From an uncultured virus (IMG/VR IMGVR_UViG_2775507210_000003) (taxonomy: Duplodnaviria > Heunggongvirae > Uroviricota > Caudoviricetes): a DNA stretch of 64,000 bases. Below, one piece after another: positions 1-64,000 of this stretch; the first letter of the stretch is position 1; every line of letters starts with the position of its first letter. The notes under the pieces are model-generated. The model saw nothing but the letters and a program-made list of their open reading frames with translations, was not told where the DNA came from and did no database searches. The position numbers were made by a program, and so were the translations under genes. The DNA is taken from the IMG/VR virus record IMGVR_UViG_2775507210_000003, one strand, 5' to 3'.

Positions 1-31
1 CGCGCTTAGAAGAAAAAATGTGAACAAGGGG

Positions 32-60
32 TTGCCAAGGTCAAAAAACGAGTACATAAT
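32..60 (+). promoter_or_regulatory. sigma70 promoter of tRNA-Cys
   Basis: TTGCCA (32-37), 17-bp spacer, CATAAT (55-60), upstream of the tRNA. Confidence 0.65.
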
Positions 61-152
61 CCCGCTCACTCCACAGGGAGTCAGCAAAAACTCTTTAGAT
101 AACAAAGAGTTGAAGCGAGTTTGAAGCAGCGATAGCAGCTTCGGACATTTGA

Positions 153-226
153 GGCCGAGTAGCAAAGTGGTTATGCTCCGGATTGCAAATCCGTCTACGC
201 CGGTTCGATTCCGACCTCGGCCTCCA
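153..226 (+). tRNA. tRNA-Cys (GCA)
   Basis: GGCCGAG/CTCGGCC acceptor stem, TT-GCA-AA anticodon loop, GGTTCGATTCC T-arm, 3' CCA; 74 nt. Confidence 0.97.
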
Positions 227-230
227 TATT
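179..230 (+). repeat. att core copy 1 (left end of prophage 1)
   Basis: 52 bp identical to 43291-43342; covers the 3' part of the tRNA. Confidence 0.95.
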
Positions 231-231
231 C

Positions 232-266
232 AAAAGCCCCGCAGATTAAGGTCTGCGGGGCTTTTT
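232..266 (+). terminator. Rho-independent terminator after tRNA
   Basis: AAAAGCCCCGCAGA-ttaagg-TCTGCGGGGCTTTTT hairpin. Confidence 0.85.
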
Positions 267-287
267 CGTTGTGGGCTGGAACGCAAA

Positions 288-321
288 GTGTTCCGCAACT
301 TTTGCCATGTGTTCCGCAACT
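288..321 (+). repeat. Putative integrase arm-type sites, prophage 1
   Basis: GTGTTCCGCAACT at 288-300 and 309-321; TGTTCCGCAAC also at 43177-43187. Confidence 0.65.
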
Positions 322-326
322 CAGCC

Positions 327-1391
327 CTACCGAGTAGGGCTGACGATCTCTCCGACGCGCCTGTAAACGTCTTTTGTGATCTTCTCTTTCGAGTGCCCCA
401 GCAGCCTGCTGGCATGGCTGATGTCCTCAATTTCAGAAGCCGCTTTCGGGCGTATGTCCTTGAACATGAACTTGCGGATCCGGTCGGCTAGCTCTCGATC
501 TCCGGCGTGTTCGATCTGTGCTGCTGCGCGTTCACGGGCCTCACTGAATCGGTTTCTCAGCATTTCCCAGCTCATGCGCAAGCCTGACTGATTGGTGATC
601 AGGCGCGAACTCTTGATGCCGGCTAGTGCTCGCCGCTCCAGCAGATCGTCAATGAACCGTCCCAGGCCGGAAGGTTGGTCCCCGTCGGTTAACCGAATAC
701 GAAGCCGCTTGTCTGTTTTGTTTTGTCCGACGAACAAGTACTCGTCGGTCAGGTCGGCAGTCGATACCTTGAGCGTGTCGGCGGGGCGTTGACCTGTCAG
801 GTAGGCAAGGTCCATGGCGTCCTTCAGCTCTTGAACGGCTTCACTGTAAACGGCGTCCCATACCTGGTCAGTAGCGTAGTAGTCGCGCACCTTTTCCTTG
901 TTTCGACGGACCTTAAGGCAGGGGTTCCTGTCTGCAAAACCCCATTCAACGGCAATCGTAAAGACGTGCGAAAGCAATGCGATCTCTCGGTTCGCCCTTG
1001 TCTTGGCAGAGCGGGCATCGCGATACTGGGCAACCACTGGTGGCGTAATCGACTCGATTGGGGCCTCATCAAACGCCTTTCGTAGGTTCTTCAGCTCGTA
1101 GCCATTGTCTTTTTGGGTGCGGGGTTTCTTGGTCGGAATGATTTCTCGCTCGTAGCGATCAAACAGTTCCCGCATCAAGCTCATGACCTTCGGCATGGCT
1201 TTCTGCTCGAGCCGTGCCCACTCAAGCTTGGCCTCAGCCAAGTCCTGTCCCAGAGGTATTTCGACCCGCCTGCCTTCTGCATCCCGGCCGCAGTAGTAGT
1301 AAGCCACCCATAGCTTCCCACTCTTTCTCTTTCTGGCCCGCCGGATCATTCGCTCCGGCAGGTCTCGATTTTCCTTTTTTCTCTTGCGCAT
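327..1391 (-). CDS. int: Tyrosine recombinase, phage integrase
   Basis: TGQRPAD, KDIRPKAAS, LLGHS, VYRR motifs; adjacent to att. Confidence 0.95.
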   Translation of the reverse strand: MRKRKKENRDLPERMIRRARKRKSGKLWVAYYYCGRDAEGRRVEIPLGQDLAEAKLEWARLEQKAMPKVMSLMRELFDRYEREIIPTKKPRTQKDNGYELKNLRKAFDEAPIESITPPVVAQYRDARSAKTRANREIALLSHVFTIAVEWGFADRNPCLKVRRNKEKVRDYYATDQVWDAVYSEAVQELKDAMDLAYLTGQRPADTLKVSTADLTDEYLFVGQNKTDKRLRIRLTDGDQPSGLGRFIDDLLERRALAGIKSSRLITNQSGLRMSWEMLRNRFSEARERAAAQIEHAGDRELADRIRKFMFKDIRPKAASEIEDISHASRLLGHSKEKITKDVYRRVGEIVSPTR

Positions 1392-1394
1392 TCG

Positions 1395-1649
1395 TTATCC
1401 CACCCGCGACAGGTCTAATGTCCAGGTGTCCGCCACAGCATTGGTTGCTGAAGGCTTTACACCGGCAAGCTTCAGGCGGGCGTACACCCTGCCTATAATC
1501 GGGCGTCTTGCTCTGTTCAACGCGTACTGCCAGCCGTTGTTTGTTAGCCAGGTGATCTGTTTTGACGGCTTCTGGTACCCAGTAATTGCGGCCACTTCTT
1601 CTTCACTAAGGGTCTCAGCCTGAACAGTGTCTCCCTGCCACTTACTCAT
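1395..1649 (-). CDS. DUF4224-like putative excisionase
   Basis: LSEEEVAAITGY...RPIIGRVYARLKL; directly upstream of int; paralog at 44489. Confidence 0.75.
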   Translation of the reverse strand: MSKWQGDTVQAETLSEEEVAAITGYQKPSKQITWLTNNGWQYALNRARRPIIGRVYARLKLAGVKPSATNAVADTWTLDLSRVG

Positions 1650-1700
1650 CGTCTGGTCCCTCAAAGAAGTGCTTAGCAGCGTGCAGGGTCGGCATATTCA

Positions 1701-2222
1701 TCACTGTTCTCCCTGCAGGCTTTTCAGTAGCGACTGCAGTTGCTTGAACTTGGCCAATCGTTCGGCATTGCCTTCGCGCTCAGCCTCAACGGAAAGTGCA
1801 ACTTCCTCGATGCGTGCTGCCAGTCTTTTCAAGCGCTGGCTGAAATCTTCAGCAACCGAAATCACTTCGTGAGACAGACTGGCCAGCACATCAAGCGCAC
1901 CAGCTTCGGATTTCTTTGTGGCTGATACGACCTTCAGTGCTTCTTTTGGCATGTCCTGTTCCTTCTTTCTTGATGGTGCTGTTTTCGGCGTGACGCGCTG
2001 GAAATGCCCGCTGATCGGCTCACGGACTAGGCCGGCTTCTTTCAGTTCGCCAAGGCACCTGCGCACAGCTCGGTTATCTGCGGCTGTGCCGGTGGTCCGT
2101 AACAAGTGATAGATGTTCGAGCAATGCCAGTGCTCCTGGATCGGTACCGCCTGGAAAATTTTCTGTGCCAAAGTGGACTGGCTATCCAACATTTGCTGGT
2201 GACGAGATGCGGTCATAGCCAT
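1701..2222 (-). CDS. Phage hypothetical protein (winged-helix-like plus coiled coil)
   Basis: ATG at 2222 overlaps the upstream stop. Confidence 0.6.
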   Translation of the reverse strand: MAMTASRHQQMLDSQSTLAQKIFQAVPIQEHWHCSNIYHLLRTTGTAADNRAVRRCLGELKEAGLVREPISGHFQRVTPKTAPSRKKEQDMPKEALKVVSATKKSEAGALDVLASLSHEVISVAEDFSQRLKRLAARIEEVALSVEAEREGNAERLAKFKQLQSLLKSLQGEQ

Positions 2223-2833
2223 TAGCTCTGCACCTGCGTTCGGTCCAGGCGCTCGATCTCGGCCAGGATCAGGGCGCAGGCCTTGACCAGCATGCGGCGT
2301 GGGGCTTCCTTCTTTACTGGCCAGCGACAAATGTTATTCAGAGGGGGCCATTCTGGAGTGGTTCCAATCCCAAGCAGGGTGATTACAGCAGCGGCTTTGG
2401 CCAACTCACCGGATTTGTAATGTTCGTCGTGCTCCGGCGTGTAGCCTTTTTCCTTAATCTGTCGACGCCGTTCGGCCAGTACTTCTCGAGCTGCGGTGGC
2501 ATGTATGTTGGCGCGAGGCTTGCCGTGCCAGACTGGATGATCAGCATTGCGCGTCTGGGCATTGCTACCGCATTCCCCGCAGACCCAGCTAGCGGCGTCT
2601 GCGTCCAGTTCTGCCAGTTTTGCGCGCAAGCTCTCGCACTCGGCGCCGGTTTTGGCCAGCTCCCCTTCAAGTTCCTCGATCTCAAGTGCATGCAGTGCGT
2701 GCCGTTTTGCGAGGCCATCTTCAAAGCCAGCGGTGCTAGCGCGGTGGCGGGTTGTGGCGAACAGGAACGGGAGGAATGCTAGAGTGAACAACCAAAGGGC
2801 TACAAGGGCGAGGATGTAGTGCTGCTGTTGCAT
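2222..2833 (-). CDS. Phage hypothetical protein with N-terminal TM helix
   Basis: Hydrophobic N-terminus; ERRRQ...EHD...LVKACALILAEIER phage motif. Confidence 0.65.
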   Translation of the reverse strand: MQQQHYILALVALWLFTLAFLPFLFATTRHRASTAGFEDGLAKRHALHALEIEELEGELAKTGAECESLRAKLAELDADAASWVCGECGSNAQTRNADHPVWHGKPRANIHATAAREVLAERRRQIKEKGYTPEHDEHYKSGELAKAAAVITLLGIGTTPEWPPLNNICRWPVKKEAPRRMLVKACALILAEIERLDRTQVQS

Positions 2834-2901
2834 GTGCTGCGCTCCGTATAGGGTGCCCGCCGCCGTGATCTTTGGTGAGAGGTCGGCGGCGGGCGATGGT
2901 G

Positions 2902-3720
2902 TTACTTGCCTACGCTGAAGGTGCCCAGGGTGAGGGTGGCTGCGCTGCCGACTTCCTGGCTGAGGACTGCTTTGAACTCTTGGGCGATTTCTTCCTGCTG
3001 CACTTCTTTGCCCACCCAGCGGAGCTTGAGCGCTGGTTTGTCGCCGCCAGTCAGGATGCTGAGCTTGAGGGTAAAGGTGCGCTCGCCCAGGCCTTCATAG
3101 GGAGCGAAGGTGAAGTGCAGGGCGTCGATGCGGATGTCATCGCTGGCCGCTTCGATGCTGTCCATGGCGCTGCGTGAGGCTCCGAAGTTGTGTTCGGAGT
3201 GGTTCGCGGCGGAACTTGCCTTGATGGTGATGTTGCGCACGGCGTTCACAGCCGCGCCGATGGCGAGCTGGGTGCCAGTGTCTTGGATCGCGGCCAGGCT
3301 GGCGTGCCAGTCTTCCATCCATTCGGCCAGCTCGCGCTGAGTGAGCTGCTTGCCGGCGATGGCAGTCAGCGCCTGGTAAGCGGCGGTTGGCTTCAGCGCC
3401 AGTTTGGCCAAGTCGTCGCCATGGCCCGGCAGGTTTGAGTCACCCAGGTTGAAGAAGACAGTGCAGCTCATGCTGTCCTGATCGACAAAGCCTCGAGCGG
3501 TGGTCTCCGAGGATTGCGCCAGCACGTAGTCCGCGAAGTCGTGAAGGCTATTTGTGTTCAGCATTCCACGGAAGCGCGACCGATGCAGCTGGAGGTGTTC
3601 CAGGCTGCGGACCTGGACGTTATCCGGTAGGGCGACTACGGGCACATGAGTCAGCGGCAATTCTCGCGCTGCTGCTGCGTTGTCGATGATCAGTTCGAGG
3701 GTGTCTTTATTCAGGGACAT
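2902..3720 (-). CDS. DUF2303/YfdQ family protein
   Basis: RSRFRG...WMEDW...LKLRW; paralog of 50158-50973. Confidence 0.8.
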   Translation of the reverse strand: MSLNKDTLELIIDNAAAARELPLTHVPVVALPDNVQVRSLEHLQLHRSRFRGMLNTNSLHDFADYVLAQSSETTARGFVDQDSMSCTVFFNLGDSNLPGHGDDLAKLALKPTAAYQALTAIAGKQLTQRELAEWMEDWHASLAAIQDTGTQLAIGAAVNAVRNITIKASSAANHSEHNFGASRSAMDSIEAASDDIRIDALHFTFAPYEGLGERTFTLKLSILTGGDKPALKLRWVGKEVQQEEIAQEFKAVLSQEVGSAATLTLGTFSVGK

Positions 3721-3764
3721 CAGGTATTTCCTTTTTGGTGAGAGGTTTTGGTGCAGCACGGGGT

Positions 3765-4112
3765 TTAAACTTCGCGGGCCTTGACCGGGGCTTCGTCGCG
3801 GGTAAACAGCTGTGCGGTCGGGTCTGTCTGGAACAGGGTCAGCCCTTGAGCTGTTACGTAAAGCGGAGTGTCCAGGGTGGTGTCTTCGCGGCGCTTGCCA
3901 CGCTTGGTGGGCTCGACAAAGTCCAGGGTGTGGCTGATGGCGACTTGGTTGCTCTGGCCGATCTGTTTGATCTTGAGCTTGATGGTCACTTCCCCGACCT
4001 TGCTGTGGTCAACAACGCCGGCGGCAACGTCCGAGAGGGCGCGGCCAATCTGCTGGCTGAATACGCCAGCATTGAGTGAGTTGAAAAAGTCGTTGGTATC
4101 AGTTGCTTTCAT
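3765..4112 (-). CDS. Phage protein (YfdP-like)
   Basis: PTKRG...TTLDTP; paralog of 51000-51347. Confidence 0.7.
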   Translation of the reverse strand: MKATDTNDFFNSLNAGVFSQQIGRALSDVAAGVVDHSKVGEVTIKLKIKQIGQSNQVAISHTLDFVEPTKRGKRREDTTLDTPLYVTAQGLTLFQTDPTAQLFTRDEAPVKAREV

Positions 4113-4155
4113 GTGCTGTGCTCCTGGTTAATGCCCCTGTAGGCCGGGGCCGCCG

Positions 4156-4395
4156 TCATGCTGCTTGCTGTGCCTGTGCATCCAGGTAGGCGGCAAGGTC
4201 GTGCAGATAAACCACAGGCTTGGCGCGTGCCGAGCCGTGCAGCTTGGTGAGCTTGAGTTTGATCCGGCCTGCCCTGATCTCGTCCCGCAGATGGCGATCG
4301 GTTCGGATGTGCGGAAAATAGTGCTCCCGAATAGCGGTCAGAGTTGGGCAGGGCGTTGTCCATTGGCGGCGTAGCTGGTTAAGCGTGTCGCTCAT
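4156..4395 (-). CDS. Pyocin activator PrtN-family small DNA-binding protein
   Basis: YFPH...IRAGRI...VVYLHDLAAYLD. Confidence 0.65.
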   Translation of the reverse strand: MSDTLNQLRRQWTTPCPTLTAIREHYFPHIRTDRHLRDEIRAGRIKLKLTKLHGSARAKPVVYLHDLAAYLDAQAQQAA

Positions 4396-4763
4396 GGGGT
4401 CTCCCCACGCCCCTCAGTGGGCGGCAGCAACTTGAGGCGGATCAGTTCTGCCAGCCCCTCTTTGGTCTTTCCTGATGCGGCTGCGCAGACTTGCCCCTTG
4501 GCATCGGCTACCACTGCGCCCAGAGGGAACTCTGGCGAGTTGGTTGGCGTGACGTAGGCAACCTGGCCTTCAGCGATCACCTGTTCTACGCAGCGAAAGG
4601 CTTCGATCAGTTCGACTGCTGCTGGGGGAAGACCCTCCAGCAGTGTTAGGGCCTCAGCAGCTGCACCGGTGAGAGTGGCGCGACTGATCACCGTAGGGTG
4701 ATTGAGGAACATGGGTACCAGCTTCAGGGCACCGACTGCAGAGGTGATAGCGTTTTGGCTCAT
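4392..4763 (-). CDS. Phage hypothetical protein
   Basis: Overlapping start/stop within the early operon. Confidence 0.6.
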   Translation of the reverse strand: MSQNAITSAVGALKLVPMFLNHPTVISRATLTGAAAEALTLLEGLPPAAVELIEAFRCVEQVIAEGQVAYVTPTNSPEFPLGAVVADAKGQVCAAASGKTKEGLAELIRLKLLPPTEGRGETP

Positions 4764-5041
4764 GCCACGTTGTCCTTGCTCTGTTGGGTCACTTCGATGC
4801 CGAGTTGCTTGGCGAGCCAGGCGACGCCTTTCTCTTTCACGATGACCACGCTGTAGTGGCTGAAGGTGTTGATGCTGGGGTTCCAGCGGCTGCGTGCGTC
4901 GACGTACATGTAGCCCCGATCTCGGTGTTTGCTTGCAAGCTCGCCGGATTGGGTCAGGATGCCGATTTCACGCAGACGTTTACGGAATGTCCGTGGCTTC
5001 AGGCCGAGCAGGGCGGCGGTCGCGTCGAGGGTTCGATTCAT
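4760..5041 (-). CDS. Phage antirepressor KilAC-like domain protein
   Basis: AALLGLKPRTFRKRLREIGIL...KGVAWL. Confidence 0.65.
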   Translation of the reverse strand: MNRTLDATAALLGLKPRTFRKRLREIGILTQSGELASKHRDRGYMYVDARSRWNPSINTFSHYSVVIVKEKGVAWLAKQLGIEVTQQSKDNVA

Positions 5042-5050
5042 GGCTGTGCC

Positions 5051-5623
5051 TCACGCTGCAAAGCGCTGAGCGCGTTTAACCAGCACATGTACGAACTCGT
5101 CGATCTGGCCGTACAGGTCATCCAGCGAACCGATGTTGTGCAGCACCAGGTCGTTGTCCTGAATGCCAATACCTAGTTCGCTGCTGTGAGGATTGACCTC
5201 TGGGGTGTCAGGGCGGATGAGGTGAATAACCACGCCTCCACGCTTGCGGACAAACTCGGCTTCATTCTCGAAGCGCAGATCGCTGATGACGAAGCCCGAT
5301 GCGGTGTCATACGTTTCAGCCAGGAATGCGAGATTTTGTTCTGCGACCAAGAGCCAGAGTTCCGGGTGGACCAAGTTGCGGCCCCACTCTGTACCGATGG
5401 ATTGCATCAGCTCGCGTGGCGATTTGCCGAGCCAGCCAATCGACTGCTCCTTGCGATCACCATCAAAGTCGCAGGGGCTCAGGTTGAAGATGTTCATCAG
5501 GCCGTCACGCAATGGGTCTGCGAACGCGTATGCCTGGAGATTGTGAGTGTTGACCAGGTGCTTTGCTGCGGTGTCTTTGCCGGAGCGGGCGCGGCCAGCG
5601 AGGCCAATCAGAAGTTTGGTCAT
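5051..5623 (-). CDS. Deoxynucleotide monophosphate kinase
   Basis: GLAGRARSGKDT P-loop, FADPL, PRELMQSIGTEWGR, ISDLRFENE. Confidence 0.88.
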   Translation of the reverse strand: MTKLLIGLAGRARSGKDTAAKHLVNTHNLQAYAFADPLRDGLMNIFNLSPCDFDGDRKEQSIGWLGKSPRELMQSIGTEWGRNLVHPELWLLVAEQNLAFLAETYDTASGFVISDLRFENEAEFVRKRGGVVIHLIRPDTPEVNPHSSELGIGIQDNDLVLHNIGSLDDLYGQIDEFVHVLVKRAQRFAA

Positions 5624-5808
5624 GCTACGTCACCCCCGAATGGGGCGCCGATGGCATTGCTGGCTTTTACGGCTTTGGCGCGGCCTTTAGGGGAGGTGAT
5701 GATCAGCAGGCCGGTACGGCGCTGGATAGCCTCAACCGCTGCGCGGGAGCTGCAGGCGGCTGGGTGCAGGTACACCTGGCAGGGTGCGTTGTGCTGTGTG
5801 GAATTCAT
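5620..5808 (-). CDS. Phage hypothetical protein
   Basis: First gene of the leftward operon; coupled to dNMP kinase. Confidence 0.55.
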   Translation of the reverse strand: MNSTQHNAPCQVYLHPAACSSRAAVEAIQRRTGLLIITSPKGRAKAVKASNAIGAPFGGDVA

Positions 5809-5843
5809 GTCACGTACTCTGTGGTGAGGGGGTACGCGACAAA

Positions 5844-5883
5844 ATTAGTGCCACTGCTTTATTATGTCAACAGTGATACTTAT
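5844..5883. promoter_or_regulatory. Putative OL operators, prophage 1
   Basis: ATTAGTGCCACTGCT (5844-5858) and AACAGTGATACTTAT (5869-5883) share an AGY-N3-RCT core with the OR sites. Confidence 0.5.
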
Positions 5884-5924
5884 ATTTTGGTGTAAAAATT
5901 AGGGCGCTTCTCGGCGCCCTATGG

Positions 5925-6737
5925 TTACAGTAGTACGGAATACCAGAAAACCTTGCCGATTACCTGAATGTGGGACTCCACGTAGTCTCCATCGTAACGC
6001 TCGTCTGGATGCTCATCGGAATTGTAACTCCGCAGACGTAGGCCACCACCAGGCATCCTATAGAGCAGCTTCACGCGCAATTGGCCGTCATGATTGATAG
6101 CGTACATTTTGCCGTCCTGAACCTGAGTCGCTGCGGTATCTACTCCCACAGTACTTCCGTCAGGCAAGACGGGTTCCATGCTATTGCCGGTAACCGGGAC
6201 GCAACCGGCAGATGCTGGGTCGATCTGCTTTCTTTGCAGCGTCCGTTTACCAAAGCGCAACTTACGGCCATTTGTCTCCAGCATAACCTCTGAACCCTTA
6301 CCAGCTGACAGCTCAACTTCCTTGAAAAATGGCAGCTCTACTTCGTCGCTACCGAGCGGCGTGCTGTCGTCCCAAACCTCGATTGGAATGAGTTCCGATC
6401 TGATCTCGGGCTTGGATGCTTCACCAATGCTTGGGGCAAAACTATCGTGTGGGGCTCCCAGTACTGGCATACGTGCGAGCTTTGCCAGGCGAGGGCTGAC
6501 TTCGTCGATCTGGAAATTTAGGAATGCGGCGAGTCGGTACAGGGCGCTAATGTTCAGTGGAATTTTGCCGTTCATGTACTGGCTCACCACGCTCTGACCA
6601 GCCCAGCCACAGGCATCTGCAAGCTTCTCTTGGGTTAGAGAGGGATCCTCACGCTTTCTAGCCTGATAGATAGCCTTGAGGCGCGCAGCTTCAGCGCTTC
6701 GTATTTCGGGGGTCGGAGTAAGCGGGTCGTAGGTCAT
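5925..6737 (-). CDS. CI-like repressor (HTH + S24 autopeptidase)
   Basis: LTQEKLA...QSVVSQYMNG HTH; GNSMEP and VKLL catalytic motifs. Confidence 0.92.
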   Translation of the reverse strand: MTYDPLTPTPEIRSAEAARLKAIYQARKREDPSLTQEKLADACGWAGQSVVSQYMNGKIPLNISALYRLAAFLNFQIDEVSPRLAKLARMPVLGAPHDSFAPSIGEASKPEIRSELIPIEVWDDSTPLGSDEVELPFFKEVELSAGKGSEVMLETNGRKLRFGKRTLQRKQIDPASAGCVPVTGNSMEPVLPDGSTVGVDTAATQVQDGKMYAINHDGQLRVKLLYRMPGGGLRLRSYNSDEHPDERYDGDYVESHIQVIGKVFWYSVLL

Positions 6738-6749
6738 ACCATCAAATTT

Positions 6750-6822
6750 ATAAGCGAAGCTTATTTTAACCAAACAGTAGGGCTGATTTTTTTGCTTGCG
6801 ACAATAAAGAAGTAACACTAAT
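6750..6822. promoter_or_regulatory. Putative OR operators between cI and cro, prophage 1
   Basis: ATAAGCGAAGCTTAT (6750-6764), AACAGTAGGGCTGAT (6773-6787), AGAAGTAACACTAAT (6808-6822). Confidence 0.55.
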
Positions 6823-6855
6823 ATCTGTTGCTGGCAGCCTCTCGAGGACGTAGGT

Positions 6856-7065
6856 ATGAGCAACGAGATTGGTATTCCCCTTTGCGAGTTCGCCAAGGGT
6901 AGAACGCAGCCAGAGCTTGCTGCACTGCTGTGCGTATCGCAAAGCGCGGTATCACAGATGATTAACTCGGCTCGCGACATAAGGATCAGAGTCAACGATG
7001 CCGGGGAGTGTACGGCCGTGGAAATACGGCCCATTGGAAATCGCAAAAAAACGAATGCTGCTTAA
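6856..7065 (+). CDS. Cro-like repressor
   Basis: TQPELAALLCVSQSAVSQM HTH; divergent from cI. Confidence 0.85.
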   Translation: MSNEIGIPLCEFAKGRTQPELAALLCVSQSAVSQMINSARDIRIRVNDAGECTAVEIRPIGNRKKTNAA

Positions 7066-7206
7066 AAGACGCCGGGCCGGGACCCTCTCACCACAAGATC
7101 ACCCCGGCCCAGCTACGACGACACACAGCACATGCACATCGGTCGTAGTCATAGGATAGGGCGTGCCCGCTTTTATGGCTACACCGTAAACAGGGGATTT
7201 ACGGTT

Positions 7207-7695
7207 ATGAGTCGCACAGACCTACTGCCGGACGCTGGTCCGGTTCTGTCTTTGCGTCAGGCGCTTTATCGTGCCGGGCGCGACTTCAAGGGCGGTGTTA
7301 CCGCTCTTGCCTTTCAAATGGTAATCGACAACGACGCCTTACAGAAAAAGCTGAAGCTCGATGAGGAGCGCCGGTGGCTCACCCCAGATGAACTGGAAGA
7401 GGTCATTCGCCTTACGGCGGATCCGCGATTGCTGGATGCACTTGTGCGCCCGGCAGGTGCTGTGTGGTACCGCCCGGTACCAGTGCCTGCGACCCATGAG
7501 GCTCTGAAGGCCGTAGGCAAACTACTGGAAGAGGCTGGAGAGTTTGTTGCCAGCATGCACGATGGTGCAGCCGACAAACGATGGGAGCAGCACGAAGTGC
7601 TCGACCTGGAGCAGCGCGGTATGGACGTCATTCGCGAGGTGCTTGGCATCATGGCCGGCGCACGTAAATCGATGGAGGACCGTCTCCATGGCTGA
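7207..7695 (+). CDS. Phage regulatory CII/YmfL-family protein
   Basis: Position after cro; GGVTALA...LQKKL. Confidence 0.7.
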   Translation: MSRTDLLPDAGPVLSLRQALYRAGRDFKGGVTALAFQMVIDNDALQKKLKLDEERRWLTPDELEEVIRLTADPRLLDALVRPAGAVWYRPVPVPATHEALKAVGKLLEEAGEFVASMHDGAADKRWEQHEVLDLEQRGMDVIREVLGIMAGARKSMEDRLHG

Positions 7696-7891
7696 CATCG
7701 CTGATCTGGCCAATGAACAGGCCGACTACCACTTGCAGGTCGCGCTGGGGCGCCACAAGCGCCAGGGCGCCAAGCCAAGTGCCGAGTTCTGTGTTGATTG
7801 CGATGAGTCCATTCCGTTGCGTCGTCAGCAGTCTGTGCCAGGCTGTGAAACCTGCATCAGTTGCCAGGAACTGCGGGAGCGTTGCAGATGA
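7688..7891 (+). CDS. TraR/DksA C4 zinc-finger protein
   Basis: MADIADLA...CVDC...RR...CETCISCQE. Confidence 0.85.
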   Translation: MADIADLANEQADYHLQVALGRHKRQGAKPSAEFCVDCDESIPLRRQQSVPGCETCISCQELRERCR

Positions 7892-10584
7892 CTGAGCGCA
7901 ATGGAATGCCTATATCTGCTTGGGCTCGGCGTTACATTGAAACATTCGGTCTCGCGTTGGTGCCGATCGAGCCCGGCGAAAAAGGACCCAAAGGCAAAGG
8001 TTGGAACCAGCCAGGTGGCTACATTACCGACGCTCAGGCAGCTGAGGCATTCTGGCAAGACAACCCATCGCACAATCTTGGTGTCGTACTGGGGCCGAGT
8101 CGGGTCTGTTCCCTAGACGTCGACGACGTTGAATGGACCCGCTTTGTCTTGCGTGAACAGCTGGGGATGGATCTGGATGCGCTTGCGGAGGCTCACCCTA
8201 CGGTGGTGGGAAACCCGGCGCGTTTTCGTGTGTTGTTCCGAGTACCCGACGGCATTGATCTCACCCGTCACTCCTTGAGCTGGCCCAATCAGAGTGATCC
8301 CGATGGGGCGATATGGAAAGGGCTGATGGCCCAGGCTAAGGCCGCGAAGGATGCTGGTGATTTTGAGCGCGAAGCTGTAATGCGGGCAGCTGCGGATCCT
8401 TTTAAAAAGTTCACTGTGCTCGAGCTGCGAGCAGGCCTAGTTCAAGATGTCATGCCGCCTTCAATTCATCCTGGTACCGGTAAGCCTTACACCTGGCGAA
8501 ACCCGCCAAAGCCAGAGGGGCTGCCGGACTTGCCGTCCGATCTGTTGGCGATCTGGCAGGGTTGGGACGAGTTCAAGCGTGGCGCTGAGGCAGTTTGCCC
8601 GTGGGTGCCCAAGGCTGCGTCAATGGCGAAGCCCGCAGTTACAGAGCCTCACCGCATAGCCCCTCGCAGCGGTCGTGAGCTGCCCAAGGTGATCGACGAG
8701 TTCAATCGTTCCCACGACATTGAGTCGCTGATCACTGCGCATGGCTATACACGCCACGGTGCCAAGTGGTTGTGTCCTCACAGCAGTAGCGGTCTGCCCG
8801 GGATCACCATTACCGATGGAAAGCTGTACTCCCATCACAGTTCAGACCCGCTGGCCAACGGGCATCAAAACGATGCTTTTGATGTGTTTTGCGTGCTTGA
8901 GCATGGCGGTGACGTGCAGGCTGCAACCCGCGCTGCTGCTCGCATTCTCGGGTTGAATGCTCCCGTTCGAGTGCCTGCGCCGCCACCAGTTGGTGAGCTT
9001 CCCCGCGCCCCATCAGACGACAGCGATCCCGGCGCGGGCCGCTCCTCTGACAATGGGGGCGCGGGGGAGGGTGATGCTCTAGGTATCGAACAATTGCGCC
9101 GCCGCTTTGCCTTGGTCGAGGGAACCACTCATGTGTGGGATCTGGATAAGACCAAGGTAATGAAGAAGTCGGGCTTTGAGGCTCTGGTCGGTAAGGCTTT
9201 GGCCAAAGAGTGGATCGAGCGGCAAGACAAAAGACTGATTTCGCCTGATCAGGTACAGGAGTTCGAGCAGGCGCGGCGCATGACCACCAAGAAGGGCGGT
9301 GCGCTGCAGATGTCGCCGATCGACAGGTACGTCTATATCGACGGTACCAAGGATGTTTGGGACCGAGAAAAGAAGCGCCGTATCGCTGAGGGTGCTGTCA
9401 AGATGGCGTTAGGAGATGCCTATGCGCTATGGCTGAACAGTGCGGAAAGGCGGGTTGTCGATGTCGACCATATCGTCTTCGACCCAACTATGACCAAAGA
9501 CCCGAATCTCTACATCAATACCTTCGAGGGGCTGCCTCTTGAACCTGTGAGAGACGACGCAGCCTGTGAGAACTTGCGCTGGCTGATTTCGTTCCTTTGT
9601 AACAATGACGAGCGGGCCGCCGACTGGCTGACCAAGTGGCTTGCATACCCATTGCAGCACTTGGGCGCCAAGATGGACACCGCTGTGTTGATGCACTCCA
9701 TCATGGAGGGCTCCGGTAAGAGCCTGCTGTTCGCTGATGTATTTGGTGCCCTTTATGGGCAATACGCCGCGACCGTCGGACAGACGCAGTTGGAAGGCAG
9801 TTTCAACGCTTGGCAGAGCCGCAAGCTTTGGGCTGTGTTCGAGGAAGTTGTCAGCCGCGACCAGCGCTACAACCAAGTCGGCAAGATCAAGCACATGATC
9901 ACCGGCAAGACGGTGCGTATGGAGTCGAAGTTCATTAATGGCTGGGAAGAGTCCAACCACATGAACGCCGTCTTTCTGAGCAATGAAATCCTGCCTTGGC
10001 CGATCAGCGACAGCGACCGGCGCATGCTGGTGATGTGGCCCACGGAAACCTTGCCTGTCGAACGACAGAAAGCCATTGGGCATGAGTTGGCGAACGGTGG
10101 GGTGGCTGCGTTGTATGGCTGGCTGCTGAGTGTCGACCTTGGCGATTTTAACCAGCGCACGAGGCCACCGAAGACTGAGGCGAGGGAGCGTTTGGTTGCG
10201 CTGAGCCGGGCTGCTTGGCAGACCTTTCTGCACCTCTGGCGGTGTGGTGACCTGGGGCAGGGTCTGTGGGGCAGTTGCACCACTTCGGACTTGTACGCGC
10301 TGTTTCTGGAATGGTGTCAGCGCAACAAGGAGCATTCGATGAGTCAGACGAAGTTCTCTCTGTTCATCAGCTCGGTCGTGGAAAAGACGCGGCCCATTCC
10401 CTGGACAGATGGCAACAACAGAAGGTTTGCCGCGTTCTTTTTCCCTGATGACCCCGAGGCTTCCCTGCCCCCATCACTGACAGCGGCCGACCTGGGCAAA
10501 GCTGTTGTCGCTTGGCGTGCCAATGCCAAGTTGGCAGGTTGGAATGTGGATGCCTGGGACCATGTGAAGGGGCTTGCCGCATGA
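7888..10584 (+). CDS. Bifunctional primase-polymerase fused to D5/SF3-like helicase
   Basis: N-terminal NLGV...LDVD and PPSIHP prim-pol motifs; C-terminal EGSGKS Walker A, VFEE, FLSN. Confidence 0.85.
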   Translation: MTERNGMPISAWARRYIETFGLALVPIEPGEKGPKGKGWNQPGGYITDAQAAEAFWQDNPSHNLGVVLGPSRVCSLDVDDVEWTRFVLREQLGMDLDALAEAHPTVVGNPARFRVLFRVPDGIDLTRHSLSWPNQSDPDGAIWKGLMAQAKAAKDAGDFEREAVMRAAADPFKKFTVLELRAGLVQDVMPPSIHPGTGKPYTWRNPPKPEGLPDLPSDLLAIWQGWDEFKRGAEAVCPWVPKAASMAKPAVTEPHRIAPRSGRELPKVIDEFNRSHDIESLITAHGYTRHGAKWLCPHSSSGLPGITITDGKLYSHHSSDPLANGHQNDAFDVFCVLEHGGDVQAATRAAARILGLNAPVRVPAPPPVGELPRAPSDDSDPGAGRSSDNGGAGEGDALGIEQLRRRFALVEGTTHVWDLDKTKVMKKSGFEALVGKALAKEWIERQDKRLISPDQVQEFEQARRMTTKKGGALQMSPIDRYVYIDGTKDVWDREKKRRIAEGAVKMALGDAYALWLNSAERRVVDVDHIVFDPTMTKDPNLYINTFEGLPLEPVRDDAACENLRWLISFLCNNDERAADWLTKWLAYPLQHLGAKMDTAVLMHSIMEGSGKSLLFADVFGALYGQYAATVGQTQLEGSFNAWQSRKLWAVFEEVVSRDQRYNQVGKIKHMITGKTVRMESKFINGWEESNHMNAVFLSNEILPWPISDSDRRMLVMWPTETLPVERQKAIGHELANGGVAALYGWLLSVDLGDFNQRTRPPKTEARERLVALSRAAWQTFLHLWRCGDLGQGLWGSCTTSDLYALFLEWCQRNKEHSMSQTKFSLFISSVVEKTRPIPWTDGNNRRFAAFFFPDDPEASLPPSLTAADLGKAVVAWRANAKLAGWNVDAWDHVKGLAA

Positions 10585-10606
10585 GTACGACCTTGGGTGT
10601 GGTGGG

Positions 10607-10888
10607 TGTGTTGGGTTTGTGTTGGGTGGAATTGGTTGTGGCAACACACTGTAAGTGCGCATTTTGCGCGGATTTGCGGTGTGCTGATTGGGGTGTGTTG
10701 GGTTTTGCGTCGCGCACGCGCATGCGCGTTGTATTCAGGCAGGGTAATAAGGAGAAAAACATTCCACATGCGAACCCTCAAAAACTCAACAAACCCAACA
10801 CACTAAACACAGAGCCTCTGAATCTATTGAAATCATTGGTGTTCGGTTGTGTTGGGTTTGTGTCGGGTAGTGCTGTTTTGTGTTGGGT
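10607..10888. repeat. Iteron-like TGTGTTGGGT array (putative replication origin)
   Basis: Direct copies at 10607, 10618, 10694, 10848, 10879; inverted copy 10793-10802; variant at 10859. Confidence 0.6.
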
Positions 10889-10912
10889 ACAGGTTTTTTG
10901 GGGGATTCAGGG

Positions 10913-11389
10913 ATGATTGACGACATCGAGAGCTTGATGCGGCATTGGGGCGAGCAGCACGCCCGGCTCGGCCACGAAGCCAGCCTGGGCAGCCAGATGG
11001 GCGCGATCATGGACTGGAAGGGCAGCGCGCCGCGTGGCACGCCAGGTACTCGTCCACTCCTGGGTGGCGGATCGGGGATGGACTACGCAGCCGCAGAGGT
11101 TGATGCAGCTGTTGCTGAGTTGGAGCGCCGCGATGAGCGCGGGCAGAAACTGGCGCACCTGGCCCGACTCCGTTACCGCCATAGCGTGACGGTGCGTGAA
11201 CAGATGCAAGAGATTGGTCTGGCTGAAGGGGCGGACCGCACTTATCGCAATTGGGTTCAGGCGCTACACCAACAGGTCGTGGTGATCCTGATGGCTAGGC
11301 AAGGTGTGGTTCGCGGCTATACCGTTCGTCGGAGTGACATGCGTCAGAGTTGCGCCAAAGTTGCGTCAAAGTCGCGTCGAAGCGAATGA
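10913..11389 (+). CDS. Putative late-gene regulator (Q-position protein)
   Basis: Between replication and holin; LMRHWG start and C-terminal HTH-like segment. Confidence 0.55.
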   Translation: MIDDIESLMRHWGEQHARLGHEASLGSQMGAIMDWKGSAPRGTPGTRPLLGGGSGMDYAAAEVDAAVAELERRDERGQKLAHLARLRYRHSVTVREQMQEIGLAEGADRTYRNWVQALHQQVVVILMARQGVVRGYTVRRSDMRQSCAKVASKSRRSE

Positions 11390-11577
11390 CCGAAAACTGC
11401 CTCTTTTCGGTTTTTCCGGTAGGGGGTAAAACGTCGCCACGATATGCGAATTGCGCTTAGGCGCTCCCCAGGCACTGTGCTGTGCAAACCCGCCCCGAGT
11501 TGTCGGAGCATCGAGAACCCTGCCATCTGGCGGGGTTTTCTTTTTTCGGCGCCGTGCATTCGACCTATGAGGCCCTC

Positions 11578-11925
11578 ATGACCAATGAGCAACAAGCGTT
11601 AATCGAAATGCCAATCTGGATGGTCGTCGTGCTGTCCCTGGTTGGCGGCGTGTCTGGTGAAATGTGGCGGGCTGACAAGGCTGGTGCAAGGGGCTGGGGT
11701 TTGGTGCGACGCATCGCGTTGCGGTCAGGTGCCTGCATTGTCTGCGGCCTGTCGACCATCATGCTCATGTACTCCATGGGCGTGTCGATTTGGGCGGCAG
11801 CATCCATTGGTTGCCTGACGGCAATGGCCGGTGCCGATGTCGCCATCGGGCTTTACGAACGCTGGGCCGCCAAGCGCCTGGGCGTTTGCGATGTGCCTCC
11901 GCCCAGTCACCCTGGTGCTGAGTAA
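11578..11925 (+). CDS. Phage holin family protein
   Basis: Small, three hydrophobic segments, first late gene. Confidence 0.75.
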   Translation: MTNEQQALIEMPIWMVVVLSLVGGVSGEMWRADKAGARGWGLVRRIALRSGACIVCGLSTIMLMYSMGVSIWAAASIGCLTAMAGADVAIGLYERWAAKRLGVCDVPPPSHPGAE

Positions 11926-11974
11926 GACGAGCCATCCGGGCTAGCGGACTGTCTCGATCCTGCTGTCGATTAGG

Positions 11975-12223
11975 TTAGCAGTCGACCTCCTTGATGGTGG
12001 GGTTGAACGTGTCCGCGTAGTAACCGCGCACTTTAATCGCTTGCAGCACGTCGTCTTTGTTTATGCCGGTGGGCAGTTCGTCGAAGTCAGCATCGATGTC
12101 GCGAGTTGGTTTCAAACCCACCAGAAAGGCCGGCTCGTTAATCGATAGCTTGTGAATGTCCTGGCCCTTTTCAACGATCAGAAGTTTCTCAAGCGCCTGA
12201 TCGCGATAGATATCTAACTGCAT
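11975..12223 (-). CDS. Small hypothetical moron protein (82 aa)
   Basis: AAGGA RBS before ATG 12223; opposite strand to late genes. Confidence 0.55.
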   Translation of the reverse strand: MQLDIYRDQALEKLLIVEKGQDIHKLSINEPAFLVGLKPTRDIDADFDELPTGINKDDVLQAIKVRGYYADTFNPTIKEVDC

Positions 12224-12343
12224 TGTTAAGTCCTTTTTGATGAGAGTGTCGGGCTGACGCTTCTCAACCGGACTTGTTATCACGATTGATCTTTCTTTCA
12301 CAGCTCGCCATGTCGGTGAGCCATTCGTTAATGGGGTGTGCCT

Positions 12344-12649
12344 ATGAGTAAGCAGGTTTTCTCTGTTTTTCTTCCTGACCGTCGTTCGCCTATTCGCGTC
12401 GAAGCTGAAAAATTCCGTTATTTCGGTTGCGAGCTGGCGCTGGAGAATGGCGATGAAGTGGTTGCGCGCTCTTCTGATCGCGGCTTCGTTGTTCGTGACG
12501 ACGCGGTCATTGATTTCGACTCGGGGCTTGAAGCTGCCCCGCTCGCTGTTTCTGAGATTAAAAGCCATCCTGCCCCTGTATGGCCGTTTTTGGCAGGTGT
12601 CGGTGCGGCATTGGCTGCCCTCTATGGGGTCGCGAGCTGGTTGGTGTGA
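12344..12649 (+). CDS. Phage hypothetical protein with C-terminal TM helix
   Basis: Homologous relic at 39653-39885 supports a real gene. Confidence 0.65.
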   Translation: MSKQVFSVFLPDRRSPIRVEAEKFRYFGCELALENGDEVVARSSDRGFVVRDDAVIDFDSGLEAAPLAVSEIKSHPAPVWPFLAGVGAALAALYGVASWLV

Positions 12650-12679
12650 TGAGGTGCCTCGGTCGCTGCTGGCTAGGGC

Positions 12680-12820
12680 CGGGGAGGCCGGGGACCCTGG
12701 GGGATTTTCCAGGGTACGGGGTCGGAAACCCGCGGGAAAGTGTTAGCCGCAGGGGTGCCAGCTTACTGAAATTCAATCCATTGAAATTGAAAGGTTCCCA
12801 TTGAAAAGCCGTTGAAAAAG
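12680..12820 (+). promoter_or_regulatory. Putative cos/packaging region
   Basis: Non-coding GC-rich block, then repeated (T)TGAAA motifs just upstream of terS; lambda-like terminase. Confidence 0.45.
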
Positions 12821-12828
12821 GAGGGCTC

Positions 12829-13425
12829 ATGACAGAACCGCTTTACATGTCAAAGAGCACCTTCGCGGCTCGTATCGGAAGGTCGCCAAGTTACATCACC
12901 TGGTTGAAGGATAACGATCGGCTGGTGCTGTCGCCCGATGGCAAGAAGGTCGACGTCCTTGCCACCGAGGCCCGTATCCACGAAACCGCTGACCCCAGCA
13001 AGGCCGCTGTAGCTGCTCGACACCATCAAGACCGGCTTCAAAGAGACGTTTACAGCCAGCTAAGCCCATCGGCCGAGCCGATTCCCACGGCTGCGCCGGA
13101 GCATCTGCCTTCGGCTCAGCTACCTGACTTTCACAAGGCTCGGGCATTGCGTGAGCAAAGTCTTGCCGCGATGAGCGTCATTGAGTTGCGCACTAAGCAG
13201 GGGTCATTAGTTGAGCGTGAAGCTGTCGAAACAAGCGCATACAACGCTGGCCGATTGCTGCGCGATCAACTGCTACGGCTGTCGTCTCAGCTGGCATCGG
13301 AGCTGGCGTCCATGACCGATCCTTGGGAGATCGAACGGCACCTGACGGCGGAGTTGCGTCGTACGCTTGAAGACGCTGAGCGGCTCTCTACGTCAGATCT
13401 CCAAAAAGCAATTTCAGCGAGCTAA
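12829..13425 (+). CDS. Terminase small subunit
   Basis: N-terminal wHTH (SKSTFAARIGRSPSYI); precedes terL. Confidence 0.85.
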   Translation: MTEPLYMSKSTFAARIGRSPSYITWLKDNDRLVLSPDGKKVDVLATEARIHETADPSKAAVAARHHQDRLQRDVYSQLSPSAEPIPTAAPEHLPSAQLPDFHKARALREQSLAAMSVIELRTKQGSLVEREAVETSAYNAGRLLRDQLLRLSSQLASELASMTDPWEIERHLTAELRRTLEDAERLSTSDLQKAISAS

Positions 13426-13429
13426 CTTC

Positions 13430-15454
13430 ATGTCTGCCGAATTCCCTGACGGTGCAGAGGTGTACCGCGAGTCGTTTTTCCGTGGCCTTAAACCGGACCC
13501 AGACCTTTGGGTCGACGAATGGGCCGATGAGTACATGCGGATTCCAAAGGATACGGGAGCGCCGGAGCCCGGCCAGTATCGCACTGCGCGCACCCCCTAT
13601 GCCCGTGAGCCTATGCGTTGCTTGTCTCCGGCCCACCCGTGCCGTCGGGTGGTCACAATGGTGGCCTCGCAGTTGATGAAAACCCAGATCGCCTTGAACT
13701 GGATTGGCGCCCTGATCCACATGGCCCCTTCAAACATTCTTGCTCTGCTGCCCAACTTGACCCTGGCCAAACGTGTATCTGGGCGCATCAAAAAAACGAT
13801 CAAGGCAACACCCGTTTTGAGTGAGCGTGTTGCGTCCATCCGTTCTCGCGATACATCCAACACGATGGACACTAAAGAGTTCGAGGGCGGCTCTTTGTAC
13901 GTCAACACCGCAGGTTCTGCAGCCAACCTATCCGAGCTTTCTGCACGTTACATTTACGGGGATGAGGTGGATCGCTGGATTAACGATGTAGGCCAAGAGG
14001 GTGATCCGGTTGCGCTGGCCGAGACTCGAGCAACAAACTTTGGTCGCAACGCAAAGATTTACTTTTCCAGCTCCCCAACCATCAAGGGCGAGTCACGTAT
14101 TGCAGCCCTCTTCGAGGCCAGTGATCAACGCTACTACTACGTACCATGTCCCACTTGCGGCTTCATGCAGGTGTTGGAGTGGGAGCGGCTGCTCTATGGG
14201 GAAGACTTCAGCAATGTGCATTACCAATGCGCCGGTCCAGAGTGTGATGTTCTCATCGAGGAACATCACAAGAGCACCATGCTCGCTCGTGGCGAATGGC
14301 GTGCCCATGGTAAAGAAAACTCTCAGACGGTCGGTTTCCACCTGAACGCACTGTATTCGCCAATCGGGTGGCTGTCTTGGAAGTCGCTGGCAATGGAGTT
14401 TGAGGAAGCAAAGAAAGAGCAGAAAAGCGGCGAAATGGGCCTGATGCAGGTGTTCTATAACACTCGTCTCGCAAAAGTGTGGGATAGCGCGCAGGAGCAG
14501 ACCAAGGCCGAAGTGTTGCGTGACCGTGCCCGCCTGGAGCGCTATACGCTCGGTTCAATGCCGGCTGATGTGCTGATACTGGTAGGTTCGGTAGACGTGC
14601 AGGCCAATCGTCTCGAAATGATGGTGATGGGTTTCGGTGTTGGCATGGAGCGTTGGCTTGTTGATTTTCAGGTGATATGGGGTGATCCATCCAAGGAGAG
14701 CACCTGGTTATTGTTGGACGAAAAACTCAAGGCACGCTACCGACACCCATGCGGCGTGGGTCTGGCAATCCTCGCGGCTGGCATTGACTCGGGTGGTCAC
14801 CACACCGATGAGGTCTACCAGTTTTGTCGCCTTCGCCGGTGGCGCAACATCTTTGCTGTGAAAGGTGCCAGCAAGCCAGGTAAGCCAGTGATCGCCCAGC
14901 GCCCGTCAATGATGGATGTGACGTGGAAAGGCCAAACCGAACGCAACGGTGTCGAGCTCTGGTTTGTAGGTACAGATACGGCGAAGGACTGGATTTACAA
15001 CCGCTATCCATTTGAGTCTGGACCTGGTGCGCTTCACTTCCCTAATGATCTGCCAGATGAGTTTTTTGATCAGTGCGTAGCGGAGCATAAGGTCGCTCGA
15101 AAGGTTAGAGGCCGAGTGCGCACCGAGTGGGTGAAAGGGCATGGGGTCAGGAACGAAGGCCTAGACCTGATGGTGTATTGCCTTGCCATGGCTCATTACT
15201 TGGGCATCAATCGTTATCAGGCACACGACTGGGAGCGGGTGCGTCAGGCCTTGGCCCAGGCGGGCCTCTTTGATGAGCCTGAAGCGAGCAAGCAGGCCAA
15301 TGCACAACCCTCAGTCACTGCTGAGGCTCAAGTAGATCACCCGGTACCAGCACCGCCGTCACCAGTCCGGCACACGGCCCCTCCAGTTACCCGACCAGCA
15401 CCGCAACCCTTGCAACGCCGCGCTTCAACCAGCGGCTATCTGAAGAGACGTTGA
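13430..15454 (+). CDS. Terminase large subunit (lambda GpA family)
   Basis: ASQLMKT, YGDEVD, SSPT, CPTC, VDVQ, NEGLD motifs. Confidence 0.93.
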   Translation: MSAEFPDGAEVYRESFFRGLKPDPDLWVDEWADEYMRIPKDTGAPEPGQYRTARTPYAREPMRCLSPAHPCRRVVTMVASQLMKTQIALNWIGALIHMAPSNILALLPNLTLAKRVSGRIKKTIKATPVLSERVASIRSRDTSNTMDTKEFEGGSLYVNTAGSAANLSELSARYIYGDEVDRWINDVGQEGDPVALAETRATNFGRNAKIYFSSSPTIKGESRIAALFEASDQRYYYVPCPTCGFMQVLEWERLLYGEDFSNVHYQCAGPECDVLIEEHHKSTMLARGEWRAHGKENSQTVGFHLNALYSPIGWLSWKSLAMEFEEAKKEQKSGEMGLMQVFYNTRLAKVWDSAQEQTKAEVLRDRARLERYTLGSMPADVLILVGSVDVQANRLEMMVMGFGVGMERWLVDFQVIWGDPSKESTWLLLDEKLKARYRHPCGVGLAILAAGIDSGGHHTDEVYQFCRLRRWRNIFAVKGASKPGKPVIAQRPSMMDVTWKGQTERNGVELWFVGTDTAKDWIYNRYPFESGPGALHFPNDLPDEFFDQCVAEHKVARKVRGRVRTEWVKGHGVRNEGLDLMVYCLAMAHYLGINRYQAHDWERVRQALAQAGLFDEPEASKQANAQPSVTAEAQVDHPVPAPPSPVRHTAPPVTRPAPQPLQRRASTSGYLKRR

Positions 15455-15455
15455 T

Positions 15456-15662
15456 ATGGCCTACACCCAGAAGCACCTCGACGCCGTCGAGGCGGCGATC
15501 GCACGCGGTGAAAAAACCGTGCGCTACGCCGATCGTACCGTGGAGTACCGCTCGGTTGACGAGTTGCTCCAGGCCCGCGACGTCATTCGTACCAGCCTGG
15601 CCAATGCGGCTGGGCCGCGCTCCCGCGTGGTACGGTTTTATCACGGAGGCAAGGGATTGTGA
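15456..15662 (+). CDS. Head-tail joining protein (lambda gpW-like)
   Basis: AIARG...VRY.DRTVEYRSVDEL. Confidence 0.8.
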   Translation: MAYTQKHLDAVEAAIARGEKTVRYADRTVEYRSVDELLQARDVIRTSLANAAGPRSRVVRFYHGGKGL

Positions 15663-17140
15663 CGACACGTTATCCCACGCTGACCCGCTCCGGGTTCCTC
15701 CTGCCTGAGCGGCTCAAGGCCAGTTATGAAGGCGCCGCCGATGGGCGGCGTTCTGCAAGCTGGGATGCGCCCGACCTGGGCGTCAACAGCCTGATCATGC
15801 CGGCCTTGCGCAATCTGCGCTCCCGTTCTCGGGCAGCAGTGCGTAATGACCCGTACGCGGCCAACGCGATTGATCGCCGCGTCAGCAACCTGATCGGTAC
15901 CGGCATCACGCCTCAGCCTCGGCTGAAGGATAAAGAGCTGCGCACGCTGCTGCAGGAGGTTTGGGAGGACTGGGTCGACGAGTCCGATGCCGACCAGTTG
16001 ACTGACTTCTATGGCCAGCAAGCCCTGGTGGCCCGCACCGTCGAGCAGTCGGGTGAGTGTTTCATTCGTCTGCGGCCACGTCGGCAAGAGGACGGTCTTG
16101 CGGTACCGCTGCAACTGCAGTGCCTGGCCCCTGAGTTTGTCCCGCACGACAAGTTCGAGGTGACCAGCAACGGCAACGTTATCCGCGCCGGGATCGAATT
16201 CAACGGATTCGGTCAACGGGTGGCCTACTGGGTATATCGCTCGCACCCCAGTGACCTGGCCTCGCTCAACGCGGGGCATAACCTGTTGGTGCGTATCCCG
16301 GCCAGCCAGATGCTGCACATCTTTGAGCCCGTCGAGCCCGGCCAGTTGCGTGGCGTGCCCCGACTGGCGCCGGTGCTCAAGCGCTTGCGTAGCCTGGACA
16401 ACTACGACGACGCAGTGCTGTTCCGCCAAGAGGTGGCCAACCTGTTTGCCGGCTTCATTCGCAAGCCTTCTGCCGATGGCCCGCCGATGTTGGACCCGGT
16501 CACGGGGGCTCCGATTAAGACAGGCGCTGATGGGTTCACGCCTATGGTGGCGTTGGAGCCCGGCACCATGCAGGAGCTGCTGCCCGGGGAAGAGGTCGAG
16601 TTTTCCTCACCACCAGATGGTGGCAACAACTATCCCGACTTCATGCGGCAGCAACTGATGGCTGCGGCAGCCGGGGCGGGGCTGCCGTATGAGCTGATGA
16701 CCGGCGATATGCGTGAGGTGAACGACCGGGCTATTCGCGTGGTGCTCAACGAGTTTCGTCGCCGGTTGGAGCAACTGCAATTCAGTGTGTATGTACACCA
16801 GTTGTGTCGCCCCGTTCGGGCGGCCTGGCTCGACATGGCTGTGCTATCCGGCGCGTTGCCACTGGATGACTACGCGCAGCGGCGGCGCGAGTACTTGCGC
16901 ACGCGCTGGGTGCCACAGGGCTGGGCCTATATCCATCCCGTTCAGGACGTGCAGTCGCGGACGATGGAAATCAATGCCGGCTTGGCCTCGCGTAGCGAGA
17001 TGTGCCTGCGCTCCGGTACCGATGCCGAAATTGTGGACGAAGAAAACGCCGCCGATGCGGCGCGTGCCCATGCCTTGGGCCTGAACTACAGCACCTTGTC
17101 GGCCTTCGATGAGGATCCCGACGAGAAGGAGAAACCATGA
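15659..17140 (+). CDS. Portal protein, lambda family
   Basis: LRSRSR...RNDPYA, PGQLRGVP, YELMTGD. Confidence 0.92.
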   Translation: MTTRYPTLTRSGFLLPERLKASYEGAADGRRSASWDAPDLGVNSLIMPALRNLRSRSRAAVRNDPYAANAIDRRVSNLIGTGITPQPRLKDKELRTLLQEVWEDWVDESDADQLTDFYGQQALVARTVEQSGECFIRLRPRRQEDGLAVPLQLQCLAPEFVPHDKFEVTSNGNVIRAGIEFNGFGQRVAYWVYRSHPSDLASLNAGHNLLVRIPASQMLHIFEPVEPGQLRGVPRLAPVLKRLRSLDNYDDAVLFRQEVANLFAGFIRKPSADGPPMLDPVTGAPIKTGADGFTPMVALEPGTMQELLPGEEVEFSSPPDGGNNYPDFMRQQLMAAAAGAGLPYELMTGDMREVNDRAIRVVLNEFRRRLEQLQFSVYVHQLCRPVRAAWLDMAVLSGALPLDDYAQRRREYLRTRWVPQGWAYIHPVQDVQSRTMEINAGLASRSEMCLRSGTDAEIVDEENAADAARAHALGLNYSTLSAFDEDPDEKEKP

Positions 17141-18306
17141 AACCGCTGATGCCGTTTCGCATTTTCAACAAGGCCAAGACCGCCTTGCCGGTCGAAGATC
17201 AACACTGGTACCGGATCAAGGCGGAAACCCAGGCTGAACAAACGACCATCGAGATCTATATCTACGGCGAGATCGGTGGCTGGGGCATCACGGCCAACCA
17301 GTTCATTCAGGACCTCAAGGCTTTGGACGACGGAGTCTCTCCCGTGGTCGTCGCGTTCAACACCATCGGTGGCGACTTGTTTGACGGCCTGGCCATCCAC
17401 AATGCGCTGAGCCGTTTGGGCGAACGCTGCACCGCACGCATTGACGCATTGGCCGCCAGTGCTGGCAGCGTTGCGGCGTGCGGGGCACACCGTATGGTCA
17501 TGGCCTCCAACGCCATGTTGATGATCCACAACCCCTGGACCTACACGGCAGGCGATGCCGAAGACCTGCGCAAGGTCGCGGATGTGCTCGATCAGACCTT
17601 GGAGGCCATCATTGCGGCCTATAAGGCGAAGTCACCTGACATCGACGATGCCGAGCTGCGACGCATGGTCAACGCGGAGACCTGGCTGACGGCGCAGGAA
17701 GCGCTGGCCTTGGGGCTGGCCGATGAGATCGGTAACGGTGTCGAGGTCAAAGCCTGCCTTGGACAGGGCGCCGCTATGCAGCGCTACCGACAGACGCCCA
17801 AGGCGTTGCTCGACCAGCTCAACGCTGTGGTGCCCGAGCCAGATCCTACAGACCCACCGGCTCAACCCGATCCCGAAGATCCGCCGAGCTCGGACGTAAC
17901 CAACTCGGCCAAGCTGGCCCTGATGATCACCCAAGCTTGCGCAAAGGCAGGCATCAGCAACCTGGTCGAATCGTTGATTGCCTCGACCAAGTTGGCCGAC
18001 GAAGCCACGGTTCAGGCCGCAATCACCCAGGCCAAGAGCGTGCGTGACCTGTGTGTCGCGGCGCGATTGCCTGAGCTGGCAGTCGAGTTCGTCAAAGCTG
18101 GCTTAGACAAGCAAGCCGTGCAGGCACGGCTGTTCGACAAGTTGGTCAGCAGTGGTAAGGGCTTCGAGATCGACAACAGCCTGCCACCGGCCGATGACGA
18201 GCCTGAGAAGGTCAAGGCTCAGCTACCCAATCCCAGTTCGATCTGGTCTGCCCGTCGGCAGGCAACGGCTGGTAAATCCAACTCCAGCAAAGGAGCACGT
18301 CCATGA
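17137..18306 (+). CDS. Head maturation protease (ClpP-like) with scaffold extension
   Basis: YGEIG, GGDLFDG, AASAGS, MIHNP, ETWLTA. Confidence 0.9.
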   Translation: MKPLMPFRIFNKAKTALPVEDQHWYRIKAETQAEQTTIEIYIYGEIGGWGITANQFIQDLKALDDGVSPVVVAFNTIGGDLFDGLAIHNALSRLGERCTARIDALAASAGSVAACGAHRMVMASNAMLMIHNPWTYTAGDAEDLRKVADVLDQTLEAIIAAYKAKSPDIDDAELRRMVNAETWLTAQEALALGLADEIGNGVEVKACLGQGAAMQRYRQTPKALLDQLNAVVPEPDPTDPPAQPDPEDPPSSDVTNSAKLALMITQACAKAGISNLVESLIASTKLADEATVQAAITQAKSVRDLCVAARLPELAVEFVKAGLDKQAVQARLFDKLVSSGKGFEIDNSLPPADDEPEKVKAQLPNPSSIWSARRQATAGKSNSSKGARP

Positions 18307-18650
18307 GCAATATCAAACAAGAGCCGGTACACGCCGGGGAGTTCCTGCTTAGCGAAGGCGCCGGGAAGATCTCCCGCGAGGCCATCAACGTCGTAGCGGG
18401 GCCTGCAGTGATGGCCGGTCAAGTCCTCGGCATGGTCGCCGCCACGGGGGAGTTTGCGCCATACAACCCGGCTGCTGAGGATGGCAGCGAGAATGCCGCC
18501 TGCATCCTTTTTGCCTCGCTGGGTGAGTCCGATGTGACGCGGCGCGGTCGTGCAGTAGTGCGCTTGGCCGAGGTGAGCGAGGTCTTGCTGACAGGCCTGG
18601 ACCCGGATGCCGAGAAAGCCCTGGCCGCCAACTTCATCATCGTTCGCTGA
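18303..18650 (+). CDS. Head decoration protein
   Basis: EFLLSE...SRE, DGSENA; position before capsid gene. Confidence 0.8.
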   Translation: MSNIKQEPVHAGEFLLSEGAGKISREAINVVAGPAVMAGQVLGMVAATGEFAPYNPAAEDGSENAACILFASLGESDVTRRGRAVVRLAEVSEVLLTGLDPDAEKALAANFIIVR

Positions 18651-18712
18651 CGCGCTCGAAACCTTTTTCTAGACCCCGCCCTGAGCGGGGTTTCTTCTTT
18701 CTGGAGTACCCC

Positions 18713-19708
18713 ATGGCTGATATCGCCATTTTTGAAGACGACGCCTTTGGTGTCGCTGCGTTGACCGCTGCCATCAATGAGCAGGAGTTTGTCCCTGGTC
18801 GCCTGGCCAGCCTCGGCTTGTTTGAAGAGGAGGGCGTGACCACCCTGACTGTGCAGATCGAGAAGGACGGTGACAAGCTGGCCTTGGTACCGGCTGGTGA
18901 GCGCGGCACCTCTGGCTTGGTGGTTGGTGGCAGCAAGCGCATTTTGCTGCCATTCAACACTATTCACCTGCCCGAGCGCTTTACCATCAAGGCGGATGAG
19001 ATCCAGGGCATTCGTGCCTTCGGTACCCAGACCGAGCTACAGGCGGTTCAGGATGTGGTCAACAAGCGTCTCGACAAGGCGCGTCGCCAGTTGGATGCCA
19101 CCCACGAATTTCATCGGATGGGAGCGCTTAACGGCAAAGTGTTCGATGCTGATGGCAAGACGGTGTTGCTGGACATCTATGATCGCTTTGGCGTCCAGCG
19201 CCAAACCATGTCGATGGGCCTGAATGATCCTGAGACCAACGTGCAGGTGCAGTGTGTTGAAGCGCTCGACATGCAGGAAGATGCACTGGGCAACGTCACC
19301 ACGACCTCGTCGCGTGCTTTCTGCGGCAAGACCTTCTGGAAGAAGTTGATCGCGCATAAATCTGTGGTCAGAACCTACGAAGGTAGCCAGCAGGCAGCGG
19401 CCCTGCGCGGTGATGCTCGCGAAGCCTTTGAGTTCGGCGGTATCACCTGGGAGCGCTATCGCGGCAAGGTCGCTGGTATTGCGTTCATTGCTGAGGATGA
19501 AGCCCGCCTGGTGCCAGAGGGTGTTCCTGAGATGTTCCTCTCGGCCTATGCACCGGCTGACTACATGGAGACAGTCAACACCCAGGGGCTGCCGTACTAC
19601 AGCAAGCTCGAACCCTTGCCGTTCGGCAAGGGTGTTGCCGGCGAGGCTCAGTCCAACCCGTTGCACATCTGCACCCGGCCTCGCGCAGTTATTCGCCTGA
19701 CGCTCTGA
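18713..19708 (+). CDS. Major capsid protein (lambda gpE family)
   Basis: THEFHRMGAL, FEFGGI, AQSNPL...RP. Confidence 0.9.
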   Translation: MADIAIFEDDAFGVAALTAAINEQEFVPGRLASLGLFEEEGVTTLTVQIEKDGDKLALVPAGERGTSGLVVGGSKRILLPFNTIHLPERFTIKADEIQGIRAFGTQTELQAVQDVVNKRLDKARRQLDATHEFHRMGALNGKVFDADGKTVLLDIYDRFGVQRQTMSMGLNDPETNVQVQCVEALDMQEDALGNVTTTSSRAFCGKTFWKKLIAHKSVVRTYEGSQQAAALRGDAREAFEFGGITWERYRGKVAGIAFIAEDEARLVPEGVPEMFLSAYAPADYMETVNTQGLPYYSKLEPLPFGKGVAGEAQSNPLHICTRPRAVIRLTL

Positions 19709-19710
19709 TC

Positions 19711-20025
19711 ATGGGCTTTCGCGACCTGATCGACAGTATCGATGGCGCAGTATTTGAAGCGCTTGGCGATACCGCTTACATCGAGGGGCGTGAGGTGCTG
19801 GGCATATTCTCGGCACCTTGGCTGCAACCGAAGTTTGGCGGCATCAACACGGCCTTGCGTGAGCCGCACCTGGTGATTCGTGTTTCAGACTCGGCCGGTG
19901 TCCAGGTGCGGCAGCAGGTCCGCGTCGAGTTGCCTGCCCATGATGGCGGTGGCGAATACACTTTGACCCGCCTTGAGCCTGGTGGTGATGGACTGGTCAC
20001 CTTGATTCTGAGGATCAACCCATGA
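19711..20025 (+). CDS. Head-tail joining protein
   Basis: Size and position after capsid gene. Confidence 0.6.
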   Translation: MGFRDLIDSIDGAVFEALGDTAYIEGREVLGIFSAPWLQPKFGGINTALREPHLVIRVSDSAGVQVRQQVRVELPAHDGGGEYTLTRLEPGGDGLVTLILRINP

Positions 20026-20690
20026 GCGTTGGCAGCTATTACAAGCAGTCAGCCAGCCAGGGCATGATCACCCTGCAGGCTAATCCGGAACACCTCAAGA
20101 CGTTTCAGGACTTCTCAGTTCTGGTACCCAAGGCGATTGCTGCGGCCCAGCGGCGAGCGATCAACAAGACCCTGCGCTGGCTGCGTACGCACATTGCGCG
20201 GGCCGTCAGCCAGAAGGAACGAATTGCGGTCACCGCTGTGCGGCAGCGTTTGCGTGCGTACCCAGTGAGCGGCAAGGGTCAGGGCAAGCTGTGGTTCGGG
20301 ATCAACCCCATCGAGGCCAGTCGCACCGGCCGGCCCAGGCAGTCTCGGGCTGGCGTGTCTGTGGCGGGGCGCCGCTATAAGGGGGCGTTCTACAAGAAGG
20401 TATACGGCGGTCAGGCTGACATCTGGATCCGTACGGCCAGCAAACACTTTAGGGCCAGCGACTACCCCGACAGCGATGTGTCGATGGTGGACGGGGTCAG
20501 CACTGGCTGGATCTCTGAAGGCGGCAATGACAGTCGATTCCCTCTGGCCAAGGCCAAGGTCTCGCTTGAAGACGTTCGCCCCCAGTTTGAGTCTTGGACC
20601 AATCGTGCTCACCACCGGCTGCTCGAGGTCATGCAGCAAGAGCTGAACTATGAGCTTCAGAAGTACCTGGGGGGTATAAAACGTGTCTGA
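20022..20690 (+). CDS. Tail completion protein (gpZ-like)
   Basis: RAINKT...basic N-terminal half; position. Confidence 0.65.
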   Translation: MSVGSYYKQSASQGMITLQANPEHLKTFQDFSVLVPKAIAAAQRRAINKTLRWLRTHIARAVSQKERIAVTAVRQRLRAYPVSGKGQGKLWFGINPIEASRTGRPRQSRAGVSVAGRRYKGAFYKKVYGGQADIWIRTASKHFRASDYPDSDVSMVDGVSTGWISEGGNDSRFPLAKAKVSLEDVRPQFESWTNRAHHRLLEVMQQELNYELQKYLGGIKRV

Positions 20691-21183
20691 TGAGCCGTTT
20701 AGCTTGGATGTCCTGTATGACGCCATTGAACAGCATATTCGCGATGCCATCGCGGGGCTGGCCTATGTGGGGACCATGCCGGACATGCTTGAGCGCGTAG
20801 CCCTTCCGGCAGTGGTGTTGGAGCTTACCGAGCTGGAGCCCGGAGAGGATCAGGGCACTGGCGAAGTGGCCCTGATCGCTCGGTTTGAGGCCCGTGTGAT
20901 TGTGGGGTCTGAGCTCGAACAGTGTCATCAGAAAGCCGCATTCGCTGCGTCCCAGCTTGCGGTGCTGCTGCGCATGCAGACGTGGGGCTTGGCTGTTGGG
21001 CATGCCGAGTTTGTGCGTGCAGCACAGGACTGGACGCGCCCCGAGCTTGATGGCTATGCCGTCTGGGTTGTTGAGTGGACTCAGCCGATCTGGCTTGGTA
21101 CGGAGGAATGGCCTTGGCCGGATGAATTCGGGGGTTACCTGAAATTCACCGACTACCCGGACGATCAGGAGGGGGCCGCATGA
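20683..21183 (+). CDS. Putative tail terminator protein
   Basis: Position; LPAVVLEL...W.VEW.Q. Confidence 0.55.
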   Translation: MSDEPFSLDVLYDAIEQHIRDAIAGLAYVGTMPDMLERVALPAVVLELTELEPGEDQGTGEVALIARFEARVIVGSELEQCHQKAAFAASQLAVLLRMQTWGLAVGHAEFVRAAQDWTRPELDGYAVWVVEWTQPIWLGTEEWPWPDEFGGYLKFTDYPDDQEGAA

Positions 21184-21740
21184 GTTCAGCCGTTGCCGAG
21201 CATGACCGCATGATCGCATGCCTGATCATTCCGTGCCGCGTAGTCGATGTTGATTTGCTTGAGGCGATGGTGCGGGTTTCTGACGGTGCTGGCTGGACCA
21301 GTGCCTGGGTGCGTTGGCACAGCCAGGCCGCTGGCAAAGCCCGTCATTGGCGAGTGCCAAGCATGGGTGAGCAGGGCATTTTGAAATGTCCCAGCGGCGA
21401 CCCCGCGCAGGGTACTTTCGTTCCAGGGCTTTACGGTAACGCCGGTGCCCCGCCGGACAACCGCGACCACGTCGAGGTGTGGCGCTTCGATGATGGCGGT
21501 TCGCTGGTCTACGACTGGAAAGCCAAGAGTTACACCATCAGTGTGCCCAGCGGCACCGTGGCCATCAAGGTCGGTGGCAGTAGTGCGGTCGTTACGGATA
21601 ACGCGATTGATGCTGCAGCCGCCAACATCACGTTGACTGGTGCCGTACATATCAACGGCCCGTTACGGGTAACGGGCGACATCAACGGCGACGGAAAGAT
21701 CATCGACGCCGGTGGCAACACCGCAAACCATAAGCACTAG
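21180..21740 (+). CDS. Baseplate spike protein (P2 gpV-like)
   Basis: PSMGEQ, FDDG, C-terminal HKH iron-binding motif. Confidence 0.88.
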   Translation: MSSAVAEHDRMIACLIIPCRVVDVDLLEAMVRVSDGAGWTSAWVRWHSQAAGKARHWRVPSMGEQGILKCPSGDPAQGTFVPGLYGNAGAPPDNRDHVEVWRFDDGGSLVYDWKAKSYTISVPSGTVAIKVGGSSAVVTDNAIDAAAANITLTGAVHINGPLRVTGDINGDGKIIDAGGNTANHKH

Positions 21741-21788
21741 ATCAACCCAAGCCCGCCAAGTGCGGGCTTTTTCTTACCTGGAGAAATC

Positions 21789-22025
21789 ATGGCAAAACCA
21801 GATGAAGACTCAACACCGGCTGAGCGGCTGCCTACTCCGGCGGGCGTATCGAAGCCAGGCAGTACCGGCCTGTTCCGTGACACTGCCTACACCTCCCGCG
21901 TGTTGATCCTGCCGGATGGTCGCCAGTTGGCGGTCGCCCGTGGCCGGGTATCGGTGCCGCCTGACGACATCGTCGCCCTGGAATACCTCGGCAAACACCC
22001 GGACATGAAGCCGCTGCAGGAGTAA
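21789..22025 (+). CDS. Phage hypothetical protein
   Basis: GGAG RBS; lies in tail operon. Confidence 0.6.
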   Translation: MAKPDEDSTPAERLPTPAGVSKPGSTGLFRDTAYTSRVLILPDGRQLAVARGRVSVPPDDIVALEYLGKHPDMKPLQE

Positions 22026-22029
22026 TCCC

Positions 22030-22356
22030 ATGATCGGAGTGGACCGACGCACAGGCCAACCGCTGTCTGGCATCGAGCATCTGCGGCAGTCCATCGAAGA
22101 CATTCTCAGCACACCCATCGGCAGTCGGCGCATGCGCCCAGAGTACGGCAGCAAGCTACGGCGCTTTGTTGACCTGCCGGTAAACGACGGTTGGAAGAGC
22201 GCGGTTCAGGCTGAGGTGGCGCGTGCGCTGGGTCGCTGGGAGCCGCGCCTGAAGCTGGAGCGCGTTCGGGTGATTGCCGTAGTGGGCGGCAAGATCACGT
22301 TCCAGCTGAATGGGCAGTACCTGGGCGACAGTGCAATTTTGGAGGTGACGGCATGA
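22030..22356 (+). CDS. Baseplate protein (P2 gpW/gp25 family)
   Basis: HLRQSIEDILSTPIGSRRMRPEYGS...WEPR. Confidence 0.9.
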   Translation: MIGVDRRTGQPLSGIEHLRQSIEDILSTPIGSRRMRPEYGSKLRRFVDLPVNDGWKSAVQAEVARALGRWEPRLKLERVRVIAVVGGKITFQLNGQYLGDSAILEVTA

Positions 22357-23234
22357 GTACCGTGGATTTGTCGGCGCTGCCCGCGCCCCCGGTGCTGGAA
22401 GACCTCAACTTTGAAGAGGTCTATCAGGAAGACCTTTCGACCTTTCGGTTGCACATGGCTGATAACTGGAGCGCGGGAGTGGAAAGCGACCCAGTGACCA
22501 AGCTACTGGAAGTCGGTGCCTACCGGAAGCTGGGTAACCGGGCACGGGTCAACGATGCCGCCAAGGCGCTCATGCTGGCTCATGCCAAGCGAGGCGACCT
22601 TGATCAGCTGGCCGCTAACGTTGACCTCGAGCGGCTGGTGGTACAGGCCGAGGATCTGACGGCCGTTCCGCCCGTTGCTGAAGTCCTGGAGGAAGACGAC
22701 GCCCTGCGCGAACGGATACAGCTGGTGTACGAAGGCCTGACCACGGCAGGGCCACGCAACAGCTACATCCTGCACGCGCGCAATGCCTCGGGCCTGGTGG
22801 CTGACGCTTCGGCTGAGAGCCCTTCACCGGCGACGGTTGTGGTTACGGTGCTTGGCTTGCTCGGTGACGGTGTGGCCGACGACGAGCTGCTGGACGTGGT
22901 GCGCGACGGCCTGAGTGACGAAGACGTAAGGCCGCTGGGTGATCGGGTGATTGTGCAGTCTGCCGAGATCCTGCCGTATCGCATTGATGCCGTGGTTTAC
23001 ATGGCCGGTACTGGTTCGGAGAACGAGGCCATTCTTGCCGAGTGCGAGAAGCGCCTGAAGGCGTGGATCAATCCACGGCGCCGGCTCGGCGTCGAAGTGT
23101 CGCGCTCGGCCATCGATGCGCAATTGCATATCAATGGCGTGGTAAGGGTGGAACTGACGGGCTGGGCGGATATAAAGCCCACCAAAGCCCAAGCGGCCTG
23201 GTGTACTGGCCTTGACGTTGTGCGGGGGCGGTAG
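22353..23234 (+). CDS. Baseplate J protein
   Basis: DLSALPAP, TTAGP...Y, VRPLGDRV. Confidence 0.9.
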   Translation: MSTVDLSALPAPPVLEDLNFEEVYQEDLSTFRLHMADNWSAGVESDPVTKLLEVGAYRKLGNRARVNDAAKALMLAHAKRGDLDQLAANVDLERLVVQAEDLTAVPPVAEVLEEDDALRERIQLVYEGLTTAGPRNSYILHARNASGLVADASAESPSPATVVVTVLGLLGDGVADDELLDVVRDGLSDEDVRPLGDRVIVQSAEILPYRIDAVVYMAGTGSENEAILAECEKRLKAWINPRRRLGVEVSRSAIDAQLHINGVVRVELTGWADIKPTKAQAAWCTGLDVVRGR

Positions 23235-23236
23235 AC

Positions 23237-23848
23237 ATGAAAAGCCTTCTTCCGCCCAACAGCACATCACTGGAGCGGGCGATTGAAGCCGCTGCCTATG
23301 AAAGCCCCGAGATACCCCTACGGACGCTGTACAACCCGGACACCTGCCCAGCGCATTTGCTGCATCAGCTTGCATGGGCCTGGTCGGTCGACCGCTGGGA
23401 CGAAACATGGTCGGAAGCGGTCAAGCGCTCCGTCTGCCGCTCGGCGTTCTTTGTGCATTCCCGAAAGGGCACCATCGGCGCGATTCGCCGCGTGGTCGAG
23501 CCCTTGGGCTATCTGCTCAAGGTCACCGAGTGGTGGCAGACCGAACCCATGGACGAGCCCGGCACCTTCGCCCTGGAGGTGGGCGTGCTCGATACCGGCA
23601 TCAGCGAGGAAATGTACGCCGAGCTGACCGCGCTGATCGATGACGCCAAGCCGGTCAGTCGGCACATGAAGGGGCTGAACATCAGCCTCGAAACGCCCGT
23701 GAACAGCTATGTCGGTATTGCGGTGTATGACGGCGATCAGATCGACGTGTACCCGTGGGAAAACCCCGATATCGACGTGCAGGTGCAGGGCTTCCAAGGC
23801 GTGAATGACTACACCCTCGACGAACAGGATGTATACCTGAATGGTTAA
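23237..23848 (+). CDS. Tail protein I (P2 gpI-like)
   Basis: SLLPPN, LAWAWSVD, HSRKGT, AKPVSRH. Confidence 0.9.
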   Translation: MKSLLPPNSTSLERAIEAAAYESPEIPLRTLYNPDTCPAHLLHQLAWAWSVDRWDETWSEAVKRSVCRSAFFVHSRKGTIGAIRRVVEPLGYLLKVTEWWQTEPMDEPGTFALEVGVLDTGISEEMYAELTALIDDAKPVSRHMKGLNISLETPVNSYVGIAVYDGDQIDVYPWENPDIDVQVQGFQGVNDYTLDEQDVYLNG

Positions 23849-25730
23849 TCAAAACTCGATCTTCGGCGGCATGCTGACTACGGTCGGCGCCGCCAAGAAA
23901 ACCAACTGCGATGCCCTCGGGGTGCCGTGGCAGCCGAGCCATATGTTGATCGGCGATGCCAATGGCGCTGATCCGGTACCGAACCCGGGGCAGACCAAGC
24001 TGATCAATCAGGTCTACCGCGCACCGCTGAACCAGCTGTATGTGTCGCCGACTGACCCGAACGTGCTGGTGGCCGAGCTGGTGCTGCCGCCCAATGTCGG
24101 TGGCTGGTGGATTCGTGAGCTGGCCCTGGAGGACGTCGATGGTGTTTTCTCGGCGGTGGCCAATTGCGCACCGAGCTACAAGCCGCTGCTGCTGCAAGGC
24201 TCCGGTCGTAACCAAGTTGTGCGGATGCACATCGTTACCAGCGGCACGGCCAACATTCAGCTCAAGATCGATCCGAGCGTCGTGTTGGCAACGCGTGAGT
24301 ACGTTGATACCGCGATCATCGCTGCCCTGAACAAACAGGACTTCAAGAATTCGGTGCTGGTAGCGACCACCGAGGCCATCACGCTCAATGGTCTGCAGTC
24401 CGTTGACGGCATTCCGGTACCGGTCGGCGCTCGGGTGCTGGTCAAGAACCAGCTTGTAGGCAAGGACAATGGCTTCTATGTAGCAGCGGCCGGTGCATGG
24501 GTTCGTTCGGTTGATGCCGACGCCAGTGTAGAGGTAACGCCCGGCCTGTTCGTTCACGTCGAGCAGGGCGCGACCAACGGCGACAGTGTCTGGCAATTGA
24601 CCTCCGACGCACCGATTACCCTGGGCACTACCGCGCTGACATTTGAGCAGGTGGTGGGGCGTACCGGTGTCGCAGCGGGCACCTACACCAAGGTGACCAT
24701 CGACAAGAATGGCCGTGTAGTTGCCGGGACGAACCCGACAACATTGGCGGGGCTTGGTATTACTGATGCGTACACCAAGCCCGAGGTGGATTCGATAGTC
24801 GCCCAGTCCTCGGCGCTGCCGGTAGGTTCGGTGCTGGCGTTTACGAAGGCCGCCGTGCCGCCAGGGTTCCTTGAGCTTGATGGCAGCGTGCAAAGCAGTG
24901 CTGCTTATCCTGATCTGGCCGCTTACCTCGGTACGACGTTCAACCAGGGCAACGAGCCTGTCGGTTACTTCCGGTTGCCGGATTCGCGTGGCGAGTTCCT
25001 ACGGGGCTGGGATCATGGTCGAGGAGTCGATGCGGGTCGGGCTTTGAGCAGCCTGCAGCTTGATGCTGCGCAGAAAATAACTGGCAAGCTCGGCCGCGTC
25101 GTTTCTACTGCTAGTGAAACAGATACGAGTGGACCGTTTACGCCAGGCGACGTGCTAAACGGCATTACCTCTGGCTCTGTAGCCTTGCGATACGTGAACT
25201 TTGACAACTCGCTAGTTGCTCGAACTGCAGCTGAAACTCGTCCTCGTAACTTGGCAGTCATGTGGTGCATCAAGGCCTGGAATGCGCCGGTCAATCAGGG
25301 GAACATCGACGTGGCGGCCCTGGCACCCTTAGCGGCCAAGGCAACTGAGATCAACTTGGGCGTATCGAAGATTGGTTCCCAGGCACAGGTTGATGCCGGC
25401 GAAGTAGACGACGTGATCGTTACACCCAAAAAATTGCGCTGGGGGTTCAATGCGATTTGGGGGGTTAATGGTGGGATTGCGTTCCCGTCGTGGCTCGGTG
25501 GATGGATTGTGAACTGGGGGCTTCAGGCCTCAGCACTGTCAGGGACTATCAGCTATCCCATTGCGTACACGACCAGAGCATATGGGATTCAGGGTCAGTA
25601 CACCCACGCTACCCCGAGCAATGTCAATTACAACATCACATTCAAGGATCTCGCGCTCTCTGGCTTGTCCTCTGTTCCATTCGTATCGGGGATCGCTAAC
25701 CAATTTCAATGGTGGGGGTTTGGTAAATGA
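23841..25730 (+). CDS. Tail fiber protein
   Basis: GGWWIRE, IDPSVVLATREYVD N-terminus; collar motif FRLPDSRGEFLRGWD; ETRPRN. Confidence 0.9.
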   Translation: MVNQNSIFGGMLTTVGAAKKTNCDALGVPWQPSHMLIGDANGADPVPNPGQTKLINQVYRAPLNQLYVSPTDPNVLVAELVLPPNVGGWWIRELALEDVDGVFSAVANCAPSYKPLLLQGSGRNQVVRMHIVTSGTANIQLKIDPSVVLATREYVDTAIIAALNKQDFKNSVLVATTEAITLNGLQSVDGIPVPVGARVLVKNQLVGKDNGFYVAAAGAWVRSVDADASVEVTPGLFVHVEQGATNGDSVWQLTSDAPITLGTTALTFEQVVGRTGVAAGTYTKVTIDKNGRVVAGTNPTTLAGLGITDAYTKPEVDSIVAQSSALPVGSVLAFTKAAVPPGFLELDGSVQSSAAYPDLAAYLGTTFNQGNEPVGYFRLPDSRGEFLRGWDHGRGVDAGRALSSLQLDAAQKITGKLGRVVSTASETDTSGPFTPGDVLNGITSGSVALRYVNFDNSLVARTAAETRPRNLAVMWCIKAWNAPVNQGNIDVAALAPLAAKATEINLGVSKIGSQAQVDAGEVDDVIVTPKKLRWGFNAIWGVNGGIAFPSWLGGWIVNWGLQASALSGTISYPIAYTTRAYGIQGQYTHATPSNVNYNITFKDLALSGLSSVPFVSGIANQFQWWGFGK

Positions 25731-26155
25731 GCAGGTTTTATAGCCCCTCTACGGGGTCGATCTACTTTGCTGCCGTACACGCTTTGATGCCTGATGACGT
25801 AATACCGATCGACGCTGAGACCATTGATAAGGTGATTGCAAATCCCCCTATGGGGAAGATGCGTGCGCACCGGCAAGACGGCACCCCCTACCTTGTCGAT
25901 CTTGTTCTGACCCCTGAAGAAGTTGCCGCGCTGGAGCGCGCATGGCGAGACAGTGTGCTGGCCCAGGCGGTCTGGTTGAGAGATCGCCACCGCGATCAAC
26001 TGGAAATCGGCGGTAGCACCACGCTGACAGCTGAGCAGTTCCAGGAGCTGCTGGTTTACATGCAATCTCTACGGGATTGGCCGCAATCGCCTGACTTCCC
26101 ATTGACCGAACACCGGCCAGTGGCGCCGCCCTGGATCGCCGAGCAACACCAATAA
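25727..26155 (+). CDS. Tail fiber assembly chaperone
   Basis: ERAWRD...RHRDQ...LRDWPQ...RP. Confidence 0.8.
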   Translation: MSRFYSPSTGSIYFAAVHALMPDDVIPIDAETIDKVIANPPMGKMRAHRQDGTPYLVDLVLTPEEVAALERAWRDSVLAQAVWLRDRHRDQLEIGGSTTLTAEQFQELLVYMQSLRDWPQSPDFPLTEHRPVAPPWIAEQHQ

Positions 26156-26245
26156 CGCCCCGCACTGTCGGGGCGTTTTCGTTTCTGGCTTCACCCTTTC
26201 AAAAGCCCCGCACGCCGGGGCTTCTTCATGTCTGGAGATTGTTCT

Positions 26246-27409
26246 ATGAGCTTCTTTCACGGCGTTACCGTAACGAACGTCGATACGGGGTCGCGCACGA
26301 TCTCGCTGCCGTCGTCCTCGATCATCGGTCTGGTCGACACCTTCACCGAGGCTCCGGCCTTCAGCGCCAAGGTTAATGACCTGATGCTGATCACCAGCGA
26401 GCGTGAAGCCATCGCGGCGTTTGGCCCCGACTCGGCCATCACCAAGGCCTGTCAGGCCATCTACCTGCGCGCCAAGGCCGTGATCGTCGCCTGTGGCGTG
26501 GCCAAGTTGGAAGACCCCGCGCAGCAAACCTCGGCGATCATCGGCGGTGTCAAACTCGACGGTACCCGTACCGGCCTGCAGGCGCTGCTCGACGGCAAAA
26601 GCCGTTTCAACGCGCAACCGCGCTTGCTGGTTACCCCCAAACACAGTTCGACCCTTGCGGTCGGTACCGCGCTGGTGGCGCTGGCTGACAAGCTGCGCGG
26701 CCTGGCCATCCTCGACGGGCCGAACACCACCGATGAGGCGGTGATGGAATACGCCGAGAACTTCGGCGCGAAGCGTGCCTACCTGGTCGACCCCGGTGTG
26801 CAGTATTGGGATACCACGGAAAGCGCAACGGTCAACGCTCCGGGCTCGGCCTGGGTGGCGGGCCTGTTCGCCTGGAGCGATAACGAATATGGCTTCTGGG
26901 CCTCGCCGTCGAACAAGGAGTTCGTCGGTATCACCGGCACCACGCGTCCGGTCGAGTTTCTGGACGGCGACGAAACCTGCCGTGCCAACCTGCTCAACAA
27001 CGCGAATATCACCACCATCATTCGTGATGACGGCTTCCGCCTGTGGGGCAACCGTACCCTGTCCAGCGATCCGAAATGGGCGTTCGTTACCCGTGTGCGG
27101 ACGATGGACATCGTCATGGACGCGATCCTCTACGGCCACAAGTGGGCAGTCGACCGCTCGATCACCGCGACCTACGTCAAGGACGTGACCGACGGCCTGC
27201 AGGCGTTCATGCGCGACCTGAAGAACCAAGGCGCAATCATCAACTTCGAGGTCTTCGCGGACACCGAGTTGAACACCGCCAGTCAGCTGGAGCAGGGCAA
27301 GGTGTTCTGGACCATCCGTTTCACCGATGTGCCGCCTGCCGAAAACCCAACCTTCCGGGTCGAGGTCACCAATCAATGGCTGACCGAAGTCCTCGATGCC
27401 GCCGCTTAA
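26246..27409 (+). CDS. Tail sheath protein
   Basis: FFHGV, WASPSN, GFRLWGNRT. Confidence 0.93.
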   Translation: MSFFHGVTVTNVDTGSRTISLPSSSIIGLVDTFTEAPAFSAKVNDLMLITSEREAIAAFGPDSAITKACQAIYLRAKAVIVACGVAKLEDPAQQTSAIIGGVKLDGTRTGLQALLDGKSRFNAQPRLLVTPKHSSTLAVGTALVALADKLRGLAILDGPNTTDEAVMEYAENFGAKRAYLVDPGVQYWDTTESATVNAPGSAWVAGLFAWSDNEYGFWASPSNKEFVGITGTTRPVEFLDGDETCRANLLNNANITTIIRDDGFRLWGNRTLSSDPKWAFVTRVRTMDIVMDAILYGHKWAVDRSITATYVKDVTDGLQAFMRDLKNQGAIINFEVFADTELNTASQLEQGKVFWTIRFTDVPPAENPTFRVEVTNQWLTEVLDAAA

Positions 27410-27421
27410 GGAGCGCACACC

Positions 27422-27931
27422 ATGGCAATGATTCCTCAAACCCTGGCGAACATGAACCTGTTCGCCGACGGCATCAGCTTCCAAGGCGATGTGCCCAGCC
27501 TGACCCTGCCCAAACTGGCCCTCAAGACCGAGGAACACCGTGCCGGTGGCATGGATATGGCGGTCGAGCTTGACCAGGGCATGGAGAAGATGGAGGCCGG
27601 GTTTGTCACCACCGGCGTGCGGCGTGAGTCGCTGAAGTTCTTCGGCCTGGCGGATAGCACGGCGTTCAATGGCACGTTCCGGGGTTCTTTCAAAGGCCTC
27701 AAGGGCAAGATCACCCCGGTCGTGGTCACCCTGCGCGGCATGCTGAAAGAGGTCGATCTGGGCGACTGGAAGGCCGGAGACAAGGCCGAGATTAAACACA
27801 ACGTGGCGGTCACCTACTACAAGCTGGAGATCGATGGCCGCGTGATGTACGAAATCGACCCGCTTGGCATGAAGCGCGTTATCGATGGTGTCGACCAGCT
27901 CGCCGCCCAACGTTCGGCCCTTGGCCTGTAA
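27422..27931 (+). CDS. Tail tube protein
   Basis: LPKL...RAGGM, YYKL..DG...EID. Confidence 0.9.
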   Translation: MAMIPQTLANMNLFADGISFQGDVPSLTLPKLALKTEEHRAGGMDMAVELDQGMEKMEAGFVTTGVRRESLKFFGLADSTAFNGTFRGSFKGLKGKITPVVVTLRGMLKEVDLGDWKAGDKAEIKHNVAVTYYKLEIDGRVMYEIDPLGMKRVIDGVDQLAAQRSALGL

Positions 27932-27943
27932 GGAAAACCCCCG

Positions 27944-28246
27944 ATGACTCAAGCAAAGAAAACCCCTAGCTGGCTGACCCTGAGCGCTGACCGCGTGGTG
28001 GTCAGGCTCTCCCGCCCCGTTGAGGCCAATGGCGTGCAGGTTGATAGCTTGTCCCTGCGAGCGCCGACAGTGCGTGACATTCGCAACGCACAGTTGACTG
28101 CAGGCACTGACGAAGAGCAGCGCGAACTGAACCTGTTTGCATCTCTGGCCGAAGTCAGTCCAAAGGATCTGGAGGGGGTGGCGCTGAAGGACTACAGCCG
28201 TCTGCAGACCGCCTACTTTCGCCTGGTGCAAGACGACGAACTTTGA
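27944..28246 (+). CDS. Tail assembly chaperone (gpE/G-like)
   Basis: LRAPTVRD...LFASLA...KDYSRLQ; between tube and tape measure genes. Confidence 0.85.
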   Translation: MTQAKKTPSWLTLSADRVVVRLSRPVEANGVQVDSLSLRAPTVRDIRNAQLTAGTDEEQRELNLFASLAEVSPKDLEGVALKDYSRLQTAYFRLVQDDEL

Positions 28247-28358
28247 CCCGACCGTGCAAAAGATGGTGGCAAAGCGGCTCGCCAAGGAGCTGAACTTTTC
28301 CGCCGCCGAACTCATGACCATGTCGTTTTCCGACATGGTCTGGTGGCTCACGGATTGA
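28245..28358 (+). CDS. Frameshift extension of tail chaperone (gpE'/GT-like)
   Basis: +1 frame DPTVQKMVAKRLAKELNFSAAELMTMSFSDMVWWLTD*; starts at CTT TGA C. Confidence 0.6.
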   Translation, partial: DPTVQKMVAKRLAKELNFSAAELMTMSFSDMVWWLTD

Positions 28359-28387
28359 GCCTGCTTTCGCACGCATAGGGGGTTCCG

Positions 28388-31009
28388 ATGGCGAACAAGA
28401 TCGCGTTAGGGCTGGTGATCGGCGGCGCCGTCAGTGCGACGGTGGGCGCCGCCTTCAGTACGGTCAAAGGCCATATCAAAAAACTGGAGCAGCAGGGCAA
28501 CAACGCCAAGGTGTTGAAGAACACCATCGGCGAAACCATGCGCTTACGTGATGAGTGGAAGAAAGCGCATGACAGCGGCTCGGCCTCGGCCAGTGGCCTG
28601 CTGCGCAAGCTGGAGTCCAATCTGGACAGCCTGCGCAAGCAGGGCGTGGAAGTCGGGCGACTGGCCAAGGAGTACCAAGCTCTCGGCCGGATAGCCAAGG
28701 GCGCTGATCTGCAGATGAAAGGCCATCAGCAGATCGAGCAGGGCAAGGCCAGCCTCAAGTCGGGGATTGGCCAGGCGGTAGCCGGTGTCGGTGCGGTGGC
28801 GGTACCGACCACGATCAGCGCGGGCTATCAGGCGATCATCCGCGACATTGCGATCAAGGCCGACGTGGCCAACAAGCCACAAGAACAGGAAATGACCCGC
28901 GCCATTATCCAGACCTCGCAGGATACGGGGATGGGGCGCAATGACGTGGCTGACCTGGTGAACCAACTGGTCGGCGCCGGTATGGAGCTGGACAAGGCGC
29001 TGGCCTATGCGCCGGTGGCGGCGAAGTTCGCCGTAGGCCAGGGGGCAAGCGGCGTCGATACAGCCAATATGATTCAGGCGCTGCAGCAGAACGCCAAGAT
29101 CAGCGACCCCAAGGTCATGGAGAAAGCCCTGGAGGGCATTGCGCTGCAGGGGCAGGCCGGTAGCTTTGAAGCTGCCGACATGGCCAAGTGGTTTCCGCAA
29201 CTGCTCGCTGGCATGGAGAAGCTGGGTATCAGTGGCCCGGACTCGGTTGCTCAACTGGGTTCGATGCTGCAGGTGCAGATGAAGACGGCCGGCAGTTCGG
29301 ATGAAGCGGCCAACAACCTCAAGAACTGGATGGAGAAAATCGGTTCGGGGGATGTGGTCAAGGCCTACAAGGATGCTGGCATTGACTACAACGGGTCGCT
29401 GAACACCGGCATACAGAACGGTATGTCGACGCTGGAGTCGAGCTTTGCCCTGGCGCAACGCTACGTCGAGGCGACCAATCCCGAGCAGGCCAAGAAGATG
29501 GCCGAGGAGACGGCCAAGATCAGCAAGGAGACTGATCCGGCCAAGGCCCAAGCCATGCTCGATGCGCTGGGCAAAGCGCTGCGTACTGGCGATATCTTCG
29601 CTGACATGCAGGTCAAGGCGGCGCTGACTGCCTACTCAGCCAACCGAGGCTTGTACGAGAAGCTGAAAAACGACGCCAAAGACGCCACCGGCATTCTCGA
29701 CAAGAACCTGGCCGAGCGCCGGGAAACCTCGGCGCAGATGTGGACGGAGATGGGGCATGCGGTGGACGACAGCATGCGTGCCATTGGCGATGCCATCCGC
29801 CCGGCAACGGACATGGCAGCGCAAGGCCTGACGTGGGTGGCCCGTTCGCTGACCCGCGTTACTGAATCGGCCTCGCCGCTGGTACTGGGGGTTACTGCAC
29901 TCGGCGCCGGTTTCATCGCCCTGAAGAACGCGATGGCCGTGCTCAAGATCGGCAAGGGCATGCTCAACGTCGCCCGTGGCTCGATGATGGGCGACCCCAA
30001 GGTCGTGCAGCGCGTGTTCGTCACCAACGCCCCGGCGTCTGGCGGGGGCGGCGGCGCGGGTGACCTTGGCGATGCGGATGGCAAGCGTGACAAGCGCAGC
30101 AAGGGCGGCAAGGGGCGCGCCGGTGGCGGTCTGAGCGTCGGCAGCGTGGTCAAAGGTGCAGCCGCCATCGCGGTTGTTGATGCGGGCATGAAGGCCGTCG
30201 ACACCTACCAGAACGCCGAAACCCGAGACGAGAAAGCCGAGGGTTATGGCGAGGCGGCAGGCGGTCTGGCAGGAACTCTGGCGGGTGCTGCTGCCGGTGC
30301 TGCGGTAGGCTCACTGGTGCCGGTTATCGGTACCGCCGTGGGCGGTGTGGTCGGCGGTATCCTGGGCTCAATGGGCGGGACGGACCTCGGCGGCTGGCTG
30401 GGTAAAAAGCTGTTCGGGGGCGAGGATGATCCGGCTGCTGAAGCACCTGCTGCGGTACCGATCTCGCTGCTCAAGCCGGTTCAGGTTGGTCCAGCCGTGC
30501 CAAGCCTTGGTGCGACGGCGCAAGCCTTTGCCCCGAAGGCCGGGCCGATTGCTGCTCATGCGGTTGGGCCCGTGTCGCAACCCGTCGTGGCCTCAACGCC
30601 GGTGTCCTATGACCCGCGCGACCCTGGCTCAAAAGATCCGTTCCTGCTGCCCGCGCTGACCAACAAGGTCAGGTATCCGGGCGCCGCACCGGTGCGGCCT
30701 GATTCGCTGCCACCGCCGCCAAACATGGGGGATGTGGTGCGCTCGATGGCGGTGGCCAAGCCTGCTGCCGAGGCGGTACCGGCGATCCTCAAGGCGCCGG
30801 AGGCGAGCAAGCCCGAGCCGAAGCCGGAGCCGCCCAAGATCGACCAGCAGTTCACGTTCTCCCCGGCGCTGTCTGTGACGGTTCAGGGCGATGTGAAAGA
30901 CCCGGCGCAATTGGCTCGGGATCTCTCGCCGCACCTGCAACGCATGTTCGATGACTTCAGTCGCCAGGCTGCAGCCCGTCAAATGTTTGATGCCCCGCAT
31001 GTGGGCTAA
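28388..31009 (+). CDS. Tail tape measure protein
   Basis: 873 aa, Ala/Gly-rich, GQAGSFE motif; position. Confidence 0.9.
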   Translation: MANKIALGLVIGGAVSATVGAAFSTVKGHIKKLEQQGNNAKVLKNTIGETMRLRDEWKKAHDSGSASASGLLRKLESNLDSLRKQGVEVGRLAKEYQALGRIAKGADLQMKGHQQIEQGKASLKSGIGQAVAGVGAVAVPTTISAGYQAIIRDIAIKADVANKPQEQEMTRAIIQTSQDTGMGRNDVADLVNQLVGAGMELDKALAYAPVAAKFAVGQGASGVDTANMIQALQQNAKISDPKVMEKALEGIALQGQAGSFEAADMAKWFPQLLAGMEKLGISGPDSVAQLGSMLQVQMKTAGSSDEAANNLKNWMEKIGSGDVVKAYKDAGIDYNGSLNTGIQNGMSTLESSFALAQRYVEATNPEQAKKMAEETAKISKETDPAKAQAMLDALGKALRTGDIFADMQVKAALTAYSANRGLYEKLKNDAKDATGILDKNLAERRETSAQMWTEMGHAVDDSMRAIGDAIRPATDMAAQGLTWVARSLTRVTESASPLVLGVTALGAGFIALKNAMAVLKIGKGMLNVARGSMMGDPKVVQRVFVTNAPASGGGGGAGDLGDADGKRDKRSKGGKGRAGGGLSVGSVVKGAAAIAVVDAGMKAVDTYQNAETRDEKAEGYGEAAGGLAGTLAGAAAGAAVGSLVPVIGTAVGGVVGGILGSMGGTDLGGWLGKKLFGGEDDPAAEAPAAVPISLLKPVQVGPAVPSLGATAQAFAPKAGPIAAHAVGPVSQPVVASTPVSYDPRDPGSKDPFLLPALTNKVRYPGAAPVRPDSLPPPPNMGDVVRSMAVAKPAAEAVPAILKAPEASKPEPKPEPPKIDQQFTFSPALSVTVQGDVKDPAQLARDLSPHLQRMFDDFSRQAAARQMFDAPHVG

Positions 31010-31018
31010 GGAGGTGTT

Positions 31019-31864
31019 ATGGCCTATGCCGAGCAGATGCAGTCGGCGCTGAAGTCCCTGGTGGCAGCGGGTGAAGCAGGGCGTCGCAATATGGACGACA
31101 TGCTGGGCCCCATGAACGGTGCCATCAGCGACATGACCGGCGCGGCCTCGGAGCTGGAGAACGTGCCGTTCGTGGGGCCAGCTCTGGGTGAGAAGCTGCA
31201 GCGGACCATGCGCGGTATCAACGCCGCGCAAGCCAAGGTCGGTCAGGTGGTGGCCACCTACTCGCGGGCTACCACTGCCATGTCGCAAATTCAGGAGCGT
31301 ATGGGGGCAATGAAGGAGCAGGCGGCCCGAGCGGGCGCTGCGATCAACCGCATCGCTGGCAAGGTCAGTCCGTCCCTGGCCAACATCCTGCCGACCGGCA
31401 GCTTTGCCACCGAGATGACACCAGCCGCCGAGGCGGTGAAGCCGTTCCCGCACCTGCTGATCATTCAGCCGCTCAAGCCCGAGGCGCAGCCGTACTACTT
31501 CAACCTGGACACGGCGGCCTTTGATGAGCTGCGCCGGCAGACCGCGTTCCGCTGGGCGGGTCAGGAGCGCCTGACGCGCAGTATCGCCCAGCAGGCGGTG
31601 GGGCAGGGCGAGGACAAGCTGAGCCTCAAGGGCGCGATCTACCCGCTGTTCAAGGGCGGGATCAGGCAACTGGACACGCTGCGCAGCATTGGTCGACAAC
31701 TGCAGCCACTGACCCTGACCACGGGTTACGGCGAGGTGCTGGGTAACTGGTGCCTGCTCAGTGTCGCCGAAGACCAGAGCGCACTGCTCGCGGGTGGCAT
31801 CCCGCGTAAACAAGGGTTCTCTCTGGAGTTTGTAGCCTATGGCGACGATATGCAGAACGTCTGA
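31019..31864 (+). CDS. Tail protein (P2 gpU-like C-terminal domain)
   Basis: LRRQ..FRW..QER...LTTGYG..LG.W. Confidence 0.8.
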   Translation: MAYAEQMQSALKSLVAAGEAGRRNMDDMLGPMNGAISDMTGAASELENVPFVGPALGEKLQRTMRGINAAQAKVGQVVATYSRATTAMSQIQERMGAMKEQAARAGAAINRIAGKVSPSLANILPTGSFATEMTPAAEAVKPFPHLLIIQPLKPEAQPYYFNLDTAAFDELRRQTAFRWAGQERLTRSIAQQAVGQGEDKLSLKGAIYPLFKGGIRQLDTLRSIGRQLQPLTLTTGYGEVLGNWCLLSVAEDQSALLAGGIPRKQGFSLEFVAYGDDMQNV

Positions 31865-32045
31865 CGGGGATCTGCTCGACACCCTGTGCCAGAACTATTA
31901 CGGGCACCTCAACGGCTCTGTCGAGGCGGTGCTCGATGCCAACCAAGGTCTGGCGGATGAGCCCCAACCGTTTCGGGCTGGGGTGCTGATCCGCCTGCCT
32001 GAGCTGCAGGCGGTGACCGAGGAAGTCATTCAGCTGTGGGATTAG
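31839..32045 (+). CDS. Tail protein X
   Basis: GDLLD.LC..YYG...VLDAN.GL...LW. Confidence 0.88.
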   Translation: MATICRTSDGDLLDTLCQNYYGHLNGSVEAVLDANQGLADEPQPFRAGVLIRLPELQAVTEEVIQLWD

Positions 32046-32109
32046 CCACGGCGTTACGCGTCACGGAGCCCCGCCCAGTGCGGGGTTCTTCATTTCTGGA
32101 GCCTGAACA

Positions 32110-33156
32110 ATGCAACCTGTTTTCCGCATCGTCGCTGACAGCAAGGACATTACCTCGCTGATCAACGACCGGCTGTTGCTGCTGCGCACCTCGGACAAGC
32201 CCGGTATGGAGTCGGACGAGTTTGAGCTGCGTATCGATGACCGCGATGGTGCTGTAGCGCTTCCCAAGCGCGGCGCGAACATTGAGGTTTACATGGGCTA
32301 TGCCGGTCAGTCGCTTGCGCGCCTGGGGCGGTACACCGTCGATGAGGTCGAGGTTTCAGGCCCGCCTGACAGCATCGTCATACGCGGCAAGGCCGGTGAC
32401 ATGCGCGGCAGCGGCAAGACCACGCGCAGCGGTAGCTGGGAAGGCGTACCGCTGCAGCAGATCGTGCGGGACATTGCAGCGCGCAATGGCTGGCAGCCGG
32501 TGTGTTCAGTGCAAACCAAAGTCCCCCGCGTCGACCAGCTCAATGAGTCGGACTTTAACTTTATCACCCGACTGGCTAGGCAATACGACTGCACGGCCAA
32601 GGTCGCTGACGGCAAGTTGATGGTGATGCCGCGACAGGGCGGCCAGAGTGCGAGCGGCAAGACGCTGGGTGTCGTCGTGATCAAGCGCAGCGACGTCAGC
32701 CGTTGGCAATTCCGCTTCAGCGACAAGACCACGCACAAGGCCGTGCAGACCAAGCATCAGGACAAGAAAAGCGGAAAGCTGCAGGTGGTCGACCTGGGCA
32801 ATGATGAATCGCCCGCCGGCTTGCCGCCCGTGCATACCGATCGGCATATCTACCCGAACAAGTCCGCCGCCGAGCAGGCCGCCAAGGCGCGCCTGGCCGC
32901 GTTCAACCGCAGCACGGCAGGTGTGCGCCTGGAGATGGCGGGGCGTGTCGATCTGTTCGCTGAACGGATGATCAGCGCCCAGGAGTTTAAAGCCGGGCTT
33001 GATGGTGAGTACCTGGTCGATTCGGTCGAGCAGGTGTTTACCCAGTCCGGTTGGTCCACCACCGTCGAATGCAACGGCGGCAAACAGGGCAAGGCCAAGG
33101 CGAAGGGCAGGAAGAAAAAGAAAGCGACCAAGCCGCTCAAGGTTGTGCAGCTCTAA
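32110..33156 (+). CDS. Late control/baseplate hub protein D
   Basis: DEVEVSGPP, DQLNESD.NF.TRLA. Confidence 0.88.
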   Translation: MQPVFRIVADSKDITSLINDRLLLLRTSDKPGMESDEFELRIDDRDGAVALPKRGANIEVYMGYAGQSLARLGRYTVDEVEVSGPPDSIVIRGKAGDMRGSGKTTRSGSWEGVPLQQIVRDIAARNGWQPVCSVQTKVPRVDQLNESDFNFITRLARQYDCTAKVADGKLMVMPRQGGQSASGKTLGVVVIKRSDVSRWQFRFSDKTTHKAVQTKHQDKKSGKLQVVDLGNDESPAGLPPVHTDRHIYPNKSAAEQAAKARLAAFNRSTAGVRLEMAGRVDLFAERMISAQEFKAGLDGEYLVDSVEQVFTQSGWSTTVECNGGKQGKAKAKGRKKKKATKPLKVVQL

Positions 33157-33197
33157 CCCCTATCGGCCGCAGCGCGGCCATCATTGGAGAACACCGT

Positions 33198-33749
33198 ATG
33201 CCTATCACTGCGCAGCAGCTGCTGCAGATCCTCCCCAACGCCGGTGCAAAAGCCGGCGTTTTTGTTCCTGCTCTCAACGCCGCCATGGGCAAGTACGGCA
33301 TCGTCACCCGGCTACGGATCGCGGCCTTCGTGGCCCAGATCGGTCATGAATCCGGGCAACTGCGCTATGTGCGCGAACTCGGTGGCGACAGCTACCTGGC
33401 CAAGTACGACACCGGCAAGCTGGCCAAGGCCTTGGGAAACACACCTGCGCCTGACGGTGACGGTCAAAAGTACCGGGGCAGGGGGCTGATTCAGATCACA
33501 GGGCATGACAACTATGAAGCCTGCAGCGAGGCGTTGTTTGGCGATAGTCGTTTGCTCAATACGCCGGAGCTGCTGGAGCACCCGGTTTACGCGGCTTTGT
33601 CGGCTGGCTGGTTCTGGCATCGAGCAGGCCTGAACACCTTGGCTGACAAGGGCGATTTTCTGCTGATCACCAAACGCATCAATGGCGGTACCAATGGCCT
33701 GGCTGAACGCGAAGCCTTGTACGCCACTGCGCTAAAGGTGCTGCCATGA
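33198..33749 (+). CDS. Endolysin, glycoside hydrolase family 19
   Basis: AQIGHES, YRGRGLIQITG..NY, INGGTNG. Confidence 0.92.
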   Translation: MPITAQQLLQILPNAGAKAGVFVPALNAAMGKYGIVTRLRIAAFVAQIGHESGQLRYVRELGGDSYLAKYDTGKLAKALGNTPAPDGDGQKYRGRGLIQITGHDNYEACSEALFGDSRLLNTPELLEHPVYAALSAGWFWHRAGLNTLADKGDFLLITKRINGGTNGLAEREALYATALKVLP

Positions 33750-34273
33750 AGTCGCTGGGCCTGTGTGTTGTGCTGCCCATCGTTCTGCTGGCCCTGTTGC
33801 TGGGGCTTGCGCTGGGTGGTTTAGCTGCATGGAAGTGGCAGGCCAATAGCTACGACAAGCAGCTGGCCAAGCAGGACGAAGACTTCCAACGAGAGCGCAA
33901 CGAAGCCTCTTTGGCCGTGCTCGACTGGCAGCGGGACGAACAGACAAAGCGCCGAGCGCTTGAAGACCGCCTGCAGGCGAATGACGAAACTCACTACAAG
34001 GAACTGCTCGATGCGCAACAACTTCAGGCTCGCTTGCGTGACCGCCTTGCTACTGCTGATTTGCGGCTGTCAGTCTTACTCGCCGCCCCCGCCACGGGTG
34101 GTAGCAGTGGGGTGCGAGAAGCCTCCGGTTCCAGCGGCGTGGTTCATGGAGGCACGCGAGCCGAACTTGACCCAGCGCATGCTCAACGAATTCTCGCCAT
34201 TACAGGCGACGGTGACGACGGATTAATCGCCCTACAGGCCTGTCAGGCCTACGTGCGCGAGCTCGTACATTGA
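33746..34273 (+). CDS. Rz-like i-spanin
   Basis: N-terminal TM, coiled coil, LQACQAY C-terminus. Confidence 0.85.
   Translation: MKSLGLCVVLPIVLLALLLGLALGGLAAWKWQANSYDKQLAKQDEDFQRERNEASLAVLDWQRDEQTKRRALEDRLQANDETHYKELLDAQQLQARLRDRLATADLRLSVLLAAPATGGSSGVREASGSSGVVHGGTRAELDPAHAQRILAITGDGDDGLIALQACQAYVRELVH
34011..34226 (+). CDS. Rz1-like o-spanin lipoprotein embedded in Rz (+1 frame)
   Basis: MRNNFRLACVTALLLLICG-C lipobox, Pro-rich mature part. Confidence 0.8.
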   Translation: MRNNFRLACVTALLLLICGCQSYSPPPPRVVAVGCEKPPVPAAWFMEAREPNLTQRMLNEFSPLQATVTTD

Positions 34274-34394
34274 AATGAAAGGAGCGAGCCGAGTGGATGC
34301 GTCAACATCCGCTCAGCCCGCCGAACCCGCAGACCCTTCCTGCAAGTCCAGCCCAGGCTCCTGCTCCGTGCACAAAGCGCCGCGAGCCTAACAC

Positions 34395-34410
34395 CTGTTT
34401 ATCCATACAG
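34395..34410. promoter_or_regulatory. LexA (SOS) box
   Basis: CTGT-TTATCCAT-ACAG, 17 bp upstream of the MTase start. Confidence 0.75.
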
Positions 34411-34427
34411 TAAAGACTTGCTCTCAA

Positions 34428-35222
34428 ATGACGACTCCAATCATTCCCTGGATGGGTGGCAAACGCCGCCTGGCCGACCGCTTGATCCCTCTCTTTCCCC
34501 CTCATGAATGCTACGTCGAGGTCTTTGCCGGTGGTGCTGCGCTGTTCTTCATGCGCCCGCAGCCCGCGCCGGTGGAGGTACTCAACGATCTCAACGGTGA
34601 TCTGGTCACCCTCTACCGGGTGGTGCAGAACCATCTGGAGGAATTCGTCCGCCAGTTCAAATGGGCCCTCAGCTCGCGCCAAATTTTCGAGTGGCAGAAG
34701 ATGACCCGGCCAGAGACGCTGACGGACATCCAGCGTGCCGCCCGGTTCTTTTACCTGCAGCAGCACGCTTTCGGCGGCAAGGTGACAGGGCAAACTTTCG
34801 GTACCGCGACCACCGGCCCTGCCATCAACCTGCTGCGCATCGAGGAAAACCTCTCCGCCGCCTGGCAGCGCCTCGCCGGTACCTACGTCGAGAACCTGCC
34901 CTGGTTGGAATGCGCCGAGCGCTACGACCGGGCACACACGTTCCATTACATGGACCCACCGTACTGGCAGACTGCTGGATATGGCCTCGACTTTCCCTTT
35001 GAACACTACGAGCGCATGGCCGAGTTCATGCGGCGCTGCAAGGGCAAGGTGATGGTGAGCATCAACGACCACCCTGACATCCGGCGTGTTTTCGAGGGCT
35101 TCCATTTCGAGACTTTGGATATCCGCTATACCACCGCGAACCAGCGGCAGGGTAAGGCCGAGATAACCGGTGAGCTGGTGATCATGAACTGGGCGCCGGC
35201 TGAGCTGGGAGGGCTGTTTTGA
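34428..35222 (+). CDS. DNA adenine methyltransferase (Dam/D12 class)
   Basis: WMGGK, YVEVFAGG, EVLNDLN, DPPY. Confidence 0.92.
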   Translation: MTTPIIPWMGGKRRLADRLIPLFPPHECYVEVFAGGAALFFMRPQPAPVEVLNDLNGDLVTLYRVVQNHLEEFVRQFKWALSSRQIFEWQKMTRPETLTDIQRAARFFYLQQHAFGGKVTGQTFGTATTGPAINLLRIEENLSAAWQRLAGTYVENLPWLECAERYDRAHTFHYMDPPYWQTAGYGLDFPFEHYERMAEFMRRCKGKVMVSINDHPDIRRVFEGFHFETLDIRYTTANQRQGKAEITGELVIMNWAPAELGGLF

Positions 35223-35274
35223 TGCTCTCGACTTATGACCTGGTGTTCTGGCTGCTCGACGCCTGGCGAGCGTT

Positions 35275-35967
35275 TCACGACATAGGGAGCACCACGCTCG
35301 GCCCTTGATTGCGCACATTGCCTATGGCTGGATCCACGCGGTACCACTCGAACACGTCAGGGGATTCGCCGAAGTTCAGGGCCATCTGTTCGGCCTGCTC
35401 CTTGGGTGTTGCTGGATTCAGCCACTCACGGGCCAGTTCGGGGGCTAACACAACCGGGCGCCTGTCGTGTACATCGACCATCCCGCCAGCCGCGTCGGCG
35501 GTGATGATCACGAAACCGTCGTGATTATTGGGTTCAGAGTTGGCCAGGCCTAGGTCCGTACTGAACTGGCCGATTGCGGCGCATAGTGCTGGGCGCCCAT
35601 CGCGGCGCCTGATCAGGTACGGCTGCTTTTTCGGCCCACCTTCATCGACCCACTCAAACCAGTTGTCTATTGGAGCGATGGCCCTGTGCGGCCAGATCGC
35701 CCGAAAGAACGGGCTGTGCGCAACCTTCTCCACTCGGGCATTGATTGGTGCTGCTCGATCTTTGGCCCAGTGCGGCCGCCATCCCCAGCGCACGAGATCC
35801 GCGTGCATCTTCTCTTCTTCCAGTCGCAGCAGGGCTACCCGCGTCGTTGGCACGACGTTGTAGCGTTCCAGCGGCTGGTCCCCAATGCTGTTCACTAGAG
35901 GGTAGGGCATGCTCAGGGCGTCCACGAAGTCGTGGATACCGTGGTACTGGCTCAACCTTCCGCACAT
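35275..35967 (-). CDS. SOS response-associated peptidase (SRAP/YedK/HMCES)
   Basis: MCGR N-terminus, INARVE, FEW, HDRRP. Confidence 0.92.
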   Translation of the reverse strand: MCGRLSQYHGIHDFVDALSMPYPLVNSIGDQPLERYNVVPTTRVALLRLEEEKMHADLVRWGWRPHWAKDRAAPINARVEKVAHSPFFRAIWPHRAIAPIDNWFEWVDEGGPKKQPYLIRRRDGRPALCAAIGQFSTDLGLANSEPNNHDGFVIITADAAGGMVDVHDRRPVVLAPELAREWLNPATPKEQAEQMALNFGESPDVFEWYRVDPAIGNVRNQGPSVVLPMS

Positions 35968-36031
35968 TTTGACTCCCGCCTATCAGAAATCTCCCACATA
36001 AAAATTGACCGCAAGGCTCGTAAAACGTTAA

Positions 36032-36047
36032 CTGTATATTTGTACAG
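36032..36047. promoter_or_regulatory. LexA (SOS) box between SRAP and umuD
   Basis: CTGT-ATATTTGT-ACAG. Confidence 0.88.
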
Positions 36048-36068
36048 TATTTTTTGGAGTCGTGCGTC

Positions 36069-36494
36069 ATGAGCTATTCCATCATAGGCCCAATCGCCGA
36101 GGGCGGTCTGAAGCTGCCCCTGTGCCTGTTCCAAGTGCCAGCTGGGTTCCCTTCGCCAGCGGCTGATCACATCGAGGCGCACATCTCCCTAGATGAAGTG
36201 CTCAACATCCGGGCACCTCATGTGTACCTGGTATCCATCACAGGTGAGAGCATGCAGGGCGCTGGGATCTTTGATGGAGACCTTGCGGTGGTCGACCGCT
36301 CGCTTGAGCCTGCGCACGGGAATATTGTTGTTGCGTTGCTGAACAACGACCCGGTGTGCAAGCGGCTGTGCATCCGAGGCAAGGACGTGATCCTGCTGTC
36401 CGAAAATCCTAAATACCCGCCGCGCTACGTTCTAGAAGGGGACGAGCTGTCGATCTGGGGCGTGATCACCGGCAGTGTACGCAGCCATGTCTAA
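36069..36494 (+). CDS. umuD: DNA polymerase V subunit UmuD/RulA
   Basis: VPAGFPSPAAD, GESM, CKRL. Confidence 0.92.
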   Translation: MSYSIIGPIAEGGLKLPLCLFQVPAGFPSPAADHIEAHISLDEVLNIRAPHVYLVSITGESMQGAGIFDGDLAVVDRSLEPAHGNIVVALLNNDPVCKRLCIRGKDVILLSENPKYPPRYVLEGDELSIWGVITGSVRSHV

Positions 36495-37761
36495 AGCGCC
36501 TGTGTTTGCATTGATTGATTGCAACTCGTTCTACGCATCGTGCGAGAGGGTGTTTCGACCGGACCTGGCCAAGGTGCCGATTGTCGTGCTGAGCAATAAC
36601 GACGGCTGTGTCATTGCACGCAGCTACGACGCGAAGCCCTTCGTGAAGATGGGGGAGCCGTACTTCCAGATCAAACACAAGCTCAAGCAGCATGGCATCG
36701 TGGCGTTCTCCTCGAACTACGCCCTGTACGGCGATATGAGCGAGCGGGTCATGACCCTGATCGAATCTATGGTCCCGGCGGTCGAGGTCTACAGTATCGA
36801 CGAAGCGTTCGCCGATCTGACCGGCATGATTGGTCTGGACGAATTGGGGCGGCGGATCCGCAGCCAGGTGCTTCGTTGCACTGGTATTCCTGTCGGCGTC
36901 GGTATTGCTGGCACCAAGACCCTGGCCAAGCTGGCGAACCATACGGCCAAGCGCCTGCAGGCGCAGACCGGTGGTGTGGTCAACATTTGCGACGCGTTCA
37001 AACGCGACTGGGTGCTACGTAACACGGCTGTATCCGAAGTGTGGGGTGTAGGCCGTCGCTTGAGCGCCCACTTTGAAGGCATGGGCATCAAGACAGCAAT
37101 GGACCTGGCCAAGGCTGACCCGTGGATGCTGCGCAAAAAATTCAGCGTGGTAGTCGAGATGACCGCTCGCGAGCTGGCCGGTACTCCTTGCCTGGAGCTC
37201 GATGAGCCCGATCCGCCAAAGCAGGAGATCTGCTGCAGCCGAATGTTCGGCAAGCGCCTGCAGGCATTGGCGCCAATCAAAGAGGCGGTGGCCACCTACA
37301 TGATGCGCGCCTCGGAAAAGCTGCGGGCGCAAGGCTCTGTATGCAAGAAGATCAGGGTGAGCATTCGCACTGGCATGTTCAGCCCTGATGAGGCCAAGTA
37401 CGCCAATGGGGTGCTCGTCGAGTTGCCGTACCCGACTGACGATGTACGGTTACTGACGAAGGCTGCGGTTGATTCGCTTGAGCGCGTGTTCCGTCCTGGC
37501 TTCAATTACAGCAAAGCTGAAGTCCTGCTGATGAACCTCAGTCAGCGTGGCCAATATACAGACGACCTGTTCGCTGCGGCTCAGCCCACTGAAGCCAGTC
37601 GGGTGATGGCGGTGCTTGACCAGATCAATGAACGATGGGGTAGGGGAACGCTTCGATCCGCTAGCGTGCCGGTGGATCCTGGCTGGGGGATGCGTCGAGA
37701 GATGATGAGTCGGAGTTATACAACACGGCTGGATGAACTTTGGAAGGTTAGTTGTAATTAA
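36487..37761 (+). CDS. umuC: DNA polymerase V subunit UmuC/RulB
   Basis: DCNSFYASCE, VLSNNDGC, YSIDE, W.MRR...S..YTT. Confidence 0.95.
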   Translation: MSKAPVFALIDCNSFYASCERVFRPDLAKVPIVVLSNNDGCVIARSYDAKPFVKMGEPYFQIKHKLKQHGIVAFSSNYALYGDMSERVMTLIESMVPAVEVYSIDEAFADLTGMIGLDELGRRIRSQVLRCTGIPVGVGIAGTKTLAKLANHTAKRLQAQTGGVVNICDAFKRDWVLRNTAVSEVWGVGRRLSAHFEGMGIKTAMDLAKADPWMLRKKFSVVVEMTARELAGTPCLELDEPDPPKQEICCSRMFGKRLQALAPIKEAVATYMMRASEKLRAQGSVCKKIRVSIRTGMFSPDEAKYANGVLVELPYPTDDVRLLTKAAVDSLERVFRPGFNYSKAEVLLMNLSQRGQYTDDLFAAAQPTEASRVMAVLDQINERWGRGTLRSASVPVDPGWGMRREMMSRSYTTRLDELWKVSCN

Positions 37762-38109
37762 TTCATGTGTGAGGCGTTTTTATTTGTCGTGCGTTAATAA
37801 TCTTGGAGTGGTTGATATGTGATGGCTTTGTATTTTGTAAGTTTGCTTGTGCGTCGAAAGTGCTAGCGGTTTCTGTGCTGATCAATTTTCTTTGGGCGCC
37901 AGTTGTGGATAATATTCAAAATGCTGGTCTGGTAAAGTTGCTGGGTTTATAAGTTGATATTCTTCATTGCTTGCTGCGTTAAAGGCTGGGTTTTGAGTGT
38001 GCGCTTGTTTTTGGTGTTATAATGTGCCGCTGTGGTGCGTTTTGGTATCACTTCATACTGCTCCAGTTTATCCCAGCGTAAGCCCCGGCCTACGCTGGAG
38101 TTTTAGGAG

Positions 38110-39522
38110 TTAAAAAAATAGTTTTATCATGTCTGAAGCTGCATTAAGTCCGCCTCTTCCATCGCTACCGCTTTTTGGTAGTGTGAATGTATATCGTGAA
38201 TCTTCCTGGTATGTTAGCTTTAGGTGCTTCCCTTCGTCGCTGATTTCAAAGCCTAGTTTTTCTAGTGTTGTGCGTGTTCGAGATGACATTTCGCGGTAGC
38301 CCCTTAATGTTTCTCTAATAGTATGAGATATTTCTGTCGAGATTTTTTTTGGCGCTGGTTGATTTGCTATGCTTTGGAGTATGTGGAGGCGTCTACTATC
38401 CTCTGGTACGCGCTCACATTGATCGCGTAAAGCGTCTAAGATAATCCACAGAATCTCGTCGTCAAAAAAGTCTTCTTCATCGCCGATATTTATTTGTAGT
38501 CCGCCTTGTACTGGGTTTTTGGATCGTAACGCTTTGGAAACTCCTTCCAGTCGATGAACTTCTCGCTTTAATGTTTCTATTTGTTCTTCTTTTGCTTTGA
38601 TCTCTGCATCAAAAGCTTCGATGTATGCGCTAACATCCAACGATTCTTCGCTTTTTAGTTTTTGAATAAGCTTCCGATTTTTTGTTTCTCTAAGCGCCTC
38701 TATCGAACACTCTCTCAATGGCATGCGTTGCGAGATCATGGATCTGAGTTCGGTAAATATTTCAACTTCAAAAGCTTTCGTGCTTTTGTCGCTGCTCTTT
38801 CTGTGTATTGATACGCCGCCATCAGAAGGCCAATAAATTCCTATTGCGCCTCCATATACATTTTGGGAGTTAACATATGTGCGTAGCTTGTTAGAAAAAG
38901 CTCTGTTTGGCTCAACTACTACATGGGCGAGCCCTGAAAGGCTTCGTGCTAATCGATCTGGTATGGCGGCACAAAATCCCGAGTGATACTTTGTTATGAG
39001 AACGATGGGAAGTCTATTTCCAGTTTCTCCATTAATCAGGTCAGCGGCGTACTGTAGGTCTATTAAGGTGTCTTTGAGTTCAACGTGCTCATGATTTACT
39101 TTGAGGTCGCCGTCAATCCCGCCGCCATAACGATCAATCAATCGGATGATGATTAGTGGTTTCTTTATTTCAGGGGTTTTGGTGGTTGCGATAAATGAGT
39201 TGCAGTAAGCTTTGACGTTTACCCATGCCTCGCCGGTTTGAGGTAGCGTAAGAAAACTTACAGTAGTCACCCAGGCGTGACTTTGATCTTTCTTGGTGTA
39301 GACGAAGGAGTGAATTTGCATTTTTTCGTCATCAGCATACTCGAATTCTATGGTTTCTCTTGGTGCGGTTTTTTTAAACTCAGCTACTTTAATATTTTCC
39401 AGTAATTGGGATTGCGTAAAATTCGTGTGAGGCGATTCGCTAATCCAATATAAACACTCTTCCAGAATCTGAATGGGAGTTGTTCCATTCGCAAGCGGAA
39501 AGTCTGTCGAGAAAATTTGCAT
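38110..39522 (-). CDS. Uncharacterised 470-aa protein, coiled coil plus HicA-like C-terminus
   Basis: Long AT-rich ORF; LGFEISDEGKHLKL...PKSGSDGRGGLN C-terminus. Confidence 0.7.
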   Translation of the reverse strand: MQIFSTDFPLANGTTPIQILEECLYWISESPHTNFTQSQLLENIKVAEFKKTAPRETIEFEYADDEKMQIHSFVYTKKDQSHAWVTTVSFLTLPQTGEAWVNVKAYCNSFIATTKTPEIKKPLIIIRLIDRYGGGIDGDLKVNHEHVELKDTLIDLQYAADLINGETGNRLPIVLITKYHSGFCAAIPDRLARSLSGLAHVVVEPNRAFSNKLRTYVNSQNVYGGAIGIYWPSDGGVSIHRKSSDKSTKAFEVEIFTELRSMISQRMPLRECSIEALRETKNRKLIQKLKSEESLDVSAYIEAFDAEIKAKEEQIETLKREVHRLEGVSKALRSKNPVQGGLQINIGDEEDFFDDEILWIILDALRDQCERVPEDSRRLHILQSIANQPAPKKISTEISHTIRETLRGYREMSSRTRTTLEKLGFEISDEGKHLKLTYQEDSRYTFTLPKSGSDGRGGLNAASDMIKLFF

Positions 39523-39652
39523 ACGTCGTCCTTGTGGTGGCTATTTGCTAGCAAATCTATCTGAGCCTCTCGGCAAGAGCAATCAGAAAAAACATCAAAT
39601 TCAAGTGCCGTCAGCTGTAGATCATAAGAGGTTCAGCCTCTACCACTCGGTC

Positions 39653-39885
39653 ATGCCAAAGCGGAGCGTTATCCGCATCGAAGCTGACAGCTTCACTCAC
39701 TACGGTTGCGAGATGGTGTTGTACAAAGGCGATGTAGTGGTTGCGCGTTCCTCTGATCGCGGTTTCGTTGTGCGTGACGATCTAGTGTGCGAATCCGACA
39801 GTGTGGATCAACTTGCTCCGGCCGCGGTGACTGAGTTCAAGGTCCGTTCCGTTCCGCTCCGATTTGCCATTCCTGGCAGGTGCGG
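39653..39885 (+). pseudogene. Relic homolog of the 12344-12649 gene
   Basis: Shares VVARSSDRGFVVRDD; truncated. Confidence 0.75.
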
Positions 39886-39887
39886 CT

Positions 39888-40031
39888 ATCCGGTGGGCGT
39901 TCGATGGCTTCCATTTTGAAGCTTTGGAAATTCGTTACAGCAACACGAACCAGTGGCAAGGAAAGGCCGATGTCACCGACGAGCAGGTAATCATGAACTG
40001 GGTGCCTGCAGCTTTGGGTGACCTATTTTGA
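39888..40031 (+). pseudogene. C-terminal fragment of a Dam-like MTase
   Basis: IRWAFDGFHFEALEIRYSNTNQWQGKADVTDEQVIMNWVPAALGDLF* aligns with the end of 34428-35222. Confidence 0.85.
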
Positions 40032-40275
40032 TGCGGTGCTGTTGCGTTTGGTGGGGCAAAAATCGGGCAATCTGTACGCCAATCTATGCCATTTAAAGCT
40101 GATTAGACGTTCTCAAGACTTATAAAGAAAAGCCCGGAAGCCACTTATTTAGTGGGACTTCCGGGCTTTTTCGTCAATGCCTGAGCATAATCGGGGTGTG
40201 AAAATTCTTTTCAGTCGTGAATACAATTAACGCGCAAGTTCAATAAAAATGTCACGTTGCCCAAGTGGGTAATTG

Positions 40276-40923
40276 TCATGTGAATTCATCGATAGCATCC
40301 AATAAGGTCGGCATATCAGTATAGGGGTTCAGATGGTGCGGTTTGGTGCGCCCCGTCTGAGCACTAGCTAATGCCCTTTCATTGATTCTTATTGCGCGTT
40401 GTCGTGCTTGTGCTATGTTGGGTTTTAAATGATTAAAAATGTCTAGGCTTGCCTTGTGGTAATCTTGTCCAATAGTGTCCTTGATGAGGCGCTTTAAATT
40501 ACTATTTGTGATTAAATCATCAAAGCAGCTGTAGGCAGTGGAGCTGTCAATAAAGTGTAATAATATCCATTGTTCAAAGCATACATTGGTTAGAGCGATA
40601 TTGATGTCGTTGTCTTTTGCTCTTTTGTATGCCTGGTCATGTAGTTTGTCGTCATACTTTGTTATGGATTCTCGGTCATAGACCACCCAGAATACATCAC
40701 CCTTAGGTGTTGAGTTGTTGCGCTTTTGGCTAATAGCAACATCTACCAGTTCGACAGGTGTGTTTTTTCTTGTCTTCTCAATGCATATTACGTTTCGCAA
40801 AGCCCGGTCTTCAAGGGTGCCTATGTACCCTGTGATATAGTTAGGTTCTGTTTTCGCTCCCTCACAATAAATATGCATTTTTCGGGGGAGCTTCCTAATT
40901 GCTTTAGCCCTAGGTCTAGGCAT
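40276..40923 (-). CDS. RloB-family (TOPRIM-like) protein
   Basis: IYCEG.KTE..Y, VVYDRE, N.CFE.W.LLHF, NPYT. Confidence 0.85.
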   Translation of the reverse strand: MPRPRAKAIRKLPRKMHIYCEGAKTEPNYITGYIGTLEDRALRNVICIEKTRKNTPVELVDVAISQKRNNSTPKGDVFWVVYDRESITKYDDKLHDQAYKRAKDNDINIALTNVCFEQWILLHFIDSSTAYSCFDDLITNSNLKRLIKDTIGQDYHKASLDIFNHLKPNIAQARQRAIRINERALASAQTGRTKPHHLNPYTDMPTLLDAIDEFT

Positions 40924-40939
40924 GACGACCTCGATGAAT

Positions 40940-42217
40940 TTAAAGATTGGCAGCGAAAAGTTCTTTAATTTTTTCGTATTTTATGTGGGGTAACGCGCCG
41001 AATCTACCTTCGTCATACCAGTCACTATAAGGGCTATTAGATTTCACCGTGCTCTTGTCAAATTCATCGAGGGAATAAAATGAGGTGGCGCCTTCACTTT
41101 TTTCGGTGAACCAGATTTGGTCTCTACGCATGAGTTGGGGGGACATAAGTTTTATGTCATGAGTGGTGAAAATCAACTGAGCGTTGTTTGTATTGACGGT
41201 TGGGTCGTTGAAGAGTCGAATTATAAGTTCGGCCAAGTGAGGATGGAAGCTACTGTCAAGCTCATCGACAATAAGAACCGATCCCAATAAAAATGAGGAG
41301 ATAAGTAGCGGTAGGAAACTAAAGAGGCGTTGAGTGCCGTACGACTCTTCGGTTAGTGGGATTTTTATCACTTTTCCTTCGTCTGATAAGTGAGAGAAGT
41401 TAAATTGATATTTGCTTCTATTGATTATCTCCTCTCTAATTTCCTTTGGGATATACTGTGGTATGCTTGCCTTGATTTCTTCTAGATGTGCGTTTTCTTT
41501 GCGCTCGATGCCAATGATGCCGGTATCAATCCCTGCTAGGAAATCGCTGATTGTATTTAAAGAGTCGTCATTATCTAAAAAACTTCCAGTGAATAACGGG
41601 GAGTTTGGCTTTATGTGCAGAAGTCTTTCAAAGTACTGGTAGACAGATCTTACAATTTCTGCTCCGGCCGCGTTATTGCCTGCTTTGCCAAGATAGCTAT
41701 TATTTGGAAAGAAAGGAATTCGTTTTTGGCCGCCCTTATAGTGGCTTCCAAAGCTAATTGTTTCCCAAGTGTCTTCGGGATCGCGCCTGAAAATATTTGC
41801 TTTCTGCCGGGTTGGATAGAAATCTAGACTTTCCGAAATAATTTTATATTTGGTGAAAGAGATCGCGTAATTGTATCTGAGGCCGTCGGCGTTTAGAAAT
41901 TCAACTTCAAAGCTGATTGGGGCATTTGCATTTTCCTTAGACAAGCAGTAGGGCTCGTAGCATGGTATTGCAGCTCCTTCCTTCAGGTCGTCAGTTGAGG
42001 AAATTAGAAAGTCTAATGCGACAAGTCCGAGAAGTATGTTGGATTTTCCCGACGCGTTGGCGCCAAAGATTCCAGCTGTTCGCAATATATTTACTTTATC
42101 GTTGTTAGTGGAGCATATGTTGCTAAGTAAGTGGCTCTTTGGATTCTCAACATTCATGCTGAGTGTTTGCTCATCGCGTATGGAGCGAAAATTGCCTACT
42201 GTAAAGTCGATGATCAC
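40940..42217 (-). CDS. RloA-like ABC/AAA ATPase
   Basis: NFRSI, GANASGKSN, ES.GT, IVDELDSSFHP, QLIFTTH, RRDQIWF; GTG start. Confidence 0.88.
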   Translation of the reverse strand: MIIDFTVGNFRSIRDEQTLSMNVENPKSHLLSNICSTNNDKVNILRTAGIFGANASGKSNILLGLVALDFLISSTDDLKEGAAIPCYEPYCLSKENANAPISFEVEFLNADGLRYNYAISFTKYKIISESLDFYPTRQKANIFRRDPEDTWETISFGSHYKGGQKRIPFFPNNSYLGKAGNNAAGAEIVRSVYQYFERLLHIKPNSPLFTGSFLDNDDSLNTISDFLAGIDTGIIGIERKENAHLEEIKASIPQYIPKEIREEIINRSKYQFNFSHLSDEGKVIKIPLTEESYGTQRLFSFLPLLISSFLLGSVLIVDELDSSFHPHLAELIIRLFNDPTVNTNNAQLIFTTHDIKLMSPQLMRRDQIWFTEKSEGATSFYSLDEFDKSTVKSNSPYSDWYDEGRFGALPHIKYEKIKELFAANL

Positions 42218-42316
42218 GTTAGCTTGCTTCCAGTCTTGGTGGCGTTTTTGAACAAAATTTTCCAAAAATCGCTTGAGTAAGCGATTAGACGCGTTTTCAT
42301 ACAAAAGTCAAGAATT

Positions 42317-42371
42317 TTTGCTTTGCTTTGCTTTGCTTTGCTTTGCTTTGCTTTGCTTTGCTTTGCTTTGC
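42317..42371. repeat. Simple sequence repeat (TTTGC)x11
   Basis: 11 perfect units read directly. Confidence 0.95.
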
Positions 42372-42673
42372 TGTGGTGCACTCAGGAGGCGCGGCGGCTG
42401 CGCGTGGACCAGGGAAACTGTGGTGCTTATCACGCTGTGTTGAGTTCCGCGCGGAGAAATCGCAGCCGGCCTCGAAGTTGTTGGCGCCCGAGTTGGCCTG
42501 GTACAAAAATGGGACAGCCGTTTATGGAGCAGTACAGGGGCTTTTGTTTTCAAGGTATTCAGGAAAGCAAAGCCCAATCTATCGCGGCTCTGATCATTCC
42601 GCTGCCAAATGCTGGCACGGGCCGCTCAGTAAGACTTGAGAGTGCTGCCGCATGCCGAGAAGCACCGGCAGGT

Positions 42674-42880
42674 TTAAGATCGCAAGCGCTGTATCCCAAC
42701 CCAGATCGCTTCGCTATGTATATCTAGTGTTGTGAGGGCTACCATTACATTGTCGTGGATGTGAGTCGAGCCACGCTGACTGACCCAGAGCGATACTTCT
42801 TCCAGCGCCGATCTGATGGCGGTTTGGTTCATCATCAGCAGTTCCAATGTATCGGCGGTAATAGTCGCTTTCTCGTCCAT
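42674..42880 (-). CDS. Small hypothetical protein
   Basis: 68-aa ORF with AGGA RBS. Confidence 0.55.
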   Translation of the reverse strand: MDEKATITADTLELLMMNQTAIRSALEEVSLWVSQRGSTHIHDNVMVALTTLDIHSEAIWVGIQRLRS

Positions 42881-43290
42881 GTGTGATGTCCTGAATCCTT
42901 TGAGAGGGAGCTTTTAGGGTAAATTTAGGGCAAATACCAAGCCGTACTAGGCTAAAGCGGGCCATGTGTACGATTGAGACTAGCCGCGTTTTTTGGCCTT
43001 TGGCGGCCCGCGCGCAAATAGCTGAGCTTGAATCGTTACGCGTCGAAGCGCTCGGGTGCCATGCTGAAGGGATCTAATAGCCTTGGTCGGCACTCCAGAC
43101 GAACATGCCTACGCTTCGCCAGCCCAGCCAAGCGTCTTTGACAGCAGCAGTGACGAGATCAGAGAGGGTGAAAATCTGTTCCGCAACGAATTTCCGTGTC
43201 CGCGTATTCAGCGGCTTGCAGAGGTGCTGAACCTCCACTGATGCGGAATCAATTTATCCATAACCTATTGAATTTATTAGGTTTGCAGAT

Positions 43291-43342
43291 CGGATTGCAA
43301 ATCCGTCTACGCCGGTTCGATTCCGACCTCGGCCTCCATATT
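43291..43342 (+). repeat. att core copy 2 (junction of prophages 1 and 2; tRNA-Cys 3' fragment)
   Basis: Identical to 179-230; lacks the tRNA 5' end. Confidence 0.95.
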
Positions 43343-43344
43343 TG

Positions 43345-43378
43345 AAAGCCCCGCAGATTAACGTCTGCGGGGCTTTTT
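43345..43378 (+). terminator. Rho-independent terminator (copy of 232-266)
   Basis: AAAGCCCCGCAGA-ttaacg-TCTGCGGGGCTTTTT. Confidence 0.8.
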
Positions 43379-43399
43379 CGTTGTGGTGCGGAAAGCCAA

Positions 43400-43436
43400 G
43401 AGTTCCGAAACTTTGAGGGTGGAGTTCCGAAACTTT
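43400..43436 (+). repeat. Putative integrase arm-type sites, prophage 2
   Basis: GAGTTCCGAAACTTT at 43400-43414 and 43422-43436. Confidence 0.65.
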
Positions 43437-43437
43437 C

Positions 43438-44487
43438 CTACTTCGAAGGCTTGGCGATGGCGCCGACCCGGCGGTAAACGCGCTCGGTAATGCCTTCCTT
43501 CGAGTGCCCAAGAAGCAAGCTGGCATCGCCCAAGTCTGTGATCTCCGAGGCCGCCTTGGGCCGGATATCGCGAAACTGGAACTGCGCGATCCGGTTGGCC
43601 AGCTCGGGCTGCTTCTCACTGATGGCCCTCAATCGGGCCGACTCCCGCGCCTCCTGCCACCGGTTGCGCAGCATCTCCCAGGACAGCCGCTTGCCGCTGG
43701 CGCTCAGGATGAAAAACGGTGACAGGTGGTCTCGGTTCCTGAGCTTAATTCGCTCCAGCAGCGTACCAAGGCTGTTGTTCACCCCATCCACTTCCAGGAT
43801 GATCCTCAGTCGCTTGCCCGTCTTGCCTTGGCTGACCAGCAGGTAGACCCCTTCTACATCGTCCTTCCGCATGGACAGTACATCCGCCGGCCTCTGGCCA
43901 GTCAGGTATGCCAGGTCCATCGCATCCTTCAGCTCCGCCGGGGCCTCCTCATACACCGCTCGCCATACCGCCTCGTTGGCATAGTAATCGCGCGGCTTCT
44001 CTTTGTTCTTCCTTACCCCCAAGCATGGATTCTGCTGCGTCGTCAGGCCCCATTCCCGGGCCGTGTTGAATACGTGCGACAGCAGCGCAATCTCGCGGTT
44101 GGCTCGGGTCTTCGCAGATCGACTATCTCGGTACTGCGCGATCATGGCCGGCGTGATGGCATCGATCGGCGCCGAGTCGAACACCGTGCGCAGCTGCTTC
44201 AGTTCGTAGATGTTGTCCTTCTGGGTCCGGGGCGCCTTCTTGGGCAGGATGTGCCGCTCGTACTGGTCGAAGATCCCCTTCATGGTTGTGAGCTCGGCCG
44301 GCACGGCTTTCGCCTCCAACTCGGCCCATTTGAGTTTGGCCTGGGCCAGATCGGTACCGAGGGGAATCTCCTTGCCAACCGGGTCGCGGTAGTAGTACCC
44401 GACCCATACCTTGCCGTTCTTCCTGGTGCGCTTGCGCCGGTAAACTCCCGGCGGCAGGTCGCGATTCTCGGTACTTCTGGGGCGCAT
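43438..44487 (-). CDS. int: Tyrosine recombinase, phage integrase
   Basis: TGQRPAD, RDIRPKAAS, LLGHS, VYRR; homolog of 327-1391. Confidence 0.95.
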   Translation of the reverse strand: MRPRSTENRDLPPGVYRRKRTRKNGKVWVGYYYRDPVGKEIPLGTDLAQAKLKWAELEAKAVPAELTTMKGIFDQYERHILPKKAPRTQKDNIYELKQLRTVFDSAPIDAITPAMIAQYRDSRSAKTRANREIALLSHVFNTAREWGLTTQQNPCLGVRKNKEKPRDYYANEAVWRAVYEEAPAELKDAMDLAYLTGQRPADVLSMRKDDVEGVYLLVSQGKTGKRLRIILEVDGVNNSLGTLLERIKLRNRDHLSPFFILSASGKRLSWEMLRNRWQEARESARLRAISEKQPELANRIAQFQFRDIRPKAASEITDLGDASLLLGHSKEGITERVYRRVGAIAKPSK

Positions 44488-44488
44488 T

Positions 44489-44731
44489 TCATTTCACTCG
44501 GGAAAAGTCAGGTGTCCATGCCGTGGTCGGCAAGGGTGGAGGTGTAACAGGCAGCACGCCTACCGTGACGCCTAGCTTCATGCGGGCGTACTGGCGGCCC
44601 ACCAGGGGGCGGCCGCCGCGGCTCTCGACAAAGTGCCAGTGACGCTCATTTAGCCAGCGGCGCTGCCAGCCCCTGGCCTTGTATCCGGTCAGTTCAGCCA
44701 GTTCTGTGTCCGAAAGGATTTCGGTTTCCAT
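44489..44731 (-). CDS. DUF4224-like putative excisionase
   Basis: LSDTELAELTGY...GRPLVGRQYARMKL. Confidence 0.75.
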   Translation of the reverse strand: METEILSDTELAELTGYKARGWQRRWLNERHWHFVESRGGRPLVGRQYARMKLGVTVGVLPVTPPPLPTTAWTPDFSRVK

Positions 44732-44776
44732 GGGATAGGCTCCACGCCGCGCATGGCGGCAGAGGTGGGGAGGGGT

Positions 44777-45259
44777 TTAGGCGGGGGTCTTTGCTATAAC
44801 CGTCTTGGCATCAGCGATGATCTGGTTCAGTGCCTTGAGGCCTGCGTAACCGTCATAGCAGTTCACTGGGTAGTCCAGATCCCACTGAACTAGGCGTCTG
44901 AGCAAGGTTTCCATTTCTTCCTGCAACTCACCCTCGGCCCGACCGATTTCCCAGAATTGCTGCCCCCAGTGGTCTGCCGGTGGCGGATTGGTGTTTTGCT
45001 TACCGAAAGCCAGTGCACCGACGATCGAGTCACACAGGTCGGCCTTGTAGTCGTTGTCACCGTCAATGCTCAGGCCGCGCCGACGGAGGGCGCTTACCAC
45101 CTCGTTTTTATCAAGGCCCTGATCTTCGATGACGATGTCCCGCTCTGGCTCGCCCGGGGTATAAATCACCAAGGCCAACTTGGCGCCTGGTAGGCAATGC
45201 TCGCTGAGTTTGACCAGCGCATCATTGGCTGCTTCGTGGAATCGCTGAACTGCTGACAT
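44777..45259 (-). CDS. Phage hypothetical protein
   Basis: GAGG RBS; lies in early operon. Confidence 0.6.
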   Translation of the reverse strand: MSAVQRFHEAANDALVKLSEHCLPGAKLALVIYTPGEPERDIVIEDQGLDKNEVVSALRRRGLSIDGDNDYKADLCDSIVGALAFGKQNTNPPPADHWGQQFWEIGRAEGELQEEMETLLRRLVQWDLDYPVNCYDGYAGLKALNQIIADAKTVIAKTPA

Positions 45260-45311
45260 AGGGATACCTCGCCCGCCTATCGGCAGGCTTGAGTTGTTGT
45301 AGGGGGAGGGG

Positions 45312-45545
45312 TTACTGAATTTTGCCGGTTAGGCGTTCGCGCCATGTCAGGCGCCGGGGTAAGTGCTCACGGTCATCCACCTCGACCACTACATAGGCTG
45401 TGCGGTCGAAGGCGGCATCACGTCGCGCAGCAAGAAGGCACGCTTCGTCATCAGCAGCTTCATGACTGGTTGCGTTCAGCTCATGCACGTTGAAGCCTTT
45501 GCTATGGACGTGCCATCCGTGGATCACTGCGATGAACCTGCTCAT
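45312..45545 (-). CDS. Phage hypothetical protein
   Basis: MSRFIAVIHGW...LTWRERLTG; GAGG RBS. Confidence 0.55.
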   Translation of the reverse strand: MSRFIAVIHGWHVHSKGFNVHELNATSHEAADDEACLLAARRDAAFDRTAYVVVEVDDREHLPRRLTWRERLTGKIQ

Positions 45546-45588
45546 AGCCTCGGCCCGTTCGAGATCGGGAGGCAGAGGGCGAGGCGGG

Positions 45589-46083
45589 TCATTGCTCGAC
45601 CTCAGCAGATTCTGGAATTTCCTCGAACTTGTAGGTCTTGATGACCCTTTCCTCGACGCCGGCGACCTTGATGAACTTGGCCTCATCCACCCACGGGTAG
45701 GCATTCGGCTCGCCGTGCTTGCCTCCGCCGCTCATCTCGCAGAAAGCCAGGGCCCGGCCATAGGGCAGGATGAAGGCTTTAACGTCGATCTCGTAGTTAC
45801 GATTCCAGCTGTAGTGGCACCAATACGGGATTCCGTGAACATCTTCGGCCTCGTAGCGCACCTCGTTGATGGCGTCGTCATGCTCGTTTTCGTCGAACAG
45901 AGCCTCCAGCAAATCACCTGGTGCTGCGGCCAGAAAAGCCAGGTCGATGTCGATATCCTGTCCGTCATCGTCGGTGAGCGTGTAGGTGTAGCCGAACTCA
46001 AGTCCTTTGCGCATGACAAGCAGCTTGGCCAGTTGACTTGCAGTGAGCGTGCTCAGGGTTTCGTGGATATTTGCATCAAGCAT
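45589..46083 (-). CDS. Acidic phage hypothetical protein
   Basis: AAGGA RBS; 164 aa. Confidence 0.6.
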   Translation of the reverse strand: MLDANIHETLSTLTASQLAKLLVMRKGLEFGYTYTLTDDDGQDIDIDLAFLAAAPGDLLEALFDENEHDDAINEVRYEAEDVHGIPYWCHYSWNRNYEIDVKAFILPYGRALAFCEMSGGGKHGEPNAYPWVDEAKFIKVAGVEERVIKTYKFEEIPESAEVEQ

Positions 46084-46167
46084 AGGGATTCCTTGGCCGC
46101 CATATCGCGGCTGTTCAATAGAGGGGAGAGGGGTATTTCCAGATGGAGTACAAATGTACTCTTTACT

Positions 46168-47091
46168 TTATGCGGCCTTCAGTAAGGCCTCAATCACGCG
46201 CTGCCCGGCCAGCGGCGGCACAGCGTTGCCAGCCATGTGCATGGTCAGCCGGTGGTTGTCCGGACGCAGGGTGTCAGCCGGGAACGACATCGCGGCCAGT
46301 GCCTCGCTGGCGCTGAGCATCCGCATGCGGTCGCCGTCGACCAAAGCCCAGCGATCAAGGGTGGTAATGGTGCCGATCGGCCGGCTTATGTCGCGCCCGG
46401 TGGTGCCAGAGCCTTTGCCGTAGTAGGGCATGATGAATCGCTCGCCGAAGCGCTGGCGCCCGTTGCGTACCCGATCAAGCGTAGCCTGGGCCCGGCCTGG
46501 TTTCTCGATCTGTGACCAACGCCCGGCATCGAAGTCGAGGAAGCTGGCTGCCGGCACATGTCGTTCCTGCGGCAGCTGCAGCATCAGCGGTGCCTTGCTG
46601 CGCGTCAGGACCATGAACAGGCGCACCCGGTGCTGCGACACGCCGAGGTCGGCGCAGTCCACGATGTGCGGAGCTGCCTGATATCCCAGCGCCTGTACCG
46701 CTTGCAGCCAGGCCGGGTAAAGCACCCAGTCGGTGAACTCCGACACGTTCTCGATCACCGCCGCTTGTGGCTGGTGGAACTCAAGGGCCGATACCGGCGC
46801 CCAGGCCGTGGATCGTGAAGCGTCGTGCTCCGGGTTTCCCGACTTCTTTCCCCGTGCCTTAGCGTGGCCCTGGCAGCAGGGCGATGCCAGCAGGATATCG
46901 TGCGCCGGCACCTGCTCCCAGCGTGCCTGGTGCAGGTCTTGGCAAGCGTGCTGCGTTTCGGGGTGGTTGGCGCTGTGCCATTCAACGGCTACCGGCCAGT
47001 GGTTTGCCGCCCAGAGAACCTGGACGCCTGCGGCGCGCGCGCCGGTGCTCCATCCGCCGAGGCCGGCGAACAGATCGATTGCTGTTGTCAT
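46168..47091 (-). CDS. DNA (cytosine-5) methyltransferase
   Basis: IDLFAGLGG, ASPCCQG, IENV, QHRVR, GNAV. Confidence 0.92.
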   Translation of the reverse strand: MTTAIDLFAGLGGWSTGARAAGVQVLWAANHWPVAVEWHSANHPETQHACQDLHQARWEQVPAHDILLASPCCQGHAKARGKKSGNPEHDASRSTAWAPVSALEFHQPQAAVIENVSEFTDWVLYPAWLQAVQALGYQAAPHIVDCADLGVSQHRVRLFMVLTRSKAPLMLQLPQERHVPAASFLDFDAGRWSQIEKPGRAQATLDRVRNGRQRFGERFIMPYYGKGSGTTGRDISRPIGTITTLDRWALVDGDRMRMLSASEALAAMSFPADTLRPDNHRLTMHMAGNAVPPLAGQRVIEALLKAA

Positions 47092-48245
47092 GTTTTCCTC
47101 GGGTAGGTCTTGGTCAGATTTCCATTGACGACATGCCCGCGCCGCAACACCAGATTGGCCAGGGCGGCGCGGTCTTTCTGACTGTGGCTGGCTTGAGTCA
47201 TCAGTCCGAAGTAGCTGTTGGCGGTTTCGCGAAGCTGCTCAGGTGGCGCCGCTGCGGTCCGCTTCATAGCCTGGGCCACTGATCGTTTCCGAGTAGTGCG
47301 GCGCCATGGCTTGATGACATGGCCAACGAAGTCGACGCCGCGCTCAACCGGCTGCAGGATGGTCTTCGTCGGGTTTAGCTTGGCGCCTAGCTTCGGCAGG
47401 AAGGCTTCGATCTCGGCCAGCCATGCGTTCAACTGCTGCGGTGATTCGTGCAGTAGAATGAAGTCATCGACGTAGCGGACGTAATGCCTGACCCTAAGCC
47501 GGTGCTTGCAGAATTGGTCCAGAGCATCGAGGTAGACGTTGGCGAAGAACTGCGATGACAGGTTGCCAATTGGCAGGCCAAGGTATTCAGGCTGCGCAGT
47601 GAGGCGTTTGTGCTGCGGAACTCGGTTGAACAGGTGCGCCGGGCTGCGGGTCAGATAATCCCAGCGCGGGTCGTGCATCAAGATCTGCTCGGCCAAGGCC
47701 AGCCACCAAGGCTCATCAATCTTGGCCGCCAGTTGCTGGCGTAGCACCTGCTTGTCGATAGCGACGAAGAAGTTGGCCAGGTCGCACTTCAGGTAGAAGA
47801 CCGGCTTCGACCAGTTCTGCGTGGCGCTGCGGATCTTCGACTCAAGACGCTTGGCGGCGTAAAGCGTGCCGCGCCCTGGGATGCAGGCACAGCTGTCCGC
47901 TATGAAGCTGGCGTAGAAGCGCGGGGCCACATGGTTGTACAGCAGGTGGTGAACGATCCGGTCCCGAAAGTCCGCTGCCCACACCTCCCGGGCCTTGGGT
48001 CGGGTTACGACGAAGCAAATAGAGCGGCCTGGCCGGTATTGGCCGGTTACCAAGTCGCTGTGTAGCGTTGTCAGGTTCCGTTCCAGGTTCATCTCGAAAG
48101 CCAGTGCGCTGGCGCTGTTGCGCTTGGAGCGTCGGCAGTCGTAGTAGGCCTGGACTAGATCGCTGAACGGGTATGGCGTTGAAGCTGCGGACGGGGCGGA
48201 CGCGGAGCTCGTTGTTCTTGTCGTTGTTGTTCTGATTGCCATCAT
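47088..48245 (-). CDS. DGR reverse transcriptase
   Basis: FRDRIVHH, LKCDLANFF, GLPIGNLSSQ (DGR-type SQ motif), YVRYVDD, VDFVG; next to TR and avd. Confidence 0.95.
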   Translation of the reverse strand: MMAIRTTTTRTTSSASAPSAASTPYPFSDLVQAYYDCRRSKRNSASALAFEMNLERNLTTLHSDLVTGQYRPGRSICFVVTRPKAREVWAADFRDRIVHHLLYNHVAPRFYASFIADSCACIPGRGTLYAAKRLESKIRSATQNWSKPVFYLKCDLANFFVAIDKQVLRQQLAAKIDEPWWLALAEQILMHDPRWDYLTRSPAHLFNRVPQHKRLTAQPEYLGLPIGNLSSQFFANVYLDALDQFCKHRLRVRHYVRYVDDFILLHESPQQLNAWLAEIEAFLPKLGAKLNPTKTILQPVERGVDFVGHVIKPWRRTTRKRSVAQAMKRTAAAPPEQLRETANSYFGLMTQASHSQKDRAALANLVLRRGHVVNGNLTKTYPRKT

Positions 48246-48285
48246 CGAAGTTCATGTTGAATGCGTTGTTGGCGGAGCGCTGCGA
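48185..48285 (-). repeat. DGR template repeat (TR)
   Basis: 101 bp; reads SQRSANNAFNMNFDDGNQNNNDKNNELRVRPVR with 9 AAC and 1 AAT codons. Confidence 0.95.
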
Positions 48286-48446
48286 CCAGTCGTGCTATCT
48301 ACGTCGCCCTGCCGAATCTTCAGCAGGGAAACTGCGCTGGACCTGCGCGACGCTTTAGGTCGGCGGTATCCAGGGTGCGCATGGCGGTGACCAAAGGTCA
48401 GCGGCACGACCAGGTTCAATTCGCACAGACCAGAAAGCCGTAACTC

Positions 48447-48803
48447 TCAGGTAGCGGGCGCGGTTGGGGTTGAGCGCTTCCAGGCGTTGGCCTGCTTTCC
48501 GATTGAGGTGGTGACCTCCATCGTCTTTGCATGTTGCGAGACGCTGATGAAGCGACTTTCTTTGAACAGTCGCATCAGGAACTCAATCACCTGGACTTTC
48601 TCGACGAGCTGGATCAGGTGAGGATGCTTATCCCGTGTGGCATTGGCCCGGGCGATCAACATCAGGACATCGATGCACTCATCGATGACGCGCTTGCCGA
48701 GTGACTGTTTCAGGTCGCGTGGTATGTTTCGGGTCAGGTTCGTGGCCATTTGCAGCAGGCCAAGCGAGGCCTTGTATATCTGCAGGTCCATGTGCATTGC
48801 CAT
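48447..48803 (-). CDS. avd: DGR accessory variability determinant (Avd-like four-helix bundle)
   Basis: 118 aa, basic; L.IY, PR..K..LG, IGKQANAWK; between target and TR. Confidence 0.85.
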   Translation of the reverse strand: MAMHMDLQIYKASLGLLQMATNLTRNIPRDLKQSLGKRVIDECIDVLMLIARANATRDKHPHLIQLVEKVQVIEFLMRLFKESRFISVSQHAKTMEVTTSIGKQANAWKRSTPTAPAT

Positions 48804-48825
48804 TCGGCTCGCCCTCCAAGAGCGA

Positions 48826-48843
48826 CCGGCCGCAAGCGGCCGG
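48826..48843. promoter_or_regulatory. GC hairpin downstream of VR1 (DGR target-recognition element)
   Basis: CCGGCCG-caag-CGGCCGG, 30 nt past VR1. Confidence 0.7.
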
Positions 48844-48857
48844 ATTAAATAAACGAA

Positions 48858-49472
48858 TCAATCAATGAGCGACCTGCGGACGGGGCGGACGCGGAGCTCG
48901 TAGTACTTGCCGTAGCCGTGCTGAGTGCCACCAACGAAGTGCATGCAGAACGCGTAGTCGGCGGAGCGCTGCGAGCTTGACCAGTACCAGCGTGCCTGGA
49001 AGGCTTCCGGAGAGTCTTCGCGGAATGCCACGATAGCTGTCTGCGTAGGCGATTCCTCGGTGTACAGCAGACCAGCCGGAAGGCTGTTGGGGTTATCGCC
49101 ATCACGGTTCCAGCAGTAGTTCTCGCGGCTGGTCGGCTTGAAGTGGCGGTACTGCAGCTCCTGCACGTCACGAGCAGGGATCGCCCAGTCGGTGAAGCCA
49201 CCGATATCCAGAGCCAGCACCTTCTGAGCCAGATCGCTGCCAGCGGCTGCCATGGACTCAGTGTTCGCTCGGCTGTCGGTGAAGCTGTCGGCGCCTTCGA
49301 TCTTGACGCCGTACTCGCCCCAGGCACCGACCAGTTCATGCGCTGCACCGGCAGTGATGTTGGCGTAGCGCTTACCACCCTCGACGGTGACGCCAGAGAA
49401 GAAGCCGCCCTGGAATGGCTGGCCGATCTCGGGAAGCTGTACTGCAGGTGCCACTTTCTCTACTGCGCTCAT
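48858..49472 (-). CDS. DGR target protein 1 (DUF1566/C-type-lectin-like)
   Basis: DW.IP...E, WYWSSSQ...LRVRPVRR C-terminus containing VR1. Confidence 0.88.
   Translation of the reverse strand: MSAVEKVAPAVQLPEIGQPFQGGFFSGVTVEGGKRYANITAGAAHELVGAWGEYGVKIEGADSFTDSRANTESMAAAGSDLAQKVLALDIGGFTDWAIPARDVQELQYRHFKPTSRENYCWNRDGDNPNSLPAGLLYTEESPTQTAIVAFREDSPEAFQARWYWSSSQRSADYAFCMHFVGGTQHGYGKYYELRVRPVRRSLID
48874..48974 (-). repeat. DGR variable repeat 1
   Basis: 16 mismatches to TR, all at TR adenines; no indels. Confidence 0.95.
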
Positions 49473-49537
49473 GTGCTGCTCCTTTCTGAAGGCAACAAAA
49501 AAGGCGCTGATGCGCCCTGATTTGAATGAATGAAGGA

Positions 49538-50137
49538 TTAAATAAACAACCTGCGGACGGGGCGGACGCGGAGCTCGCCGCCCTTGCCGATGAAGTACTG
49601 ATCGCCACCATCGAAGGTCATGGTGAATGCGTAGTAGGCGGAGCGCTGCGAGCTCGACCAGTAGTAGCAGTCCTGCGCGAACACCTCGGGGCAGTTCACC
49701 CAGCAGTGATACAGCTCGGCCGCTGCCGGCAGGTAGAAGTCGTGATGACCATCAGCCTTGTACTCAGCACAGGCGTTTGCGGCTGGGTGCTGGGTTTCTT
49801 CGTTGCAAAGCCATTCGGTGTTGGCCTTGCCGTCGGTCTTGCTGGTCGACTTCGATTCTTCCCGGTAGCCGCCCCATTCGTGGTCGCCAGCGTCGGCAGC
49901 AGCGATGATCAGGTAGTGCGCCGGCACATCACCACGGGCCGCTACGATGCCGCCGTTGATACCGCCCTGGCCCGGCCATGGCTTGCCGACAGCAGGGATA
50001 TCAGTAAGCGCTGTGGTTTCAGCCTTCATGGCGCCACTGGCTGCGAGGGCCGCACTGAGCACGGCCAGGGCTGGCATGGCTGCCTTTGGCGAGGAATGAA
50101 TGTTAAGGGTGAGGTTCTTAACGTAAATCGATTGCAT
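49538..50137 (-). CDS. DGR target protein 2 (DUF1566/C-type-lectin-like)
   Basis: DFYLPAAAEL, YYWSSSQ...LRVRPVRR containing VR2. Confidence 0.88.
   Translation of the reverse strand: MQSIYVKNLTLNIHSSPKAAMPALAVLSAALAASGAMKAETTALTDIPAVGKPWPGQGGINGGIVAARGDVPAHYLIIAAADAGDHEWGGYREESKSTSKTDGKANTEWLCNEETQHPAANACAEYKADGHHDFYLPAAAELYHCWVNCPEVFAQDCYYWSSSQRSAYYAFTMTFDGGDQYFIGKGGELRVRPVRRLFI
49551..49651 (-). repeat. DGR variable repeat 2
   Basis: 15 mismatches to TR, all at TR adenines; no indels. Confidence 0.95.
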
Positions 50138-50157
50138 GATGATTCCTCGGTGCGGGG

Positions 50158-50973
50158 TTACTTCGCGTCGAAAGTGCCAAGGGAGAGCGAAGCGGCCGCC
50201 CCTACTTTTTCATCGAGCACCGCCTTAAATTCTTGGGCGATCTCTTCGCGCTGCGCTTCTTCGCCAATCCAGCGCAGCTTCAGTACTGGCTGCGCGCCAC
50301 TGGTGATGACAGAAACGCGCAGTCGGATTACCTGCTCGCCCAGACCCTCGAACGGGATGACCTTGAAGTCCAGCCAGGCCGGCAAGGTTTCTTTGCTGCT
50401 GGCCTCGATCTGATCCATGGTGCTGCGGCTGGCGCGGGTCTCGCCAACTGCGTGATCACTTTCCGACGAGGCCTTCACAGTGATAGTGCGTACTGCAGCG
50501 ATTGCCTTGGCGATCGACATGCCGCTGCCATCTTCGGCCGTTGCCACCAGGTGCTGGTGCCAGTCTTCAATCCAGTCGCTCATGGCCTTCTGGTTCAGAG
50601 CCTGGCCACCCACCGCCTGTACAGCGGCGAACGCTGCCGAGGCCTTCAGGCGCAGCACGGCTCGATCATCGGCGTGGCCCGGGTTCAGTGGGGTGCCGAT
50701 GTTGAAGAGCACAACGCAGCTCATGGCGTCCTGGTCGATGAAGCCTTTGGCGTCAGGCGCTGCGCGCTCCACGACGTACCCGCTGAAGTCAGCCAGCGAA
50801 TGGGTGGAGTAGGTGCCACGGAAGCGGCTACGGCCTGCCTGGAAACGTTCCAGGTCGATAACTGTGGCGCTTTCAGGAACCAGAACGGTCGGGGTGTTGG
50901 TCGGCAGGACTTTGCCGGCGGCGGCCAAGGCGTTATCGGTGATGAGCTGGACTGCTTCTTTGCTGAGAGACAT
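50158..50973 (-). CDS. DUF2303/YfdQ family protein
   Basis: Paralog of 2902-3720. Confidence 0.8.
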   Translation of the reverse strand: MSLSKEAVQLITDNALAAAGKVLPTNTPTVLVPESATVIDLERFQAGRSRFRGTYSTHSLADFSGYVVERAAPDAKGFIDQDAMSCVVLFNIGTPLNPGHADDRAVLRLKASAAFAAVQAVGGQALNQKAMSDWIEDWHQHLVATAEDGSGMSIAKAIAAVRTITVKASSESDHAVGETRASRSTMDQIEASSKETLPAWLDFKVIPFEGLGEQVIRLRVSVITSGAQPVLKLRWIGEEAQREEIAQEFKAVLDEKVGAAASLSLGTFDAK

Positions 50974-50999
50974 TCGTGTTTTCCTTGCGAGCGATGAGG

Positions 51000-51347
51000 T
51001 TAGTTGCGGGGAATTACAGGTGCTTGTTCACGACTGAACAGCTGGTCGTGCTTTTCGGGGAACAGGGAAAGCTTGCCGCCGACGCCGACGTGCATTGGTG
51101 TATCGAGGCTGGTGTTCTCGCTGCGGGTACCGCGCTTGGTTGGCACCTTGTAGTCGAGCTTGTGCTTGATCTTGACCTGGCTCGACTCGCCAATCTGGCT
51201 GAAGTCGAGAGTGATGGTCAGCTTCCCGGCTTTGCCGTAGTCCACGACGCCGGCGGCGACTTCGGAAAGGGCGTGGCCGATCTGGCTGGCGAAAGCGCCA
51301 CCGTTAAGCTCCTCGAGGAACTCGGCTGTATCGGTTGGGGTTGGCAT
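51000..51347 (-). CDS. Phage protein (YfdP-like)
   Basis: Paralog of 3765-4112; GGAG RBS. Confidence 0.7.
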   Translation of the reverse strand: MPTPTDTAEFLEELNGGAFASQIGHALSEVAAGVVDYGKAGKLTITLDFSQIGESSQVKIKHKLDYKVPTKRGTRSENTSLDTPMHVGVGGKLSLFPEKHDQLFSREQAPVIPRN

Positions 51348-51438
51348 GATTTCGTCTCCGTGGGCAGGATGCCGCTGGGTGGTAGGTCGATATGCTGCTG
51401 GCGCCGGCCATGCCGGACGCGGCTTGAAATTCGGCGGA

Positions 51439-51603
51439 TCATGGGTGGCACACCTCCAGAGCCTGCTGGCGTGTGCCGGTGGCGGGCATGACGCAAAGCT
51501 GCTGATTGTTGGTGCGGTAGATGCCCCAGGCTGTGCTGGTTGCTCTGGCCATGCAGGCGGCATACTTGATCGCCTCCAGGTGGTTGGTAGTGGCGATGAT
51601 CAT
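51439..51603 (-). CDS. Small hypothetical protein (54 aa)
   Basis: ATG overlaps stop of 51600-52145; below ORF-track cutoff. Confidence 0.4.
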   Translation of the reverse strand: MIIATTNHLEAIKYAACMARATSTAWGIYRTNNQQLCVMPATGTRQQALEVCHP

Positions 51604-52145
51604 TGGTCGTGCTTCGCTCTACTGCTGATCGGCCTGGCAGGGAAGTCGATCTCGTAGTCGCTGATCAGGCGATCCAGCAGCTTGTCGCTGATACCCATCT
51701 GCTTGGATGCCTGGTAGCGCGATAGGCCGCCATTACGCAGCGCCTTCAGTTGCTCCAGCTTGGCCGCATCTGCCACCCGGTCGATGGCTCGACCCTTGCC
51801 GCGCCGTGCGGTGCTGACCTTGAACAGGAAGCCGCCTTGCTTGGCGATACGATGCAGCGTGGCCGTGGAGTAGCCGGTCGCTCTGGCCGCTTCGTTGTAG
51901 GTCATTGTCTTGGCCATCTCGCGTATCTGCTCGATGCGCCTGGCTTCTTCATCGCGGTGTTTCAGCGCTGCTGCCTTGCGTTCGCCGACCGGTAGCTGGT
52001 TGTTGAACTGGGCCTGCGGTCGAGGGACGTACTCGAATGGCTTTCCCACGGTCACCTGACCACCATCAGCGAAGAAGCGGTCGATCTTCGCGTTAAGGTC
52101 AGCCAGGATCTGATGGCGCGGATCTGGGATAGGTTCGCCGATCAT
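51600..52145 (-). CDS. Phage protein with two HTH-like motifs
   Basis: TYNEAARATGYSTATL and LSRYQASKQMGIS. Confidence 0.6.
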   Translation of the reverse strand: MIGEPIPDPRHQILADLNAKIDRFFADGGQVTVGKPFEYVPRPQAQFNNQLPVGERKAAALKHRDEEARRIEQIREMAKTMTYNEAARATGYSTATLHRIAKQGGFLFKVSTARRGKGRAIDRVADAAKLEQLKALRNGGLSRYQASKQMGISDKLLDRLISDYEIDFPARPISSRAKHDQ

Positions 52146-52411
52146 TGCCGTGGTACCAGTTTCTGGTCTGTTGCAGTCTCCATGGCTTCAACGAATACCA
52201 TCGCCGCCTTGTAACTGAAGCAAAAGCCTTTGGTCTTACCGGTGGCCAGCTCCACGACGTGATAGGCCTTGCCCTTGGTGACCACTTGGTAGCGCACTCT
52301 CTGCACGGGTGCTGGTCGACCGATCATTGCGTAGAAGTCCGTAGTTGCGAGGTGGGCGCGCAGGCGAAGGGCAGCCAAGCCCTCCACGCGCTCCTGCATG
52401 GCTGGGTGCAT
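52142..52411 (-). CDS. Phage hypothetical protein
   Basis: GAGG RBS; coupled to the next gene. Confidence 0.6.
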   Translation of the reverse strand: MHPAMQERVEGLAALRLRAHLATTDFYAMIGRPAPVQRVRYQVVTKGKAYHVVELATGKTKGFCFSYKAAMVFVEAMETATDQKLVPRQ

Positions 52412-52478
52412 GTTGGATTCCTCTAGGTTTTGATGCCCGTCGACCGGGCGGGGAAGGGCTAGCCGGTGGTGGCTGTAT

Positions 52479-52593
52479 TGGAGTGTGATCTGGCCGGTAC
52501 TGATCTCCGGCTTGGCGGCCTAACTCTCTGATGTCTCAGTAGCTAGCCAACGAGACTAGGTTTGCGCATCAGCCTGCGCATCCAGATCACACC
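52479..52593 (-). ncRNA. Candidate tRNA-like structured RNA
   Basis: 10-11 bp closing stem, three inner hairpins, complementary loops, 3' TCCA. Confidence 0.45.
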
Positions 52594-52675
52594 CCGATGC
52601 AGCCTGGTGATGGGGGACCAGGTGATCGGGCAGTTAACGTCAGGCTGACGTGGCGCTGGTTGTTCTTTGGCGGAG

Positions 52676-52861
52676 TCAGGCAGCTTCTGGGCTGCACTTC
52701 TCCGCCTGGATTCGCTCGTAGATCTCTTCACGATGCACGGCGACCTCTGCCGGCGCTGCGATCCCCAGCTTCACCTGCTGGCCCTGGACGCTCAGCACGG
52801 TCACGCTGATGTCGTCATTGATGCGGATGGTTTCGCCAATGCGGCGGGTGAGTATCAACAT
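52676..52861 (-). CDS. csrA: CsrA/RsmA-family translational regulator (phage copy)
   Basis: [14 protein letters not shown]...[24 protein letters not shown]. Confidence 0.93.
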
Positions 52862-52920
52862 GGTCCTTCTCCTTGGTTGTCATCCCGCTGCCCACTCAGT
52901 GAATGGGCAGAAGTGATGCT

Positions 52921-53142
52921 CTATTGCTGCGTGCGTAGCTCGCTGCGCGGAACCCAGCCTGCGCCGGTTTTCACCATGCAGCCGACAAACGCTGCATAGC
53001 GCGTCTCACGCTCGGTTTGCTGGCCGTACCAAGCGCAGGATGTTCGATTGATCAGGTTTCCGGCGATCACCAGGAACGCCAGAAAAGCGACCATCACCAA
53101 CAAAACGCCTTTTGCTGGGTTGGCGGAGAGCCAGGCGGTCAC
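52921..53142 (-). CDS. Small membrane protein
   Basis: One TM helix; coupled to the TerB-like gene. Confidence 0.6.
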   Translation of the reverse strand: MTAWLSANPAKGVLLVMVAFLAFLVIAGNLINRTSCAWYGQQTERETRYAAFVGCMVKTGAGWVPRSELRTQQ

Positions 53143-53579
53143 AGATAGTCCTTGAGGCGCACGTTCAGCTTCGCCGCTGCGCGTTCCAGCACCTCGATTT
53201 CCGCCGGCTCGATCTCGCCGTCTGACTCAGCAATGGTCAGCATGAAGTTGATGACCGTTTCGGCATCGCCAGGGGTGTGGGCCAGGTCGCCCAGCTCGCG
53301 CTCGGCGTTCATGCGGATGATGCGAGGGCCGCCCTCATTGAAGTCAGCCTTGGCCTTGTCGATCAGGTTGCCCAGTTCGGGCCCGAAGCCCTGCAGCTTC
53401 GGTTCGTTGCGCAGCAGGCGATCGATCTTGTCCAACTCAGCCGGCTCGATCTCGCCGTCAGCTGCGGCGACGTAAAAGCAGCCGTAAACGATGGCCTGCA
53501 GCAGGTCCCGGTTTTCCAGCTTGCCCAGTGCGGCGCGAGCCTCGCGGCCTTTGCCGAACAGCTTTTTCAGTCCCAACAT
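53139..53579 (-). CDS. TerB-family protein
   Basis: VAAADGEIEPAE and IAESDGEIEPAE repeats. Confidence 0.85.
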   Translation of the reverse strand: MLGLKKLFGKGREARAALGKLENRDLLQAIVYGCFYVAAADGEIEPAELDKIDRLLRNEPKLQGFGPELGNLIDKAKADFNEGGPRIIRMNAERELGDLAHTPGDAETVINFMLTIAESDGEIEPAEIEVLERAAAKLNVRLKDYL

Positions 53580-53648
53580 GGTGAATCCTCTGGCGTGGTG
53601 GTTGATTTCCCGTCTGGCCCTGTCACCAAGGCCAGCCAGTGAAATCGG

Positions 53649-53855
53649 TCATGCATGCATCTGCACCGTTACGAAGCCATTGCTGGCCACGACATGTGTC
53701 CAGCGCTTGAACCAGACCGCGTCGCCGAACTTCTTCATCGCTGCGCGGCGTACCGCGATCACGATGCTTTCGACTGTCTCGCCCCTATCAGGCAGGGCAA
53801 GCCACTCAAGGCGCTTACCGTTGCCTATGTGTGATTCGATGTTGAACTGAGCCAT
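53649..53855 (-). CDS. Phage hypothetical protein
   Basis: 68 aa with RBS. Confidence 0.55.
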   Translation of the reverse strand: MAQFNIESHIGNGKRLEWLALPDRGETVESIVIAVRRAAMKKFGDAVWFKRWTHVVASNGFVTVQMHA

Positions 53856-54417
53856 GTCCCTATCTCCCGATTGATTTCCCGGATATCACTCAACGAGTGG
53901 CATCTGGTGAAATCCCGGCCTCGCTACTGGCGACAGGCCGGGTGTGTTGCATCAACGGTGATCAGTTCGCTTCCCCGCTGCTGATTGCAGGTCCGCGATT
54001 CGCTGGGGTGGGCCGCGAGCTTCCTCCAGCGCCGTCAATCAGCGGTGACGGCGCCTTCAAAGGTCCATACGAGATGCAGCGCTAAAGCTCTGTTTGGCCC
54101 CGGTTGAGTGGGTCAGGGCTGCATCAAGTCCGGCGCCCCTCATAGCCGAAGCTCAGGGCGCTAATTCTGAAACTGGTATTCCTGGGCTCCGTTACTCGCC
54201 ACGGTTGGCTGGGCGCATTTCTTTCCATACGTTTACGGTTTGGGCTGCCATCACTACTCAGATACGGCGCAGCAGGGTGGGAGTCGCCCACGCCCGGTGC
54301 GTCAGTCTTTTCGCTGGCTGGCAGCCTTTCTGCGGTTGGGTTGTTAAAGAGCGTTTGGGTTGCCCCTGGCATCGCTGTCTGGCCGGCAGTTTTCCGGCAA
54401 TGCGATAAGTTCAAATG

Positions 54418-54472
54418 CAAGCGAACTTGCATTAATAAAAGCATGCTTGTGGATTAAATGCAAGCAAGCTTG
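54418..54472. promoter_or_regulatory. Putative OL operators, prophage 2
   Basis: CAAGCGAACTTG (54418), AAAGCATGCTTG (54438), CAAGCAAGCTTG (54461). Confidence 0.7.
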
Positions 54473-54487
54473 TGTTGTTTTTCATTA

Positions 54488-54503
54488 CTGTATATCCGTA
54501 CAG
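54488..54503. promoter_or_regulatory. LexA (SOS) box
   Basis: CTGT-ATATCCGT-ACAG. Confidence 0.8.
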
Positions 54504-54516
54504 TTACTTGGAGTGA

Positions 54517-54840
54517 TTGGAAGTGCCCACGCTAGGAGAGAGGTCAAAGCATCAGGAGTTGACTGGCTTGGAGAAGCTTGGTCTGAGGGTTTCAGCGATG
54601 ATCAATTCGCCACTGGCCCAACAGGGGAGGAAGGTGCTGATACACCGGCTAGACACGGATACCGATCAGGACTGGGAAGTGATGATGGATCTGCTTGCAG
54701 AGACTGACGGCCTGGAAATGACCTTCTGCGATGACGGGTCGGTGATCCTGGAATGGGATGCACCAACTGACGACGATCGGGTGATCGAGATGGAGTGGGA
54801 GGTGGAGTCGGTGGAGCGGGAAGAGGAGGCGCCTTTCTGA
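54517..54840 (+). CDS. DUF1654-like protein
   Basis: LEKLGLRVSAMINSP.AQ...IHRLDTD...W; TTG start. Confidence 0.7.
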   Translation: MEVPTLGERSKHQELTGLEKLGLRVSAMINSPLAQQGRKVLIHRLDTDTDQDWEVMMDLLAETDGLEMTFCDDGSVILEWDAPTDDDRVIEMEWEVESVEREEEAPF

Positions 54841-54928
54841 TTTAAACGGGCAAAGCAAGCTGCGAGAGAACCTTGTTCTGCTGATGGCATAATGGCATTT
54901 GATTTTTGACCTGGCACTGGAGCTGACA

Positions 54929-55960
54929 ATGCCAAAGGATATACAGCCTTACCCTGTTGTTTCCGAAAAAGCCATGCTGTTCGCGGACGATGGCGTCGAA
55001 GTCAGCTTGAGATTCGATCCCGAGGAGCAGTCGATTTGGGCTACTTACCAAAACATCGCTGACCTCTTCGGGGTGGATGTTTCGGTCGCGAAAAAACACG
55101 TAAAAAATGTCTACGTCGATGAAGAGCTAGAGAAGATAGCAACTAGTGCAAAATTTGCACTAGTTCAAATTGAGGGTGGACGACCGGTTCAGAGAGAGGG
55201 CGTACTGCATTTCAATCTGGATATGATTATTTCCGTCGGCTATCGAGTGAACGCAAAGAGAGCGGTTCGGTTCCGTCAGTGGGCAACCAAGACTCTTAAG
55301 GCTTTCATTGAACAAGGCTACGTCATCAACGAGAAGGCTTTACGGGAGTCCCCCGAAAAGCTGAACCAGTTGGCGGCTGCCGTGCGAGCCCTTCGCTCGG
55401 AAGAGAAGCAGGTGTACGCCAAGGTCCGGGAGTGCTTCAAAATATGCTCCTCTGACTATGATCCTGGATCTAAGCAGGTCAGGAGTTTCTATGCGCTTCT
55501 GCAGGACAAGTTTCATCACGCAGTAACAGGCATGACGAGCTCCAAACTTATTCTCGATCGGGCCGATCATCATGCGGAAGGCATGGGCGTTCAGACGATG
55601 CGTGGCGATTTCCCTACGCTTGATGAAGCCAAGACGGGCAAAAATTACCTGCGTAGCGATGAGCTGTATCGACTGCACATCCTGTCGGAGCAATTCATGC
55701 TTTTCGCCGAGGGGACAGCGCTTGCGAAGCGCGAGATGACAATGGACTCTCTACACAAACAGCTAGATCGACTGCTGGTCCTCAACGACTATCCGGTTTT
55801 CAGCGGATATGAAGACTTCATCAAAGAGGAGGCGGTGAACCATGCAAAGCAAGAGCTCGGCCTCTATAAAAAACGCAAGAAGATCGAGGCTTTAGGTTAT
55901 GCGTACGACGAGGAAGCCCTGGCCGCTGGTGAGTATGACGAACTGCTGATCGAGCATTGA
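54929..55960 (+). CDS. RhuM-family DNA-binding protein
   Basis: IADLFGV, FNLDMIISVGYRVN...FRQWAT, QDKFHHAVTG.T, KNYL. Confidence 0.85.
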   Translation: MPKDIQPYPVVSEKAMLFADDGVEVSLRFDPEEQSIWATYQNIADLFGVDVSVAKKHVKNVYVDEELEKIATSAKFALVQIEGGRPVQREGVLHFNLDMIISVGYRVNAKRAVRFRQWATKTLKAFIEQGYVINEKALRESPEKLNQLAAAVRALRSEEKQVYAKVRECFKICSSDYDPGSKQVRSFYALLQDKFHHAVTGMTSSKLILDRADHHAEGMGVQTMRGDFPTLDEAKTGKNYLRSDELYRLHILSEQFMLFAEGTALAKREMTMDSLHKQLDRLLVLNDYPVFSGYEDFIKEEAVNHAKQELGLYKKRKKIEALGYAYDEEALAAGEYDELLIEH

Positions 55961-56021
55961 GGTATTGAGAGCTGGATAGTGACCCCTGTCCAGCTGCTCA
56001 TGTTGCCTCGGTGCAATATCA

Positions 56022-56873
56022 TTAAACCTTGCGAGCATTCCACACAAGAAGCACCTTGGCGTGGATCGTTACGTCGTCGATCCGTGCCTCTAGATCCTTG
56101 TTCTTAGGGTTGTCAGAGATCAGCCACACGTGATCTTCATCCTTCCGCTGCAAGCGCTTGATGAGCAGGTCGCCATGCCAGCTCAGCACGTATACCCCTT
56201 CACCTGCGTAGTCATTGACGCCACGGTCAACAATCACGGGATCCTTGTCGTTGATCGTGCCCTCCATGCTCTGGCCCCATCCAGTGATGATCGCCAGGGC
56301 TTGAGGGGAGGTGTAACTCACGCCCTTATCACGCAGCAGCTCCTCGCGAATGACCACGTTCCGGATTACTTCGTTGTACTCTGGAGGCAGCTGGCCATGG
56401 CCCATTGCGGCGCGTACGTCGTACTGTGGGATCGAGATATCGCCTTCTGTAGCTGTATTAACGGCAAGCAGATTGCTGCTGTCGCCTGACCCAGAAGGAT
56501 CAGCCTCTACAGCCTGGATTATTTTCCGGCGCGCCTCATCCGAAAGACCTTTGCCATGCTTCTCGAGCATGCGTTGAACCAAATCCGCCGATGACGTTGG
56601 TGCAGACTGACGACTGATCCCCGTCGGTCCAAGGTCACGCTTGCGCGGCGGCTCGTCTTTGCCTGAAAGAAGCCAGTCCACAGTTGTGTCGTAGCCATCT
56701 GCGATTGCTACTAGGTTCTCGTTTTTGATGTTCTCGGTGTCACCCGCAAACCACTGGCGAACGGCTTCGTAGCTGATGCCGCATGTGGTTGCAATGTCTC
56801 GTTTCACGCTACGAACGCCGATCGTGGGCTTCCTTGCGAGTACGAGTTTCGTGATTCGGTCAGTGATTTTCAT
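56022..56873 (-). CDS. CI-like repressor (HTH + S24 autopeptidase)
   Basis: CGISYEAVRQW HTH; AMG cleavage site, GQSME, IKRL. Confidence 0.9.
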   Translation of the reverse strand: MKITDRITKLVLARKPTIGVRSVKRDIATTCGISYEAVRQWFAGDTENIKNENLVAIADGYDTTVDWLLSGKDEPPRKRDLGPTGISRQSAPTSSADLVQRMLEKHGKGLSDEARRKIIQAVEADPSGSGDSSNLLAVNTATEGDISIPQYDVRAAMGHGQLPPEYNEVIRNVVIREELLRDKGVSYTSPQALAIITGWGQSMEGTINDKDPVIVDRGVNDYAGEGVYVLSWHGDLLIKRLQRKDEDHVWLISDNPKNKDLEARIDDVTIHAKVLLVWNARKV

Positions 56874-56885
56874 GAGGGCAATCTA

Positions 56886-56933
56886 CAAGAGTGCTTGTCA
56901 AGCATGCTTGTTTTGTAAATACAAGCATGCTTG
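56886..56933. promoter_or_regulatory. Putative OR operators, prophage 2
   Basis: CAAGAGTGCTTG (56886) and perfect palindrome CAAGCATGCTTG at 56899 and 56922. Confidence 0.75.
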
Positions 56934-56961
56934 AATATGAAGGCAAGCAAAGGAGGTCGTC

Positions 56962-57138
56962 ATGACCAAAAACCAAGCAATTCAACATTTCGGGTCCATC
57001 TCGGTGTTGGCCAAAGCTCTTGGTGTCACCTATGAGGCAATTCGCCAGTGGGGTGAGGTACCGGAGCTGCGGCAGTACCAGATTGAGCGAATTACCAAGG
57101 GTGCCCTCAAGGCTAAGCAAAAGGGCGAAGCTGCCTGA
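56962..57138 (+). CDS. Cro-like repressor (58 aa, not in ORF track)
   Basis: AAGGAGG RBS; MTKNQAIQHFGSISVLAKALGVTYEAIRQWGEVPELRQYQIE; helix matches CI YEAVRQW. Confidence 0.88.
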   Translation: MTKNQAIQHFGSISVLAKALGVTYEAIRQWGEVPELRQYQIERITKGALKAKQKGEAA

Positions 57139-57203
57139 GCACGAACCAAATTATCTGCCGGCAGGCATTACGCCACCACTGAAACAGAACTGGGATTTTA
57201 CGA

Positions 57204-57626
57204 ATGGACAAGTTTTTGCGGGCCTGCCACGACGCAGTAAAGGACAACGATGCCAAGACCCTGAGCGCAAAGATGGGCGTTCCCCACGTCAGTCTGCTGC
57301 AGCGCGCTAACCCGGATAACGATGCTCACCACCTGACCATCGAGCATCTGTTCGGGATTCTCCTGCATACCGAAGACATGCGTCCGCTGAAGGCGCTGGC
57401 GGATTCGTTCGGTTTCGACCTGGTAGCGAAGGAAGCACCAGTTCCCAAGGCGCTCACTGCAGCAATGATCAGCGTCGGTAAGGAAGTAGCCGAGCTGACT
57501 ATCGCTGTGCACGTCGCACTTGAGGACAACCACGTTTCCCAGATCGAGAAAGCCCAGATCAGTAAAGAGATTGATCACGTCCGCAAGAGCCTGGACGAGA
57601 TGGCGGCATCGGTTAAGGCCGCCTGA
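57204..57626 (+). CDS. Phage regulatory CII/YmfL-family protein
   Basis: LLQRANPDND.HHLT; position after cro. Confidence 0.75.
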   Translation: MDKFLRACHDAVKDNDAKTLSAKMGVPHVSLLQRANPDNDAHHLTIEHLFGILLHTEDMRPLKALADSFGFDLVAKEAPVPKALTAAMISVGKEVAELTIAVHVALEDNHVSQIEKAQISKEIDHVRKSLDEMAASVKAA

Positions 57627-57895
57627 TCGCGAGCCACAGCAGCACCGAAACACCATCGGCGGGGGCCGATGAGCAACAACGGCGTAGTCGGCAGTTGAGC
57701 CGCTCGCACCAGGAAGACCATTAAGGGGAAGGAAATGGACGGCAGTACATCAGGACGCGCGGGGACATTGAACGCTGAGGGCGGTAGCTCAGTCGGCGGG
57801 ATTGGTCACGTCTGCGGGAAAGCAATTGCCTGAATCGCAGGCACAAAAAAGCCGGTGGCTAGACCGGCTTCTTCAACAACATCGTGGAGTCGATT

Positions 57896-58645
57896 ATGCA
57901 CACTGCAATCGATGCAGGCAATAGCGCCACTGTCGCGTCAGGTTCTGGCATCACCGCGAATCTATCGCGTCAGGTCATGTCGTCGCGAGAGATCGCCGAG
58001 CTGACCGGAAAGCGTCACCCTGACGTCAAGCGCGACATCCAGGCCATGGCGAAAGACTTGAAGGAAGATGTGAGCAGTTTTGCGCGCATCTATCTTGACG
58101 GTATGAACCGCCAGCAGACCGAGTACCTGCTGGACCGGGAGCACACCGACTGCCTGCTGACTGGCTATAGCGCTGGCCTGCGCATGAAGGTGATTCGCCG
58201 CTGGCATGAGCTGGAGGGCAGGGTGGTCGCTCACCTTCATGTGCCGACGAACTTCGCCGAGGCCCTGCGCCTGGCTGCTGAGCAGGCCGAACAGAATCAG
58301 CAACTCCAGCAGGTCATCGAAAAGCAGGCCCCGAAGGTAGCTGCTATCCAGCGTCTCGCTGGCGCTGGCGGAGCGATCTGCATCACTGACGCGGCCAAGC
58401 ACCTGCAAGTTCCGCCCTCGAAGCTATTCGCCTGGCTACAGCAGCATCGCTGGATCTTCCATCGCAACGGATCGACGCGCTGGATCGCTTATCAGCCTCG
58501 CATCAGCGCCGGTCTGATGGTCCACAAGGTCACCGCCCTGAAGCCGGATGCCGAAACCGGTGCCGATCGCGCTGCGTATCAACCCCTCGTCACCCCGAAA
58601 GGCCTTGCTCTGCTGGCCGAAAAGAATATTGGAGCCTCGCTGTGA
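57896..58645 (+). CDS. Rha/KilAC antirepressor-like protein
   Basis: MSSREIAELTGKRH..V.RDI; PTNFAEALRLAA; LVTPKGL. Confidence 0.85.
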   Translation: MHTAIDAGNSATVASGSGITANLSRQVMSSREIAELTGKRHPDVKRDIQAMAKDLKEDVSSFARIYLDGMNRQQTEYLLDREHTDCLLTGYSAGLRMKVIRRWHELEGRVVAHLHVPTNFAEALRLAAEQAEQNQQLQQVIEKQAPKVAAIQRLAGAGGAICITDAAKHLQVPPSKLFAWLQQHRWIFHRNGSTRWIAYQPRISAGLMVHKVTALKPDAETGADRAAYQPLVTPKGLALLAEKNIGASL

Positions 58646-59424
58646 GTGTTCAAGCTATGACCTGGGCGCTCTCTCGTCGCGACCTCGGGAAAGACTCAAG
58701 CGCACGCCACGTGCTGCTGTGCCTTGCCAACTATGCCGGTACCGATGGCCGTGGCGCCTTCCCATCGGCCAAGACCTTGACCGAAGACACGGGCCTCTCT
58801 GAGCGCACTGTGCGGTCGAAGCTGGATCTACTGGAAGAGAAGGGCTTGATCGTTCGAGGTAACCAGGCACTGGCTGCTGTGTACATCGATCGTCACGACC
58901 GCCGCCCTGTGGTTTACGACCTCCAGATCAAGCGGGGTGCAGTGGCTGCACCTCGTAACGAACGGGGTGCAACTGACGACACGGGGTGCAACGTACAGCA
59001 GAACGGGGTGCAATCTACGACAGAACGGGGTGCAGCCATTGCACCCAATCCGTCACTTAACCATCAAGTAACCGAAGAGCAGCAGCCGCGCGAGTTGCAG
59101 GATGTGATCGCCGATCAAGATCGCCAGGCGCTGGAGTCCCAGGACTACCTGCAGCGGTTCGCCATGTTCGCCGAATGGAATCCACCGGTCGACAAGGTGT
59201 CCGTCCAACTGACCCTGGCCGGCCTCACCCTCGAAGCGCTCACCGAAGAGGCGCTGAAGGGCTTCCTGGGCTTCTTCGTCGCTAGACCCAAGGTGTTCGA
59301 CAGCAATGGCGGCTGGTGCTTCCGTCTGGCCAAGTGGCTCAAGAGCGAGAAGGCCAAGGCTGCAGCCGAAGCAGAACTGGACGAGACCAAATCCAACTGG
59401 GCACAGAAGGGGGTGCGCCTGTGA
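58642..59424 (+). CDS. Replication initiator (O-like, N-terminal HTH)
   Basis: VLLCLANYA...AFPS...TGLSERTV; internal iterons. Confidence 0.8.
   Translation: MSVQAMTWALSRRDLGKDSSARHVLLCLANYAGTDGRGAFPSAKTLTEDTGLSERTVRSKLDLLEEKGLIVRGNQALAAVYIDRHDRRPVVYDLQIKRGAVAAPRNERGATDDTGCNVQQNGVQSTTERGAAIAPNPSLNHQVTEEQQPRELQDVIADQDRQALESQDYLQRFAMFAEWNPPVDKVSVQLTLAGLTLEALTEEALKGFLGFFVARPKVFDSNGGWCFRLAKWLKSEKAKAAAEAELDETKSNWAQKGVRL
58933..59046. repeat. Iterons within initiator gene (origin of prophage 2)
   Basis: CGGGGTGCA at 58933, 58963, 58982, 59004, 59026; inverted TGCACCC at 59040. Confidence 0.75.
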
Positions 59425-60089
59425 CCGCGACCAATGTTCGACAACTCCTCGCCAGTCGCAAAACCGATCCAACCTACCAGCCACCGGCTGAGCCAGGCCA
59501 TGTACCGATTGATCCAGCAACCCAGCAGGTCATTGAGGATTTGTTCCTACGGTTGCGCGGCGCCTGCGGCGCTTGGCGCCAATCTTGGCCAACACCTTCC
59601 GTGATGGATGCGGCCAAGCTGGAATGGCTCGGCGAGTTCATGCGTTCCGGGATCACTCGCCTCGAGCAGATCGACCACGGCATGCGCGTGCTGAGCGCGA
59701 GCAAGTCCGCGTTCGTTCCGGCGCCGGGCGTGTTCGTCAGCTGGTGCTTCGCGCCGGAAGGCTTGGGCCTGCCCAGCGTCGAAAAGGCCTACGCCCAAGG
59801 CCTGCGCAACTGCCATCCAGCTATGCGTGGATCGGCGAAGTGGATGCATCCAGCCGTTTACCACGCAACTGCTGCCGCCGGTTTCCATAGTCTGCCGCTG
59901 ATGTCGCGTGAGCTCGGGCTGAGCTGCTTCGAGAAGCACTACCTGGCGCAGTGCCGGAAGATTTGGAAAGGCGAGAGCCTGGGGCCGGTACCGGTCGCCG
60001 AGCTTGCTGCACCGCCCGCGCCACGCACTCTCGATGTGGGGCGTGCCGCGCTGCAGGCGCTGCGTGCGGGTCGAGGTGCACGCGCATGA
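59421..60089 (+). CDS. Replication protein P-like helicase loader
   Basis: W...F...GI...QI..G...F.P.PG.F..WC. Confidence 0.8.
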   Translation: MTATNVRQLLASRKTDPTYQPPAEPGHVPIDPATQQVIEDLFLRLRGACGAWRQSWPTPSVMDAAKLEWLGEFMRSGITRLEQIDHGMRVLSASKSAFVPAPGVFVSWCFAPEGLGLPSVEKAYAQGLRNCHPAMRGSAKWMHPAVYHATAAAGFHSLPLMSRELGLSCFEKHYLAQCRKIWKGESLGPVPVAELAAPPAPRTLDVGRAALQALRAGRGARA

Positions 60090-60289
60090 CCGATCCGATG
60101 CTGGCTGCGCCTGACCTCACTGAGTACCGCTGGGCGCTATACGCCTGCGGTCACCTGCTGGACCTCACCAATAAGCCCCAGCCGCCTGTTGGCCTGTACC
60201 GCGACGAAGCGTCGGCGCGAATTCATGGCCTGCGTATGTGGCCATCCACTTTCACTGTCATCGATCTTCACGGAGACGACCGCCCATGA
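60086..60289 (+). CDS. Phage hypothetical protein
   Basis: ATGA coupling at both ends. Confidence 0.55.
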   Translation: MTDPMLAAPDLTEYRWALYACGHLLDLTNKPQPPVGLYRDEASARIHGLRMWPSTFTVIDLHGDDRP

Positions 60290-60582
60290 AGCAATCCAAG
60301 CTGACCAAAGCCGCGCGCGGTCGGGAGTGCCAGGTGCGCATTCCAGGCGTTTGCAACGGCAATCCCGAAACCACCGTGCTGGCCCATTACCGGATGTCCG
60401 GCACCTGCGGCGTCGGCATGAAGCCGAATGACCTGCAGGGTGCTCATGCTTGCAGCGCCTGCCATGACGCTTGTGATGGCCGCAGCAACGTTGTCGACCG
60501 TGAGACGGCTCGCCAATACCACGCCGAGGGTGTCATGCGCACGCAGGCCGTCCTGATCCGTGAGGGGGTAATTGCTGCATGA
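60286..60582 (+). CDS. DUF1364 family zinc-binding protein
   Basis: ARGRECQVRIPGVCNGNPETTVLAHYR...CSACHD. Confidence 0.85.
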   Translation: MKQSKLTKAARGRECQVRIPGVCNGNPETTVLAHYRMSGTCGVGMKPNDLQGAHACSACHDACDGRSNVVDRETARQYHAEGVMRTQAVLIREGVIAA

Positions 60583-61007
60583 AGACCGCCAAGCCAGCGC
60601 TATTCGGTACGAAGAAGCCCCGTGCCAAGCCTGTCGACCGCGAAGGCCTGGAGCAGGCCGCGCTGATGCGGGAAATCGAGCTCCGCTACCCGCAGGTCTT
60701 TGAGCTGATCTACCACGTGCCGAATGGTGGTCACCGGCACAAGCTGGTGGCGGCCAAGTTGAAGCAGCAGGGTGTGAAGGCCGGTATCCCTGACCTGGTG
60801 CTGACCATGGCGCGTGGTGGTTTCTTCGGCCTGTACATCGAGTTCAAGGCAACCATTGAGCCTGCCCCCGTGTCGGCCAGTCAGTCGGCCTGCTTGCGCC
60901 GGTTGAATGAGCAGGGCTATCTGGCGGTCGTTTGCCGGGGGCACTTCGATGCCATGGAGCAGATCCGGGCATATCTGCGCATGGCGCCGACCAAGGTGGC
61001 CGCATGA
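60579..61007 (+). CDS. VRR-NUC domain nuclease
   Basis: HVPNGG, GVKAGIPDL, IEFK. Confidence 0.85.
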   Translation: MKTAKPALFGTKKPRAKPVDREGLEQAALMREIELRYPQVFELIYHVPNGGHRHKLVAAKLKQQGVKAGIPDLVLTMARGGFFGLYIEFKATIEPAPVSASQSACLRRLNEQGYLAVVCRGHFDAMEQIRAYLRMAPTKVAA

Positions 61008-62305
61008 GTGCGACGCGGGAAGTGAAGTTCAGCGAGGCCGAGCTGCGCCGCCAGGCTTCCGATAGGTCTGTGCGCGACCTACGCGATCCTCGCCACCCGG
61101 GCCTATACCTGCGCTTCTGGAGTACTCGCGACCGTGGCACCTGGCATCTGGTGCGCGGTAAGCGGTGGGTGCCAATCGCTCGCTGGCCAGACCTGAGCGT
61201 TGCGGCGGTGCTGGAGGTGCTGCCGGCACTGCGGCAACGCCTGATGCGTGACCCAGCCACTGCGCCGGTTGCTTCGGGCATGGATACCGTTGGCCGGCTA
61301 CTGGACTGGTACGGTGACCGGATGTCCCGTGACCGCTCGCTGTCGGCCAAGCGTAAGGCCGGCGCTCGCTCCGCCATCGCCCGGCACCTGAAGCCGCGCC
61401 TGCATTACTTGACGATGGTTGATGTCTGTGCCGACAGCCTCGACAAGCTTCTGATGTGGCCGTGTCAGGCCGAAGTGTCGCTATCGTACCTGCGCCAGAT
61501 GTTCGCGCTGCTGCTGACTGCCTTCCGCCAGGCCCTGCAGTTGGGCCTCATCGATCGCAACCCCATGGCCGGGATGCGCTTTAGTGATTTCACCAAGGCC
61601 AAGATCCTGCCCAAGGCAGCGCGCCTGCGAGACGTGCAGCTTCCTGAGGTGATTCAGAAGCTGGTCCAGGCGTTCGATGCAGCGCCCGGTGACGCCATGC
61701 TCGCCCTGATGATGCTTGCCCACGGCACGCGGATCGGTGAAACCCGCCGTGCGCGCTGGAGTGACATCTCGCTGGCAGCGGCCGAGTGGTTCATCCCCGC
61801 AGCGCACACGAAGACCCGCACCGAGCACCGCTTGCCGCTGACTGCTCAGCTCAGGGCGCTGCTGGTCCGCTATCGAGCTATCCAGCAGGCTCATGGTTAC
61901 GATGGAGCCTACCTGTTCCCGAGCCGCCGTGGTCAGCCGCTGAGTGAGGCTCAGGCCAGTGCCGTGTTCACCCGGCTGGGGAAGGGCGCCTGGACCAGCC
62001 ATGACCTGCGCAAGGTCTCCCGCACCACCTGGACCGACCTCGGTATCGACGGTCATATCGGCGAGATGCTGCTCAACCACTCGCTAGGCAAGATTGCCAG
62101 CACTTACATCCACACCCAGGCTATGCAGCAGCGCAGAGCGGCTCTGGAAAAGTGGCACGCGTGGCTTGACGGTATCGGCTTCAGCGCCATTCACGGCCTT
62201 AAAGAGGCCTTATCCGAGATTTCACGGAATCGCATGCAGCCCGCTAATGGCGCAGCTTCAAGCAACCTTACCGAATTTGTTATTAGCGAGGATTCAAAGG
62301 CATGA
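61004..62305 (+). CDS. Second tyrosine recombinase (integrase-like)
   Basis: GTRIGE, HTKT, SHDLRK, LNHS, STY: full R-K-H-R-H-Y set. Confidence 0.85.
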   Translation: MSATREVKFSEAELRRQASDRSVRDLRDPRHPGLYLRFWSTRDRGTWHLVRGKRWVPIARWPDLSVAAVLEVLPALRQRLMRDPATAPVASGMDTVGRLLDWYGDRMSRDRSLSAKRKAGARSAIARHLKPRLHYLTMVDVCADSLDKLLMWPCQAEVSLSYLRQMFALLLTAFRQALQLGLIDRNPMAGMRFSDFTKAKILPKAARLRDVQLPEVIQKLVQAFDAAPGDAMLALMMLAHGTRIGETRRARWSDISLAAAEWFIPAAHTKTRTEHRLPLTAQLRALLVRYRAIQQAHGYDGAYLFPSRRGQPLSEAQASAVFTRLGKGAWTSHDLRKVSRTTWTDLGIDGHIGEMLLNHSLGKIASTYIHTQAMQQRRAALEKWHAWLDGIGFSAIHGLKEALSEISRNRMQPANGAASSNLTEFVISEDSKA

Positions 62306-62619
62306 AAAAGAGCCATGGCCCCGCCTTCCGCAAGCAGGTGATCGAACTGGCCCAGTGCCCAGCATGCCGGGGGGTGGCGGTCATCGAAGGGGTGTTTCAC
62401 GAGATGGCCTGCGTGCAGTGCAACGCCTCTGGCTGGGTAGTGGCAGCGACTGGTGAGGCGCTACCGGTGGATGAGCTGGTCACCCAGTTGAGCCTTCGTT
62501 TGCAGGCTGCTCAGCGGCAGATCGAACAGTTGAATAAGCCAGTGCTCATGGGGCCGGCTGCGCAGTACCAACAGAACAACCGTCGCGGTGCCGGCGGAAC
62601 GAATTACACCGGGGATTGA
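62302..62619 (+). CDS. Zinc-finger hypothetical protein
   Basis: CPAC.G and CVQC..SG. Confidence 0.65.
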   Translation: MKKSHGPAFRKQVIELAQCPACRGVAVIEGVFHEMACVQCNASGWVVAATGEALPVDELVTQLSLRLQAAQRQIEQLNKPVLMGPAAQYQQNNRRGAGGTNYTGD

Positions 62620-62629
62620 GGGGAAGGAC

Positions 62630-63316
62630 ATGATCTATAGCAGCGTATCGGGGGCGGTAGTCGCGGCATTGGCAGCAGGCGAGAAGGGCGCTGCAAAAGG
62701 GCAGGCATGGCAGAAGCTGTATAAGGCCGCCGAAGAGGAGGCCGGCTGCCTGGCCTCGTTGAGCAGTCCTTCACATGGTCTGGATCGTACCCAGGTGGAT
62801 TACTGGCTTTCGGCGCGCCTGCATCACCTGCTGATCCCGCGACACTGGGATGCCCTGGTGGCGAAGTACAGCACCAGTAAGGTGAAGAAGGTTCAGGCGA
62901 TCACGGCGGTGAGGCCTCTTATTGCCAGCCCGGCACCACAGCTATTCATCTACAAGGCGGTGACGGCCTGGGCGATCCCGAAGTTGAAGGGCGCTCGTCG
63001 AAAGGCCCCGCGCTCGGTGTCAATTGAGGTCCCGCTGGACGCTTCACCATGGCGCCGGGAGGCGACGGTAAATGCTGCAGTCGCTGCAGGTCAGGCAGAG
63101 AGGCGCCGGATCGAGGCGCTGGAAGAGGATGTGATCATTCTGGCGGACAGCTTCTACGACATGAACACCTGGGACCTGGACGCTACATCCGAGCCAACAC
63201 GGCGCCGCTGGAGAGCGCAAATCAACGAGAAGCTCGACGGCATGGTAGATGACGCCCTGGCTGAGGTGCGGGTGATTCTGGAGGCCGAAGGCCTGCTGAT
63301 GAAAGACGCCGCATGA
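62630..63316 (+). CDS. Putative late antiterminator (Q-position protein)
   Basis: Last early-right gene; followed by promoter and terminator. Confidence 0.55.
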   Translation: MIYSSVSGAVVAALAAGEKGAAKGQAWQKLYKAAEEEAGCLASLSSPSHGLDRTQVDYWLSARLHHLLIPRHWDALVAKYSTSKVKKVQAITAVRPLIASPAPQLFIYKAVTAWAIPKLKGARRKAPRSVSIEVPLDASPWRREATVNAAVAAGQAERRRIEALEEDVIILADSFYDMNTWDLDATSEPTRRRWRAQINEKLDGMVDDALAEVRVILEAEGLLMKDAA

Positions 63317-63323
63317 TTGCTTG

Positions 63324-63352
63324 TTGACATCAGTGAGCAACTGAGCGAAATT
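63324..63352 (+). promoter_or_regulatory. Putative late promoter (pR'-like)
   Basis: TTGACA, 17-bp spacer, GAAATT. Confidence 0.45.
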
Positions 63353-63394
63353 ATCCCCATCCTGTCATTCCTGCGCGTGTTGAGGAGTGGCTCT

Positions 63395-63424
63395 AAAAAA
63401 CCCGGCCATCGTGTCGGGTTTTTT
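63395..63424 (+). terminator. Rho-independent terminator (tR'-like)
   Basis: AAAAAACCCGGC-catcgt-GTCGGGTTTTTT. Confidence 0.7.
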
Positions 63425-63702
63425 GTTACTAAGGTGGTCTCCCATCTGTCGAAAATTTTCGTTTTTCGACATCCGCGCCACGAAATCATTAATTTGCAAA
63501 TTGTGGCGCGAACATCGCGGATTAGAGACAACTTTGAGGGCATAGTGACACTATGTCACCGAAATATCGGCCGAACAGCGCTAATTTCCCTCGAAATTGG
63601 ATAGAACTCCCCCTAGATTTGCTAGTCGAAACGTTGCATAACGTAGATACGTGACGCAGAATGCGCCCCGTTTTTGCAACCGACTGCCTCAAGGAGAGGG
63701 AC

Positions 63703-63873
63703 ATGACTCTGGATTTCAGAACGTTACGCTTGGTTTTTTCGGGCGCGATCGTTGGCGTAGCGATCGCCGGTCTGCTTGGCTTCGACACTTCGTCCTTTGG
63801 GGCGGCTGGTGTGGCCTCCCTCATTGGTGCAGGCGGCACCGTTGCCGCGCTGAAATTTGTGGCCATCATCTGA
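63703..63873 (+). CDS. Small membrane protein (56 aa)
   Basis: AAGGAGAGG RBS; two hydrophobic Gly-rich helices. Confidence 0.55.
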   Translation: MTLDFRTLRLVFSGAIVGVAIAGLLGFDTSSFGAAGVASLIGAGGTVAALKFVAII

Positions 63874-64000
63874 AATGCCTCTCGACTTGGGCCTAGATGC
63901 CTGGACTGTTGTAGTAGGCTTCATTGCGGTGGTCCTGCGATATTTGATGCAGGGATTCAGCGTTAAGAAGGATGAGTGCGTGGTCGCTTTTCTGAATGGC

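Follow-up and report, generated by a model that had tools for sequence, protein, structure and literature searches.

The window analysed here (64,000 nucleotides of an uncultured virus, IMG/VR record IMGVR_UViG_2775507210_000003) carries an intact two-target diversity-generating retroelement (DGR) of the RT-15 / phage-Magia clade, with all of its cis and trans parts present. That this is a real DGR, and one of a catalogued kind, is close to certain. Its targets are two paralogous lectin-fold proteins encoded in the early operon of a prophage. Judging from sequence features and gene position, we give a probability of roughly 0.55 to the reading that their site of action is the infected or lysogenic cell and not the virion.

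The DGR cassette

The whole cassette is on the minus strand, in the order target2, target1, avd, RT-15, TR, RT:

47088..48245, minus: DGR reverse transcriptase (RT), 385-aa ORF (RVT_1, E 1.9e-17; phrog_1423, E 1e-117)
48185..48285, minus: template repeat (TR), 101 nt with 31 A and 9 AAC codons
48283..48463, minus: Rfam RT-15 structured RNA (RF03018), full model 1-192
48447..48803, minus: Avd accessory variability determinant, 118 aa (Pfam bAvd; phrog_3206)
48826..48843, minus: GC hairpin CCGGCCG-CTTG-CGGCCGG, starting 30 nt 3' of VR1
48858..49472, minus: target 1 (type A, 204 aa), stand-alone Lcl_C/DUF1566 lectin-fold protein
48874..48974, minus: VR1, 16 A-only mismatches to TR
49501..49518, minus: hairpin AGGGCGC-ATCA-GCGCCTT with a T-run after it, beginning 32 nt 3' of VR2
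49538..50137, minus: target 2 (type B), 199 aa, of which residues 45-199 form the lectin-fold domain
49551..49651, minus: VR2, 15 A-only mismatches to TR

TR, VR1 and VR2 align without gaps, and all 31 mismatches in the two VRs fall on TR adenines (A>G 7, A>T 6, A>C 3 in VR1; A>G 7, A>T 6, A>C 2 in VR2), an outcome with a chance of 1.3e-16 given the composition. The repeat homology ends abruptly on both sides, with mismatches at all four bases in the 40 nt that flank it on each side. Eighteen codons of TR contain adenines that can vary, allowing about 1e17 protein variants, and a single AAG is the only TR codon able to turn into a stop. Near-identical target alleles also diverge mainly within the VR when their sequences are compared: P0001 differs from target 2 at 5 of 162 upstream residues and at 11 of 34 in the VR stretch.

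The RT start ATG lies inside TR, so that TR and the RT ORF overlap by 61 nt; phrog_1423 is annotated 'Reverse transcriptase'. Avd is recognized by Pfam bAvd (49.3 bits, cut-off 40) and by phrog_3206 ('Avd protein of DGR', E 1.1e-29), while the NCBIfam model DivGenRetAVD gives 50.6 bits, under its 80-bit cut-off. The RT-15 RNA scores 165.6 bits (gathering score 82; E 3.9e-41) and runs from the last avd codons to the first bases of TR. It was found in all 12 related loci tested, where its end always coincides with the TR start.

The original prediction of a complete two-target DGR bearing the mutagenic-retrohoming signature was therefore borne out at every point of structure. The positions, the 16 and 15 adenine-only mismatches and the 31 A in 101 nt of TR were all reproduced, and the three peptides quoted in it are present in the ORF translations. 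The gene order target2-target1-avd-TR-RT agrees with the ORFs and their Pfam and PHROG matches, and the RT motifs described as GNLSSQ and YVDD are intact in the translation (as IGNLSSQ and YVDD). A scan of the 64-kb window for further VRs, in which N stood in for every TR adenine and as many as 8 substitutions were allowed, returned exactly TR, VR1 and VR2.

It could be argued that such a cassette is a recently inactivated fossil, with frozen VRs and proteins that work with fixed sequences. There are precedents: phage Medea1 keeps two VR-bearing targets, but its avd, TR and RT have been swapped for a 164-aa gene with an RT remnant of only 24 aa, and Medea1, PAN70 and D3 all carry target homologues at the same early or immunity-proximal position without an RT. 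A search for sequencing runs turned up metagenome contigs alone. This explanation is very unlikely for the window, where the RT ORF and its motifs, Avd, the full-length RT-15 RNA and both hairpins are intact, TR is unmutated with its AAC codons, and neither VR holds a non-A mismatch.

Genomic setting and related loci

The host element is a lambdoid Pseudomonas prophage, and the cassette sits in its leftward (PL-type) early operon:

43438-44487, minus: integrase, distal end of the leftward operon
44489-44731, minus: DUF4224 excisionase, distal end of the leftward operon
46168..47091, minus: C5 cytosine DNA methyltransferase (Pfam DNA_methylase, E 1.3e-34), whose start overlaps the RT stop
56022..56873, minus: CI-like repressor (phrog_4, E 1.4e-41; phrog_6201)

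To the right of the repressor, Ant and a replication O-like gene diverge from it. The gene order suggests that the DGR operon is repressed by CI; scanning for promoters gave 1 site, where 3.9 would be expected by chance. The tail genes of the window are part of another prophage, not of the one that bears the DGR.

The window RT has 227 genome relatives in the same clade. The motifs IGNLSSQ and YVDD show no variation among the clade members (83 of 83), and the aligned portion of the RT is free of internal stops at all 83 loci. Small targets, one to four of them, accompany the RT at 78 of the 83 loci analysed. All 179 VRs at these 78 loci lie upstream of the RT and on its strand, and 2267 of the 2361 mismatches in the 179 TR-VR pairs (96%) are at A. 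An integrase homologue occurs 1.3-8.8 kb downstream of the RT at 36 of the 83 loci (on the same strand at 33). On the upstream side and the same strand, ERF, YqaJ or SSB is found at 11 of the 83 loci and a CI-like repressor at 8. A DNA methyltransferase is the first gene past the RT at 14 of 75 loci, the window included.

The placement of the targets between integrase and repressor, away from the tail genes of this prophage, was thus correctly described in the original prediction, as was their nature as stand-alone lectin-fold proteins of about 200 aa, which the fold supports (see below). The view that this layout is unusual did not stand. It belongs to a conserved, abundant clade with small targets in the same position, it occurs in isolated phages and is in print for one of them, Magia, and a relative with a 91%-identical RT is listed by Wu et al. 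2018 in their Table S1 (PMC5758913). This kind of cassette is common and already catalogued.

Proposed mechanism

By analogy with the DGR of Bordetella phage BPP-1, the RT-15 leader and TR would be carried on one transcript and reverse-transcribed by an RT-Avd complex that misincorporates opposite template adenines, and the mutated cDNA would then replace VR1 and VR2. Homing would be guided by the GC-rich 3' end common to the repeats, and probably also by an AT-rich motif and a GC hairpin that lie 3' of each VR and not of TR. Both window VRs have such a hairpin, the one at VR1 with TTTATTTAATCC just before it. Among the related loci, GC hairpins (a stem of 6 or more with at least 4 GC pairs) are found 3' of 84 of 179 VRs versus 3 of 78 TRs, and ATTTAATCC (up to 1 mismatch) 3' of 71 of 179 VRs versus none of 78 TRs. 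The outcome would be that the two targets, which are paralogous stand-alone proteins with a C-type-lectin fold, have about 18 codons of their ligand-binding face rewritten.

Target proteins and their likely site of action

The predicted fold of the targets is confident (pLDDT 91) and resembles the C-terminal lectin domain of Legionella Lcl; the best solved-structure match of the target 2 model is 8q4e_A (E 3.4e-6, TM 0.75 on the target). Lcl itself, a collagen-like adhesin that is secreted, is not known to be a DGR target. The Pfam Lcl_C (formerly DUF1566) scores of the two targets, 29.8 and 30.2 bits, are below the gathering cut-off of 34.9 bits, and the Lcl_C assignment therefore rests on PF07603-bearing homologues and on the fold. 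Target 1 has no N-terminal extension, no hydrophobic N-terminus and no signal peptide. The N-terminus of target 2 is extended by about 44 aa, which include a hydrophobic helix (residues 17-33). Neither protein has a lipobox or any cysteine in its first 100 residues; none of 178 target ORFs matched a lipobox pattern, a simple one applied to first-start ORF calls that are often over-extended.

The targets may be early-expressed, non-virion binders rather than tail receptor-binding proteins, and their variable partners could be host defence or takeover targets or the proteins of rival phages. This in-cell reading plausibly fits the position of the genes, the absence of a lipobox from both targets and that of a signal peptide from target 1; signal peptides are also absent from phage virion proteins. 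Within it, a role in anti-defence or host takeover is a tentative proposal, and superinfection exclusion a somewhat more doubtful one.

A different view is that the targets are accessory adhesins of the virion, encoded off the tail module, which dock on fibres or baseplate and make host range variable in the way that Mtd does for BPP-1. Phage DGRs classically diversify receptor-binding proteins, according to Wu et al. 2018 (PMC5758913), and the authors who described phage Magia proposed host-range adaptation (PMC7883833). Virion use also has precedent for the domain, because long proteins of other phages, with the annotations Peptidase S74, collagen repeat or tail fibre, end in this fold (BFVD ranks 2, 8 and 14) and the targets match positions 409-581, the C-terminus, of the 583-position profile phrog_4245. 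Type B targets have in addition a conserved N-terminal beta-hairpin and helix, a possible docking module. However, type A lacks any N-terminal module, and many beta-proteobacterial targets are only 117-125 aa long, with the lectin domain starting from near residue 10. The early-side placement on the RT strand holds at all 78 loci with a VR. In the complete genome of Pseudomonas phage Cruim01, the structural and tail module occupies 1-23.7 kb on the plus strand, and the targets lie at 35.1-36.4 and 43.6-44.2 kb on the minus strand, in the early operon and past lysis, attP and integrase. A literature search at record level found no report of such proteins in virions. We consider the virion explanation unlikely.

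Still less probable is export of at least the type B target to the periplasm or envelope, where this hypervariable protein would serve in superinfection exclusion by binding the injection or tail-tip proteins of incoming phages or by masking receptors. The N-terminus of target 2 has K18, a hydrophobic stretch of 15 residues (Kyte-Doolittle 1.97) in an Ala/Leu-rich helix (residues 19-36) and then SGA|M, and in the AF2 model a helix at residues 17-33 is detached (pLDDT about 75); the segment could be a Sec signal, although an ambiguous candidate. The remote third target of Cruim01 and the D3 and PAN70 homologues are found just downstream of the repressor, at a rex-like site typical of exclusion genes expressed in the lysogen, and a periplasmic DGR-based version has already been discussed as a hypothesis by Belalov et al. 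2023. Against export, the n-region would be 17-20 residues long, the segment comes after a conserved beta-hairpin, an arrangement unlike that of a signal peptide, and the equivalent segment is charged in homologous subclades (e.g., ADLLADLWIRKIMKE and EAIKAEHSRIGEMIAAFEAQ). Cysteines are not conserved among the targets, and type A has no hydrophobic segment.

Relationship to known systems

Isolated relatives include the Pseudomonas phages Cruim01 (PP179333) and SC_8_H2H8_2017 (MT121966). Their cassettes have the same gene order and about 80% identity at the DNA level, and their RTs are 86% identical to that of the window. As in the window, every TR-VR mismatch within the repeat is at A; unlike the window, Cruim01 has its third target, about 1.7 kb downstream of its repressor. 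Lineage-specific non-A changes are common to TR and all VRs of each phage (CTCAGCC and CCGTGTCC in TR and both VRs of SC_8_H2H8, CTTCGCG in TR and all three VRs of Cruim01), and TR-to-VR transfer must therefore really have occurred. In the Cruim01 record the RT is labelled 'retron-type' and the targets hypothetical; the terms DGR, retron and reverse transcriptase do not occur in the Cruim01 paper.

Phage Magia of Burkholderia cenocepacia (MT701587) has an RT of the same clade (65% identity over 92% of the RT), and the next phage RT is at 34% identity. Magia is temperate like the window's phage but, unlike it, is a Burkholderia myophage. It has one adjacent and one remote target, for which its authors suggest adaptation or host-range change, without a test (Gafford-Gaby et al. 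2021, PMC7883833).

Wu et al. 2018 (Nucleic Acids Res 46:11, PMC5758913) list related DGRs in their Table S1: entry 35 from Pseudomonas sp. M47T1, entry 36 from Pseudomonas sp. GM67 and entry 42 from Janthinobacterium sp. PAMC 25724. Entry 35, on the same contig as locus L006, is the relative with the 91%-identical RT. Its layout is that of the window feature for feature, in another prophage and with other VR alleles: TG-TG-AVD-TR-RT (architecture B1, two adjacent targets), C-terminal VRs of class CLec2 in DUF1566 (d1) targets, 30 A in TR, 15 and 15 differences with 0 non-A substitutions, and stem-loops scored 'strong, strong'. Like Cruim01, entry 36 includes a third target, which lies at -8.9 kb. 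The table gives only '1 phage homolog [-5543]', and the passages used hold no remark on early-operon position or target function. The same passages place DUF1566/CLec2 targets in category 'd', about half of them short and DUF1566-only, with the Legionella DGR as exemplar; L. pneumophila LdtA is a surface lipoprotein, whereas the window targets have no lipobox (PMC5758913).

The RT of a BPP-like phage is only 32% identical to that of the window. The BPP-1 DGR, reported by Liu et al. 2002 and Doulatov et al. 2004 and summarised by Wu et al., runs mtd-avd-TR-brt. The two systems have the target-avd-TR-RT order and mutagenesis at adenines in common; in both, the VR is C-terminal and lies on a C-type-lectin fold, the 3' end is GC-rich and a hairpin follows downstream. 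Unlike the window targets, Mtd is a tail-fibre-tip protein encoded in the tail module, with a VR of the CLec1 class. The RNA elements also differ in position: in BPP-1 the spacer RNA is reported by Handa et al. 2018 to lie 3' of TR, whereas in the window the RT-15 RNA lies 5' of TR and the RT ORF starts inside it.

The DGR cassette

The minus strand of 46900-50300 was examined by enumerating ORFs and comparing the template repeat (TR) with the variable repeats (VRs) by script. The ORF listing and the alignment confirmed the two-target DGR of the original prediction, with its gene order and coordinates:

49538-50137, minus strand: target2, 199 aa (ORF listing)
49551-49651, minus strand: VR2, gap-free alignment to TR with 15 mismatches
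48858-49472, minus strand: target1, 204 aa (ORF listing)
48874-48974, minus strand: VR1, gap-free alignment to TR with 16 mismatches
48447-48803, minus strand: avd, 118 aa (Pfam and PHROGs)
48185-48285, minus strand: TR, 101 nt with 31 A
47088-48245, minus strand: RT, 385 aa (Pfam and PHROGs)

The mismatches proved to be restricted to adenines as claimed: all 31 (16 plus 15) fall on TR adenines, with changes to G, T and C, an outcome with a chance probability of 1.3e-16 given the composition. The repeat boundaries are sharp, in that extending the alignment by 40 nt per side brings in flank mismatches at all four bases, and the VRs end 13-16 nt upstream of the target stop codons. As coding sequence, TR contains 9 AAC codons; its variable codons number 18, enough for about 1e17 possible peptides, and a stop can arise by mutation solely at its single AAG codon. 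The TR pattern with every A replaced by N occurs at three sites within the 64-kb window, namely TR, VR1 and VR2, and this search therefore revealed no remote VRs in the window.

DGR-type RTs carry an [I/L/V]GxxxSQ motif and a YxDD catalytic motif. The window RT ORF contains both, as IGNLSSQ and YVDD, bearing out the claim that they are intact, and it matches phrog_1423 with an E value of 1e-117. Avd scores 49.3 bits against Pfam bAvd (cut-off 40) and matches phrog_3206, 'Avd protein of DGR'; against NCBIfam NF033474 it scores 50.6 bits, under the 80-bit cut-off. The ATG of the RT lies inside TR, giving a 61-nt overlap with the ORF. Because no start codon occurs downstream of TR, the 3' end of TR (48185-48245) also encodes the RT N-terminus. 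A similar overlap, of 35-64 nt between the TR end and the extrapolated RT start, is found in 77 of 78 related loci. The window DGR is real and intact, with each sequence-level defining feature present; that it is a fossil element we consider very improbable.

RNA, hairpin and homing elements

The Rfam RNA RT-15 (RF03018) matches 48283-48463 over its full length, with 165.6 bits against a gathering score of 82, and spans the region from the last avd codons to the first TR bases. The same RNA was present in all 12 related loci tested, ending at TR every time; a literature search on RT-15 found no paper. In BPP-1, the Bordetella phage with the classic DGR, the spacer RNA is located 3' of TR, whereas the RT-15 RNA is placed 5' of TR here.

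TR and the VRs share an identical GC-rich 3' end of 26 nt. Beyond this end, downstream of each VR, lie a conserved AT-rich motif, (T/C)T(T/C)ATTTAATCC, which related loci also have, and then a hairpin:

49524-49535, minus strand: AT-rich motif between VR2 and its hairpin
49501-49518, minus strand: VR2 hairpin, 7-bp GC stem and 4-nt loop, 32 nt after VR2
48844-48855, minus strand: AT-rich motif between VR1 and its hairpin
48826-48843, minus strand: VR1 hairpin, 7-bp GC stem and 4-nt loop, 30 nt after VR1

No comparable hairpin follows TR in the window. Across the clade, GC hairpins occur after 84 of 179 VRs versus 3 of 78 TRs, and ATTTAATCC with at most one mismatch follows 71 of 179 VRs and none of the 78 TRs. 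The AT-rich motif may be part of an element that marks VRs as recipients. The shared GC-rich end and the VR-only GC stem-loops constitute a candidate homing element of the kind sought in a DGR; VR-side hairpins and the like are reportedly (Guo et al. 2011) among the expected target-recognition features. Wu et al. 2018 (PMC5758913) grade the stem-loops of the closest catalogued relative as 'strong'.

Genomic setting

The PHROGs/Pfam map agrees with the original prediction in placing the targets between integrase and repressor, outside the tail genes:

43438-44487, minus strand: integrase (PHROGs/Pfam), with a DUF4224 excisionase adjoining
minus strand: two unknown genes, between the excisionase and the C5 DNA methyltransferase
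minus strand: C5 DNA methyltransferase, its start overlapping the RT stop
minus strand: DUF2303, phrog_204 and HTH protein genes, upstream of the DGR toward the repressor
52676-52861, minus strand: CsrA-like regulator, in the same leftward operon as the DGR
53139-53579, minus strand: TerB-like ('tellurite resistance') gene, in the same leftward operon as the DGR
56022-56873, minus strand: CI-like repressor (PHROGs/Pfam)

An anti-repressor gene and a replication O-like gene are oriented divergently to the right of the CI-like repressor. The DGR region is the leftward early arm of a lambdoid prophage whose late genes lie past the right end of the window, and the gene order suggests CI control of the DGR operon. 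A promoter and terminator scan of 46-57.5 kb returned 1 promoter-like signal (3.9 expected) and 9 terminator-like signals (9.7 expected), neither number exceeding the chance level. The CsrA-like and TerB-like genes are probable morons. PADLOC matched its generic RT and methyltransferase models, along with a weak mad1 HTH match, and gave no defence-model matches to the targets, Avd or DUF2303. The replication/early-right region of the DGR prophage also includes an HNH endonuclease gene and a second integrase-family gene (457 aa, plus strand), together at 60238-62305.

A second prophage, unrelated to the first, occupies the left part of the window:

153-35222: second prophage, at tRNA-Cys (153-226)
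327-1391: its integrase
2902-3759: its DUF2303 gene
23841-25730: its tail fibre gene
28388-31009: its tape measure gene

It also has primase, portal, protease, capsid, baseplate, spanin and methyltransferase genes, and no TR-like sequence was found in it. The window tail genes (21-33 kb) were rejected as part of the DGR phage because they belong to this separate tRNA-Cys prophage with its own integrase. A 203-aa gene (2222-2833) beside its DUF2303 gene was likewise rejected as a target2 relative (E 2.2). The region between the prophages (36054-43400) contains umuD/umuC-like genes at 36054-37761 and, at 38-42 kb, a stretch of low GC (42-45%) without long high-GC3 ORFs.

Related loci and phages

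The architecture was originally considered unusual, a view that did not survive comparison: it belongs to a common, catalogued clade, with 227 relatives in an RT scan of one genome per species and a counterpart in entry #35 of Wu Table S1. The best 80 of the 227 were taken, comprising Pseudomonas loci with 75-91% RT identity and loci from Burkholderiales, Rhodocyclales and others with 62-72%. Adding the Pseudomonas phages Cruim01 (PP179333) and SC_8_H2H8_2017 (MT121966) and the window gave 83 loci for analysis.

VRs were found in 78 of the 83 loci (4 with one, 49 with two, 23 with three and 2 with four); four of the remaining five loci end just upstream of the RT, and in the fifth, L074, none was found. 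Adenines account for 2267 of 2361 TR-VR mismatches (96%), and IGNLSSQ and YVDD are invariant in 83/83 loci. Each of the 179 VRs is upstream of the RT and on its strand, at up to 2.3 kb for 148 and at 2.3-9.2 kb for the other 31. By first-start calls, target ORFs range from 60 to 381 aa, and most measure 117-230 aa. In 36 of the 83 loci an integrase homologue is encoded downstream of the RT, at a distance of 1.3-8.8 kb; upstream of the RT there are ERF, YqaJ or SSB genes in 11 loci and a CI-like repressor in 8. Among 75 loci scored for the first gene past the RT, 14 have a DNA methyltransferase there, 6 an integrase and 41 a gene with no Pfam family. Two loci have tRNA genes 2-3.5 kb downstream of the RT (L065, 3472-3542; L029, 4964-5053), consistent with the DGR being close to the integrase/att end in these prophages.

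SC_8_H2H8_2017 and Cruim01 carry the cassette at about 80% identity, and every within-repeat TR/VR mismatch in these phages is at A. Lineage-specific changes at non-A positions are common to TR and each VR of the same phage, and are best explained by real TR-to-VR transfer. The Cruim01 genome is laid out as follows:

1-24.8 kb, plus strand: structural, tail and lysis genes
25.0-26.1 kb: integrase
33.4-34.5 kb: RT
35.1-36.4 kb, opposite strand to the tail module: two targets
43.6-44.2 kb: third target, about 1.7 kb downstream of the repressor

The third Cruim01 VR lies in this 199-aa gene, about 8 kb upstream. The Cruim01 paper leaves its DGR unmentioned. The Burkholderia phage Magia (MT701587) has an RT 65% identical to that of the window, and its genome announcement (PMC7883833) describes a potential DGR whose targets occupy short reading frames; outside the clade, the next phage RT has 34% identity. 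Two other records, OK094664 (Shewanella phage vB_Sb_QDWS) and OP650936 (Hujiaoplasma phage zrk29-1), share a record length of 47902 and identical RT match statistics, and look like one sequence under two hosts.

Some phages have targets and no RT. Medea1 (MW862109) encodes two targets, type B (target2-like) and type A (target1-like), with intact VR-like ends at 6866-8760, and has a 164-aa gene in place of avd, TR and RT, of which a 24-aa RT remnant is left. Its DGR was lost through replacement, and the targets are frozen. The RT-less phages phi_D3 (5665-6342) and PAN70 (6863-7459) encode target homologues on the repressor strand, a few genes farther downstream. The D3 gene retains the GC-rich terminal element CGTGTCCGCCCCGTCCGCA and could be either a fossil target or one used in trans.

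Part of the window is listed for 19 sequencing runs; all are metagenome contigs, none is RNA, and none matches more than 0.45 of the sampled words. Four of these runs compared with the region contained only short fragments of relatives.

The target proteins

The targets score 29.8 and 30.2 bits against Pfam Lcl_C (PF07603, formerly DUF1566), just under the 34.9 cut-off, and homologues of both carry PF07603; NCBIfam has no family for either. Seven targets from three phages sort into two paralogous types. In type A the domain begins at the very start and has a 41-residue insertion, and type B is extended at the N-terminus by about 40 residues.

An AF2 model of target2 from a 104-sequence alignment reached pLDDT 91.1 and pTM 0.79, replacing one from a shallow alignment of close homologues (pLDDT 51). 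Residues 45-199 have pLDDT of at least 97, and a detached helix at 17-33 has about 75. The top solved Foldseek match is the C-terminal domain of Legionella Lcl (8q4e, E 3.4e-6), with a Bacteroides fimbrial protein and then C-type lectins ranking next. The VR-bearing C-terminus is predicted to have a C-type-lectin fold, as expected of DGR targets. Close alleles differ mainly in the VR: between target2 and P0001, a close allele, there are 5 differences over residues 1-162 as against 11 over residues 163-196.

The domain family comprises 14611 cluster representatives at E <= 1e-3; many of these are 150-260 aa long, and giant proteins with multiple repeats also belong to it. In viral models the fold occurs in two settings, as small stand-alone proteins (a phage D3 protein among them) and at the ends of long proteins annotated as Peptidase S74, collagen repeat or tail fibre.

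Site of action and function of the targets

Several features suggest that the targets act inside the cell, a reading to which we assign a probability of roughly 0.55. The early-operon position is kept across the clade, arguing for an in-cell, non-virion role, and RT-less phages (Medea1, PAN70 and D3) keep homologues in the same region. An accessory role in the virion is unlikely; counting against the in-cell reading, the domain is found on fibre-like proteins elsewhere, and signal peptides are likewise absent from virion proteins. Action within the cell is also favored by the lack of a lipobox in either target: no Cys precedes approximately residue 119 in target1 or 111 in target2, and a simple lipobox pattern occurs in none of 178 clade target ORFs, whose starts are approximate. 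In addition, type A lacks a hydrophobic N-terminus, and many beta-proteobacterial targets are only 117-125 aa long, barely more than the domain.

The N-terminus of target2 counts against the in-cell reading, because SGA|M there follows an Ala/Leu-rich stretch of 15 residues (KD 1.97), a combination that may represent a Sec signal. Exclusion at the envelope by type-B proteins would accord with such a signal, and yet we regard it as quite improbable; the corresponding segment of sister subclades consists of a beta-hairpin and a charged amphipathic helix, unlike a Sec signal. A Protein Atlas search with the target2 N-terminus gave no usable match.

If the targets do act in the cell, one can tentatively propose that they are signal-less, antibody-like phage binders, made from the earliest operon, which neutralise strain-variable host-defence or rival-phage proteins. 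With 2-4 paralogues per phage and about 1e17 possible tips each, the DGR would then serve an intracellular arms race rather than adsorption, and the fixed type-B/type-A pair could even be a two-chain binder. DGR-based immunity was proposed in general terms by Belalov et al. 2023, with no mention of PF07603/DUF1566, and the preprint of Roux et al. contains no occurrence of DUF1566 or superinfection. No functional tests of such small targets were found in the literature, as far as partial texts extend. The intracellular-binder function put forward in the original prediction is reasonable but unproven.

Significance and comparison with known systems

We know of no targeted protein hypervariation in prokaryotes other than DGRs, and their textbook use in phages is the switching of tail-fibre specificity. 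This clade diversifies tiny free-standing lectin-fold proteins in the early/immunity region of temperate phages, and it is widespread: one RT scan yielded 227 genome relatives, and its members include at least nine distinct isolated phages. In-cell action, if true, would mean a natural intracellular binder library for counter-defence or phage-phage warfare, and would provide binder engineering with a compact scaffold of about 120-200 aa. The window contributes no new architecture; its value lies in well-defined parts and culturable relatives (Cruim01 and Magia), which pose an easily testable question, the use that a temperate phage makes of hypervariable lectin-fold proteins from its early operon.

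The mechanism is that of BPP-1, namely a DGR, and the sequence-level features are all present here. A BPP-1-type tropism switch does not apply, because the targets are neither Mtd, the BPP-1 tail target, nor encoded in a tail module. Their sole Pfam match is Lcl_C, and their genes lie between integrase and repressor; in the complete Cruim01 genome the targets are on the strand opposite the tail module, beyond lysis and integrase. The window targets also differ from surface lipoproteins of the LdtA/TvpA type in having no N-terminal lipobox Cys.

The closest likeness is to a class catalogued by Wu et al. 2018 (PMC5758913). There, category 'd' (DUF1566 targets with CLec2 VRs) makes up 14% of DGRs, and about half of its targets are short and DUF1566-only. 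Among the entries of Table S1 are GM67, where a third target lies at -8.9 kb, a three-target Janthinobacterium and, as entry #35, Pseudomonas sp. M47T1, with the order TG-TG-AVD-TR-RT, two DUF1566 targets and strong stem-loops. Entry #35 shares a contig with L006, the M47T1 locus whose RT is 91% identical to that of the window, and the CLec2 class of the window VRs is inferred from this relative. In gene order the window DGR is identical to Wu architecture B1 / category 'd', with two adjacent short DUF1566 targets.
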